Source: Bispira polyomma (taxonomy: Eukaryota). Taken from it: a DNA stretch of 64,000 nucleotides. The DNA is taken from positions 59,954,001 to 60,018,000 of the forward strand of contig OZ287754.1 of NCBI GenBank assembly GCA_965649765.1. Reading direction: 5' to 3'. Below the pieces are notes generated by a model, which saw only the letters and a program-made list of their open reading frames with translations, did no database searches and was not told where the DNA came from. The position numbers and the translations under genes are program-made. This document shows positions 1 through 64,000 of this stretch, piece by piece; position 1 is the first letter of the stretch, and each line of letters opens with the position of its first letter.

Positions 1-209
1 GATCTAAAAACTGCAATATACTGGCGTGTCGAAATGCAGACACGATTTTCAGGAATTAAAATGGGCGTCAACCACTTCCCTCAATCTAGGTCCGTATAAG
101 GTGACGGGTTAAAATTAGGCATTTTAGTGTATGGACTCCTGAATGACTTTGATTCTGTGACTGAGGGGGTCTACACTGTATATTACAAAACCTAATCAGG
201 CAGAAAATA

Positions 210-387
210 CCATCAAAACTGCTCGAGAGACCGCCTCTATAGAGAGACCACCTGTCTATAAATAGCACACTTTCATTTCCCAAGGCCAATGTTTAATGGC
301 ATATTGAACCTCTATATGAAGACCACCTGTCAATAAAGACTATGTTTGAGGGTTCGGTTGAGTGGTCTTTATATACAAGTTTAGCTG
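210..387. mobile_element. pogo/Tigger-like MITE (degenerate)
   Basis: agaccacctgtc internal repeats, ggtctttatatacaagtttagctg|ta end, TA flanks. Confidence 0.55.
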
Positions 388-871
388 TACTGAAAAAATT
401 CTAAAAAAACGCCCTCAGGGCTTAATAAAATAATTAAAGAAAATAATGTTGATACCATGGTGGTATACCATATTGTTACGAAACACAGTAATATGTATAA
501 AATATCTAAACTACACAGAAAATCTCTAGATGTTTAACTTTAAGCTAAAAAAAAATGTATGCTTATCTGCATTATCATAGAGTTATCAAATACAAGTCAC
601 ACTAAAATGTAACAGTTTCATCACTGAAGGAAATATGGTCGTGCTTTCCCATTTTATTTGTGGTAACTTGCTGATATATTGGCATTTAGTGAACTGAATA
701 TCTCTTTAAACAAGATGGGGTGGGGGTTATATTTCTGGAAGTTTTTTTCACGCAACTGTTGAGACGTGTGGGGACTTGTGGGAACAACATAACCACATTC
801 ACTATTGTTTAATACAGGAAATATTTTATGTTTCTATTACAAAAGAGTGAATATATCACTTTCATACACAT

Positions 872-1225
872 ATTGTGATTGCTGTAATACAAGCACCTAC
901 ATCATCATGTTACCACAACACCTGGGTTCTACATAAGAGACCAAGTCCCCACATATTACAACAGTGTTTACAATAATTCCAATACTGTGATTGCTGTAAT
1001 ACAAGCACCTACATCGTTATATTACCACAAAACCTGGGTTTTATAGAAGATACCAAGTCCCTACATATTGTAACAGTGTGTACAATAATTATAATACCAT
1101 AATTGCTATAATACAAGCACCTACATCATCATGTTACCACAAGAACTGGGTTGTGTACAATAATTATAATACCCTATTTGCTGTAATACAAGCACCTACA
1201 TCATTATGTTACCACAAGAACTGAT
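872..1225. repeat. 4 degenerate tandem copies (~77-113 bp)
   Basis: ttgctgtaatacaagcacctacatc...ttaccacaa four times. Confidence 0.85.
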
Positions 1226-1310
1226 TCTAAAAGTTAAACAGTGGTAAATCATCAGTGACGGTTTAATTTAAATATGATTTTCAAAAAGTTTTTCTGCAAC
1301 AGACATTCAC

Positions 1311-1429
1311 CAGTTGGCTTCATGGTTCCCCGAATCTGTCAAATGCCAAACGTAGATCCGTATTAGAGACTCAAAGGCCTGGGTCTCATGAGAGCGCCAC
1401 TCCCACTCAATGTGGCCAGGAAAATATAG
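1311..1429 (-). other. Candidate coding exon (LYFPGHIEWEWRSHETQAFESLIRIYVWHLTDSGNHEAN)
   Basis: Acceptor ttccaaatttcag|, donor CTG|gtgaat, open in phase 0, GC-richer than flanks. Confidence 0.35.
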
Positions 1430-1569
1430 CTGAAATTTGGAAGAATCGCCTAAAAGTGCATCAAATTTGACTTATTATTCATGGCAGGTATGTACACAGA
1501 AAATCGAACATGCAATTTACAAAATTTAGACCTAGACATTTACATTTTTTTATGATAATTAAAACCTTA

Positions 1570-1905
1570 GACAAATTAAACCTAAACATTGAAAATTTAA
1601 AGTCTAAATATAATAAAATTAAACATTGAAAATTTAAAGCCTAAACATAATACAACTAAATATTGAAAATTTAATCCCTATATATAATAAAACTAGACCA
1701 TGAAAATTTAATCCCTAAACATAATAAAACTAAACAATGACAATTTAAACCCTAAACATAATAAAACTAAACATTGAAATTTAATCTCTAGACAAAATAC
1801 TAAACATTATAAAATTCATAACCTAAAACTAAATGCTAAAATTTAAGCCCTAGATATTTAACATGACAAATAACTAAACAATCTTTTCAACCTAAAACTA
1901 AATGA
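1570..1905. repeat. Degenerate ~36-bp AT-rich minisatellite
   Basis: aaacattgaaaatttaa..cctaaacataataaaact recurring. Confidence 0.75.
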
Positions 1906-3718
1906 AACCTATGTTTTATACGCTCTCAATTATTCATGGCAAAAAAATTTTGAGGTCGCCTAAAAATTTAAAAAGAATCCTGAAATTGGTAAAAATTTAA
2001 GGTCAAAACATAGAAATAAACTGTGGTAAGGTAGAAAGCAACATTCATACAAATACATTGTGGCTGAAACATGGTCACGCCACAATGCAACACACGTACA
2101 TGAGATGTGGTGACAGAGATGAATGAAATGATGAGATAAGCACCCAGGTCTGTGACAAATGATAAAAAAAAAGAAAGAAAACAATTTATAAAAAAAAAAT
2201 CCATAATTTAAAAATCATCCAAAAAAGACAATTTTTTTTCAAACACCCAAAAAAATAAACACATAATTTAACACAGCAATAATGCACAGACCTGGGCAAC
2301 GTGATAAATGGTATACAAAATATGCAAGGCAGACAAAAGGTTCAAAAGTCGGCAATATGAAGGAAAAGAAAAGTTTAAAAAAAAACAAAAGTTTGAAAAT
2401 ACATGTGTAGATAAAGGTAAAATATTTTTAAAACCCTAAAGAAAGAAAAGGAGAATTTGGAGAAAGGATTTTTTTTTTTGACAATTAAAGCCTAAATTAA
2501 AGCCAAACTTTAAAAATTTAAACCCAAAACATAAAATTAAACTGTAAATTTAAACTCTTTTCCTTTGCCATTACATACTGCCAGGCTCTCAAGCCTCTGT
2601 CTGCCCTGCATTACAAGTTGGGCAAAAGTCCATGAGGACAACTGCACCAACTTGTCTTCATCCAATGAAAGATGACACAATGTGCTGATGAGACTCTTTT
2701 TTATTCAACATTTTTTATTTAACTATTTTTTTTTTACATTTTATATTTTATTAGTTTTTTTTGAGTCATAGTGAGGTGAAAGAGTTTATGCAAACATTTA
2801 TACTGTAAAAATACATTAATAAATATTATTACAAACTGATGAATTGGTACAATACCAGCACTGACCATGTGGGACGTCTTGAGGTGGCAGAGACACCAGA
2901 GACGCTTCCCACACAACTCCCAACCCTGGGCGCCTGCTGGAGCACCCCAAAAAAGCCTTCCCAAGTGTTTCGAGTCTAACGTTTCCAGAACTCCCTAGCC
3001 CTAATTCCGAAAAGGATTGAATTCATGAAAAGCAACAGTTGAAAGAACTTTAATTTAAAATATTGTTTGAACAAGAGTTTACATAATCATAATCAGCAAC
3101 TGAAAGAAATTGAATTTAAAATATCGTTTGAAAGGAGTTAAAATATTAATAATCAATTTTGAACAAATCGGACAAAGCCAAAAACTACCAGAAATAAATT
3201 TAAATTAAAGAATGTAAATTTTTTAAAGCTCAGAGACCGAGGGAATTCTGAAAACGTGACACGATGGGTTGGGAGATTTAATCATCGGCAAATAAATACA
3301 TTTAAAAGTCAAGATTTTATAAAAAGAAGAAAGAACCACCATTATCAAAAATGCAGAAAATAAAGAAAAAAAAAGGAAAATCACTATGCCAAGAAAACAG
3401 AAAGGTGCAAAATTTTTCACTTATCGAAGAAGATATGATATCGCACGACGCAAATATAAGAAACAAATTTTAAAAGTTGCTCAGTGCTCAACGAAAAATT
3501 GTCTGCGGAGCACTGTCAGATTAAGTTAGAGACCAATTTTGATTAAGTTAGAGACCAATTGTAAAGTTGTAAAATAAAATATGGAGCAGGACAGGACAGT
3601 GCAGTTTGTAAATTTTTGAAAAACTAGGTAAATTTCTGAAAACAAATATATTAGATGTAAAACTTTAAAGCGAAAAACGAAATTTACGAATAAAGTTACC
3701 CTCCCACCACCCTCCCCA

Positions 3719-3853
3719 GATCCGAGATGTTGAAACCCCAACATCAAAGGCGCAAGGAAAAAAGATCCGAGATGTACAAACCCCAACATCAAGGGCGCCA
3801 GAAAAAAAGATCCGAGATGTACAAACCCCTACATCAAAGGCACGAGAAAAAAA
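3719..3853. repeat. 3 x 45-bp tandem repeat
   Basis: gatccgagatgt.caaacccc.acatcaa.ggc x3. Confidence 0.9.
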
Positions 3854-5246
3854 TCAAAAATGCTTCTCAAACACCAATATACAACACAATACAAGGTCCA
3901 TATAAATAGTAGGAATTTTGACATATAGAGGCAGAAAATCGACATCGCAAACATCAGTAAACCAACAATTTGGCACTGTATATATAGGGAATACTAGTAA
4001 AAAAAAAGAAGTAACCAAAAATGCTTCAAGAACGCGAGATGTCATGATAAAAGACTAGGAATTTGGACACAAACGGGCAGAAAAGCGACATCGCAAACAC
4101 GCAAAATCATCAATTTGGCACTATAAAAATTGCAAGTAAAAATTTAGCCTATAAAAAGTAACTGCACCGCCAACACAACTGAAACAGGAGATATAGAAGC
4201 AGCTTTCTGCAATGTGAAATACTAGCATAGTTTAACAAGAGTTTAGTTTAAAAAAAAGAGTTTAGTTTAAAAAAAAGAGTTTAGTTTAAAAAAAAGAGAT
4301 TTCAGTTTATAAAAAGAGATTTTAGTTTATAAAAAGAGTTTACTTTTTCAGAAAGTTTAGGCAAGGGATTTCTGTTTCAAAAGTAAAGTATGACTTCAAA
4401 AGTAAATTTAGTAGTGATTTCAGAAGAAAAGTGTGATTACAAAAAGTAGTATCTTTAATATACGTTTAAGTTTAAAGCAATTTCTTTTCTAAAGTAAAAA
4501 TGTCTAATTTATATACAGTAATTGTAAATAGGAAAAACAGAAGCACTTGTGCAGCTTGTCAGTGTACATATGGATTAATGTGTACAGAAGAATACAAGAG
4601 ATCGTTCACCCCAGAAATGTGCAGTATTTAAATGTAAGGTTTGGTGTCATTAATGATGCAGTTGTGACCAGTTCGCAATGTTGTGATTTCATATTTCTTA
4701 TTAAGAAACTAAATAATTTTACAGATAAAAATGCATGTATATATATAAATATATAGGATATGCAGAACAATTTAGTCTACTCTGAATACATCAGTATTAT
4801 TTCATGCAGCTTGTGAAAATAACCCTGGTGTCTTTTAGTACGAACAGGAGTATCAATATATAATTAAGTTTTACAGATTGGACCTGGCCATGAACTCACT
4901 TTTTGGAGAATTTTCGTTTTTGGGCGGTGAAGGGTCTGAATTGCAATCAACTGTAATCAAACATGTGTAAAAAAATGTTAAGGGCTTTCACTTTTCAGTT
5001 GATAATTTGATCTTCTGCCTAAAATTCAGAATTGCTAATAATATCTTTGGAACAGAAAATTATTAAGATTTTCTTATAGGGTGAAAGACTACTTGGTGTA
5101 TAGTAAGAGATTGAAAAAGGTCTTCTTCAAATAGACATAAGCAACAAAGTGGTATAAAAGCTTTGCAGCTATTTTCAGTGGAGTGAACGATCTCAATACC
5201 TTACGCTAACACCCCCATGAAAAGACCAATTTCTCAATTTCATTTA

Positions 5247-5580
5247 CCGTATTCAACCTAATTAGCACACATGCCCCAAAAGTGCCCACCCTCCCAATTC
5301 CTTGCCTGGTATGGTTCTCTATTGGAAATCGAACTTCAGATATTGTGTTACTGGACATTTCAGCTGGAATAAATTTTCATTCAAAATTTTCTAGATGAGC
5401 GGAATTAAATTTCTCTACTGGACAGTTTTGACTTGATTTTTACTATCTCAAATCATTAGATTTACAATATTTTTGCTTTTTTTTGTTGCAGCATCCCTAT
5501 TTAAAGAGACACCTAAAACACGATTTATTGTGGTAAATAATTATCCTGAGGACAATGTGCACTAATTACGTCACATACGG
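5247..5580. mobile_element. Tc1/mariner-like MITE
   Basis: ta|ccgtattcaacctaattagcacacat ... atgtgcactaattacgtcacatacgg|ta. Confidence 0.7.
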
Positions 5581-5761
5581 TATTATGGTATTTATATTAA
5601 GTCACGTAATACGTGGAGCAAAAATAAGTACCTTGGAGTAATTATATATTACAATCTTTGTAGGTTAGGAGTTGAGCATTCAAGACTATTAATTTAATAT
5701 TGTACTAAAAATGTTAATGTTAAATGTTTTTTGACCAATTTTATATATTTTTTTTAAAAAT

Positions 5762-5983
5762 TTAGTTGGAATGCAGGTCATTTTTGACCTTTTACACTTA
5801 TCACAACAGCCAGATTCAATGGTGGAACAATAAACCAGTGCTAAAGCACTGTAAACCATCAACCTATGACAAGTTACCGATAAACTTTCTACATAAAGGA
5901 ATGAACAGGATTTCAAACCCAGATTGGTGCGAGGCCAACGATTACAAAGCAGTCACTTCTAACCACTGGGCCACCGCTGCCCT
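5762..5983 (-). mobile_element. tRNA-derived SINE copy
   Basis: Minus strand begins GGGCAGCGGTGGCCCAGTGGTTAGAAG (A box) ... GGGTTTGAAATCC (B box), followed by a conserved core. Confidence 0.75.
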
Positions 5984-6317
5984 TTCTTTTTATTACAAAT
6001 CCAAGAATAATCATTGATTGATCAGTTTGGACCCCTTCTTTGGTAGACTGGTTAGTTTTAACCCCTTCTTAAGACAAGGCAGCCTTTTCTTTTTGACTAG
6101 TAGATCCCAGTTCATCTGCCCATTTTATCTTAGTTTCATATTATTCATCATTTTGAGTGGTTTCTGACCTTGCTAACATAGCAATAGTTTTTGGTCAACC
6201 TTATATCAACCTATTAATTCTAATATTTTTTCAATTATCCGACTAATATGGACTCCCATTTACACTAATTTCTTTCACCCTTTCAAAAAAATAGTTTTTT
6301 TCCCTGGTTTTTTTAAT

Positions 6318-6512
6318 TTGTTTGGACTATACTTTGCTTTCAAAAACTTGGGTCAAATCACGATGGCCAGATCTTATGGTCGAAGAAATCACCGACCTAC
6401 AGCATGTTACTAACAAACTTTCCCACATAAAAGAAATTACAGGATCCTAACCCACATTGGTGAGATGCCAGTGATTATGAAGCGGGCAGTTCTAACCACT
6501 AGGCTGCGACCC
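6318..6512 (-). mobile_element. tRNA-derived SINE copy
   Basis: Same family: caccgacct, aaactttcccacat, ttctaaccact motifs. Confidence 0.7.
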
Positions 6513-6682
6513 TTTGTTTTTCAATACAAGTGCTACAGTGGTCATAGATTAGACATTAACACTGTTAATCATACTAGTTATTTTTCACCATTACCAAAAT
6601 GTTTTTTTCTTGGTTATTTTAGTTAAGTTGGGTTTTACGTTGCTTTCAAAAACTTTGATCATATCACAACAACCAGATCTAT

Positions 6683-6930
6683 TTTTATTATGCATTTTTA
6701 ACGCGCTTTATTCATGCTAGCTATCAACTAAAGTGCAACAGCAGAATCAGTAATCCGATCGTAAAGTCCATGGGCATAGCAAGGTAGTAAGGGTAAGAGG
6801 GTTAACAGCTGGTTAATGAAAAAGCAACCAGACTGGGTGTTAACCCACCCGATAGCGTCTGGCGGCAAGGGGCGCAACTCCCTTTCACCCTTCAGATGAT
6901 GAAGGGTGCCGTAGCCTAGTCCTATCTAAT
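6683..6930 (-). mobile_element. Retroelement fragment with an L2-type 3' tail but a different body (probable L2-dependent SINE)
   Basis: 6697-6785 matches the L2 3' terminus at 48757-48845. The remainder is unrelated to that L2. Inserted inside another SINE. Confidence 0.55.
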
Positions 6931-6977
6931 GACCACCGACCTACAGGTAGTTGTTAACAAACTTTCCCACATGAAGA

Positions 6978-7866
6978 AACTAGACCTAGCGCGCCGGAGA
7001 ACCGATGCATATTTGTATCCACCAGAATGACAAAGCACCTTAGCTAGCGAGCACCCTAGCTTCGACCCAAGCTAGGAGCCTTTGATTTCCTATAGGGCAT
7101 TTATGCTAAAGCCTTAAATTGCACAAGTGGGTTTTACATTGCAAACATGTGGGACCAATAAGTGTGAGAGGCACTTTAAAATTTGGCCTACTCGTTTGAC
7201 CTTGCACGAATTGAACCAAGGTCAAATCTGACCACAGCAAAAGATTAGCAGCTCATCATTTTCTATTGGTTGGTTTCACATCCCAAACCTGTATGACCAA
7301 TAATAAGCGAGATATAGGCACTTTTAAGTTTGGATACCTTGTTTGACCTTGAATGAGTGGCCCAAGGTCAAACGTGAGTACATAAAAATATTCCCAGCCC
7401 ATGAACTTCTATAGGTTGGTTTGGCACTCCAAACCTGTTGAACCAATAATAAGCGAGATCAAAAACATTGAATGAGAGGGCCAAGGTCAAATCTGAGCTC
7501 ATCAAAAGATTCTGTTTATGATTTCCTATAGGTTGGTTTCAAATCCTAAACCTTTAGGACCAATATTAAGCGAGATATGAGCACTACGGAAAGTTTGGCT
7601 AAAATCGGTCACTTGGGGTACTTTGGCACTCTGTCGATGACCTTGAATAAAGAGATTGAAGGTCAAATGTCTGTCTGCATGCTTATGAAGGACATATATA
7701 TCCATTAAACATATCACCCGTAAAGAGATTCAACCTTCTACAGCTAAGAAACAGACACAATAAAAAACCCTAGTATTTTCAAAGAAACTCCAAGCAAGCT
7801 TTTGTAATAAAGAACATTTCCTGTAAATTTCAGGAGGCTAGGTGTACAGGTTTTCCCAGGAGAGCG
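6978..7866 (+). mobile_element. HINE/Helentron-associated non-autonomous element with internal ~115-bp tandem units (3'-truncated)
   Basis: Starts aactagacc...atttgtatccaccagaa. Repeated tgacc...aaggtcaaatctgacc...ataggttggtttc units. Shares sequence with the copies at 22858, 51488 and 61003. Confidence 0.75.
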
Positions 7867-9399
7867 AAACAGGATTCCAAACCCACATTGGAGAGAGCCC
7901 AATGATTACAGAGCTGTCAATTCTAACCACTGGGCCACTGCTGCCCTTACTTTTTAATACAAGTCTAAGAATAATCCTTGATTGGTCAGTTTTGAGCCCT
8001 ACTTAGGCAAATTGGTTAGTTTTGACCCCTTCTTAGGACAAGGCAGCCTTTTCTTTTTGACTAGTATAACCCAGTTCAGCTGCCCATTTTTACTTAGTTT
8101 CATATTATCCATAATTTGTGTGGTTTCTGACATTGCTAACATAGCAATAGTTTTTGGTCAACCTTATTAGCCTATTTTTCACCCTTTCATCGGACTACCC
8201 TAAAAACTCCATTTTTATCTCCTGCAATTAATGAGCAGCAAGAATATTCCCTTTACCTTGATCAGCCTCCAGTTGGTTATGTACATCTCTCATTCTGCGT
8301 GTGTTTGGTTAAATTACGCATTCAACTGATAATGTATCTAAGTCCACTCACCTTTGCCAGTTGTGTCTCTCGTGATATATGGGTTGATAAATTAGGTATA
8401 TTTTACTAGAACCATATACAACAGAGCACTAGAAGCCACTCATATATTATGACTTGTATAGACAGGGTCATGCGTGTGCGATGTTACTGTAGCCTACAAT
8501 ATAAATCATTATTAACCCCCATTAGTTCAGTACCACACTCACACTACCAGGAAACTGGAGTTAACTTAACCCCAACATATAATTGTCGGTCTGTCGGAAT
8601 TCAACCAGTGACACACTACAACCAGTATACAGGAGTTGACTTAACCCAACCATCTGTATTAGTTTCCCCCCCACCCCCCCCACACAAAAAAAAATGTGGA
8701 CCATTCAACACTGCTACATATTGCATCACATAATAAAAACATGGTCAACCTTTTCTGGACTAATGGTGGAGATGCCTTTTTCTAGTGTTAATTGACAAAC
8801 CACAAATGACATTTTTGGGGGAGTAATCCAATATTGATCACAAAACTGTAGTCTAAAAGGTATGGTACTGAATATACTGACTGTTTGGAATAATGGTGTA
8901 GTTTGGTGGGTCAAGGAACATGTCAACCATTGAAGTGCAGCTTTAGAGCCATTTTCCGGAACAATTTGGTGTACATTTACAGCAACTAAGCTGAAGTGTG
9001 TAAAATAACAGAGAACCTGAAAAGACAAGGCTATAGAAAAAACTGCTTTTAATACTTATGGAATAAAATTGCAATTATTTTTTGTTTGGAAAAAAAACCC
9101 TTTCTTTAAAAAAAGACAGTTTTGTATATATAGCCTTGTTTTACACTAAAATTTAAATTACACACATTATCAATAATGACATTTTTCCAACACATTTTGG
9201 ACAACCAAACTAATGATATTTGCTTTTTTGGCTTTTTTGGTTAGGTTTTCAAGTATTAGGTAGATTTTAAAGTTTATAAACAAAAAGATAATTAGATTTA
9301 TGTGTAGAAATTTTGTACAGTTTGTTCTGTCAGTCCCCCCCCCCTCCCCCCTGCATTCTCTAGGTTGGTTGTCTCACAAAGAAAAATCATGATTATACA

Positions 9400-9634
9400 A
9401 ACAATGCAGACTCTTGACCTAATTTCCCCAACTGTGAAGTGTTCCTTTTGTACACTGTTTCTGTTAATCCTGTGGTCTAAATCACTGTCCCAAACACACA
9501 ATGTTCTTTCTTGGTAATGTTCTTTTGCCTTCATATGGCTCATATTAGTCCAATCCATTCCAATCCCCAAACTCTTTTGAATTGTCTATGTCTTGGTGTC
9601 TGTGGCACACTCCTGTTACACTAGACTGTGTGGT
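9400..9634 (-). other. Candidate exon (possibly terminal; far boundary uncertain)
   Basis: Strong acceptor ccttattttcag| after a repeated pyrimidine tract. Phase-0 reading TTQSSVTGVCHRHQDIDNSKEFGDWNGLD*. Confidence 0.4.
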
Positions 9635-9701
9635 CTGAAAATAAGGTAAAAGAAAATAAGGTAAAAGAAAATAAGGAAAAAGACTAAGTTTTGCCCCGAG
9701 A

Positions 9702-9982
9702 AATACACTAAAACGGACAAAACGGCTACCATAAGCAAAATGTTGTAAATTTTGCCCGACATAAACTTGCCGTCACAGTTGTGCCAATGTTTTTAGTTTA
9801 GCTTTTATTTAAAATTAATTTATATGTACCATATCGGCATGAAATAACACAAAATCAGCAATTCTAGCATATAGAAGAAATGAGGGGATGCATTTATTTT
9901 TACCAGATTCTATCTCTATATATGCTGATTTTGGTTTACAACATTTTGCTTATGGTAGCCATTCTATTCCTTTTGGTGTATT
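9702..9982. mobile_element. Palindromic MITE
   Basis: Perfect ggctaccataagcaaaatgttgtaaa / tttacaacattttgcttatggtagcc inverted repeat, plus outer and inner partial pairing. Confidence 0.7.
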
Positions 9983-10618
9983 CCGTCGTCAAAATAACAG
10001 CAAGGAATCTCTAAAATAGGGACAGATTATATGGTCTGGGTGCAGCCTATTGTTGTAGATAAACCCAAATTTGTTTGATTAGGGAAAGTCAGATTACACC
10101 ACTTCCACTGTAAATGATACCTTTTATATATTCGCTCACAGCTTTACAAAATATTATCGTTACATTACCAGTGCTTTTGCAAACGTCATTTTATATAATC
10201 CTAGTAACAGTGAATTGTTCTCGCATGTTTTACTGCATATTGTTCAACTTCATACATATAAGCAATTGTTTGAAGTTTATTTTAACAAAATTTCAAACTT
10301 TGAGTTGTGATTATCTATTGCTGGGAAATCCCCAGACCTACTGTGCACATGCTCCCGCATCTGCGCACGTGCATTAAAAACACCTGAGATTTAACGCCAA
10401 TCCTCGCCCACTAAAGACAGACCCTATAGCAACTGTGCCGTACAGTTTACTGATGGGAGCAAATTAGAACAGGTTAGTTGTTGGCCTTCAGCAAGTCCAC
10501 TGCTAATTTCTCCAAATACACAAAAGCCTGGATATCAGGTGGGAGCCAAATTAAGTGACCCCATTGAATGAAAAAAACACTATTATACAGTACACACAAT
10601 ATACTATATAAATTTTTT

Positions 10619-10788
10619 CAGTCAAACCCCTTTAAGTGGAACTCTGATAAGTCAATTTTTCTGTTATGTTAAAGGGAACCTGTTGAAGTATGGCATTTTC
10701 TTTTAAAATCGAACATCTTAAGTGAGCGTCCTGCTGATCTAGAGGTAATTCTTCTGGTCCTTTGAGGGATTCTACTTAAAGGGGTTTG
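10619..10788. mobile_element. pogo-like MITE (cagtcaaacccctttaagt family)
   Basis: TIR caaacccctttaagt / acttaaaggggtttg. Confidence 0.65.
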
Positions 10789-10908
10789 TATACAAGATGA
10801 AAACACCCACTTGATAATGATTTTGTGCTTGTAAATATGATTTTGTCATCCAGTTAAGAACTGAAACCCCAAAACTAGCTTTTACACCAAACAGATTAGA
10901 CGACTCAC

Positions 10909-11196
10909 CAGTATTGTGTACTCTGTCAACTCAGTTGCAGTTGCCCTTTAGCTGTACACTTTTGATGGTCTCATGTACACATGGCCTCATCTTGATGACC
11001 ATCTGGTATAGCAGCTTTGCATATGGGTCTTGGGTGACGACATTGGCATGTAGTCAGCCATTGGCAACTGCATGTGTGGATGATATTCCTGTACCTCAGC
11101 CAGTGGAGTGGTACCTCAGGATCATTCAGAGTCACAAGGATAGGTACTCTTGAGGGGTACCTCTAACCTCTGCCGCATTAGGTTCGCACTGGAAGC
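10909..11196 (-). other. Candidate 288-nt exon with stops in all frames (non-coding or pseudogenised)
   Basis: GC-richer block bounded by acceptor ctttttgtatctacatccacag| and donor CTG|gtgagt. Confidence 0.5.
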
Positions 11197-11939
11197 CTGT
11201 GGATGTAGATACAAAAAGTTACAAAATACAAATAATTAATATTAAAAAAGTCAAACAACTTTTCACAGAAAAAGACTAAAAAATGCTGAAATCTTAAAGG
11301 AAGCATATTCAATTAGAATTCAGTTAAAAGTTCGGTCTACAAGATCAAGTACAGTAACCACTGAAAGTGAAACCTTTTTTCTCAGACCCATTAGGATACT
11401 GGTGAATTGTGCAACATACCTCCAGTGAACACGCGTCTTTATAACATGAATAATTTGGCTGGGGTTCCAAGATTGTTCACCTCATTGAGGTATTTTTGTG
11501 TTCAGTATTATTTTGTCAAAAGAACAAAAACAAATCTCTCTTCAGCATGTCATTGTAAACTTGGGAGGTACCCTCTGGGACAATACACAACCATAGGTTG
11601 CAGTAAACAGTATTATTTAGTAGACGTTTAGTCTACCTTCAACCCAGTGTCCTTACCAGTAATGTACGTGGCTGTCATCCTCTATGACCTTGGAGACTTT
11701 TTTTTTTTTTTAACATCGTCTCCAAGACATCTAGGCACCTACAATATAGAAGTTCGAAAGAATTAAAATCGATCTCAAAGGTTTATATATCTATTTGTTT
11801 TTCACATATCTATTCCATCAGCCATTTGTTAGCAATTTCAGGGTCATTGGAGTGTTCTTAAACTCAAAACATTGTAATTTCGCTTAAGACTACTGTAAAA
11901 CTGTATTCGGAAATATACCTATTAGGTCTATACTTAAAT

Positions 11940-12165
11940 TGGGGGTTTAACATAACTATCAACAGGTATTCTGGTCATATGGACAGGTCACTGGTAGAGG
12001 AAATCATTACAGAGCAGTTTACGATCAACATTCTGGTCATATGGACAAGTCACTGGTAGAGGAAATCATTACAGGGCAGTTTATAAAGGTTTTATGCAAA
12101 AAAAAACAACCAGCCTTCAGTAAGTCAACTGCCAACATTACCACATACATGTAATGGTTTTCAAA
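11940..12165 (-). mobile_element. Degraded SINE copy with an internal ~59-bp duplication
   Basis: gggggtttaac...ggtcatat...ggtagaggaaatc...aagtcaactgccaac. ctggtcatatggaca..cactggtagaggaaatcattacag occurs twice. Confidence 0.55.
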
Positions 12166-12266
12166 CACATTTTAGGTTGTATCCTGACATACAGTGGGCC
12201 GTTGGGAAGGAAACACAGTGCAGGGTAGTTGGTTAAGGTTTGCTGCTTAACAAAAACTGTCCTTAC

Positions 12267-12301
12267 CTTTCTCTGCCTATTGGCCCTCTAAGTGTGTGAA
12301 C
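12267..12301 (-). other. Candidate 35-nt exon
   Basis: Acceptor cttctatttacag| and donor AAG|gtaagg. Confidence 0.5.
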
Positions 12302-12577
12302 CTGTAAATAGAAGCTTTACAACCACAGAACATCTTAAACACTGCACAAAAGAGAGTGACATTGGTCAGACATGCACAAATGGTCACCTCACAGTTTAGA
12401 GGGAGAAAAATCTTTATTTCATATATTTTCATATTTTAATTTTGTTTTCATCCTCATTTTCTTTTTTTTTTCATTTTTTTTTCATTTTTTTTTTTCATTT
12501 TTTTTTTCAATTTTTTTTTCAATTTTTTTTCATTTTTTTTTTAAATTTTTTTCATTACCTTAAATTTTACGATTATA

Positions 12578-12724
12578 CAGTAGAAACCTTTATTATCCAA
12601 ACTTATATTCAAGTATTCAAATTGATGAATTATGTGGAATTATGTGGAATTATATTGTTCTCGCCCTATTATCAAAACATAAATCTGGGTTTTCCAACCT
12701 GTTCAGATAACAGAGTTTCTACTG
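12578..12724. mobile_element. pogo-like MITE (cagtagaa family)
   Basis: ta|cagtagaaac ... gtttctactg|ta. Confidence 0.65.
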
Positions 12725-12894
12725 TAATCATTTCAATAATGCAAGCTGCCACACACTCATTCAACACCATTCTATACCTATACTTGCTACTTGGCTTACA
12801 CATCTTTGTGTATCTCTAAATTGACTGCCAACAAAATGCATGTAGATGCACATATATCTATAGCAAGTCTACACACACACTACATGCTAACAAT

Positions 12895-13560
12895 ATCTAT
12901 ATATTTACAAAATTTAGAAAAATATATATATTTACAAAATTTAGAAAAATATATATATTTACAAAATTTAGAAAAATATATATATTTACAAAATTTAGAA
13001 AAATATATATATTTACAAAATTTAGAAAAATATATATATTTACAAAATTTAGAAAAATATATATATTTACAAAATTTAGAAAAATATATATATTTACAAA
13101 ATTTAAAAAAATATATATTTACAAAATTTAGAAAAATATATATATTTACAAAATTTAGAAAAATATATATATATTTACAAAATTTAGAAAAATATATATA
13201 TATTTACAAAATTTTGAAAAAATATACATTTTTACAAAAGTTACATATATATATATTTACAGAATTTACATGTATGTATATGTTTACAGAATTTACATAT
13301 ATATATATTTACAAAATGTACATATATATATATATATATATTTAGAAAAATATATACATATTTACAAAAGTTACATATCTATATTTACAGAATGTACATG
13401 TATATATTTACATATATATGTATACATCTACATAATTTACATATATATATATTTACAGAATGTACATATACATATATATTTATAGAATTTATATATATTT
13501 ACAGAATTTACATCTATACATATTTACAAAATTTACACAAATATTTACATACATACATGC
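12895..13560. repeat. 27-bp AT-rich minisatellite, decaying to the right
   Basis: atatttacaaaatttagaaaaatatat. Source of the YIYLQNLEK pseudo-ORF. Confidence 0.95.
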
Positions 13561-14133
13561 TTACATATTTCCAAACTTGACACTCACTTTGATACTTAAA
13601 ATCAGACAATGCTGCAAACACACCTTACAATAGGAGCAATAGGGGTGGTGCCCTATTGCCTTAGTCAGAAGCGACTGGTCCACTAATCAACTCTCCCATT
13701 CGTTGACCACTAACCAATCAGGTGACCACTGACTATACAAGCCCAAGCAGCATGGGCTTTACTTCATTATTTTAAATTGTAGAGCTCAAGAGTCACAAGT
13801 TCCAATCCCACCCATTTTGTTTGTATTCCCAACCCCCTTTTTCTTATGTGTAGCTGCTAGGATTGTTAGCTGAATGTTATTCTACATGATTTTATGGTAT
13901 TAGTTTTTTATTGTTAAGGACTACGTTTGTCTGTGGGGCTATTATTTTACCCTATGTCAATTTTGATACATATCTCTAACAAAACATTAGATATTAATAA
14001 AAGTAGTGACCCAAGTCTCTTTCGTATGTGTAAACCATCATTTTTCACCTGGACGAGATCTTAACTGAGACTATTCCCAAACACACACCTACACACACTT
14101 CACTTTCAAACACTGAACGCCTTACAGACATAC

Positions 14134-14172
14134 CTTGTGTGTGACAGCTTGGTAACATAACTGGTACACACG
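14134..14172 (-). other. Candidate 39-nt exon
   Basis: Acceptor attacag| (weak tract) and donor AAG|gtatgt. Confidence 0.3.
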
Positions 14173-15884
14173 CTGTAATATTAGCCTTTTAGGATAGCAG
14201 TGTGTGTACCAGTCCATATTCACTAGGGAAGCATATATATACTTTGCGCCATCAAAATTAACCAAACTTTATCATTTAAATGATTCCCCCCCCCCCACAC
14301 ACAAATGACACCATTGCTAATTTGCTAATTTAACAATTGTGCCAGTTTCTCGGCTTCTGAAAATTTCAAGATGTATCAATAACATACACCTGTGCTTGGG
14401 TACCACTGTTCCTGGTTCAAGATATTGGAACAGCTTCAGAAATGTTCAATATCTTTTGACAAAACGGCCCCTTTAGAGATTGACCTACCCAAAGTGTTAA
14501 GTTGTGCACAAAGTTTCTACGTTTATAGCAAGACTTGGTTCGCCAACATAAGTCAAATTCAGGGTTATTTTTGGTTGCTATACCAATTTTGCTGGGGTTT
14601 ACAGTCCCCCCTCCCTCAACCATCTGCCATTGATGGTGCACTATCAAATCATACATTAGCCTTGGTCAAAGCTTTCTTGGACTTGTTAGTATTTTTTAGT
14701 TCAAAAAACTTCCCCTTTGGACCTGACATGCTGCTGCTCGTGTCTCGGTCAAACTTCATTTTATTTGTCCTTTTTGGTTTAATCAAAGTATTCTTTCAAA
14801 CTCAACTTGAATTATACTTCCTGGAGTGATAAAAGATTAGATTTGGCCTAGTCGAAATTGGCCGGTTTATTGTTTCCACCAATTACCAGCTGGTAACTCA
14901 ATTCTCACCCATGCTGATTTACAAAAAATGCCGACATGAACCAACAGGAGCTTTTGTTGTACACACACTGTCCAAACAAATTAGCTGTAAACAATAATAC
15001 ACAATCAATATACATTACACACCTCAGCCTAAACAACTGCTGCAACATTTGGAATAAAAAGGTAGGACACACAATATGAATAAATTACAATATACAAAGG
15101 CTGCCATTGCACTTCCGACAGTTTTACAAACAAAATTGTGAACACAATGTCAAACAATTTAACAGGTACTTCAAAAAAGGCAATTGGAAAAGTGATTGTC
15201 CATTTAAATATTGGAATTTTCAATCAATCCAGTTAAAAAAAAAGAGGATGCGCCAAATGTTCAAAGCTTTCTTTGACTTTTTGGTACTTTTTAGTTTGAA
15301 AAAATATGTCCGCAAACAAGTTATAAGTCAGCAAGTACATTTACAAGTCAAAATGAAGGTCAAACTGAATCACTTGAAATCTGTTTTGAAATTGAGGTCA
15401 AAATTATTCTTGCCATTTGAGGTTTGACCATCATATAATTTGATGACATTCAACCACCACCAGTATAACTACCGAGTTCGACTTGGTCACTTTGACAAAT
15501 AGGAGTTACTAGAATGACATTTGGGCCCACTGAAAAATTGTTATGTACAGTCCAACCCCTTTAAATAAGTGAATTTCCCTTTTAGTTGGAATCTTATTTT
15601 TAGTCTCCTCCCCTCCACCCAATACCCCCCCCCCCCCCCCCCCACGCATTATTTCTTCAAAATCTAGTCTTTTAACTTGAAATCCTGCTTTGAGTAGATG
15701 TATTTTACTTGTCCATTGGGTTTCATTGTACACAATCCCTTCCCTGTGGGAAATCCCTCCTGACTGGTAGACCAATTACTACAATTCACTATTTTCAACT
15801 GAAAAATGCACAATTTTCTACCCCCAGTCCACTGTTTTGGATATACGTGATCAACCATCATGCGGTATAATGAGGGGGCAGAAA

Positions 15885-16330
15885 GGATGGACACCATTTC
15901 TTCACTGGGAGCAGATTTTACAGCTTTTAAACAGTAACCATGTCAGTACCATGTACCTATCGGCACAGCACATTGCATTTATAGTAATGAAACTGAAGCC
16001 ACATTACACTGGCAGTGACATACATGTCTGAACCAATTGCTTGGGGCAAAATTATTAACAGTAAAGAACATATTAACTCTTTTTGGCTGGGGTCAAATTA
16101 CTTTCAGTAACCACATGCCTGCACCATTTGACTGGGGCCAAATTACTTTCAGTAACCACATGCCTGCACCATTTGTCTGGGATCAAATTGCCAACAGTAA
16201 ATCACATTGTCAACACCATTTGAATGGGGCCAAATTACTGACAGTAACCACATATAAACACCATTTTGCTGGAGGGCCAAGTTATTTTCAGTAACCACAT
16301 ATCAACACCATTTGCACCAAACCACATGCC
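15885..16330. repeat. Degenerate ~45-bp tandem repeat
   Basis: caccattt...ggggccaaattac...cagtaaccacat, about 8-9 times. Confidence 0.8.
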
Positions 16331-17060
16331 TATACTATTTGACTGAGACACCTACTTTACATTGTCAACTACTCTACCACCATTTACTGACCTTATGTCA
16401 CAAATGTGAATTTGTCAAGCACTTACTTTTCAACTTAGTGCGAGCTTGTATCCAGCTGTTGGGTGACATTTCCTCAAATTTCCTCAAATGTCCTCAAATG
16501 TCTGTCTTACCTCTTTCTCCTTTAGGTTGAACTCCAGTCTTCAGGTTGAGTGACCCGTTAATTTTGTACCATGATTGCATTTTAGCAGAGATAATTCTTC
16601 CCAGCTTTTACTTTACCCACCAACCAGCTTTTAGTGATATTTTCAATGTCAATAACCCTGACATATGTTACACTGGCTGCATGATGGTAAAACCCTAGAT
16701 TCCACTCCCCCAGCCAGGTGAGTCAACTGACTTCTATAAACAAAAGCTGTTAACCACAACACCACACCCATAGTACACTAATAACACTCTAGTAGTTGTA
16801 ACTTTAACCCCACCCCCCATTACATGACCTGCCTAAAACATAGTTTAGTTTTCTTTGACACTTATCTTGTGCATCACACAAATGACCAAACAATGCCATG
16901 CCAGATAGATTTATTACGATTATTAGTACAACATTTTAGGCCCAATTGCTTTGGGTAAAAAATACCTAAATATTTGTAGTTCTGATCTTCAAGTGCGCAT
17001 TCGACTTGTAATCTACCTAAAAACCCAGTTTTGTTTTCTTAACTTAAACATCTCAGCTTT

Positions 17061-17232
17061 AATCTAGCCTATCCACCTTAGCTTCTCTTGTGCATGCTCC
17101 CACTTCCTTCCTTACAACTTTGCTATGTCCATGGACTTAATGATTGGACCAATGATTCTGCTGTTGCACTTTAGAAGATGCCTAGCATCAATAAAGCGCG
17201 TTAAAAATTCAAAATAATACTAAAATAATAAT
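17061..17232 (+). mobile_element. 3' end of the same L2 family
   Basis: Near-identical to the reverse complement of 48757-48903, with an AAT-rich tail. Confidence 0.85.
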
Positions 17233-17399
17233 CTTGCATCAAGACTGGAATTACATTTTTTCCCCCTGAGGGAAAGATTTTTTATTTACCTTTTTGTGAA
17301 CACAATATAACAAGGACACTCGTGAGGGTAGTCAACCCTCCATCAGGGCATTTACAATACATCTTCATATATTTTACAATTTAATTCTTCACACATTTT

Positions 17400-18620
17400 T
17401 TCAATCATGTCCATGTCCAATATATATATATACTATGAATTGACTAGAGAATCAGTAAATTTTATATTTTCAAATATTTTAAATTTAAATTTTGTAATGA
17501 GCCCAATAACATCCCTTTAGTTTTATTCAAATTCAAATTTGGTGTGGCTATATTTGGAAAACAATTAGTTTAATTTATTTATAAAATAGAAACCATGAAA
17601 TCATTTTACTTTCCCTTATTTTTATTGCTTACATTTCTACTGTTAAAATAAAAAAAATTGCTGATACTGGGCATCCCTGTCTGATTCCTCTAAATATCTT
17701 CATTTTTCAAGACATGTATTCATTGTTTTTAATGACTACATTGGGCATACCATATAATAAGCTAATCCATTTGATCATAAAATCTTAATATGTCAACTTT
17801 ATGCCTACGGATCAACCTTGCGTCAATATAGTTAATCGATTTATTCTAAATTTAACCAAAATTTGACTTCAAAGCTCTGTTTTATTTTGTCATTCTCAAT
17901 GACTGCTATATGGAAAGTAAAGATTATAACTAACGTAACCTATACAACCAATATTTAAAACGAATTCTCTGTTACTTTGTAAAAACAAACATTCAAGCTT
18001 TTCAACAGTAAATACAGGATTTGAGCAACCTTGTATTATTTTAGACACGTCATTGTACTATTTTGACATTTTTGTGCTCTTTTTTAACACTATAAGGGTA
18101 TAAGCTCGAGCAACAATCAAAAGTTTTATCTACATTTACAAATTTAGATTCCTAATTGCAGCCATATCACAATTTAATATCAATCATTAACGTTTTCTAA
18201 TATTTTTTTTACCTGTATTTTATTGTAAACTTGATTAAGCCGATTCCTAGTGTTAGCATTAAACCTATTAGACGTCACATTTTTATTTTACATTTGCCAA
18301 ATTCTTAAATGTATTGGCCAATTCATGTTCATCTCTCGAAATACACAGAATTGTCTCCATAATTAAATTTATGTAAACATTTATACACAAAATCCCATTC
18401 AACTATATCAAAAGCGTTTTCAAAATCTAAATCTAATAAAATACCTGGTTTATTTAGTAGATTTGTGAATTCCAATATGTTATTAACGAATCATGCTTTA
18501 TTGCTAATATATCTTGTTTTAATATACGCGGATTGATCAGGTGATTATTTAATGCATTACTTTTTGCAGTCGTCTATTAAACCTAATATTTTGTAGTTCA
18601 AGTCGACTCACATGGCTAAT
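17400..18620 (-). mobile_element. Degraded L1/Tx1-clade LINE RT fragment
   Basis: Minus strand gives KPGILLDLDFENAFDIVEW near 18395-18450 and IKWISLLY...IFRGIRQGCPVSA near 17660-17780. Boundaries approximate. Confidence 0.75.
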
Positions 18621-21600
18621 GCTCTTTCAACCCTCAAAAACAAAACCAAAAAATAAAGCACTATTTACTCAAGACCCATGCCACTGACACATAATTTGAA
18701 ACACGATAGTTCACTGAATTTATTAAACTGACTTTTTTAAACCACATGAATATTAATTGTGAAATTTAGTACTGAAAGCAAGAAAACCACACGCCTTAAA
18801 ATGAGGCATTACATCCTGTGATACCAACAACCATGAATTTTACACCAACTTCAATAAAATTGCACATTTACTCTTGAAAATGATAACAATGGAGGTATTA
18901 TCATTTGTGGTGCCCAATAATGGGCAAAGCAGGAAAGTTTACCGTCATTAAATACCAAAAATTATTTGCTGCTAACAGTGGTGCTAATAAAAAAGAACTT
19001 TATATATATATAAAGGAATAGTAGATAAAAAAGATAACCAGAACACATGGTTATCTTTGAGTTATTGAACTTTACGAGGGGTCCCCCCCCCCACACCCAA
19101 ACTGTGATGGAAAGTTAGGATTTCAAAATACAAAAACCACACTGCACTTAATATCAGGGTCTGCTACTATGCACTAAAATATATTGGTTGGCAAACATTG
19201 AACTGGTATTGGAATGGATCAAATTCTCAATAAAAACCATCATTGCCAGAACCAAAAACATGGCAGGCAGGAAAGACAAATCGTGAAATCAAAGAATAGC
19301 CATTGTTTAGCCAGTAAATAAAAGTGTGGAGACTCATTGACACACCAGTGTAGAATTCAGACAAATAGTTATAGAATGTGAACACATCTGGAATACCTCT
19401 CCTCCTGACTATTCATATGGACGAAAAATTAGAACCCTGGAAATAGGGCGTTAAAATTAGTCCAATAGAGCTATAAGCTAGGAGAAGAACTATGCACACT
19501 GACACACAAGTGAAGAATAGCCTATCTGGTGTGAAGTCTGCGATAGGGATCCAAAGTGGCGGATATACCCTGCACTGTTGGTTTACCAGTCAAAAAACCA
19601 AACCGAGTATTTCTTTTTTGCCTTTTATTCTCATTAAGTAGTACTCCCAAGGGGCGTGTCGTTTTCTATATAGATCTCCAAGGGCTCAAGATATTGTGCT
19701 GTATATGTATCTATGGAAGATTTGTAGTGTGTGCTGAGGGAGGAAAGGATTTTAATCGGTCACACGGAAAGTGACCCTGTAAAAATGCCTTTTTCCACAG
19801 TGCTTCAATGCACCTGTATACACACCCATATATACCAGGAAGAACACAATGGAGTTTGGCGAGACCCATTGAAACCAAGAACTGGTAAGACACCCATGTG
19901 GGAGAGAGAGAACGGTCTCGTCAAAAAAGGCAAAAAGAGAAATATACCCAAGTAAGGACCAGCTTACACTGGATGTGTCACACCTATAACTACTCGGGAA
20001 ACTACACTGGAGCACAATGTTCTCCAAAACCTCAACATCTCTTGCAGGGAAGAATTCCAATACACACAAATTCAAAGTTTTACCTGTATATATTATAGAT
20101 CACGAACTAGTAGAGGGGGCCCTTCCATTCAGTCCAGTGCTTAATTAAATGTAAACCAAAGACATTCTGTGTGGACAAACGTGGGGAGAGGGGCTTGTGG
20201 CTTTTTTAAAAGCACCATCTGTAAGCAACAATTCAATTTCTTCTGTTCAATAATATATTGGGCTTCAAACATGAAATGTGTGGCAATTTGTGAAAGACCC
20301 ATGGGTCTGTTCGGGGGATTGTTGTATTAAATAACTTATTTATCCTCTGCTTTTCTGCAGTATATCATGCTGAGATGTCTATTATCTCGTTCAGAAGGAC
20401 AATCTACGTCACACTAAAATCTTACTGTACATCATGAAGTATGACCAACCTACATTTCAACAAGATAAGAGTGGTCCATAGACCACATCGCCAGATGACC
20501 GAATTTGCATCGATTATCGCCCACACGGACTCGATGCATCGAAACCCCAATTTTAAACTAAATAAAATGCTTACACATGCCTAAACTGTACTATATTGTA
20601 TGTTTTCCTAAAATATAAATTCAAATTTAGGTGTAAAATGAACCTGATGTTACATTTTTATCGATCTATTATTTATATTTGTTCTATGTGACAATGTGTT
20701 TTTGGGCACATACTAAAATTCGGCCAACATGGGGTGCCTTTTAAATGTCGGAGCTTTTGGGAGGTAGGTCCGTATGGAGGTAAAATTGCCTAAATCTTAG
20801 GAGGTAGCTCTAAGATCAATTAATTTTGACTTGTATTAAAAACTACAAAACACAAAAAGATATGAGCAGAGCGATTTTGTCCATAATATATGTTGGAGAC
20901 AAAAAACAATAATTTTGACTTGCATGAATCACTACAAAACACAATAACATGAGTAGGGTGATTTTGTCCAAAATATAGGTTAGAGACAAAAAACACCTTA
21001 TAATTTTTTATAATTTTTACTTGTATGAATAACTACAAAACACAAAAACATGAGTAGGGTGATTTTGTCCAAGTTACGAGTTTTAGAAAAAACCATAACA
21101 ATTTTTTTAAAATTGATAAAATAAAAAAAAATACATTTACACCATTTTTCTGCAACTATCTCAGGCAATATTCATTGCAGCTTAAAATTTTTGAAAAGTA
21201 CAAAAGGAAACCTTTCTGGTGATACCAAAACGAAAATTATATGTCCAGTATAAATATAGACACAGCCATTTATTTTTCGGGAAATAAAAGACGTTTTGCC
21301 CGAATGTCAAATGTTTGACTTTTAGTATAAACCCTCACATCCGGTCTTGCGATTGGTAAACATCAACAAACAGGTAAATTTGTCACATTTTCGTTGATAA
21401 CTTCTATATTAGTGGGCGGAATCTCATAAAAAAAGTTGAGTCATACACAGAGTATGCCAAATATTTGGTGTGAATTTAAAAGCCTAACTCTTAGGTTTCT
21501 GAGATTATCTCGTAGACATGTTTTAAGGCATTTTCCATATATAGTATATAAACATCCAAGCTATGTGATAAGTCCAGCTAACACCTACTAGTAGGTATTA

Positions 21601-21774
21601 CCTGGCCTAAAAATCTATTGCTATCACACTAAGTATTGGTAATATAGTGAACCCCACGTGCATAAGCATTAAACTTGACAAAGATGACTAAATGTACAGT
21701 GGCATAGCAATATAGATTACACTGATGATCACCCCCATACCATTTGAAAATCAACAACTTCATACACTTTGCAA

Positions 21775-22205
21775 CCACTAAGTGTAAACAGTTTCTAACC
21801 CCACTAAGTGTAAACAGTTTCTAACCCCACTAAGTGTAAACAGTTTCTAACCCCACTAAGTGTAAACAGTTTCTAACCCCACTAAGTGTCAACCGTTTCT
21901 AACCCCACCAACTGCAAAAAGTTTATAACCCCACTAAATATAAACAGTTTATAACCCCACTAAATATAAACAGTTTCTAACCACACCAACTTTAAACAGT
22001 TTCTAACCACACCAACTTTAAACAGTTTCTAACTCGCCCAACTGTAAACTGTTTCCAACCCCACCAAGTGTAAACAGTTTCTAACCCCACCAAGTGTAAA
22101 CAGTTTCTAACCCCACCAAGTGTAAACAGTTTCTAACCCCACCAAGTGTAAACAGTTCCTAACCCCACCAAGTGTAAACAGTTCCTAACCCCACCAACTA
22201 TAAAC
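21775..22205. repeat. 26-bp minisatellite, ~16 copies
   Basis: agtgtaaacagtttctaaccccac(t/c)a. Confidence 0.95.
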
Positions 22206-22857
22206 AATTAACTTCCACTCACCAATAATACAATAGAGCACTAACCATGTTATCGTTCGACAAGATGAGACAGTGACTACGAATTGCTCAAAATACTGAT
22301 CTGATTGTTTTGGGTGTGATGCGACTGTAATCCACACCCTGCTTATAATACAAGATAATCTGTAATCACATAGAAAAAATATAAGTAAAACATCCATTTG
22401 TAAGCAATGTAGGTTTCTGGGGCAACATATTTTATCCAAATCTTGTTACGTGAAAGATTTCTCGAGTTAGTTAAACTAATGGTTATCTGAAGTTTAAGGG
22501 TTTATATTTCACTTACACCGAAAGTAATCATTTTAAAATTACCTACGACAAAACCAGGTAGTTTAATAATGTACAAACTTATACTCTAGTTGTAGCCTAA
22601 CTATATACATGTTCAAATCATATGAAGAAAAGTTGAATTTCTAAAAAGTTCAAACATTTTACAAGGTTTATCCTGAATGAAAATAACCTGTAAAAGTTTA
22701 AGTTTAATAAAGATTTTTTTAAAATATATTTATTATGAAAACGGAATCAATTGTAAATGCCTGGCGCAGTCTTGAATGCTCTAGTTTTTTAATCACACCA
22801 ATTAAACTACGTATTTTAAATTATATTAACAAAATGGCTATAATTGTAACAGTTTGT

Positions 22858-23688
22858 AACTAGACCAAGCGCATCGGAGAACTGATGCATATTTGTATCC
22901 ACCAGAAAGACAAAAGCACCCTAGGTAGCAAGCACTGTAGCTAGCACCCAAGCTAAAAGCCTATGATATTATATAGAGCATTTATGCTAACGCCTTAAAT
23001 GACACAAGTGGGTTTCACATTGCAAACCTATGGGACCAATATTAAGTGCAAGATAGGCACTTTACAGGTTGGCCTACACGTTTGACATTGCATGAGGGAT
23101 CCAAGGTCAAATCGGACCACATCAAAAGATTCCCAGGCCATGATTTCCTATGGGTTGGTTTCATATCCATCCCTGTTTGACCTTGAAAGAGAGGCGCAAT
23201 GTCAAATCTAAGCACATCAAAAGATTCCCTGGTCATGATTTTTTATCAGTTGGTTCCAGATCCCAAACCTCTAGGACCAATATTAAGCGAGATATAGGCA
23301 CTTTGGGAAAGTTTGGTCAAAATCAGACACTTGGGGTACTTTGGCACTCTGTAAATGATGTTGAATGAGGAGATTCAAGGTAAAATGTTTGCATGCTTAT
23401 ACAGGAAGTATACATCCGTTAAACATATCACCCATAAAAAGATTCAACCTTCTACAGCTGAGAAACATAATTAAAAGCCCGATTATTTTCAAAGTAACGG
23501 TCGTGGCGGCCATCTTGTTTTTTTGAAATGAGGCTAAAATTATTCCTAGGCAGGCTTCTGTAATAAAGAACATTTCCTGTAAATTTCAGGAGCCTAGGTG
23601 TAAAGGTTTTCCCAGGAGAGCGGCAACGGTAAAATCTCTACATACACTGATGCAGCGGCGGAGACGTTTTCTGGTGGATACAATAATA
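22858..23688 (+). mobile_element. HINE-like element, both ends present
   Basis: Sub-terminal inverted repeat TTGTATCCACCAGAAA (22893-22908) / TTTCTGGTGGATACAA (23668-23683), with internal tandem units. Confidence 0.8.
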
Positions 23689-26642
23689 TGGTCTGTTTGA
23701 ATCAATGGCCAGTGTCGGACCTTTACAAATACATTGTGTAGCAGTCAACTACTTCAACACATTACCATGACTTGGATTTATATGTTAAACAAACCCCCAC
23801 ACAATTTGCGTGAGCAATTGACAATGTCTGATGGATATCTTTGATTGTCAGTTCTAGTATTGGTGATGGTTTATAACTAAAGATTGACACATTATCTTTA
23901 TATTGGTGGGTGAACACCTTAAAACACATTTACTAACAAGATGAGAATGTGTCGGCTTATGGGCTGCTTTATTAGGTAATGAGCTCTGACTGCGCATATG
24001 CGACTACAATATTACACAATTTGCGAGTCCACCCCTGACAAGGATAGTCACTATAGGGTCCCTCATCAGTGGGTGATAATACAAATGCTATCGACCAAAT
24101 TTCCAAGTAGACTCGACCGTATATATTTGTTTTAGTAAAAAAGACTATACCTTTGCAAATGTGATTTAATCCTAACAAAGGTTGTGGCTTCACATGTTTT
24201 ACTGTATATAGAATTTCCTTTTGCACAGACTACTGTATAGATAATGGATCGTTCGGTATGCAAATTTGTCGTGATAATAAAATACCAACAACTGCTACAT
24301 AGAATTCACAGTAAATGTGTATGTATAACATAGACTACTATCTCAGTCAAAATTGAATATAATTTGATTCTGTCAAAAAAATCAGAAAGTGTGTTATTGC
24401 TCTTCCATGACCTATAAATCTTAAAATTGTAGCTATTTACAAAGAAATCACAATTTAATCAATGCCTATTTATAAACTAATAGCTTACTGGTGATACAAA
24501 AATGAACCTATTAGGTTAAATTGTGTGGAAACCAAAGAACCGGAAATCGTGGGAGTGGACCCTTCAATGAAATCTGACGATCCCCATAACAGGAAAGGAC
24601 TGTTTGTTTTAGCTGTATTAACACCAAATTACAAATGCTTCATCTTTAAAACAGAACATTTTAGGTGTGATTATTACCTAATTTGAAAAGAATTGCTTAC
24701 TGGTAAGGTGAAACCTGTTATTTTGCATGTATGTATACATCATTGTTGGTTTTATAATATGCACTCCCGAGGACTGCAGGTCAGACAATGTCCTCATTGT
24801 ATTTCAAATGGCGACTTATACAAAAAGGATAACAAATCAATGTCCCTTTCCAGTGCAAAATAGATTTTTTTCTATTCCGCATTATAACATCGGATAATTA
24901 TCATGCACTATTACTGTGCATCGCTGAGCGACATGAGTTACGGCAAAATTAATTGAATTTTGCATGTCGCCTTTAACAGCTTAGCTCGTATCATGACCCC
25001 ATTTAATAATAGAACAAACAAGTGCTGAAGCAATGTTTCCCACATCAAAAAGCAAATACGACTAGGAAAAATTTTACCTACTTTAATATCAATGTGTTTA
25101 CTCCCATAGAACCACTATCGATGGCGAGGCATTCTCTGTTGCGCACACATCCAAATCGGTAATCAAACTAATAGTCCGACAGGGGACAACATTCACGCTT
25201 AAGAATTCAATTTTGTGAAAATGGTCATTGTGGCCTATCCATTAGGACCCTTTGATTATGGCAAATGACTTGCAGTGAACTGTGATATGCTGTACAGACA
25301 TAACATCGACTGAAACGACTGTAGCTTACCTTTTATTATTAACATTTTTTTCCCGTTTTTACAATGCTTTAAAACCAATTTTTATTCTGGAATGCTAATC
25401 TGAAGACAATTTCAACACGTTTTAAACATTTAAGAAGTTCAATAGAATTCAATTTTCACTATTGACCATTTCTATCTGGAAAATAAGAATGTAATTTCAC
25501 TTCTGTTTGTATGCATCTCACTTTAACCGTTAAATCATGGACGTTTTTCAAGCTTTACAACATTCAAAACAGTTGTTATTCTTGGAAAGTTGAGCCAAAG
25601 ACAATTTCATCAATTTTTTGACATTTAAGAAATTTCAATGGAATTACATTTTCACTCGACTATTTTAGGAAATAATCCAAAAAAAATTTCACTATTCTAA
25701 TTCGGATCATCTACAATTTAACTTCTACATTTTTACAATGTTTTAGGTGTTCTGGACCGTCAAGATGGAAAAGTATTTGAACACAGTAGTTCAATGGAAT
25801 TCGACTTCCACTGATGACTATTTCTGGGTGAAAAATGAGAATAGAGTTTCACCATTCCAATGGTATATACATTGCTTTAAAATAATAGCCATTTTCTAAA
25901 TTTACAAACTTCAATAAAATTAAATTAAAATAGACTTGACTTTTTATGGGAACATATGAATTAAATTTTACAATTTCAATTCTGATTGTATACATCAGTT
26001 TAACCGTTAAATCATGGAAGGATTTCTCCATTTACAACATTTTATAACCAGTTTGTGTTCTGTGCAATTACAAATACTGTAAATGTGGAAAGTTTAGCTA
26101 AAAGATTTCAATGTAGAAAGTTTAAATGATTTAGTCAACTATTGGCTTTGTCTGGGGAAAATAAGTATTCAACTAATAATTTATTTCCACTATTCAACAG
26201 ATTAGCTAAAATTCCACTTGTACAATATATACCACTCAATAATACACCTAAACAATAAACATGAATACCCAAACACTGACAAAATAGGGTAACAGGGGCT
26301 TTTAACCCTAAAGGATCAGAATGATCTGCATCTTTCAAAAAGACTTTTCTACTCGTTACTTGATCTTTTAATTACTGTAATTTAGATGGGAGTTTTTACA
26401 TCACTTTCAACAGATGAGGTCATATCACAAGGGCCAGATTCAATGGTGGACGCAACCAGTAGTGAAACACCATAAACCACCAAGTACTTTCTCCACATGA
26501 ATGGACAGGATTTGGTTACATCAAATACAGTATTCCTAACACTAATTGCTGCTTTTTGCTTAATCTTGTAATTACTGAACCATGGAAATTTGGCAATGTA
26601 CTTATGCATGGTTATTAAGTTCAGTAAATACTATTTAATTAA

Positions 26643-26885
26643 CCCCTTCGTCACGTAAAGAGTGTAATTCTACTATACTGAGGGATAATACAGGACGTCA
26701 CAGATAACGTTATTGCTACTACTTATTGGCTCAGAAATTAGAACATATATTCAGTTGTATCTTAAAAGCACTGTACCAAACAGAAAGTATTCCTGTGCTG
26801 AGGAAGCTATAAAATATTATTTACCGCTGACTGCTGGCCGACAGACATGGCACTGGTAAATAGAAACGGCAGGGTCGTCAAGGGG
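26643..26885. mobile_element. piggyBac-like MITE
   Basis: TTAA|cccctt ... aagggg|TTAA. Confidence 0.5.
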
Positions 26886-27477
26886 TTAAATATTGTAAAT
26901 AATTAATTACATGAATTCTACCCTGGAATTGATATTTTAATTAGGACCTACATTTAAATAACCACAAATATAAGCCAAAAAAACTCAAGACCCCTGTTGT
27001 CAGTAGCCGACACTACTATGTACACACAGAGTACATGTCACATACACTATTCAAAAAAAGTCTTGGCCATTTTTTTAGTAACAAATTAAACATTTAAATA
27101 TCACATGAACAATCTATGAAAATACATTTGATATTTTCTAAACAATAGTTCTTGAACTCAAAATATCTAAGCATAAACTGATTCTATAGGCCATTATCAA
27201 GTACGACACATATCTGGTAGATATTTAGGTAAAAATATGTGCACTGTCGCAAATATGCATACTGTCGCAGACATAATGACATACACAGCAAAATAAAATA
27301 CAGTTGAATGATCTTAATGGACTTTACGAAAGATTTGACTCATCAGAGTGAACATTATTTTATGTATAGAAATAAAGTGTTGCCCTTGATTTATAAGGTA
27401 GAGTAAAATACTCTGAACATATATATATATTGTTGTATAGGAAATAATGGGTTTTACATTCTGATTACTTTTAATAT

Positions 27478-27598
27478 TAGACAAGGATGCCCAGTTGTGG
27501 CGTTACTTTTATAGGACTCAAGACTAATGATATAAAAGGACTCAATATAAATGGCTGTGATTTAAAATTTCAATGTTTGCCGATGACACTACTCTTTT
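27478..27598 (+). mobile_element. Old L1/Tx1 RT relic
   Basis: Translates to RQGCP..., IKGLNING and FADDTTLF with frameshifts. Confidence 0.65.
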
Positions 27599-27867
27599 TA
27601 AAGCATGTAATCAATTGAACTGGTAATTCTCCAGGTTCAGATATTTCATAAATGTTGGGGCTTTAACTATAGAACTTCAAACTGATGGGTGTCTCACTAG
27701 CAAGTTAAGACTAACCATTTCAACCCTAACTATCACTGGCAAATTTTTTGGTAATAGATTACATATGGCTGGAGTCAGTAAAACACCAGACCTCTTCTGG
27801 CATTCAATAACAGCCTGGTGTACGATTTTTTAAAGTGGGAAGTGTGCTGTACTAAGAATTTCCTATT

Positions 27868-29732
27868 TCCATTTCATTACAAGGGCAATAAACTATAGCT
27901 ATGACAGTGGCCAAATGTCTGAATCTTTGAGAACTTGCATCATTACCCGTCTGCCTAAAGGTGACAAACCAAGGGAGTACCTGAAAAACTGGAGACCTTT
28001 ATCTATGCTTTCAGTTGTATACAAAATTGTTTCAGCATCATTGGCAAACAGATTGAAACCTTATCTGCCTAATATTATATCAGAATGCCAGAGTGGATTC
28101 ATATCTGGAAGATTTATTGGTGATAATACAAGACTCGTATATGATATTATGGACACAGTTGAATGGAAAAATGTAAATGGGTTGCTGATGTTGATAGACT
28201 TCGAAAAGGCGTTTGACAGTGTATCTTGAGATTTTGTAAACAAAGTATTACTTTTCTTTAATTGTGGAGAGGGCTTTATAAATTGGATTAAACTACTGAA
28301 TACCAGCATAAAAGAAAAAACAGTAACTAACTGTAAATACCTTACATCCTATGGCACACTTTGTACAATAAAATATCAGATAGCACTAATCCTTTTTGGA
28401 AAACGGTTATTGAAGCTTGGATAAAGGTGGTTGATATTATAAAACCAAGAACAAATCAAGACTTATTGGCCTCTCCACTCTGGTATAACAGACATATATC
28501 TCAATGTGATCTATTACTACCAAAATGGTATCGGGCAGGAATCAAATTTGTAGCCGATATAGTGAGTACAAATGGTAAAATGACGTTTGAGGAAATTAAA
28601 AAAAAAGGTACCTCTCTACGACTACTCATTTTGACTATTACAGAGTCAGGGGATTGATAACTAAATTTATCAATTATTATAAAGAAAGCGATATTTATTC
28701 CTAAATTTCCCATATACCCATACCATTTATAAATTTTGAAAAAGTCATCTAACGGAGCAAGGGACATGTATAAAGTTTTGAATAAATTTGAAGATTTCTC
28801 AAACAAAAACTAAGTGGCATTTCAATTTGTCCATTGTAATGAATGATAGTATCTGGAAACTTATATTTAAAGTATGTTTCAGGACAATCAGTGACAATAC
28901 ACTTGTCTGGCTTCAATATAAGGTAATACATCGAATTCTAGGAACTAGCAAGCTGAGGTTTAAAATGAAATTAGAAAGTAATGGCAATTGTCGATTATGT
29001 AATAACGATGAAGAATCGTTAATTCACTTGTTTTGTGACTGTAAAATTACTCAGATGCTTTAACAGCAGCTATCTGGATGTATAAAGAGGAAAATTCATT
29101 TTAGTTTGCCTATAACACCACAGTCTAGTACTAGGATATTTGAACACTGACCAGAATTGTATTCCAATCAACACTATCTTCTTGTCTGTGAAGCACTATA
29201 TATTCACATGTGCCTATCAAAAAAGATCACCCAATATAACAGAATATATGAACAGATTAGCAATATTATTCCAGGAACAAGAACTTTTGCATAAATTTGA
29301 TTGTCAAATAGAAAAATTCAATAATATATGGTTCAAATGTAGGCCATTATTCCAATAAAGGACTCGGAATTATTGTATACTGTACTATAAGACAGAGCAT
29401 GTATTGTCAAAATCACATGATATTGGAGAGATAAGTTGATGTGTTTTTATGCATTTTTTCTTTTTTTTATATATATATATATATTTTTTTTTTCTTATTC
29501 CATTGCAAATACTATGTAACAGTAGACAATATTACAGTAACGTGTATCTAACTAAGAAAGAGTTGCATTTTAATTCCAAATCTTTAAATCATAAAAATAT
29601 CTTGTAAAGCAATAGGCAACTCTGTACTTGTTTGGGTAAAATTTGGTTGATATAAAATAATGTCTCTTAATGTATATCATCAGTCAACATAAAAATATAT
29701 GTCAATGGAAAAAAAAAGAAAAAAAAAAGAAA
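27868..29732 (+). mobile_element. 5'-truncated, internally deleted L1/Tx1-clade LINE (ORF2 RT + C-terminal CCHC zinc finger), pseudogenised
   Basis: RT motifs KNWRPLSML..YKI, QSGFISGR.IGDN, IDFEKAFDSV and zinc finger CRLC..DEESLIHLFCDC. A-rich tail 29709-29732. 14-bp TSD AAGAATTTCCTATT at 27854-27867 and 29733-29746. Confidence 0.93.
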
Positions 29733-29965
29733 AAGAATTTCCTATTACGAAAAGCTCAAGGAAAATATTTTTTAAACCTTTTGACCCAAAACAAAATGAT
29801 ACCAGGGACCTGAAGGAAATTTTGGTAATTGGTTACAGAATGCGGTATCACTAAAACACATACTACCTTGTCATTCAATAACGGCCTTGTGTATAATGTT
29901 TTACAAGGGAGTGTGCTGTACTAATAATTCCCTATTATGAGGAACTAAAGAAATATATATATTAA

Positions 29966-30197
29966 CCCTTTCAAACCCAAAGGAAAATGATCACTGGGAA
30001 CTGAAGGAAATTTTTAGGAAAGAGGTTACAGATAGCTGGAGTCGATGAAACACACCACAAACTACTTCCTGCATTCAATAATGGCCCGTCTAATTTATAA
30101 AACAAAGGAGTCTGCTGAACTAAGACTTCCCTATTATGAGGAACTTGGTAACAAATATATAATCACCTGCTAGTCGACAACCGAGGTGGCAAAAGGA
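29966..30197. mobile_element. piggyBac-like MITE (ctgaaggaaatttt...gctggagtc family; partial copies at ~27720, 29775, 30770, 55610)
   Basis: TTAA|cccttt ... aaagga|TTAA, with a core shared among six loci. Confidence 0.55.
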
Positions 30198-31462
30198 TTA
30201 AATAAGAAATATGGCGATCAATCAACAGATAGGTTCCTCACCCAGTTCCATAAACAAGTGCTATTAAGTTGGCATAGGGTATTTTGCACAAACCCAAATG
30301 ATAGAATTGAAAGACTCAATGACTGTTTAATGACGCTTCAGCAGTTGCAAAATAATCGCCGATATAACGTTAAAAAAAAAGGATATGAAATGTATTAAAT
30401 AACTTTTTTTTATTTCATGACAAAATAGAATCAAACAGAAAATACACAAGAATCACTAAAAGTAATTTGAAATGTCGACGTTTTGAATAAGAATACGATT
30501 ACTTCCTACTTTGATGTGGTATTACTAAAAATGGAATATTGGAATTTGGCTCTGCATACATTGTACATAAATACCCAACAACTGGTCAAAACAGCCACTG
30601 ATCAGACTCGTGACCATTAATTTTTTATCAATATTTAAATGTTACATTTTAACTTGAGTTGATCATTATAATAAGACTTGCACGAAATATGCACGATATA
30701 TATATATATAGATAGAGATATAGATATATATATATATAGATATATAGATATATATATATTTTGACACTTTCAACTTCCAAAACAGAATCATCGCAGGGAA
30801 CTGAAGGAAATTTTGGTTAAATAGGTTCCAGCTGGAGTCACTAAAACGCACACTACAGACTATTTCTGGCATTCAAAAATGGACTATCGTCTAATGTTTA
30901 AATCAATAAAGACTGTTGCACTAAGAATTTTCTCCTTATGAGGAACTAGGAGTGACAAATGTCATCTGCTGATAGTAGACGACCTAAGTGGCAAAAGGGT
31001 TAAATAAGAAATCTTGAGATCAATTGTAGATATATATCTGACCCAGTTTCATAAACAAATCCTAGAAAGTTGGCACAGGCTATTTTACACAAAACTAAAT
31101 TATACAATTAAAATACTCAATGACCATTTACTGTACAATAACACTGTAGTGCAATTGACAATTACGCTTCAGCAGTTACAAAATAATCATTGACATAACG
31201 TCAAAATAATGGATAAAGAATGCATTAAATGACACTGATTCTATTTTGTCAGGAAATAAATAGAAAATACATAAAAATCACCAAGAAATAAGTAGAATAC
31301 GATTACTTCCTACTTTATTGTGTTATTACTGAAAATAGAACATTGGAATTTGACCCAGCATACATTGTACATAAGTACCCAACAACTGGTCGAAACAGCC
31401 TATGATCAGAGTGACAATTGTTATCAATATTTAAATGTTACTTTTTAACGAGTTGATCATTG
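30180..31462. repeat. Local tandem duplication (~30180-30670 vs ~30980-31462)
   Basis: Shared gtggcaaaagg.ttaaataagaaat, acgcttcagcagtt.caaaataatc, gaatacgattacttcctacttt, gagttgatcatt. Confidence 0.85.
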
Positions 31463-32622
31463 TAATTAAAATCTAATAGAAATATGTTCAGACAAAAACA
31501 AGGTCATTTATCTAAGCACTTGGACATTTATTACGTGAACTGCCTACACATTAAACATTTTACTCTAGGTGTAACCTTAAGTTGTATGATGGATCACATT
31601 AATCAACAATAGTCGCTTACAATAGTCGCTTTCAACAGCTTGCTTCATATCATGACGGCCACTTATAATTAAGGAAGAAACAAGTGCTGATGCATTCTAA
31701 ATCACGAACCTCAAAGTACACTTATCTTAGGACTAGGACAATAATTATGAAAAACATTAAACATTTTACTTCCGGTGGCAATCTGAATCTGTATTACGAA
31801 TCACATTGGTCAACAAATCAAAAAATTAGAGACAACATTAACTGAATTTCTCAATAAAATGCAAATATTTATCATCTTAAAGCTGCTGTAGTACATAAGT
31901 CAAAAAGTAATATGCCTATTCTTAAGTCTTCCTAAAACTATCATGAAAATAAATGCCTTCAATCATTTGCTGCAGAACATGTCTTTGTGTGTCGGTACTT
32001 GGCTATCTTAAGAATAGGTGCCATGAACATTGGAAGAATTCTGTATTACATATCAAAATGATATTATATGAATACTGAGGGCATAAATACCCATTTACAG
32101 GAACATTTTGTATGATCTGTATAAAATTGTTGGTTTTTGAGTTAGGTTCAGTACTGTGTAAGGAAGCCCGCCTCGGGGCAAGGAAGGAAGGAAGCCCGCC
32201 TCAGGGCAAGGCAATTACAAGTAATGTAAAGAAATTCACTGTAGTGTAAGGAAATTACAAGGAATGCAAGGAATTAAGGAAATTACAAGGAATGTAGGGA
32301 AATTCACTGCAGTGTAAGAAAATTGGAATGAATACAAGAAAATTCATTGATGTGCAAGGAAATTAAAAGGAATGTAAGGAAATTGTAAGGAAGGTTTACA
32401 AATTAACGGCTGTGCAACGACATTTGCTGCAGGTTTAGTAAAAAAAAAAAAGCAAGAAAATTGAACAAAATGATATGATGTTTATCACTGCAATGTTAGA
32501 AAGTCCACTGCAATGTTAGAAACCTCACTGTATCGTCTAATTCTTGACCACATACCATATATCTACTAAAATCTCACCTTGAAAATGTATAAAGACACAA
32601 ACTGTTATTTTACTATACTCAC

Positions 32623-32676
32623 CTCAGTGATCTGTGTCCCAAAATGGTCCAAACAAGTAGCCATTATTAATTTGAA
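32623..32676 (-). other. Candidate exon with Kozak ATG (MATCLDHFGTQITE)
   Basis: Acceptor ctctgttttcag|, ataATGG at 32664, donor GAG|gtgagt in phase 0. Confidence 0.5.
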
Positions 32677-33229
32677 CTGAAAACAGAGTAATGGATAATT
32701 AAAAACTACCAACCAAGTCTTGTCATACCTGTAGTATCCTGTAGCAGAACCAGTCCATCATTTTTACTAAAAATGAGCAATATTTACAAAGCATGGTAAG
32801 TGAGCACTGACTATAGTCCTTATAACTGGCAGGTATGGGGACAATGCTACTGTTACTTTAGTACTAGAGGTCATCAGGACAATATGCATTGTGTATGTAG
32901 TCACAAGTGCACATCAGCACACTATCAGTTGCACCAGCTAAATAAACCTGTTTATACTAGATATTAGAGATTGCTCTATTTTTTTTAAACGATTTATTGG
33001 AGAAGATTTCTGACCAATTCCGATCATGGACTTGAAATCTATTTTTACTGATAAACATTTGTTTCCATGCACGTTTGTTTATTTCTAGGATAATCTGGTA
33101 TATTTATACTATTAGGATAATTTTGGTAAAATAATCGACTGTTTTCTTGCACCGAGGAAAGCTTAGATGTTTGTCAAATCGTGCACTTATCAATTTTGAA
33201 CTGACTATATGTAAAGCGATGTATTTGAA

Positions 33230-33447
33230 TTTAGGGGTTTCTTACATCAGTTTCAACAGCTCAGGTCATATCACGGCAGATAAATTTAATAGACGAAACC
33301 CGGGTGTGGAAGCACTCTAAACAACCAACCTACAGAAAATACTGAACAAACTTTCCTATATAAAGGTCCAAACAGGATTCAAACTCACTTTGGGGAGGGG
33401 CCAGTGATTGTGAGCTGGAACTTCTAAGAAGTAGGCTTACACAGCCC
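33230..33447 (-). mobile_element. tRNA-derived SINE copy
   Basis: ttcaacagctcaggtcatatcacgg ... caggattcaaactcac (B box on minus strand) ... ggccagtgatt. Confidence 0.7.
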
Positions 33448-33539
33448 TTTGTTCTGTTCAGGCAAGTCATAAAATTTACCTAATAGGCTTTCAAACTTCT
33501 ACGTCAACAGGGAACTAGCTATGTCTAGTTGTAGAGCCA

Positions 33540-34386
33540 ATATATATACATTTTTACACCAAGATCAGACTGTAGGGGTATAAAAAGGCGAACTCAAGAG
33601 AACAGTATACAATGTAGACACACACAGTACACACACATCCCTCACAGATACACACCAGAACACACCCACCCTTTACAACATCAGCACCAGTGCTAGCAGA
33701 TTACACAGTCCGAACAGCCACCCAGGTCCCCCCATGTCAGACCACCCAGCCCTGTGAGGGTCAGGGGGGGGGGGCAGTGTGGGGTCGGTGTCTACAAGAC
33801 CTACTAACACACACCAGCTACATTGCTCATATTAATTACACTGAGCCAGGGACCTTGCGGTAGAAAGTGACAAAAGAGAACCACAGACATCCATACGTAA
33901 TCAGACGACCTCTCACACACTCAGCAACGACCCACTAGCAGCCAACACACAACCATACGTAGTCAGATGACCTCTCACACTCAGCAATGACCCACTAGCA
34001 GCAAACAACTACACATAGTCAGCAAAGACCCACCAGCAACACACAACCATACATAGTCTCTCACAGATGCACACACTCAGAAGTGACCCCAACCATGCAG
34101 CAGCAGACACTCGTGATTCCAGAACAGACACACACGGGTCAATTAAAAAGGGCTCACCACTGTAAGATTTGGAGTATCGTTGAATTTGTCCCAAAAGGAT
34201 ACATTTACATGTATTAGGAGTAACCATAAATGTGCAGTTTACTAACAGAAACACTACTGTACATTTCTGTGGGGTTTTTTTAACGTTAAAAACTATCACT
34301 TTAAGAGCCTTTGAAACTTGGACTACAAAATTCAGAAGTTTGAAAACTTGATCTAATGAAGTATTACAGTAGTGTTCGGTCTAATA

Positions 34387-34417
<31 letters not shown>

Positions 34418-35300
34418 AACAAAAACAAAAAAAAAAAAAACAACCCAAAGAAACAAACATTTATACAACATTAACATTCAATAAACCACAAAGGATTTTT
34501 AGTAATTCATGAAAACTGTTAAAGAGTACACATAAAATAGACTCAAGTGTTTGCAATTGTATTTTTAACTTTTGTTTATTTTAGGTTGATATTGTGTCTT
34601 TATTGTTTTTGTTTTTCAATTATTGATTAATATTTTTGTGATTATTTTTAAAATTATATCAAGTTTTTTGTTTAATTGGCTTGTTCTGTATATTAGTAAT
34701 AATCGTGTAATTTGTTGTGTGTGTATAGATATGTGTGTATAGATGTTTATGTATAAAATATGCATTTTAATGAGTAATTATTGATAGTTTATGTTTTTGC
34801 AATAAAACCAACACCAGGTATATAAATCAACAAGATGTATATGTATCCTTTTGGAAATTAAATGGGTATTGGATAGAATTGACATATTCCTTCTTTTTTA
34901 GACCATTTTAATAAGAGTGTGTAGCATCTTGAACCCTTTTTAAATGACCTATATCCCTTCTAGACAAGTGTGTAGCTCCAGTGTATATATATAGCTTTGT
35001 AATGCATGTGTGTGCTGTGTGTAGTGTACATGTAGAACCCCCCCACCCTCCCAACCTCCCTTTCCCACCTCACCTCCCCCCACTAGGGGGTGGCGTGATC
35101 TGGTCAATGGGTAAGACTTGACCAACTGCTGGTCTGTGTAACTGCTTTTTGTGCTGGTGTCATAAAGGAGAGGGTGTGTGTGTGTGTGTACTGTGAGGAA
35201 AGTACGAGTACTCTATGTGTGTATACTTTGTGTACTGCACCCTCTTGAGTTCTGTTATACCCCGCTACAAGCCAGTGTGGATATGTATACATACATAGAT
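33540..35300. repeat. ~1.8-kb degenerate inverted duplication (palindrome centred ~34550)
   Basis: Collinear inverted matches: ggggtataa..gaactcaagag (33575-33600) vs 35242-35263, 33600-33715 vs 35125-35238, ccaaaaggatacat (34191) vs atgtatccttttgg (34841). Confidence 0.7.
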
Positions 35301-36049
35301 TTATATATCAAGCTCACACTATCTCAAATCAGATCAAGTAAAGTTTTGGGGGGGGTTTATCGTCACTTTTCAACACGTCTATTCGTCAACTGTCAGGTTT
35401 GGGGCAGTTTCATTAGGTAGAACTAACTCAAAAGCTGAGGTGTTTGTTTTATGACTCAATATCTTCTTCAAAAGGTAACTCTAGTATATGCCTTACTGTA
35501 GGTTACTTTATGTAACTCTATGCATGCAAAGATTGTTTATAAAACATTTAGCATTGTATGGGGCTCATACTCCCCCAAAAAAGAAGAATTTCTATATCAA
35601 CATGGGAGCGACAGAATTCATAATTTGTGATAACAGTTCTATGCAGATACTGCTTCACAATGGTTGGACGAGTACACTTTCGGGTTGATCAATCATTGCT
35701 GACACCCCTACATCATGGTGACTCAGGTCATAATTTGATAATATATAAATCAATTTTGATTCAACCAAGTACCGCTGTATATTTTGAAATACAAACTCCT
35801 GGCCGATTGCATCATGACTGCAGCTGGTGGCGACTATAAATCCAGGTCTACACACTGGTGTGACGCGAGATGCTTTGTGTATCATTGGCGTGTAACCACA
35901 CACCTAATTCATCTAGCAATGTTTAAGTAACAATTTGGTACTCTGTGTAAACAAAATATGGGTGTAGGGATTTGGTGGTACATATCAAACATACCGACAG
36001 ACTTAATAGTACAGTGCTCACCCACAAAAAAACATGCTTCACCACTTAC

Positions 36050-36101
36050 CAGTCAGCTTGTGGTACCCTGGTGAAATCCCTGTATATGTACTACTATGCT
36101 T
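36050..36101 (-). other. Candidate exon of a downstream minus-strand transcript
   Basis: Acceptor ttcctccaattctacag| and donor CTG|gtaagt. Confidence 0.45.
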
Positions 36102-37649
36102 CTGTAGAATTGGAGGAATTTGCAAAAAAATTGTAAGGAATTCAACTTACTCAACACTAGCGGTGTACCCACTTGCACATAGGTGTGTACTAATAGAACA
36201 TTTGCAGAATTACAAACTATATGTATTACCAATCACCTCACCTTTTTAGCTGACCATTTGGCCCCACAGAGTGAGAAAGTGGAAAAATATAAATGTGTTT
36301 AAAAATGACCCTTAAAAGCTAAAATAGAAACGTGTGAATTCACCGATACACAGAAAGTATAGGAAAAAAACCCAACATGTAAACACTAACTTCAGAGGTA
36401 TTGTGTGTTGATAATTCTCTTTTAAAAACACAGAAAAATACTATCAGTTCAATTGGTTAAGTTTTAAATTCATTCTGTAATTATATTTTATAAAAATATT
36501 AATGCTGTAATATTATCAATTTAAAATATTATGCAATTCTATCAAGCATATTCACACTTCATCACAAATGTACATGTTTTTTTAAACTGACACTCATTGA
36601 TCACTTTTTTATATGTGGACTTAAGATTAAAAACAAATAAAACAGTGTACTTATACCCAAATCACTACACCTAGTAAGACAAACACATTTACTGCAAAAG
36701 ACCATCTTTGTGCACGTTCCATTTAGTCTTTGTGAATACTGAATTTTTTAAATTCTTAATCTACCAATGTTCAAAGTACTTATTCTTCAGATTGCCAACT
36801 ATTGACGCACAAACTACATGTTCTACAGTTACTGATCCAGGGCATTGAATAATCTTGATCCCTTAAGGACATTACAGTTCAGCAGTGAACAATCAGGCTG
36901 CTCAAGGAGCCTTTAGGACCTGATACTTCGCACAGACATTTTCAAAATGTATTGTTCTGGAGAGGAATTTAGTTGGGTTATATCTCATCACTTGCAACAG
37001 CTTAGCTTGTATCATGATTGCAGAAGTTGCCCTAAACAGCTCTATCTTCAACATTAAATTATGACATTAATCACTTAGGTATATTGCAGAACTGCAGTCA
37101 ACAATTAGTGTTTTTAGTACACAATACTCTGCACAAAGAAATTATAATAAAAACTTCTGGAGTTTCAAATACTTTGAAAATACTGTTAAATCATTCACAC
37201 AGATCACTAAATTTATTTTTATGATATCTGTTAACTATTCCTTCTTGAGAAATTTTTCAATCTAATTCCAATATTTCAAAGAGCAATGGCTGGCTGTTAA
37301 AACAGCACATACCTAAAGTATTGGACAACGTCAATCACAGGGTTACTAGAGTTTAATAAACGGAATACATTTTTAGAACATTTAGATTTAAAAATTTTAT
37401 GACACTTCTATCTCATTTAAAGTCTTTCAAATTAATCCTTAACAATACTCTTAAATAATGACCAAACTATTCACGTAATGTTTAATACTTATTTGAGTTT
37501 TATGTTGCTTTTAACATGTTAGAATATATGATGGTAGAAACCAGTTCTGAAACAACTGTGTAAACTACTGACAAGTACCAAACTTGTCCACATGAAGGAA
37601 CAAACAGAATTAAAATCCATATTGTTAAGTTACCAGTGATTATGAAGCC

Positions 37650-37825
37650 AACACTTCTAACCACTAGGCCACCACAGCACCTCAACTTACTTAAAGACAA
37701 ATAAACTCACTGTCTAACCACTAAGCTACCAAAGCACCTTAACTTACTCAAAGAGAAATAAACTCGTCTTACCACTAAGCCACCATATCACCTCAACTTA
37801 CTTGAAGACAAATAAACTCACTGTG
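37650..37825. repeat. 3 x ~57-bp repeat built on a SINE 5' end
   Basis: accacta.gc.acca..gcacctcaacttact..aagacaaataaactc x3. Confidence 0.8.
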
Positions 37826-38138
37826 TACACACAAAGCATCTACAATTTAAGACAATTATTTTTAAAGATCAGAATGATTTTTTGTTTTTTTCTATTCCCT
37901 GACAAAATATAATCAGTGTTATTTAATACATTGTATATCCATTGAATGACGTCATATCTACCGATTGATCTCCAGGTTTCTAAATCTTATTTTACTAATA
38001 ACCAACAGTAATGTCTATAATAAATTAGTAAGGCTATTAGTAAGGAAAACAATATCTTGATATGTTGGAGATGTTCCAAAAAGTCCAGATAATATGGGTC
38101 AAACATTTAAGATGTCCATATAATGTCAGGAACCTTAA

Positions 38139-38399
38139 CCCTTTTGCCACTGGGGGAAAACTATTGCTAGAAACTGAAGGAAATTTTTTGGATTATGGGT
38201 TACGAGATAGTTGGGGAGTCACTAAAACACACACCGCTGACAACTTCTGGAATTGAGTGGGAAGTCTGTTGTACTGACAATTTCCTATTGCGAGGAACTG
38301 AAGGAAAATACAATAATATTTTGGGGGTGTTGACTGCCTGCTGACAGACATAGGATCTGGGAGTAACAATTACCACTGGGTCACTAGGGGTTGAAAGGG
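38139..38399. mobile_element. piggyBac-like MITE, same family
   Basis: TTAA|cccttt ... aaaggg|TTAA with the same core. Confidence 0.6.
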
Positions 38400-38498
38400 T
38401 TAACCATAGGTGAACGAGATTTAGGTTCTGATCTGCATTATCATATACTTGTCAGATGAAAGATGACAATGTTGAAAAACTAAATTTAATATAGGACT

Positions 38499-38607
38499 GG
38501 GCCCGTATTCACGAAAGGACTTAGCCAGGTCTTAGGCTTAAATCTAGCACAAAAGTATACTGATTTAAGCCTAAGACCTGGCCGAGTCCCTTCGTGAATT
38601 TGGACCT
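38499..38607. mobile_element. Short palindromic MITE
   Basis: attcacgaaaggacttagccaggtcttaggcttaaatc pairs with gatttaagcctaagacctggccgagtcccttcgtgaat. Confidence 0.8.
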
Positions 38608-40818
38608 AGTTATTGTGTTCACAAGCTTGAATAGTTTTTTAAATTACACCCCAAAGACAAAATAACAGTACACAGCACTAAATCTGATTTCAAAAAAAAA
38701 AAAAAAAATAACTAAAAACTGGAAAAAATAATTAGAGATGAAACCATGCTTGAGAGCCTATGATTACTGAGGAGGGATTGGCAGCCATTTATGAATACTG
38801 GGTTTTGTAAGAAATGTAGGATTATGTCAGTGTTATTGTAGCTAATAAAAATTTATATAATTACACCCGAAAGAAAACAAAACATAACACCAAACCTCAT
38901 TAAATTCTTCAGAACACAAACCTTATTAAATTCTTTAAAGTGTAAAAAAAAATGTAATTTAACAAAAAATTTAATTTAAAATTTTTTTTTCCATAAAGAA
39001 AAAACAATGCTCAAGAGCCTATGATTCCTGAGGGGAGAGCACCCATTATTAAATACTCTTTGGGGCCAAATATATTATGACGTCCTGTACATGACCCACA
39101 ACAAAAGTGTCTAATTTCCAGGAAATAAAACCTAACATTTCAGGGCAGTAAACCTGATTAAATTAATCTAAGTGAAAAAAAAAATTAATATACAAAATAA
39201 TATAATTAGACTTACATTTAATAAAAAAAATATTTTTAGGGTGCTTGGCTGCTAGTAAACAACGTACGGGTCGAAAGGGTTAAAAAAAAAAAAGGTTTAA
39301 AACAATTCTAGGATGAAATAGTGCTCGAGAGCCTTATGATTACTGCAAAGGTATAGCAGCCATTAAAACCCACTGAAACAATTCAGTATACAGAAACTTT
39401 TTATGTAACACCAGACCTTACATATATTGGGGAAAACACGGTATACCAATATCAGAACCCTAACCATATCGACACAGTACATACAACTTGCATGAAATTT
39501 TCAGGGATTTTTTTTTTGTAAAAATATTCAACGGGAACTTGTCCCATCAATATTGCTGAAAAAGTGGACTAAATTTAGACACATTTTTTTTAAACTTCAA
39601 CAATACTATAACTATTCTGCAACTCATTATTTGCAAATTTAATTAATTATAAAAACCCTCAAAAGGATCTTCCTTAAACTTCACACACACTAATATTTGC
39701 TACAATCTTTTCACCTAACACTGATCATTGTGGACACGATTCATTAAATGTGCAGACACTTGGAAAAACTAAACTAAGGTACCGGTCTAAAATAACCGTT
39801 TAGCAACAGGCCTGAAAAAGGTTTATTTCATGAGACTGTGGTTCTTTACAGTCGAATCACAAAAGGACCAGCGGACAAGGCTCTACTTGGACATGATTTA
39901 CACAGGGTCGAGATCTGAAATCTAAGGCTTTTGTGGGACAACACTACAAATTGTTCTCCACCTATAAACAAGTAAATCTTTCTACTCAAAGGGGTTTTCA
40001 CTGTACTTAGGTTTTTCCCTTAAGTTGCACTTTTCTTTGCACAGAACACAAAACATTTGGTTATATAAATAAAAGTAAATGGAGAAAAACTCGCATGACC
40101 TTTTCCCGGGGGCGGTGACTTGATTTGAGGGGGTCTGGACAATGGGGCATGTACACAGTCTTCATTTCAACATAACAAGTGGTCACGACAAAACCACATG
40201 CAACTGTTATGAACACAAAAAAAAAGAAATCCAGTGATTCAAAAAAATGATTTTTTTTCCAAAGACGCAAATAAACATTAAAACACTACAATGCATTCAA
40301 ACAAAAGTCTAGGGTTATTTCGTTGGCGTTAAATATTAAATTTCAGATACCAAGGCGCTAAAACGGTTTGTTTTAAAAAAAAAATCTAGAGCATAAACAT
40401 GTTCAAAAAGAAACCGGATTTAAAGATATACATTTCTTTCCAGACATTTTGAAACAAATGCATATAAATATCAAAACAAAATAACAAGGTTCACCAGTAG
40501 GTTTTAATACCATTTAAAGGTTAAATAGTAGATGTCAAGAATAGGTAGATACATCAATTTGTATGTGACCTGTAATTTAATATCTGTAGGTGTCTGTACT
40601 ATAAGAACCCCTGACAAGCTGTAATAAGTGCTTCTGTTGTTTGTTAATGCAATGTGTAATATATATCTATACAAAGTCACAAGAAAATCATATTTCACAT
40701 CACAGAAGGCTACTCTTATAGAGCCCCCAGTTCAGGTTGTGTGCTGCCAGGCTGAACAGTGTCAAGAGGGTTAAACAGCCCTTCCAGGCCATTCACTTGA
40801 CATAGCATGTAAACGTCT

Positions 40819-42159
40819 CTAGCATTTGTAACGAGGCAAATACCCAAGGTTACAATGTGCCTCCAAACGTTCAAGACGTTTATCATGCCAACGGAGCCTT
40901 CCAGTATTATTCTGCACCAAACGTGTTGTGTTTGCCATAACATCTTTCACCCTGTACCAGAATGGACTATAGGGATCCTGATAACGTTCAGGCGACTTGC
41001 GGGAACGTTCTTCCCTGGTCATGCTCAGCCTGGCAGCTTTGGAGGGAGTGCCTTCCGCATTGGAGAACAGGTTGTCCAATTCGGAAGACCTCTTCCTCTT
41101 TTTAGGAGTTGTTTTAGAGGGTGGTGATGTTGACCCCTTAGAAGATGAGGGGGAGTTGGGGGAAGGTAGTTGATGCAAACCAAGCCCAGAAGGTCCAGGT
41201 CTGGACAGATCCGGCTCATCCACAACCAGCTCCCCAACCACACCAGGGAGCACCACAGAAGACAGCAATCCTGCCTCTAACCCTGACACCACACGAGATG
41301 GCTTAGGGGGAGACTTGATCACTGCCTTCACCTGCAGAGCAGCCTGGTCCTTCTCTGCAGTCTCCTCCACTTGTAAAGAAGGAGGGGACGTTAGAGAAGG
41401 CCCAACACGAGCCCCTAAACCAACCGATGACAAGGAGTCCTCGAACACCGAGTCACTCAGAGACAGCATAAGAGCCCCTAAATGATCCGATGACGAGTCC
41501 TCCTTGAACACCGACTGATCAAGTGACTCCTGATGGTGTGGGTAGGAATCCAGAGTGGATTCCGCATCTGACACAGACGCAGTGGGGGAGAGAGATGGAA
41601 GAGAAGTGGGGACAACCTCCCTATCCAACCTCACTACCTCACTGCCAGATAAATTTGCCCGAGGTTGTTCAGGTTGTTGTTGCTGTTGAGCCACGACTGG
41701 AGCCACGACTTGAGGTGGGACTGGAGCTGGGACTGGGACTTGAGGTGGGACTGGAGGTGGGACTGGGACTTGAGGTGGGACTGGAGGTGGGACTGGGACT
41801 TGAGGTGGGACTGGAGGTGGGACTGGGACTTGAGGTGGGACTGGAGGTGGGACTGGGACTTGAGGTGGGACTGGAGGTGGGACTGGGACTTGAGGTGGGA
41901 CTGGAGCTGGGACTGGGACTTGAGGTGGGACTGGAGCTGGGACTGGGACTTGAGGTGGGACTGGAGCTGGGACTGGGACTTGAGGTGGGACTGGAGCTGG
42001 GACTGGGACTTGAGGTGGGACTGGAGCTGGAGCTGGGACTGGAGGCGCGACACCAGCCGTGGCACGAGGGGCGACATTGCGGTGATGAGCGGCAACATTG
42101 CGGCGAGGACGGCGATTACCGCCTCGACCGCGCCTACGCGCCGTCGCATTGGCGAGAAG
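40819..42159 (-). CDS. Coding exon 3 (446 aa + stop): Arg-rich patch, 11 Pro/Val 10-aa repeats, polyQ, Ser/acidic disordered region, PKKRKR NLS, C-terminal helix
   Basis: Longest ORF in the window, GC-rich against an AT-rich background. Acceptor gtttctttttcag| at 42160 is in phase 0. The first 18 aa of the track ORF are intronic polypyrimidine sequence. Confidence 0.8.
   Translation of the reverse strand, partial: LLANATARRRGRGGNRRPRRNVAAHHRNVAPRATAGVAPPVPAPAPVPPQVPVPAPVPPQVPVPAPVPPQVPVPAPVPPQVPVPAPVPPQVPVPPPVPPQVPVPPPVPPQVPVPPPVPPQVPVPPPVPPQVPVPPPVPPQVPVPAPVPPQVVAPVVAQQQQQPEQPRANLSGSEVVRLDREVVPTSLPSLSPTASVSDAESTLDSYPHHQESLDQSVFKEDSSSDHLGALMLSLSDSVFEDSLSSVGLGARVGPSLTSPPSLQVEETAEKDQAALQVKAVIKSPPKPSRVVSGLEAGLLSSVVLPGVVGELVVDEPDLSRPGPSGLGLHQLPSPNSPSSSKGSTSPPSKTTPKKRKRSSELDNLFSNAEGTPSKAARLSMTREERSRKSPERYQDPYSPFWYRVKDVMANTTRLVQNNTGRLRWHDKRLERLEAHCNLGYLPRYKC
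41711..42040. repeat. 30-bp coding minisatellite, ~11 copies (PPQVPVP[A/P]PV)
   Basis: Unit tgaggtgggactgga(g/c)tgggactgggact repeated. It explains the overlapping spurious ORFs in other frames. Confidence 0.95.
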
Positions 42160-42685
42160 CTGAAAAAGAAACAAAAGATTCATTAAGTAGAGGTCATCGG
42201 AATACCACCACACACAAACCTTTTTTTTGGTGGCGCAATAAATGAAAACAAAAAAAATTGTATATAATAAAATACATAAGGTAATATATAGTATTTATAC
42301 AATCAGGATATGTGCAGTATGATCTTTTATTATCCAAACTTTTAAAATCCTGTACACAGGATTCTGATTTGGCAAAAAAATAAAGGGTTATGCTGTATAT
42401 ATTGTAATTCTTTTTAAATCTATAAATTAAAAAAACCAAGTTACACAAATTAAAATTGTAACTAAAATTATGTATTCTGGTTTATTACTTTTTAATAGGG
42501 AAAAAACTATTGGTTTAATGTCTATTTTCAACACGTTTGGTGTTGAAAGCGCCAGGACTGTTTTACTAATGGAGGAAATTAAAACAGGGTTGTCAAGGTT
42601 TTTCGTCCTCGGTGCAAAACTCAGCCTACTATCAAGCCCAACTGGCAATCTTTTTCTGAACATACACAATGTCAATCTAACAAGG

Positions 42686-43030
42686 ATGGGTTTTTAAGCA
42701 GCTGTCAACAGCTCAGATCATATTGCAATGGCCAGATTTAATCATGGCAGAAACCAGTGCAGAAGCCACTGTAAACCACTGACGTGTGGCAAACTCCTGA
42801 CAAACTTTCCCATTTGATGAAACAAAACAAGGTGGGAATTTGAATTTGTTAGCTTTTACTTGGTTTTCAACATCATTGGTCATATTGTGATGGCCAGGAT
42901 TAGTGGTGGAGGAAACCAGTGGGGAAAACTTTCTCAAATGGAGGAGTCTGTGGGATTTGATCCACAGAGGTAAGAGACCAGTGATTTGTTAAAAGCAGAT
43001 GCTTCTAACCACCAGGCCACCACCACGGCC
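42686..43030 (-). mobile_element. Two tandem partial tRNA-SINE copies in intron 2 of the orphan gene
   Basis: caacagctcagatcatatt, ggtggaggaaacc, caaactttccc, ttctaaccaccaggccacc. Confidence 0.7.
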
Positions 43031-43176
43031 AGTCCCCAACAAGGTGGGAGGTGAGTGTGTAACTACCACTACACAACTGAAAGACCCCACTCCTCTCTCA
43101 GAGACCTCATCCCTTCCTCAAAGACCACCCCATGCCCCCTGATTTTTCAGAGCACTCCTAAAACTAATAAACTTAC

Positions 43177-43218
43177 CGTTGGATCGAATCCATACACTTG
43201 GAAAGACTTTTTCAGGAT
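43177..43218 (-). CDS. Coding exon 2 (42-nt phase 0-0 exon, ILKKSFQVYGFDPT)
   Basis: Acceptor ttcttcttgttctgtacag| and consensus donor ACG|gtaagt. Keeps the frame between exons 1 and 3. Confidence 0.7.
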
Positions 43219-44243
43219 CTGTACAGAACAAGAAGAACAGCCATGTGTTAGCAGATTATAGTCCTTTATGTGTAGATGTAGACCACATGCGGTGCCAACA
43301 ATTATACTTGCCGAAATAAACTGGCCCTGGGAGTCAAGGGGGTGAACTGTAGAAAAAAGTCTTAAAAGTATTGCGGGTGAAATATATTCTGTAAATATCG
43401 TAGGTAATGTCTTGTGCGCGCAATGTACAGAATTGTGTGTCAACCGCTATATATCGAAACTGAGCTGAGACATGACACTTCATACTACTTCACATAGACC
43501 ACACAATACACATTTAAGAGGTGATGAGCAACATTTATACACAGCACCGTTTGAGACCCATCAAAACATAACTTAGGACGATGCCATACCAAGCCGTGTC
43601 ATTTCTATATGTAATGATGATGTTGCTGTGAAATACTTTGCTGCTAGTTGCAAGAGTATTTCTCCACCACAATGTAAAAATACAGAATAACATTAATACA
43701 AATGCACTATAAAAATGTAAAACAGTCTACAAAAATTATAGTTCAAAGAAAATTGGCTGTTAAAACTCTTCTTATACAGCATCATTCACTACTTGAATTA
43801 AAATGAATGATTAATGTCTGGGTTAGATCGCATTAGTAAAAGGCAAACATTTATGTGCTTAGTGGAGGCCTTGATATCAAAATACATCCCCATGGCTGGT
43901 ATTCTCAAGCATGCTTATTGTTTTATTTTATTTTCCATCAATTGGATTGGCTAGAAACATTTGTTTCAAACAATCTGATTGGCTAAGCTTTAGAAAAAGT
44001 TTTAGAAGAAGCCAAGCCAGTAGTGGTAGTGATTTGATTATTGTATTGGGCGATTTTGTCGGTCATATTAATATTTTGTCACTACACATTTATAGTGGGG
44101 GAGGTTTATATAGACAATCGTGGATTTACCCAAAAACTCTGACCCAAAAGCTACAAACAACTAGGATGATAGCAAACGTGGTAATAATATAAAAATAAAT
44201 TCATATGTAAACCCACAAAACATAGCTTAGATATTAACTGATA

Positions 44244-44420
44244 CAGTTAAACCCCCTTTAAAAGTGGAACTATGATAATGCAATTACCTGTGAAGTAGAA
44301 GTTACTTTTTAAGATCCCACAGCTATATTTCTAATTAATAATTTAACCTGATAAGTAGAATTGTTAAATAAAACAGATTTCGACAGTCCCTTCTAGTTTG
44401 ACTTAAACAGGGTTCCACTG
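44244..44420. mobile_element. pogo-like MITE
   Basis: ta|cagttaaacccc ... agggttccactg|ta. Confidence 0.65.
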
Positions 44421-44594
44421 TATTTATATAGATATATACATTAATTATTAAAGAAAATTTCATTTTCAGTTATTTACTTTATATTTACAGCTTAGGGTCA
44501 TGTCACGATGGGCATTTTAACGACAAACTTTTCACACGTGAAGGAACGAATAGGATGTCGAAAATCCACATATTTTGGCAGGAGGACAGTCATT

Positions 44595-44945
44595 GTGTGA
44601 GGCAGGCACTACTACTAATCATCAGACCATATCAGGCCCCCTTGTGGTATTGTACCGTGTGAAGCAGACACTACTACTAACCATCAGGCCCCCTTGTGGT
44701 ATTGTATCGTGTGAAGCAGACACTACTACTAACCATCAGCCCACATCAGGCCCCCTTGTGGTATTGCACCATGTGAAGCAGGCACTACTAGTAACTATCA
44801 GGCCCCCTTGTGGTATTGTACCGTGTGAAGCAGGCACTACTACTAATCATCAGGCCCCATCAGGCCCCCTTGTGGTTTTGTACCGTGTGAAGCAGACACT
44901 ACTACTAATCATCAGGCCCCATCAGGCCCCCTTGTGGTATTGTAT
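44595..44945. repeat. ~52-62-bp minisatellite, ~6 copies
   Basis: atcaggcccccttgtggtattgtaccgtgtgaagcag(a/g)cactactactaa. Confidence 0.92.
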
Positions 44946-45096
44946 TAATTCAATAGAGACTTAGAAAATATACCACAACAAAAGATTTTATACTGTCCCT
45001 TCTGTTTTTGTATCGGGGGATCAATGTGATGGCTTCTATATATAGAGGGAGTGAGACTGTGGGGCGGGACTCATCAGGCATATACTCTGTACTTAC

Positions 45097-45225
45097 TTCC
45101 ACCAGGAGAGCGGATCGAGACTTGTAGGGGGAACGTCTCGGGTACCTGCTGCCGCCAAAAGTCGCCTGGTCAAAGCTGGCATCGTACCAATGCAAAAGGG
45201 TGAGAAAAGTTATAAAGCCTGCCAT
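45097..45225 (-). CDS. Coding exon 1 of spliced orphan Pro-rich/NLS protein gene (MAGFITFLTLLHWYDASFDQATFGGSRYPRRSPYKSRSALLVE)
   Basis: Minus strand: acceptor gtttttcttagtattgtag| at 45239, strong Kozak acaaccATGG at 45225, donor GAA|gtaagt at 45096. 129 nt, phase 0. Exon including 13-nt UTR is 45097-45238. Confidence 0.75.
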
Positions 45226-45560
45226 GGTTGTCAAAGATCTACAATACTAAGAAAAACAAAACACAAAGTGGCGTCAGTTAAAACAAAAGATGGCAGGAGA
45301 GTTTTACTATACATGAAATGGTGAAAAACATGAGAATATAAGGTAGAATAAAGATAGAATTGAATAAAAGGAATAGAATTGAGACTTGACAACAAAAAAA
45401 AAAAAGACTATTACAAAATAGATCTATGTGTGGAGCTTTCACGGATTTCTGAAAATGACAAAAACCAACCACAACCAAGAAGGCAAAGGAATTTTATACA
45501 GTTTTTGTTTCTTGAAATAAAAAGGGAAGAGTGATGAGATGCACACACACACAAAGTATA

Positions 45561-45836
45561 CAGTAGGAAAAACTCTTATCCAAGCAAGTTTGGGGTGGCT
45601 ACAGGTAAGACACGTCTATATCCCTGAAAAACGGGATTACATATTGGAATTCACTGTTGAAAGCTGTATTAAAAAGAATGGTGTCACAAGTGTGTAGTTG
45701 TATTTCCATGTTGCTGCTAAGGATTTCCACACACACACCTATATTTGAGTTTGAGTGAGTTATTTTAGGCAGGAGTGTATTCTGAGGATACACCAGCCCC
45801 TGAAAAAGTTTGGATAATAAAGAGGTTCTCTACTCT
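45561..45836. mobile_element. pogo-like MITE (degenerate)
   Basis: ta|cagtagg..ctcttatccaa ... ttggataataaagagg..ctact. Confidence 0.5.
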
Positions 45837-45837
45837 A

Positions 45838-46505
45838 TAGTATTATAGTACCTGTTGGATATAGTATTATAGTACCTGTTGGATATAGTATTATAGTACC
45901 TGTTGGATATAGTATTATAGTACCTGTTGGATATAGTATTATAGTACCTGTTGGATATAGTATTATAGTACCTGTTGGATATAGTATTATAGTACCTGTT
46001 GGATATAGTATTATAGTACCTGTTGGATATAGTATTATAGTACCTGTTGGATATAGTATTATAGTACATGTTGGATATAGTATTATAGTACATGTTGGAT
46101 ATAGTATTATAGTACATGTTGGATATAGTATTATAGTACCTGTTGGATATAGTATTATAGTACCTGTTGGATATAGTATTATAGTACCTGTTGGATATAG
46201 TATTATAGTACCTGTTGGATATAGTATTATAGTACCTGTTGGATATAGTATTATAGTACCTGTTGGATATAGTATTATAGTACCTGTTGGATATAGTATT
46301 ATAGTACCTGTTGGATATAGTACTATAGTACCTGTTGGATATAGTACTATAGTACCTGTTGGATATAGTACTATAGTACCTGTTGGATATAGTACTATAG
46401 TACCTGTTGGATATAGTACTATAGTACCTGTTGGATATAGTATTATAGTACGTGTTGGATATAGTATTATAGTACGTGTTGGATATAGTATTATAGTACC
46501 TGTTA
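45838..46505. repeat. 24-bp minisatellite, ~28 copies
   Basis: Unit tattatagtacctgttggatatag with blocks of single-base variants. Confidence 0.97.
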
Positions 46506-46555
46506 CATATAACATCCACTCAAATATCCCCTCCTGCAGTATATACTGCTTGAAT
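46500..46555 (-). other. Candidate 5'UTR exon of the orphan gene
   Basis: Strong acceptor (T-rich tract ending ttcacag|) and weak donor AACAG|gtacta. Contains an in-frame TGA upstream of the 45225 ATG. Confidence 0.5.
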
Positions 46556-47289
46556 CTGTGAAAAAAAAAGAAAGTGAATCAGACGCTATACAATTCAGGC
46601 AATACACAATCTACTTTCTGAAGCAGCACTAGTGCTAGTACAGTGGGTTGTTCTCAAATTAGGAAAAACAGTAGAAAAGCCAGGGTTTAGTGTAACTGAA
46701 AAGTGCTTAAAGTGTTCCAGATAGAGTTATTTTGTTTTTAATCACACTGGGTTCTTTTTGCTAAAGGGGAACATCAGTTTGAGTTTTCATTAAAATATTT
46801 GACTTAAAACTGAACTCTTTAAAGCCATGAATATGAGGCTTGAAAAAACAGGGAAATAATAAAGTTTGGATGGTAATCCTAACAATCCTCATACTAGAAT
46901 AGAGAAGTAGTATTTGCTTGTCTTGTTTTGGGCATAATATATATATATTCGTACGACACTACTATTTTTTTTATAGAAGTTTACTGACTGATGGTCTTTA
47001 ACATGCATTGCAAAATTTATTGTTTTTTGTTACTATTGCCGAGCGAAATTTCAGTGATACAAGCCAGTTGAATTGTCGCACACTTTCTCCAGCCCACACA
47101 CACCCACACTGCTGCAAAATAACCCTCAACGACCCTCTATTGTTTCTCATCCAAAACCCTCCCCAGGGTTTGAACACACACTGTAAAAACAGTTCTGTCA
47201 TTAGTAGGTGCAGCCAGTTGTCTGTGTGGGGAGTCTGTGATGTGTTCATCATACCCACTGGATCTTCAGGGCCTCCATATATCACTTAT

Positions 47290-47591
47290 ACCCTGGATAA
47301 TACCTCCAGGCCGTTATATAAATATGGCGACTGTTTCTGTACACACACACACTGTATATCATATCTCTCCTACCAGACGTTGTTTTCTATCCCAATCGTA
47401 ATTTCTTTTTCGCTTTGATGCAGCATGTAGCTGAAAGGATCCAAACGGCTTTCTTGGTGTTTTTGTGCTTGATAATATACGTCCCATATCTGTGCATCCC
47501 AGCCGCGCCCCTTTTTTTGTCAGCCACTTGTCACACCTTGCGTCAGCAGACACTGTTTCTTGATGCGATCAGCCAGATCATTTCAACAGAC
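47290..47591 (-). other. Candidate upstream non-coding exon (3' boundary uncertain)
   Basis: Acceptor ctttatttttgtag| at 47592, followed by a GC-richer block with stops in all frames. Several weak donors near 47290-47375. Confidence 0.35.
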
Positions 47592-47649
47592 CTACAAAAA
47601 TAAAGAGTACAGTACTGTAGTTGAGTACTATTATGTGCATAAATATATA

Positions 47650-48159
47650 TGTTACACCCAATTCGTGAAATGGGCAATTTTGTAAGTTTTAAGTTACACA
47701 TTTCATAAAATAGGCAATCTTATGAAGAAAAAAATATTTCAAAAAATTATTCAAGTAACAATAAAATGTTTTTCTGCGAAGGAATGCTTTCTATGCAAGG
47801 GAATGTTTACTTTACGTTGTGGAAGTAGTTTCATTTCGTACGTATAAATTATAGAAATGTTAAAATATAATAAAATCTAAAAAAAAACAGGCACATATTT
47901 GAATCACTGTCTGTAGAAAAGTTAAATTTTCGTACATTTACAGTCAAACCCCTTTATGTAGAACTCTGTTAAGTCATTTTCCCTGTTATGGGGACAACTT
48001 TAGACCTTTTTTTAGGCCTTTTCATTTGAAATCTACCGTGTTTCGGGTCCCTTGAGGTTCGACTAAAAGGGGGTCTACTGTACTTGCAATATTGTGAAAT
48101 AAGGAGAGAATTCGTTGCCCATTTCACAAAATGGGCAATTTCATGGATTAGGTGCAACA
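47650..48159. mobile_element. TIR MITE with 8-bp TSD, containing a nested pogo-like MITE
   Basis: tgttacacccaattcgtgaaat / atttcatggattaggtgcaaca. TSD AATATATA on both sides. Confidence 0.7.
47941..48080. mobile_element. pogo-like MITE
   Basis: ta|cagtcaaacccctt ... aagggggtctactg|ta. Confidence 0.7.
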
Positions 48160-48738
48160 AATATATACATTACAGTAGATATGCATGTTTACTGATTTGG
48201 TCAGTAAATACGCATAATCCCTTTAAAATTGGATTTTAGGTCCAGTAAGTTTTACTTTTTTGCAAGTTCTTAATGAATCTATCTATATTTAAGTCACTTT
48301 ATTTAAGCACATTACATTAACAGTTATACTATATTGTCTATCCTAAGTGTATGTCATACTTACAGTCCAATTTATTACACCAATAATAATGTTACAATTA
48401 CTCTTCAAAATCTTTACCCCCAGAAAGTGACTTGAAATAGAGTTGTTCATATGCATGACATTTTCTAATACATCACATGTGATGCGGTATGATAAACTCT
48501 GATAATAAAGGATACCAATAAATTACTTAGATTATTACAGAAAATATGTATAAATGGTGGATAACATTGGTAAGTTCATTATTTTTTTTTTCACAAGATA
48601 AACTAGCAGCACACCAGCTGTTGCATTTAAGCTTAGATTTAAAACACTTTCATCTATTGTTTTAGCACAGATTTTTTTTCATAATTCATTTTCCACTACT
48701 TCTTTAAACTATTATAAATTTAACCGAAGAGATCAATA

Positions 48739-49883
48739 TTATTATTATTATCTTAGATTTTAACGCGCTTTATTGATGCTAGGCATCTTCTAAAGCGCAA
48801 CAGCAGAATCATTAGTCCAATCATTAAGTCCATGGACATTGCAAAGTTGTAAGGAAGGAGGTGGGAGCGTGCACGAGGAAAGCTAAGGTGGGTAGGCAAG
48901 ATTAAAAAGATAGGTTTTAAGCTTTTTCCTAAAACCGATCAGTGTGTCAACTGATCTGAGGTCAACTGGGAGACTGTTCCATAACTGTTGAGCTGCAGTG
49001 GAGAACGCTCTGAAACCCGCCTTTCTGATTGGTCTGACCGAAGTGAGAGTCTGTTGCCTCTCTTGCGGTTACTGAAGGAAAGAAGGGAGGCAAGGTAGGG
49101 TGGCTGTTGAGTGACTACGGCCTTAAAAGTGGTAACGTGAATCTTAAACAAAATTCGAGATTTAATGGGCAGCCAGTGTAATTTTTTGAGGTAAGGAGTG
49201 ACGTCTGTGCGACAACCCAGGCGAAAAATTACCCTTAGCATAGGTAGTTTTGGATGGACTGGAGCTTTTTAATGTGTGACTTGTTTGCTCCGTACAAGAA
49301 GAGAATTGCAGTAGTTGAGGCGGCTAATTACAAGGGCATTTGCCATAGTTATCGCTGTGTCCATGGACAAGTGGTTTCGTATTCTTTTGATGTCGCGTAT
49401 GTGGTAATAGCAGGAGCGACAAATGTTGGCAATATGAGTATCGAACGAAAAAGCTGAATCAAAAGTGATACCCAGGTTTTTAGCATTTTCGAAAGGTAGT
49501 ATGTTTCCCATCTCCCTGCTGGGAAAAGACAAAGATTTTAGGAGTTCACCGTTTTTCTTGTTTCCTATGAGGATGAATTCTGTTTTGTCAGGGTTAAGCT
49601 TTAGTTTGGAGTAGTTCATTCATGCCTGGACATCAGACAGTCTGCAAGTAGGTCTATGTTAGTATTTGCATTTTGTGGATTGAGGGAGAGATAGACTTGA
49701 GTGTCATCTGCATACATGTGATGTTTTATATCGTGTTTATTGATGACAGTGCTGAGAGGATGTGTATAAAGGGTGAAAAGTAGAGGGCCAAGGATGGATC
49801 CCTGGGGTACTCCATATGGTAGCTTTATGGAAGATGATAGATGATCATCTAGTTTAATTCTTTGTGCCCTAAGATACTAAGTA
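48739..49883 (-). mobile_element. 5'-truncated L2/CR1-group LINE (RT C-terminal half + 3'UTR)
   Basis: [64 protein letters not shown]. Ends aataaagcgcgttaaaa plus an (AAT)n tail. Confidence 0.93.
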
Positions 49884-51487
49884 TATGATACTAGATACCC
49901 AGTAAATACATTAAATAATAGATAAGATAAGAATAGAGTGGCCCATGTGGGCCACATCGTCAGCTGTCATGAAGGGGAGGGACTGTAAGTGTGGATAGGT
50001 AGTTGTTTGTTCGTGTGACAGGATTGAATTGTGGCGTGTCAAGGACCTTTGTTTTGTTAAAGAGGGCGAAGGCAAGATTTTAGTTGTGTTGTGAAGTGGG
50101 ATATGAAGTGATGTGGTAGATGGAGATGTAAATGATGTTAGCGGATTATGCGGCGAGTGTTTATTGTTTGTCTAAACATAAGGTTAACGTGTTATGGTCG
50201 GAGAAGGTGCAAGAAATGGTTGAGGGGTGTAGTGGGAGGGGCGAGAAGCAAAATTTGATGAGGGTGACGTAGCAAGATGTTGTGGTAGATTGCTGTTGTG
50301 CTTGGAAGGCGACATTCATACGTTGTAGCAATGTTTTATTTTGTGGTGATTGTATATTGATGTTGAAATCACCAAGGACAATGTACCTGTTAGTATTGTA
50401 AGACCGAAGGGGGGGTTGTATTTGTTGTGTAAATTTTTTATGTCAGGTGTGGTACAGTTATTTGCTACAGTAATTTTACAGTATGAGAACAATGACAATT
50501 GGAGTAGAAGGTAGTTGTTGTAATTGTACAATCCTGTATTAAAATGTTGGGGTGTTGAAATGATCATGGGACAACGCTATGCATAAATTCAGTATATAAA
50601 TGATTAATCCATGCGGAGGTCTAGTTGTGTGGCGATGATGGGTTTAGTTGTTTCTGATGCATGTAAAATGGTCGATGTGGTATGATTGTGGGTCGGGAGG
50701 TTGAAGTCTGGATTCACATATGGTAATGATGTCAGCGTCAGTGGAGATGATAAATGATGCTTTAAAGACTGTTCAAGTGAGTTATTTTGCACTGATAGTT
50801 TTGGTGAAATAGGTAAACAAATGAGAATTGGTGAGGTTTGAAGTTCCATGTCCTTGGATGTCAGGTAAACAAATGAGAATTGGTGATGTTTGAAGTTCCA
50901 TGTCCTTGGGTGTCAAAGGAACATTCTTGTCTCCTATTGGTGTACTCTGTAATGGTGACTTTATGGAACCATCGGTGAATGTAACCTCTTTATTCACCTG
51001 TATTGAGTGATTTGTCTATTTTAGAATGAGGACAGTTGGATTAAACCCACAGACACTACAAATAACATTCAGATCCAGCAGTTGCTCCTTAAATTTACTG
51101 TCAACTGATTCAACTTCATAGACTTGCATTGCACATTCACAGTGTGCATTGTATTATGTTGCTCATTGCATGTTTGAAGATACTGGATAAACAGCATGAA
51201 CAAAAATAATATCCACATTTTTTTTTCAGGAATTGATAGTTATTTGTCATGGGCTCTTCCACACAGAATAGATATTTAAATATATCCTTTTGAGAATCCA
51301 TTGTTTATTACTTAAATGTTGCAACAAAAAACACTTAATATCAGTTAATAATCTTTGCTTGTTACACCTGTTATGTTTTTACAAAACTTAAAGATTTGAG
51401 TGATTTATAAACACCCTCCTTGGCTGGAAATAGCTATATGTTATATCTCTGTTGTACACATTTTAATATAATGAAATAGATGAATTT

Positions 51488-53140
51488 AAACTAGTGGGGT
51501 TACAGACCCCAAAAAGGCGGGTTGCGCAATTGTTATCAGGGATAGGGTCCAGCAACAAATTTCAAGTTGTTTTTTGGAATGGGCCCAAATGCAATCCCAA
51601 CCAAGCTATTGACATAATGCACCTCTACACCAAATTTGGTGATGATAGCTGCAAAACTTTTCTTTGAAATGAGTGGAAACCCTTTTCAAGATGGCAGTCA
51701 CAGTGGCCATCTTGTTTTCTCGGAATGGGCCCACCTACAATCCCAACCAAGCCATGACATGATACACCTGCACAACAATTTGTTGATGACAGCTGCAATA
51801 CTTTTCCTTTAAATGAGCAAAAACCCTTTTCATGATGGCTGACATGGCGGCCAGCTTGTTTTTTAGAATGGGCCCAAAAACAATCCCAACCAAGCTATTG
51901 CCAAGCTACGGCTATCCTCGACTGACCTTGAAGGAGGGGCCAAAGGTTAAACCTGACCACATCAGAAAACTCCCACTCCATGATTTACTATAGGTTGGTT
52001 TAACATCTCAAAACTGTAGGACAATAAAAAGCGAGTTATAAGCACATTTAAGTTTAGCTACCCTTGTATGACCTTGACGGAGGGGCCAAAGTTAAAATCT
52101 AACCACACCAGAAGACTCCTAGCCCATGATTTCCTATAGGTTGGTTTCACATCTCAAAACTGTAGGACCAATAATATGCAATTGTAGACACTTTTAAGTT
52201 TAGCTACCCTTGTCTGACCTTGATTGAAGCGCCGAAGGTCAAATCTGACCACATAAGATTCCCAGCCCATGACTACCTATAAGTTGGTTTCACATTGCAA
52301 ACCTCTAGGATTAATAATAAGCGAGTTAAAAGCACTTTTAAGTTTGGCTATCCTCGTTTGACCTTTAATTAGGGGCCCAACGTCAAATCTGACCACATTA
52401 GAAGATTCCCAGCCCATGAGTTACTGTAGGTAGGCTTCACATTCCACATAATTATAAGCAGTTTTAAGTTTAACTACCCTCGTCTGGCCTTGACGGAGGT
52501 GCTCAAGGTCAAATCTGACCACATCAGAAGATTCCCAGCCCATGATTACCTACAAGTTGGTTTCACATTGCAAACCTCTAGGACCGATAATAAGGGCGTT
52601 ATAAGCACTTTATAGTTTGGCTATCCTCGTTTGACCTTGAATTAGGGGCCCAATGTCAAACCTGACCACCTTAGAAGATTCCCAGCCCATGATTTCCTAT
52701 AGGTAGGCTTCACATGCCAAACCTCTAGGACCAATAATAGGGAAGATATAGGCACTTTTTAAGTCCGTCACTTTGGGTACTTTGGAACTTCGTAAATGAC
52801 CTTGAATGAAGAGCTTCAAGGTCAAATGTCTGGATGCTTGTAGAGGACATATATTTCTGTTATATATTTCACCTATGAAGAGATTCAACCTTCTAGTTAC
52901 GAAAACCAGTCAGTAGAAAATGGTAGATAATTTTCAAAGAAATGGCCATGGCGACCATCTTGTTTTTCAGAATGAAGCTATTTTCAGTCGCAAGGAAGCT
53001 TACCTCCCAATAAAGATATCCTGCAAATTTGGTGAAGCTAGCTGGTCTAGTTTTCTGCAGAGAGTGTTAACGGAGAAAATCTCTACGGCGTCATAGCGAA
53101 CGCTAAACTAAAAGTATCCACCGGATCGGTGTATACAATT
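51488..53140 (+). mobile_element. HINE-like element with two expanded internal satellite arrays
   Basis: ~3 copies of a ~140-bp gaatgggccca..caatcccaaccaagc unit (51570-51900), then ~7 copies of the ~115-bp aaggtcaaatctgaccac unit (51920-52760). 3' hairpin gtatccaccggatcggtgtatac. Confidence 0.8.
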
Positions 53141-53646
53141 AATAGGCCTGTTACTAATCTAAACCAATGTTTTATCCAACTATAGAACAGTCAGGAAACC
53201 ACAAACATCACCATCCACATTGACAATAGAAGATGGATTAGCTATGACCACAAAAGCCACTAAAGCAACCTCAAAACAGTCACAGTTAAATAAATCTCTT
53301 ACTAATCAAAGTCCATGTTTAATCCCATTATATAACAGTTAGGAAACCACATATCGCCATCCCTATAGACAATAAAAAGTACTAGTAATAGCACACTAAA
53401 CAAATCTATCACACTTACATTAATCCCTTGGTAATCAAAGCCAATGTTTAATTCAATTGCAGATTATTTTTTTTTATTAAACTGACACTATTCTATGCAC
53501 AAACATTTTACTAATCACAAATGATATACATAAATTAATAATTTTAGTCACACTTATTTGAATCCTTTAAAAATCTAAATCACAAAAGGTAAATATAATA
53601 GCACTTAGCCAAAAGGGCTTATAAGTTACAAGCTTATAAATATAAT

Positions 53647-54172
53647 TAGAGTAGTGCTTTGCAAATGAAAGGAAATTGTTTTAGCACTCTGTGTTGAACG
53701 CAGAAATTCAAATTGACCGCCAAAAATCGCGAGATTGCGATTTTGATAAAATTAAAAAAAAAAAAAAAAATTATTAAAAAAAAAATTTGAAAAAAATTTA
53801 ATTTGAGTGCATATATATGTAAATGTAAAATAAATGTAATGTATACCCTGTAGGCCCAAATTTCAGCCGAAATCGCTCTATCTCGCACCATTTCCGAGAT
53901 ATTAGGGATTTTTCATTTGTATCGTTTTGAAAAATCTTAACGTTTAATTAATCGTTAATAAGTCGGCCATTTTGTATCGGATCACTTCCAAAAAAGTTAA
54001 TGTTGTCCAGACATCTATATAAGAAAGCTACTTGCCAAATTTCATGAGAATAGGTAAAGCGCTTTTTAAGTTCTCATCCGGCACATTTAGAAGACCTGTT
54101 TTTGGTCATATGACTTCTCTGATTGGTGAAAATGTGATACAAACAAGCGTCCCTTGCAGGACGTGCTTAATA
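53647..54172 (+). mobile_element. Probable HINE-like element of another family
   Basis: CpG-rich body (atcgctctatctcgcaccatttccgagat) and 3' stem-loop aagcgtcccttgcaggacgtgctt followed by aata. Confidence 0.5.
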
Positions 54173-54178
54173 CACGTA

Positions 54179-54363
54179 CAGTAGAACCTCTATTATCGGA
54201 CCATCTATTATCCAAATATTCAATTTTGCGAAATCAATTTCACTCTCTTAAACTTATATTTTATTATTGTTTTATAATAAATGCCACTTCTATTTTATGG
54301 ACCTTCTATTATCCAAACAAATTGTCACTCTCCTGAGATGTCCGTAAAATAGAGGTTCTACAG
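54179..54363. mobile_element. pogo-like MITE
   Basis: gtagaacctctattatcggac / gtccgtaaaatagaggttctac with TA flanks. Confidence 0.75.
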
Positions 54364-54899
54364 TATATCAATAGTTAGAAAAAATTTATTTGTTTCCAGG
54401 GGGTACAAAAATTTGGCAAGCCCCCCTTGCAATATTTTGTATCCCCACACACTTTTTTTTTGCACTAAACTGGTACACTTAGTTCAATTATAATTGTTAC
54501 CAAACCCCCAAAAATATTTACTGCTATAAAATCATCTATTTCTGACCCAATATGGTTTATTCATATTGTGACACACATAGCCTCTGTAATTTTTATCCTT
54601 TTAAATACTCCAGTTAACCTGTATGCAATATATTGGGTTTACCATATATTTTTTTTTTCAGCTTAGTACAGTAAGGAATCTAAAATTTGCTCCTGTATCT
54701 AAAATTTGCCACCCCTAAAATTTAAGCCAAATAAATAAAAACTGGCGATAAATATCTGGTAAGGAAGGCAAATTAGTCATAAAAATCTCAATTTAAGCAA
54801 ATATTAATGACAATTCTACCCAAAACACAAATTTTTTTAGGTGGCGAATTTTAGATGGTGGGAAATTTTACCCATCAACCAAAGTATGTATATATATAT

Positions 54900-55305
54900 A
54901 TTACATGACGTATTAAAGCACTAACATGTAGTGGGAAGTCGACATGTGTGTGGTGGGGCATAGGGGGGGGGGGGGGGGGGGGGCATTAGTGCCTGTCAAT
55001 CAAACTGATGGTAAACACTGAGCACATGGCAAAGAGCACATGTCAAAATAGTAAATTTTAAATAGTTGTGCGTAACTTTTATTCTACTACTCCGATTGAC
55101 ATGAAAACAATTTTGAGTCATCTACATAACATGCCTAATATTCCCTGCAAATTTCAGCGCACAACTCTGGGTGGATTGTGAGATTATCTTGGACAGCCCA
55201 CCATAGCCATTTACCATATATAACCCCCCCCCCCCCCACCCCCACAGATGGGAATACCTCAGCAATACGTCACTTTCAGTGACGTACACCTGACGCTAAT
55301 AAATA
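54900..55305 (+). mobile_element. Probable HINE-like element
   Basis: tgacgtatt at the 5' end, inverted aatacgtca at the 3' end, with hairpin tacgtcactttcagtgacgta. Confidence 0.45.
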
Positions 55306-56217
55306 ATATTAATGTATAAAGATTATTATTATTATAACGGCGTTGACATTCATTTTCCCGAAGAGATCAATATATGATACTAGATACCCAGTAATACCCA
55401 TTTCAGTTATTAAATTTACAGCACATTGTTTATTTAAAGTCATTTAAAGTTTTCCTTAACTTATCTCTAATTGCTTTTTAAAGTTAAAAAGCAATACATA
55501 TGACATACATCAACTGGACGACCAGCATTCAATATTGGCCATTGTGAATCACATTACAGTTACAGGAACAGATTAATAACGATTTCGACACAAAGAACAC
55601 TCTCTCCATGAACAGATGGAAATTATTCCAGAATAGGTTGGTTAAAGATAGCTGAAGTCACTAAAACACACATAAGACTACTTTTAGGCATTTAATGACC
55701 TTACAATTTCATTTACCAGAGAATTCTATTGTGCTAACAATTTCCTATTGCGAGAGACTTAAGAGAACGAACACCAGGACCTGTCGCACACGGGCTGTAA
55801 ATGGAAACCCTCATCACCTCAAAACCCAAAAAATTGAACGACAACTAAGACCCTGTCATTAGGTGTTCGTTAGACCATATATTCACAAAAAAAAAAAAAA
55901 AAAAAAAATCAATGAAAATAATAGTAAAATGTCTAAACAGCAAGAAAATGGTAATTATGCAATGTATTTTGACTTCTGTATCCAATATAGCCCATAGAAA
56001 AAATCAATAGAAATGATATTGGTTCCTCTCCTGTTTTTGCCAATGCACTCCTACATATTTGTCATGATATCTGTCACAAGATTTATCGGGAGATGTACTC
56101 GAGTACATTGTTTTACTTATATTTCAAAGTTCCAAATATTTGATACCCATAACTTATTGTTGCACTAAATGGATCAATACTCTGTAAGACATCTAAAATA
56201 TTGGTGTTTATTGAAAC

Positions 56218-56907
56218 CAGGGTTGAAAAAAAATAATTTAAAAAAAAAAAAAATAAAAATTAGATTTTTTTGATTTATTTGATTTTTTCAATATAATGTG
56301 TTGCAGTGAAAAACTACTATTGTTCATTTTTATTGTGAATCTTGTTTGAACACATAAACAACAAACTTTATACAAGCAGCTGCTAATAATGACACTTTAA
56401 AATGAACTAAAAAATAGCTTAATGACCATTTTAATTATTTCCTGTACACATTATATACTCCACTAGCAAGACTGATCATTCTTTCAGACAGGATTAATAA
56501 GCTTTGCCATTGAGCTGGAGGTGTTTTTATAAAAGCTATTGATCATCTAGTTTATTTGTAGGAAAAGGACTGGCTGAGGTTGTGCTCTGAAAGGATTAAG
56601 GGACAAGAAGGGTGACATCCACCACAAAAAGGGTTCTGTAATAATTGTTCAAGTGCATCATTATTGAGTCTAACATAAGCAGTTGATAGTTTATGAAGGG
56701 ATTACTAATGAGTCAAACATAAACAAATGATACTTTATGAATTGATTACCACTATTAACTGAAATGTCAATTATTAACTTTTTTTTTTTTTAGAAAATTA
56801 AAGTCACTAAAAAGATCAAGATGTTTTTAAAAAAATTAAAAAAAAAGTCCTTGATTTATTTGATTTTTTGGAGTAAAAAAAATCATGATTTAAATCAAAC
56901 AACCCTG
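56218..56907. mobile_element. hAT-like non-autonomous element
   Basis: TIR cagggttg/caaccctg and perfect 8-bp TSD ATTGAAAC (56210-56217, 56908-56915). Confidence 0.85.
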
Positions 56908-57462
56908 ATTGAAACGGGCCTAATTTCTACATTTATACTATAACCACACTATATGATGCCATACAACCACATCAGTTAGACCTTTGTTTGGGATCAACTA
57001 ACAAAAACCTATCCAATGCTTTCTATTTACCCACAGAGTTGTTTAGATTCTGTCTGGTAGTTTTGTCGTTACATGTTTGTTAGTCGACATTTTAATGAAG
57101 GTTTTGATTTACAGGGCCCTGGTGCATTTTGTTTTCACCGGAGGTAACTACTTGGTAATGGTTCTTGATGACAGTGAATCGCCTCATTCCTTCCTTCCTG
57201 TGTCAATTTAAGACGAAACTTAGTACCGGCCATCAGAAATGGCTGTTGGTAAAAGGACACAGATGTGGTAGAAAAATGGCGATTCCTATAATTTTGCCAC
57301 ACAATGATTTTGCCACACTTTTTATAGGGGGTATGATTTTGCCCTATTACCCCTTGATTTTGCCACACTTTTTTATATATTTAATTTAAAAGTGTTTTTA
57401 ACTTAAACTGTTTTAAAAGAATATATTTTGGTAGATAAAAAGTTAAAGTTGTTGCATTACCT

Positions 57463-58432
57463 GGAGTACGGAACTTTTCCCACAGGACATTTGCTTACAA
57501 AGAACATTGCCCACAGGACCTTTGCCCACAGGGAACTTTGCCCACAACAATTTTTACAGGGGAGGAACTTTGCCCACAATAATAATAAAATATGAAATAA
57601 TAACCATAAATTCTTATTATTGTGGTTATGTTCACTTTTACTGATCACATTCAAATAGAAATGTCTGGTTAATGTACCCTTACAACCAAGTCCTCTTTGA
57701 GAACATTCCCAAATAATGTAGGACAGTTGAACCCTTTAAGTCGAACCTCAAGGGACCAGTAAAAATACTTCAACTTTAGCAGGATTTCCACTTAACATAG
57801 TAGATTTGAATAAAAATGGCCTTCGTGGGACTATCAATTTTGCTCAACTTAAAAGGTAAATTGAGTTAATAGAGTTCTACTTAAAGGGGTTTAACTGTAC
57901 ATGTATCCGTCATAGCATAATTTTTGACCACCTCTAGTGTTTTTTTATAATTTCTATCTTGCAATACTATGTAAATCTATAAACACTGAATTAAATGCTA
58001 ATGAAATCAACCTTATATACTTTATATAGTGCAACTTGGGAAGTGCAATTAATGTTTGATCTCTTTTAAAAGGAGCTATATGTCCTGATCAGTTATCTAA
58101 GGGAAGTATTAATTGTAACAAGAAAATTACATCTAAAGAAGCAGGGAAGCTTTTGGTGACAGTCAATTAATGTTTGATCTCTTTTGAAACTATTATGTCC
58201 TGAGCAGTTATCTAAGGTGAATATTAATTGGAATAAATAAAAAAAAATGTCTTTGTGGTGGGCAAAATTATATTGTGGGCAGAAGTCCTACACTGTGAAA
58301 ATGGTGGTGGGCAAAGTTCCTGTGGGCAAAGTTCCTGTGGGCAAAGTTCCTGTGGGCAAAGTTCCTGTGGGCAAAGTTCCTGTGGGCAAAGTTCCTGTGG
58401 GCAAAGTTCCTGTGGGCAAAGTTCCTGGACTC
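57463..58432 (-). mobile_element. MULE foldback element A (FLYWCH remnant), nested in element C
   Basis: Subterminal 15-bp ggcaaagttcctgtg arrays in inverted orientation. TSD gcattacct/tcatttcct. Minus strand encodes TRGGQKLCYDGYMY..WECSQRGLGCKGTLT, split by a MITE. Confidence 0.85.
57724..57897. mobile_element. pogo-like MITE inserted in the FLYWCH remnant of MULE A
   Basis: cagttgaaccctttaagtcgaac / gttctacttaaaggggtttaactg|ta. Confidence 0.75.
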
Positions 58433-59683
58433 TCATTTCCTTTGATGAATATATCATAAGTAATCCCTTTAGCAAACCAAAGTGGAGAAGACATTGGTTG
58501 TAAGTTACAAAGATAATGTAACTGTTTCTGAAAGAGCCTTTGATTTAGTTCTCTCAGATGACTGCTCAGGAAAGTGGTTATCAAAGAGGTTTTGAATTCT
58601 TTACTTTTCTCAGGTAACTGCTTAACAAAGTTAATCACCATTGGTCGATTCCCTTTTGTTATGTGTGAGACAAAGTTGAAAAGAAACATTGAGTAACGGT
58701 CAATTGCAATTTACCAATACCACAGTGGATAAGAGAGATTAATCTTCAGAAACTAATTTATAATATATATATATATATATATATATTTCACATAATGTGC
58801 TTAAAATGAACTATAAAGTGCTTATTCTTTTTCTAAATGTTTTATAAGTGTAATAAACTGTCAAAAAAGTGGCAAAATATTTGAAAGAAAAGTTTATTTT
58901 CTGTACAAAGGGACTTTTTTTTATTACCTGTAATTTTATTACCCCCCCAAAAAAAAGTGACAAAATCACTGGATAATAGGGCAAAAAAACGTCTCAAAAT
59001 CAAAGGGTAAGAGGGCAAAATCATACCCCCTGTAAAAAGAGTGGCAAAATCATTGTGTGGCAAAATCAACGGACACCAAAAATGACATGTTCATAATATG
59101 AATTGTCATAGCTTTATAAAACGTCAACATAAATCTATTCAAAAGGTGCATGATCACTTTAACTTAAATTCAAGTTTCCTAAAATGAGTTTATGGTACAC
59201 TTAAACTCAACTCTCTTTTTAACAATAACGTTTTAAGATGACCTTCACATAGAGTTTAACATTTGTGAGTTTAACATTTGTAACTTTAACATTGTACTTG
59301 TGTAAGCCATAAAAGAGAGAGTACCTAAACAGTAGGCTAGTCTTTACATTATATACATTGGACACATGTATTCTGACATAGAATGGACTTCTAAACCTTC
59401 ACAGATTTATTCTTGGCTTTGGGCGTGATGGGGACTGACATCAAAAAACACTAAAACTATATAGGACGGGGTGGGAGAGAGAAAATATTTCGTTTAAATG
59501 AGCAGAAATGTCAGGTCACCACCATCATTAACAGTGGCCTTTCTGTTTTTCGGAACCTTCCCAAAATTAAGCCTAAGCAAGCTATACATATGATACAGAA
59601 CATGACTGGGGTTCTGGGAGATGACAAATGTCATTCTGCATTAGCATACAACTAGCCACAATACAAGTCACTATATAAACTAC

Positions 59684-60880
59684 GAATCCAGGAACTTTGC
59701 CCACAAGGGACTTTGCCCAAAACCATTTTTACAGAGTAGGACTTCTGCTCACAATATAAATTTTGCCCACCACAAAGACATCTTTTTTTATTGCAATTAT
59801 TATTCACGTTAGATAACTGCTCAGGACATAATAGTTTCAAAAGAGATCAAACATTAATTGACCTTCACCAGAAGCTTCCCTGCTTCCTAATATTCACCTT
59901 AGATAACTGTGTGATAAGTAAAAGTGAACATAGCCACAGTAGTGATAAAAACAAAGGATAAGCAGTTCAAGTCAAAACTACTATGAAGGATCATGCCACA
60001 GCTACCAGAAGTGAACCATCCCAGATTGTTGCCGACAATGTAGATAATGTGCCAGTGGAAGTCAGGGCTGCATTTGCAAATATGGAATCTGTAAAACGAG
60101 TAATCCGCGAACAGAAGAGAAGTGCACTTCCTAAGGATCCATCATCCCTCCATGAGCTTGAGCTTGAAGAAAAGTGGACTTAATTTAGGAGGAAGAATTT
60201 CGTGACAGTGGAAAATAAGCAAATAACAGGATGATGGTTTTTGCTACACCAGTTGGACTACGTCACCTTGCTAGAAAACACTAGAAGAATTTCTGAAGTC
60301 TGTTGGTGCCCAATCAGACTAAACTAAAAACATGATGTTATAATGGTAATGACTGATTCTGAAGTCTGTACAAAGTGATGTCGACTGTTTTGATAATGTA
60401 GATATTATATACTGTTTATATTTTATGCAATAAATTCAATAAAATAATATTAACTTATTTTTATGGTTTTTATTTAGTATTTTATTATTGTGGGCAAAGT
60501 GCCTCCCATGTAAAAATTGTTTTGGGCAAAGTTCCTTGTGGGCAAAGGTCCTGTGGTCAAAGGTCCTGTGGTCAAAGGTCCTGTGGTCAAAGGTCCTGTG
60601 GTCAAAGGTCCTGTGGTCAAAGGTCCTGTGGTCAAAGGTCCTGTGGTCAAAGGTCCTTGTGGTCAAAGGTCCTTGTGGTCAAAGGTCCTTGTGGTCAAAG
60701 GTCCTTGTGGTCAAAGGTCCTTGTGGTCAAAGGTCCTGTGGGCAAAGGTCCTGTGGGCAAAGGTCCTGTGGGCAAAGGTCCTGGTGGGCAAAGGTCCTGT
60801 AGTCAAAGGTCCTGTGGGCAAAGGTCCTTGTGGGCAAAGGTCCTGTGGTCAAAGGTCCTGTGGGCAAAGTTCCGTACACC
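59684..60880 (+). mobile_element. MULE foldback element B with transposase remnant
   Basis: Perfect 9-bp TSD ATAAACTAC (59675-59683, 60881-60889). 15/16-bp ggtcaaaggtcc(t)tgt array. HSH...ESVKRVIREQKRSALPKDPSSLHEL...RMMVFAT..GLRHLA is typical of FLYWCH-MULE transposases. Confidence 0.9.
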
Positions 60881-61002
60881 ATAAACTACATATATACTCA
60901 ACACTGTCTGAAGGCAAGCATTTATCAAATTGCCCATAATATTCAAGTGTAGTACTTGTGGAAGTATCTGGCATTTGGATAGGGAGAGGGGTGTCCATAA
61001 AT

Positions 61003-61615
61003 AACTATACCTAGTGCATCTGAGAACTGATCCATATTTGTATCCACCAGAAAGACAAAGCACCCTAGGTAGCAAGCATCCCAGGTAGCATCCAAGCTAG
61101 AAGCCTATGATTTCCTATAGGGCATTTATGCTAAAGCTTTAAATGGCACAAGTGGGTTTCACATTGCAAACCTGTAGGCCCAATAATAAGTGAGATATAG
61201 GTACTTTAAAGTTTAGCCTACCTATTTGACTTTAAATAATGGGTCCAAGGTCAAATCTGACCACAGCAAAAGATTACCAGCCCACAATTTCCTATAGGTT
61301 GGTTTTACATCCCAAACCTCTACAACCAATAAAGAGCGAGATATAGGAACTTTTAAGTTTGACCAAGACTATCTTGAACGAGAGGCCCAAGGTCAAATCA
61401 GACATCAAAATATGTCATTTGGGTTACTTTGACATTTTGTCGATGACCTTGAATGAGGCGATTCAACCTCAAATGTTTACATGCTTATACAGGACATGTA
61501 CATCCGTTGAACATATCACCCATAAAGAGATTCAGCCATCTACAGCTGAGAAACAATCAAAAGTCTTTTTAAAGAAATGCCTGTGGCAGCCGTCTTGTTT
61601 TCCCGTGGATACAAT
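61003..61615 (+). mobile_element. HINE-like element (internally deleted)
   Basis: atttgtatccaccagaaagac near the 5' end, gtggatacaat at the 3' end, same core units. Confidence 0.75.
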
Positions 61616-61851
61616 CAGAGAATCAGAGATGGGGAGGGGAAGGGGGGGGGGTGCTTTATTGCAGACAACATGTCCAGACTATTGTATATATGGTCACAGA
61701 GTGGTAGCGCAGTCAAAACCCCTTAAAGTAGAATTGTTTAGTCAATTTAACCTTTTATGTGGAGAAATACATCAGTAGTTCCACATAGGTGTTCCCCTTT
61801 AAAAGTGAGCCTGTTAAGTGGAGATCCTACTTAAGTAGAGCTATTTTACTT

Positions 61852-62912
61852 GGGGCGGTATGCACAAAAGGTCTTAGTCTGAACTTAGTCTTAACTTTAG
61901 TCTTGAACATTAAGACCAACACCAAACAGTCTTAAATATGGTTGCCAGACAGATTCTTAGATTCTGACCGAAGAAATGAAAGCATTTGGGGAAAAAATTG
62001 GTATTTCGCGACGACAGGAATCCACTTGACATCCTGTCTGATGAACAACTTCTTGTCAAGTATTGATTTAATAATATAAGTAACAGACAACTTATTGTTT
62101 ACATCTTGTATCACGTGAGCAGAGTGAGATAACCACAGTGGTTATTGATAATCTCATGAGTATAATGCTCAAAACCAAGTTATAACTAGGCAAGTATCTT
62201 GGCTAAGACTAGCTTTGTGAATACCAATTTAATGCTGTGGTCACACTGAGCACGTTCGTGTTTACTTTGGATTCATTTTAAATATAAGCAAACGGAAATA
62301 AACAAAGTGAAATACGGGAAACGTAACAAAAAATTCAATGTATGGGCCATTTCGTACATGTTCTGTACACATTTGTACACACATTAAACACGTTTTAATA
62401 GCTGTTTCAATTATGTTTGTACCATTAGCCATGTTTTGAAATATGTTCGCCATGTTATAAGGTACATTACCCACGTCTTAAAATACATTTTAATCTCAAT
62501 GTCAATCTCGTCTTAAATAGGTTGCATTTGCTTTATCTATATCGTTCACGTATGTAGTTCTTATTTGGATGTATAGTACATCTTACTGCCGTCCTTTAAG
62601 TCATATAGGATCTAAGAAGTGTCATATGTTTTCATAAACACACCAACCAGTTTAGAAAAACGCCCCAAATGGACTTACATTTTGTGCAGCACGAAATTAT
62701 GAGTTTAGGGGACCATCTTACTCACACATGTTAACATTTACTTAGGCAGACTATGTCCTCTACACAAATACTTATGTTTCACCTTGCATGTGCTATTTTT
62801 AGCCATTTTTTGTGCGTAATTGAAACGTAAGCCCAGTGTGACCACGGCATAAGACAAATCTTAACCGAGACCAAAATAGTAGAAGCCAAGACGTTTTTGT
62901 GAATACCGACCC
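61852..62912. mobile_element. TIR MITE (ggggcggtatgcacaaaa / ttttgtgaataccgaccc) hosting the Harbinger MITE
   Basis: Inverted termini. Related termini at 38499 and ~63820. Confidence 0.65.
62233..62849. mobile_element. PIF/Harbinger-like MITE
   Basis: TIR tgctgtggtcacactgagc / gcccagtgtgaccacggca and TAA TSD on both sides. Confidence 0.85.
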
Positions 62913-63007
62913 TAGTCCATACAAGTTCAACTTAAAGGGGTTTTATCTGTAGAGTGGAAGCTGTATTATCTGAACTTCTAGTTTATCCAAACATGCAGTC
63001 TTTGGGG

Positions 63008-63349
63008 CACTTCTCACTATAATCCCACTGTTCTACACGTGTAAACTGACCTGCCACTTCTCACTATAATCCCACTGTTCTATACGTGTATAGTGACCTG
63101 CCACTTCTCACTATAATCCCACTATTCTATACGTGTAAACTGACCTGCCACTTCTCACTATAATCCCACTGTTCTATACGTGTAAACTGACCTGCCACTT
63201 CTCACTATAATCCCACTATTCTATACGTGTAAACTGACCTGCCACTTCTCACTATAATCCCACTGTTCTATACGTGTAAACTGACCTGCCACTTCTCATT
63301 ATAATCCCACTGTTCTATACGTGTAAACTGACCTGCCACTTCTCACTAA
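63008..63349. repeat. 47-bp minisatellite, ~7 copies, inside a pogo-like MITE remnant
   Basis: cacttctcactataatcccactgttctatacgtgtaaactgacctgc. Confidence 0.95.
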
Positions 63350-64000
63350 CGACCCCATTTTATTATCTGAATGGAATATTTAAGTCTCCCAACATGTGTA
63401 CAGATACTCTAATACGGAATTTTGGATCATTACATTAAAGCTTTCGACACCAAACGAAAACTATCGGCGGGAACCAAAGAAAGTTTTCATACAAGAGGTT
63501 ACAGATATAAAATACCCATTACAGACTGTATTTCCAGCATTCATTCACAGTGTGACGTACAATTATTTAAACAAATGATAGCAGAAACCAATCAAACACA
63601 CACCACAGACTTTACTTCTGACATTCCAAATAGATAGACCTTGCACGCTAAAACTTCTTACAACAATACAACATTCTTACCATACAAATGATTTGTACAC
63701 ACAGTACCAGAATAGAGAGGCAAAGAAACAATATCCATCCTTTATTAGTGGAAATTCAAATGTTTGGAACAAATCCTCGACATAATAAAAATCTTACACA
63801 ACGAGAAATTGGGGACCGGGAGGCTGTATTCACTAAAGTTCTTGTACTTCGAATTTCTTCTTATTCTTAAGAAACTTTTCAAAGAATGAGCTTTGATTCT
63901 TAGAATGGTCAAGACCTTACTTAAGTTACGAAAAAGATTATGTATTTCTATTCACAATTTTTAGCAAGAAAAATTCTTACTCTAAGAGTAAGAAAATTCT

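Follow-up and report, generated by a model that had tools for sequence, protein, structure and literature searches.

A multi-copy gene inside a 75–125 kb dispersed repeated unit of the Bispira polyomma genome

A long reading frame lies on the minus strand of the window (the whole 64,000-nt stretch of Bispira polyomma DNA analysed here), surrounded by decayed transposons. Is it a gene, and how did it come to stand there intact?

Gene model and predicted protein

Three exons with GT/AG boundaries connect in phase 0 to give a protein of 503 aa (43 + 14 + 446 aa), reproducing the model of the preliminary description. The first coding exon (45097..45238, minus strand) starts its 43 codons at an ATG at 45225, exon 2 (43177..43218, minus strand) adds 14 aa in phase 0, and exon 3 (40819..42159, minus strand) encodes 446 aa followed by TAG, with an RGG/basic stretch, a Pro/Val repeat, a Ser/acidic linker, an NLS-like motif and a predicted coiled coil. 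An acceptor lies just before the ATG, 13 nt away in the window copy and 13 or 17 nt among copies; the gap is thus read as 5' UTR, implying an unseen upstream exon. In three sequencing runs the introns were covered and no splice joint was seen among the joints listed, an observation with no bearing on expression. The strong Kozak context claimed for the start codon is found in the window copy (ACAACCATGG) but is copy-specific and does not hold in general.

Among the 12 other subfamily-1 copies examined, the splice sites of exons 2 and 3 were retained in all 12, and the ATG and exon-1 donor in 10. The three-exon layout is also present in a second subfamily, about 70% alike in DNA. Because the splice sites are retained and the layout recurs, the model is more than chance, and judged by its sequence the reading frame is a real gene of no known family.

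That no family had been recognised agrees with the searches. Pfam returned 0 families for three pieces of the window and only sub-threshold coiled-coil matches for subfamily 2 and the outside homologue P0002; the best PDB sequence match had an E of 0.18, a fold search gave 0 matches, and viral and metagenome contigs contained no relative. Word-index homologue searches, within the length ranges searched, returned nothing or P0002 alone. P0002 belongs to a distant homologue pair in another assembly, so the earlier label of orphan is not strictly correct. P0001 also matched (E 2e-4), but it has the look of a bacterial chemotaxis receptor, and the match was discarded as chance similarity of coiled coils.

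The N-terminal 57 aa may form a SAP/LEM-like helix-loop-helix. The 11 Pro/Val decapeptides noted earlier are encoded by a 30-bp tandem repeat (41707..42045, minus strand) of 11.3 copies, which varies in length and unit among gene copies and keeps the frame in the intact ones. The NLS-like motif PKKRKR (41089..41106, minus strand) opens a block conserved in subfamily 2 and P0002. S/T-P sites number 11 in the 503-aa protein, seven of them within residues 390–455. The earlier account of the NLS-like motif, the disordered middle and the C-terminal helix stands; the polyQ tract comes down to 5 Q. The predicted helix (40855..40965, minus strand) contains an RhxxhE motif (RLERLE, 40878-40861) and is followed by about 11 aa to the end of the protein.

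When three copies of the last 56 aa were predicted together, the self-association score was 0.73 (0.02 for the best control), with runs agreeing on at least 86% of contacts, a pLDDT of at least 76 and an R75–E80 contact between chains; the three copies were imposed, which differs from the calibration on two copies, and a coiled coil may score well simply because the predictor knows such folds. In that calibration, 21 of 30 solved microbial pairs reached the mark (0 of 23 single chains), as did 17 of 29 eukaryotic pairs (0 of 30 single chains). Among animal pairs, it was reached by seven of 16, and by one of seven lacking an older solved relative. The helix is best described as a predicted self-associating coiled coil, with a trimer as its likely state.

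Copies of the gene and the unit around them

The gene is multi-copy, which the first reading overlooked. A genome search located 25 gene-bearing loci on 11 contigs: 22 matches at 19 loci for the first subfamily and six further loci for the second. Gene models were intact in 14 of the 19 reconstructed copies (10/13 in subfamily 1, 4/6 in subfamily 2). Each gene copy examined sits in a colinear unit of decayed transposons, 75–125 kb long, with identities of 80–99% among members of one subfamily and about 70% across the two. The whole window (1..64000) lies inside this giant dispersed unit; in window coordinates, its copy extends from about −1,450 (or −13,400, common to one other copy) to about 88,480. 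The gene thus owes its presence at about 25 sites on 11 chromosomes to its position inside a block of about 100 kb that was copied around the genome. The preliminary description had placed it intact in a transposon graveyard; the window gene is indeed intact, but the graveyard is a single block of about 100 kb that was duplicated together with it, and the best reading of the gene is accordingly as cargo of this block.

A 75/112-bp tandem array (865..1223), with more units just left of the window, is private to the left-end region of the unit in both subfamilies. All 36 exact genome matches of a 21-mer from this array lay beside the left piece of the unit, at 17 loci. The left piece was found at at least 34 loci, 11 of these 34 having no gene nearby, so the unit has also been copied without the gene. 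At the right end, a 19-mer had 10 genome matches, every one at the right end of a unit, and in the six of these ends that were read, five unrelated flanks begin at one same base in a TA run. Internally, copies hold 4–12 TA runs.

We see a roughly even chance that the unit is a giant non-autonomous mobile element, its cargo being a predicted nuclear, likely trimeric coiled-coil adaptor. As introns and nested transposons travel along, the unit would be copied as DNA, either through an enzyme acting in trans or through repair copying with a TA microsatellite as its start or end point, at times taking neighbouring host DNA along. In the protein, long disordered linkers would connect three small N-terminal modules, and its action on germ-line chromatin would keep gene-bearing copies propagating.

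Observations on the ends count against a mobile element: the base-exact right end is confined to class-B copies; the window copy, like others, terminates at other points, mostly away from TA runs; and the left ends are ragged and nested, although in several copies the reading did not extend to the true end. C11-type copies have TA runs at both junctions; their left terminus was rejected as a family terminus, being the end of a MITE of about 620 bp (196 genome matches) that is internal in C14 copies, and so marks a single event. Copies near chromosome starts have more than 30 kb in common past the terminus at 99%, a case of ordinary segmental duplication. The terminal 1.8 kb of the unit resembles a gene cluster on C14 and may therefore be captured host DNA.

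ORF scans and cross-subfamily tblastn detected no mobilising enzyme inside the unit, a search that genes with short exons could escape. None of the 18 genome matches to DUF3504 (Crypton-type) lay at the unit. A Harbinger relic was rejected as mobiliser because it is a nested insertion present in subfamily 2 only. No terminal inverted or direct repeat was found, the terminal 23-mer having no second copy at up to four mismatches in the fetched DNA; the right end formed no terminal hairpin (z = 0.92); and no target duplication was seen. Canonical Helitron ends read TC and CTRR; the right end of the unit reads neither.

Some of these results suit a possible, if doubtful, account by core-duplicon-type serial segmental duplication, in which a selected host gene family seeds repair-driven duplications that drag changing flanks along and the TA run is a mere fragile site. 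The gene-bearing unit is indeed a core within interspersed duplications with variable flanks, the pattern that defines core duplicons, and the flanks accrete in a nested manner: a sulfotransferase piece is common to the window and C6 copies only, a PC4-like remnant occurs in C10/C12 copies only, and the terminal gene in class B only. The lack of a detected enzyme or terminal repeats fits as well, as does the coding tandem repeat, which varies among paralogues as it does in NPIP (PMC7419210). Against such serial duplication stand the single base met by five unrelated flanks, the private left-end array of both subfamilies and the dispersal of copies across 11 contigs. With at least 34 loci, the left piece is also commoner than the gene (25 loci); the most-duplicated core is therefore not the gene.

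It is highly improbable, and largely disfavoured, that the unit is what remains of an endogenous large DNA virus or Polinton that degenerated until a single gene was left. The size of the unit is virus-like and Polinton pieces lie near three copies, but these pieces are mutually different and outside the common core; as flanking sequences they were also rejected as mobilisers. The unit contains no viral ORFs (polymerase, capsid, integrase, ATPase), the gene has spliceosomal introns, and no relative was found among viral contigs.

Selection and the C-terminal cassette

Purifying selection acts on both ends of the protein. Across residues 1–57, thus including the first coding exon, nine copies showed eight replacement and 19 silent variants (pN/pS 0.13, p = 4e-7), and three copies of the class-A C-terminus showed three and eight, respectively; the disordered middle was near neutral (pN/pS 0.78). 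C4, C8a, C9 and C10a were left out of these variant counts. In the codon comparison, from which C9 was left out because a frameshift broke the codon mapping, dN was below dS in the end regions of the protein and exceeded it in no region tested. In non-coding DNA, 1051 of 1330 gaps were not multiples of three; in exon 3 outside its repeat, all 16 gaps of six class-A copies were. These counts are not independent, as every copy was compared with the window copy. Private variants in exons 1–2 (four replacement, eight silent) were likewise purified, a point in favour of a selected host gene family of the core-duplicon type. Private and shared variants did not differ significantly in a test for post-insertion decay (Fisher p 0.22–0.69; C10a, C7:63.0 and C12:31.29 left out).

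At the C-terminus (40819..41200, minus strand), divergence between class A and class B is far above that of the flanks. The last 120 codons or so have a history older than the rest of the gene, which suggests that they are probably a swapped cassette. Since silent sites have diverged too, the view that positive selection by itself accounts for the A/B difference was rejected. At least five C-terminal variants were distinguished (A, B, two relics at C12:31.29 Mb, and subfamily 2). If the unit is a mobile element, exchange of the cassette could alter which paralogues co-assemble.

Variants of this kind would also be expected if the gene selfishly distorted transmission, as a poison-antidote system or meiotic driver that spreads with its unit and whose cassettes set self and non-self, by analogy with wtf, Spok and Dox; this reading of the gene, which fits either copying mode, is quite unlikely. 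It draws on a lineage-restricted, dispersed multi-copy gene that is intact amid decaying surroundings, on the number of C-terminal variants, and on exons that diverge more between subfamilies (0.38–0.49) than the adjacent introns (0.19–0.34). It is opposed by the absence of any identified second gene or alternative start, and by the lack of a tested region with dN above dS.

Relation to known systems

Fungi are known to harbour cargo-carrying mobile units of about 100 kb (Starships), Teratorn of fish comprises virus fusions of 41–182 kb, and core duplicons have been described from primates. Our literature search, with most subscription papers and Repbase reports outside its coverage, found no description of the present unit. 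It is a tentative and rather unlikely proposal that the unit typifies an undescribed class of animal selfish elements of about 100 kb, which would insert at TA microsatellites, have no terminal repeats and a private subterminal array, and encode one trimeric nuclear protein, array-binding or transmission-distorting, with swappable self/non-self C-terminal cassettes.

Giant non-autonomous DNA transposons of Ectocarpus (KDZ, EnSpm, Sola-1) reach about 30 kb and belong to known transposase superfamilies (PMC12477816). Like them, the unit has nested transposon insertions fixed among copies and, as in some of their families, a gene without any transposase homology; unlike them, it measures 75–125 kb, resides in an animal-sized genome and has no terminal inverted repeat. 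With primate LCR16a/NPIP (PMC7419210) it has in common interspersed copies, variable flanking duplications and a lineage-restricted gene that maintains its reading frame and contains a coding tandem repeat. No sequence relation was found, however; the unit common to the copies far exceeds the 20-kb NPIP core and has a base-exact end at a TA run (five flanks), and the selection found on the end regions of the protein is purifying rather than positive.

CryptonV elements, which are transposons with a tyrosine recombinase, use microsatellites as insertion sites (PMC8869645). The unit resembles them in an end that lacks terminal repeats and borders a microsatellite, seen in 5/5 distinct class-B flanks, whereas it is far larger, has no DUF3504-type recombinase and has one defined end, other classes ending elsewhere. 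The lack of an observed target duplication, the apparent capture of host flanks and an array near one end recall Helitrons and HINEs (PMC6431247, PMC7492417), whose reviewed maximum is about 39 kb; in contrast, the unit has no RepHel and, at the right end examined, no terminal hairpin or subterminal inverted repeats. The protein resembles LINE-1 ORF1p (PMC5381506) in architecture only, with a disordered basic region followed by a predicted coiled coil with an RhxxhE motif, whereas the window gene has introns, lacks an RRM or C-terminal domain and is not followed by ORF2.

The gene-poor unit has expanded as two old subfamilies in a genome of invertebrate type and combines a single selected novel gene with an end that is exact to the base. 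This makes it a tractable system in which to ask whether the segment itself drives such duplications. By a rough estimate, some 25 copies of about 100 kb amount to some 2 Mb of dispersed homology.

A three-exon gene family and its distant homologue

The minus-strand gene of the window (45225–40819) comprises exons at 45225–45097, 43218–43177 and 42159–40819, which, as the preliminary description had proposed, join in phase 0 at GT/AG sites (43 + 14 + 446 aa) into a 503-aa protein with 19% proline. A splice acceptor lies 13 nt upstream of the ATG; most other copies have 17 nt between the two, so the stretch is untranslated, which implies a further exon upstream. A 24-bp minisatellite of 28 copies (45836–46511) lies close upstream of the gene.

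The gene belongs to a novel family sitting within a giant dispersed unit. Searching the Bispira polyomma genome (1.035 Gb) with the last 93 aa yielded 22 matches at 19 loci; those with the C-terminal type of the window copy (class A) were 78–100% identical, and those of class B, together with relics on contig C12, 53–62%. Exon 1 yielded 18 matches. A DNA search with the gene's 3' flank revealed a second subfamily with identical exon borders (40 + 14 aa, then exon 3), whose exon 3 is open over 361–365 aa at five of six loci and terminates in a longer coiled coil. Together the two subfamilies occupy at least 25 loci, spread over 11 contigs. Gene models were intact in 10 of the 13 subfamily-1 copies examined and in four of six subfamily-2 copies; defects in broken copies were exon-1 insertion, exon-2 frameshift, exon-1 loss or rearrangement. 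A collapsed copy at C12:31.28–31.30 Mb (stretches L131 and L132) holds a diverged exon 1 and tandemly arranged relics of the 3' end of the gene with two more C-terminal variants (31.29 Mb).

The gene had been described as a lineage-specific orphan. A profile search covering 1.84 billion representatives produced two hits. One was a coiled coil matched by chance; the other, P0002, from another assembly, shares 38% identity over 68 aa with subfamily 2 and has an RGG stretch, acidic/Pro linker, KKRRR-SE motif and coiled coil in the order of the family protein; all 12 of its matches in the B. polyomma genome were gene-family members. P0002 and a 96%-alike twin each come from a 795,509-bp ENA contig, which appears to be the same for both. 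The family is thus very rare yet not limited to the B. polyomma genome.

Selection and a proposed C-terminal cassette

The gene is under selection. Relative to the window copy, frame-breaking gaps occurred at 9.8 per kb in non-coding DNA, and none of 16 gaps in the non-repeat exon 3 of six class-A copies was frame-breaking. The pN/pS ratio was 0.13 for residues 1–57 (nine intact copies) and 0.10 for the class-A C-terminus (three copies); values for the protein middle (0.78) and the class-B C-terminus (0.35) were not significant, nor was the difference between private and shared variants.

Classes A and B diverge by 0.17–0.43 per site at 41200–40800, versus mostly 0.00–0.13 in the flanks to either side. 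Silent differences numbered 24/67 in the C-terminal part versus 9/83 and 15/123 elsewhere, and the A–B branch was about 0.35 long there and about 0.013 in the middle. The simplest reading of these comparisons is that a cassette (41200–40819) was exchanged with an older paralogue.

The C-terminal 93 aa were predicted as a disordered stretch followed by one 37-residue helix (mean pLDDT 66, with the helix above that mean). Near the end, both subfamilies carry an RhxxhE motif, which often, though not invariably, goes with parallel trimers (PMC5381506). The last 56 aa, modelled as three copies (a number imposed by us), scored 0.73 (best control 0.02), although a passing score may reflect memory; at least 86% of contacts were common between runs, with pLDDT of at least 76. 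In calibration, 21 of 30 microbial solved pairs reached the score mark, as did 17 of 29 eukaryotic pairs (animals 7/16); no single chain did (0 of 23 microbial, 0 of 30 eukaryotic). Among eukaryotic cases without an older solved relative, only one of seven passed. The protein is predicted to be a nuclear oligomer. Speculatively, it might aid propagation, bind the array at the unit's left end, or drive; that the family is chiefly a transmission distorter seems improbable to us.

The giant unit and its ends

From each of 12 subfamily-1 copies 30 kb was first taken, and all 12 proved colinear with the window across most of that length; extended copies had 75–125 kb in common. The window copy of the unit spans about −1,450 to 88,480 in window coordinates, and the unit covers ~94 kb on contig C1 and ~122 kb on C11; the subfamily-2 unit is colinear with it at about 70% identity. 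The unit is made up of minisatellites and decayed pieces of LINEs, SINEs, MITEs and recombinase-type retrotransposons, many of them common to several copies. One LINE reverse-transcriptase fragment lies at 27834–28226. Besides nested transposon pieces, ORF scans (≥150 aa) and cross-subfamily tblastn found no second conserved gene, although genes built of short exons could be overlooked. Descent of the unit from a virus appears very remote.

The left-end region carries a 75/112-bp tandem array private to the unit: a 21-mer from it had 36 exact genome matches at 17 loci, all adjoining the unit's left piece. That piece was present at at least 34 loci (39 of 61 candidates scored), with the gene nearby at 23 and not at the other 11. 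Outward of the array, copies have nested extensions in common that differ from one to another; a 12-kb extension holding a sulfotransferase piece (L065:3474–4031, minus strand; PF00685, E 3e-42) is common only to the window and C6 copies. At C11-type junctions, a ~620-bp MITE (L224:3060–3930; G-rich terminal inverted repeats, TA target, 196 genome matches) is preceded by an inverted partial MITE copy and stuttered TA runs. The leftmost ~9 kb of the unit have a near-exact second copy (window 123–8595 and L067/L066) 22.7 kb left of the original.

The right terminus is exact in five copies with unrelated flanks, which share the same last base, followed by a TA run, and each of the 10 genome occurrences of the terminal 19-mer lies there (backwards control, 1). 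Neither an inverted or direct partner of the 19-mer nor a hairpin was found at this terminus. The window, C6, C4, C12 and subfamily-2 copies end at other points, the window copy inside a short TA run and the others not. That the unit is a giant non-autonomous element we consider an even chance. It would have been copied as DNA, mobilised in trans or via repair at TA runs, with flanking DNA captured during copying. Copies near the C11 and C1 starts share >30 kb past the terminus at 99%; the unit has therefore been multiplied by plain segmental duplication as well. That it is a core duplicon is a possible, if somewhat doubtful, reading. At C8:0.94–1.04 Mb, near a chromosome start, tandem amplification has left the right terminus three times at 45.9-kb spacing.

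Neighbouring genes and Polinton-like elements

The class-B right terminus carries a small membrane-protein-like ORF (L217:2045–2413, minus strand) with a hydrophobic stretch and helical tail; of the five copies read, one keeps it open over 122 aa. It had no Pfam match, and its relatives form a local gene cluster at C14:24.71–24.75 Mb.

About 56 kb right of the window copy's end lies a Polinton/Maverick-like element (L108:1400–10000 and L109:1–3500; C7:60.099–60.112 Mb), with long open frames that we labelled by eye as resembling DNA polymerase, integrase, capsid, protease, ATPase, BIR and PC4-like proteins. On the left side of the C4 copy, histone H3/H4 genes are joined to a fragment of a Polinton-like end that carries a PC4-like ORF (L102:7000–9800).
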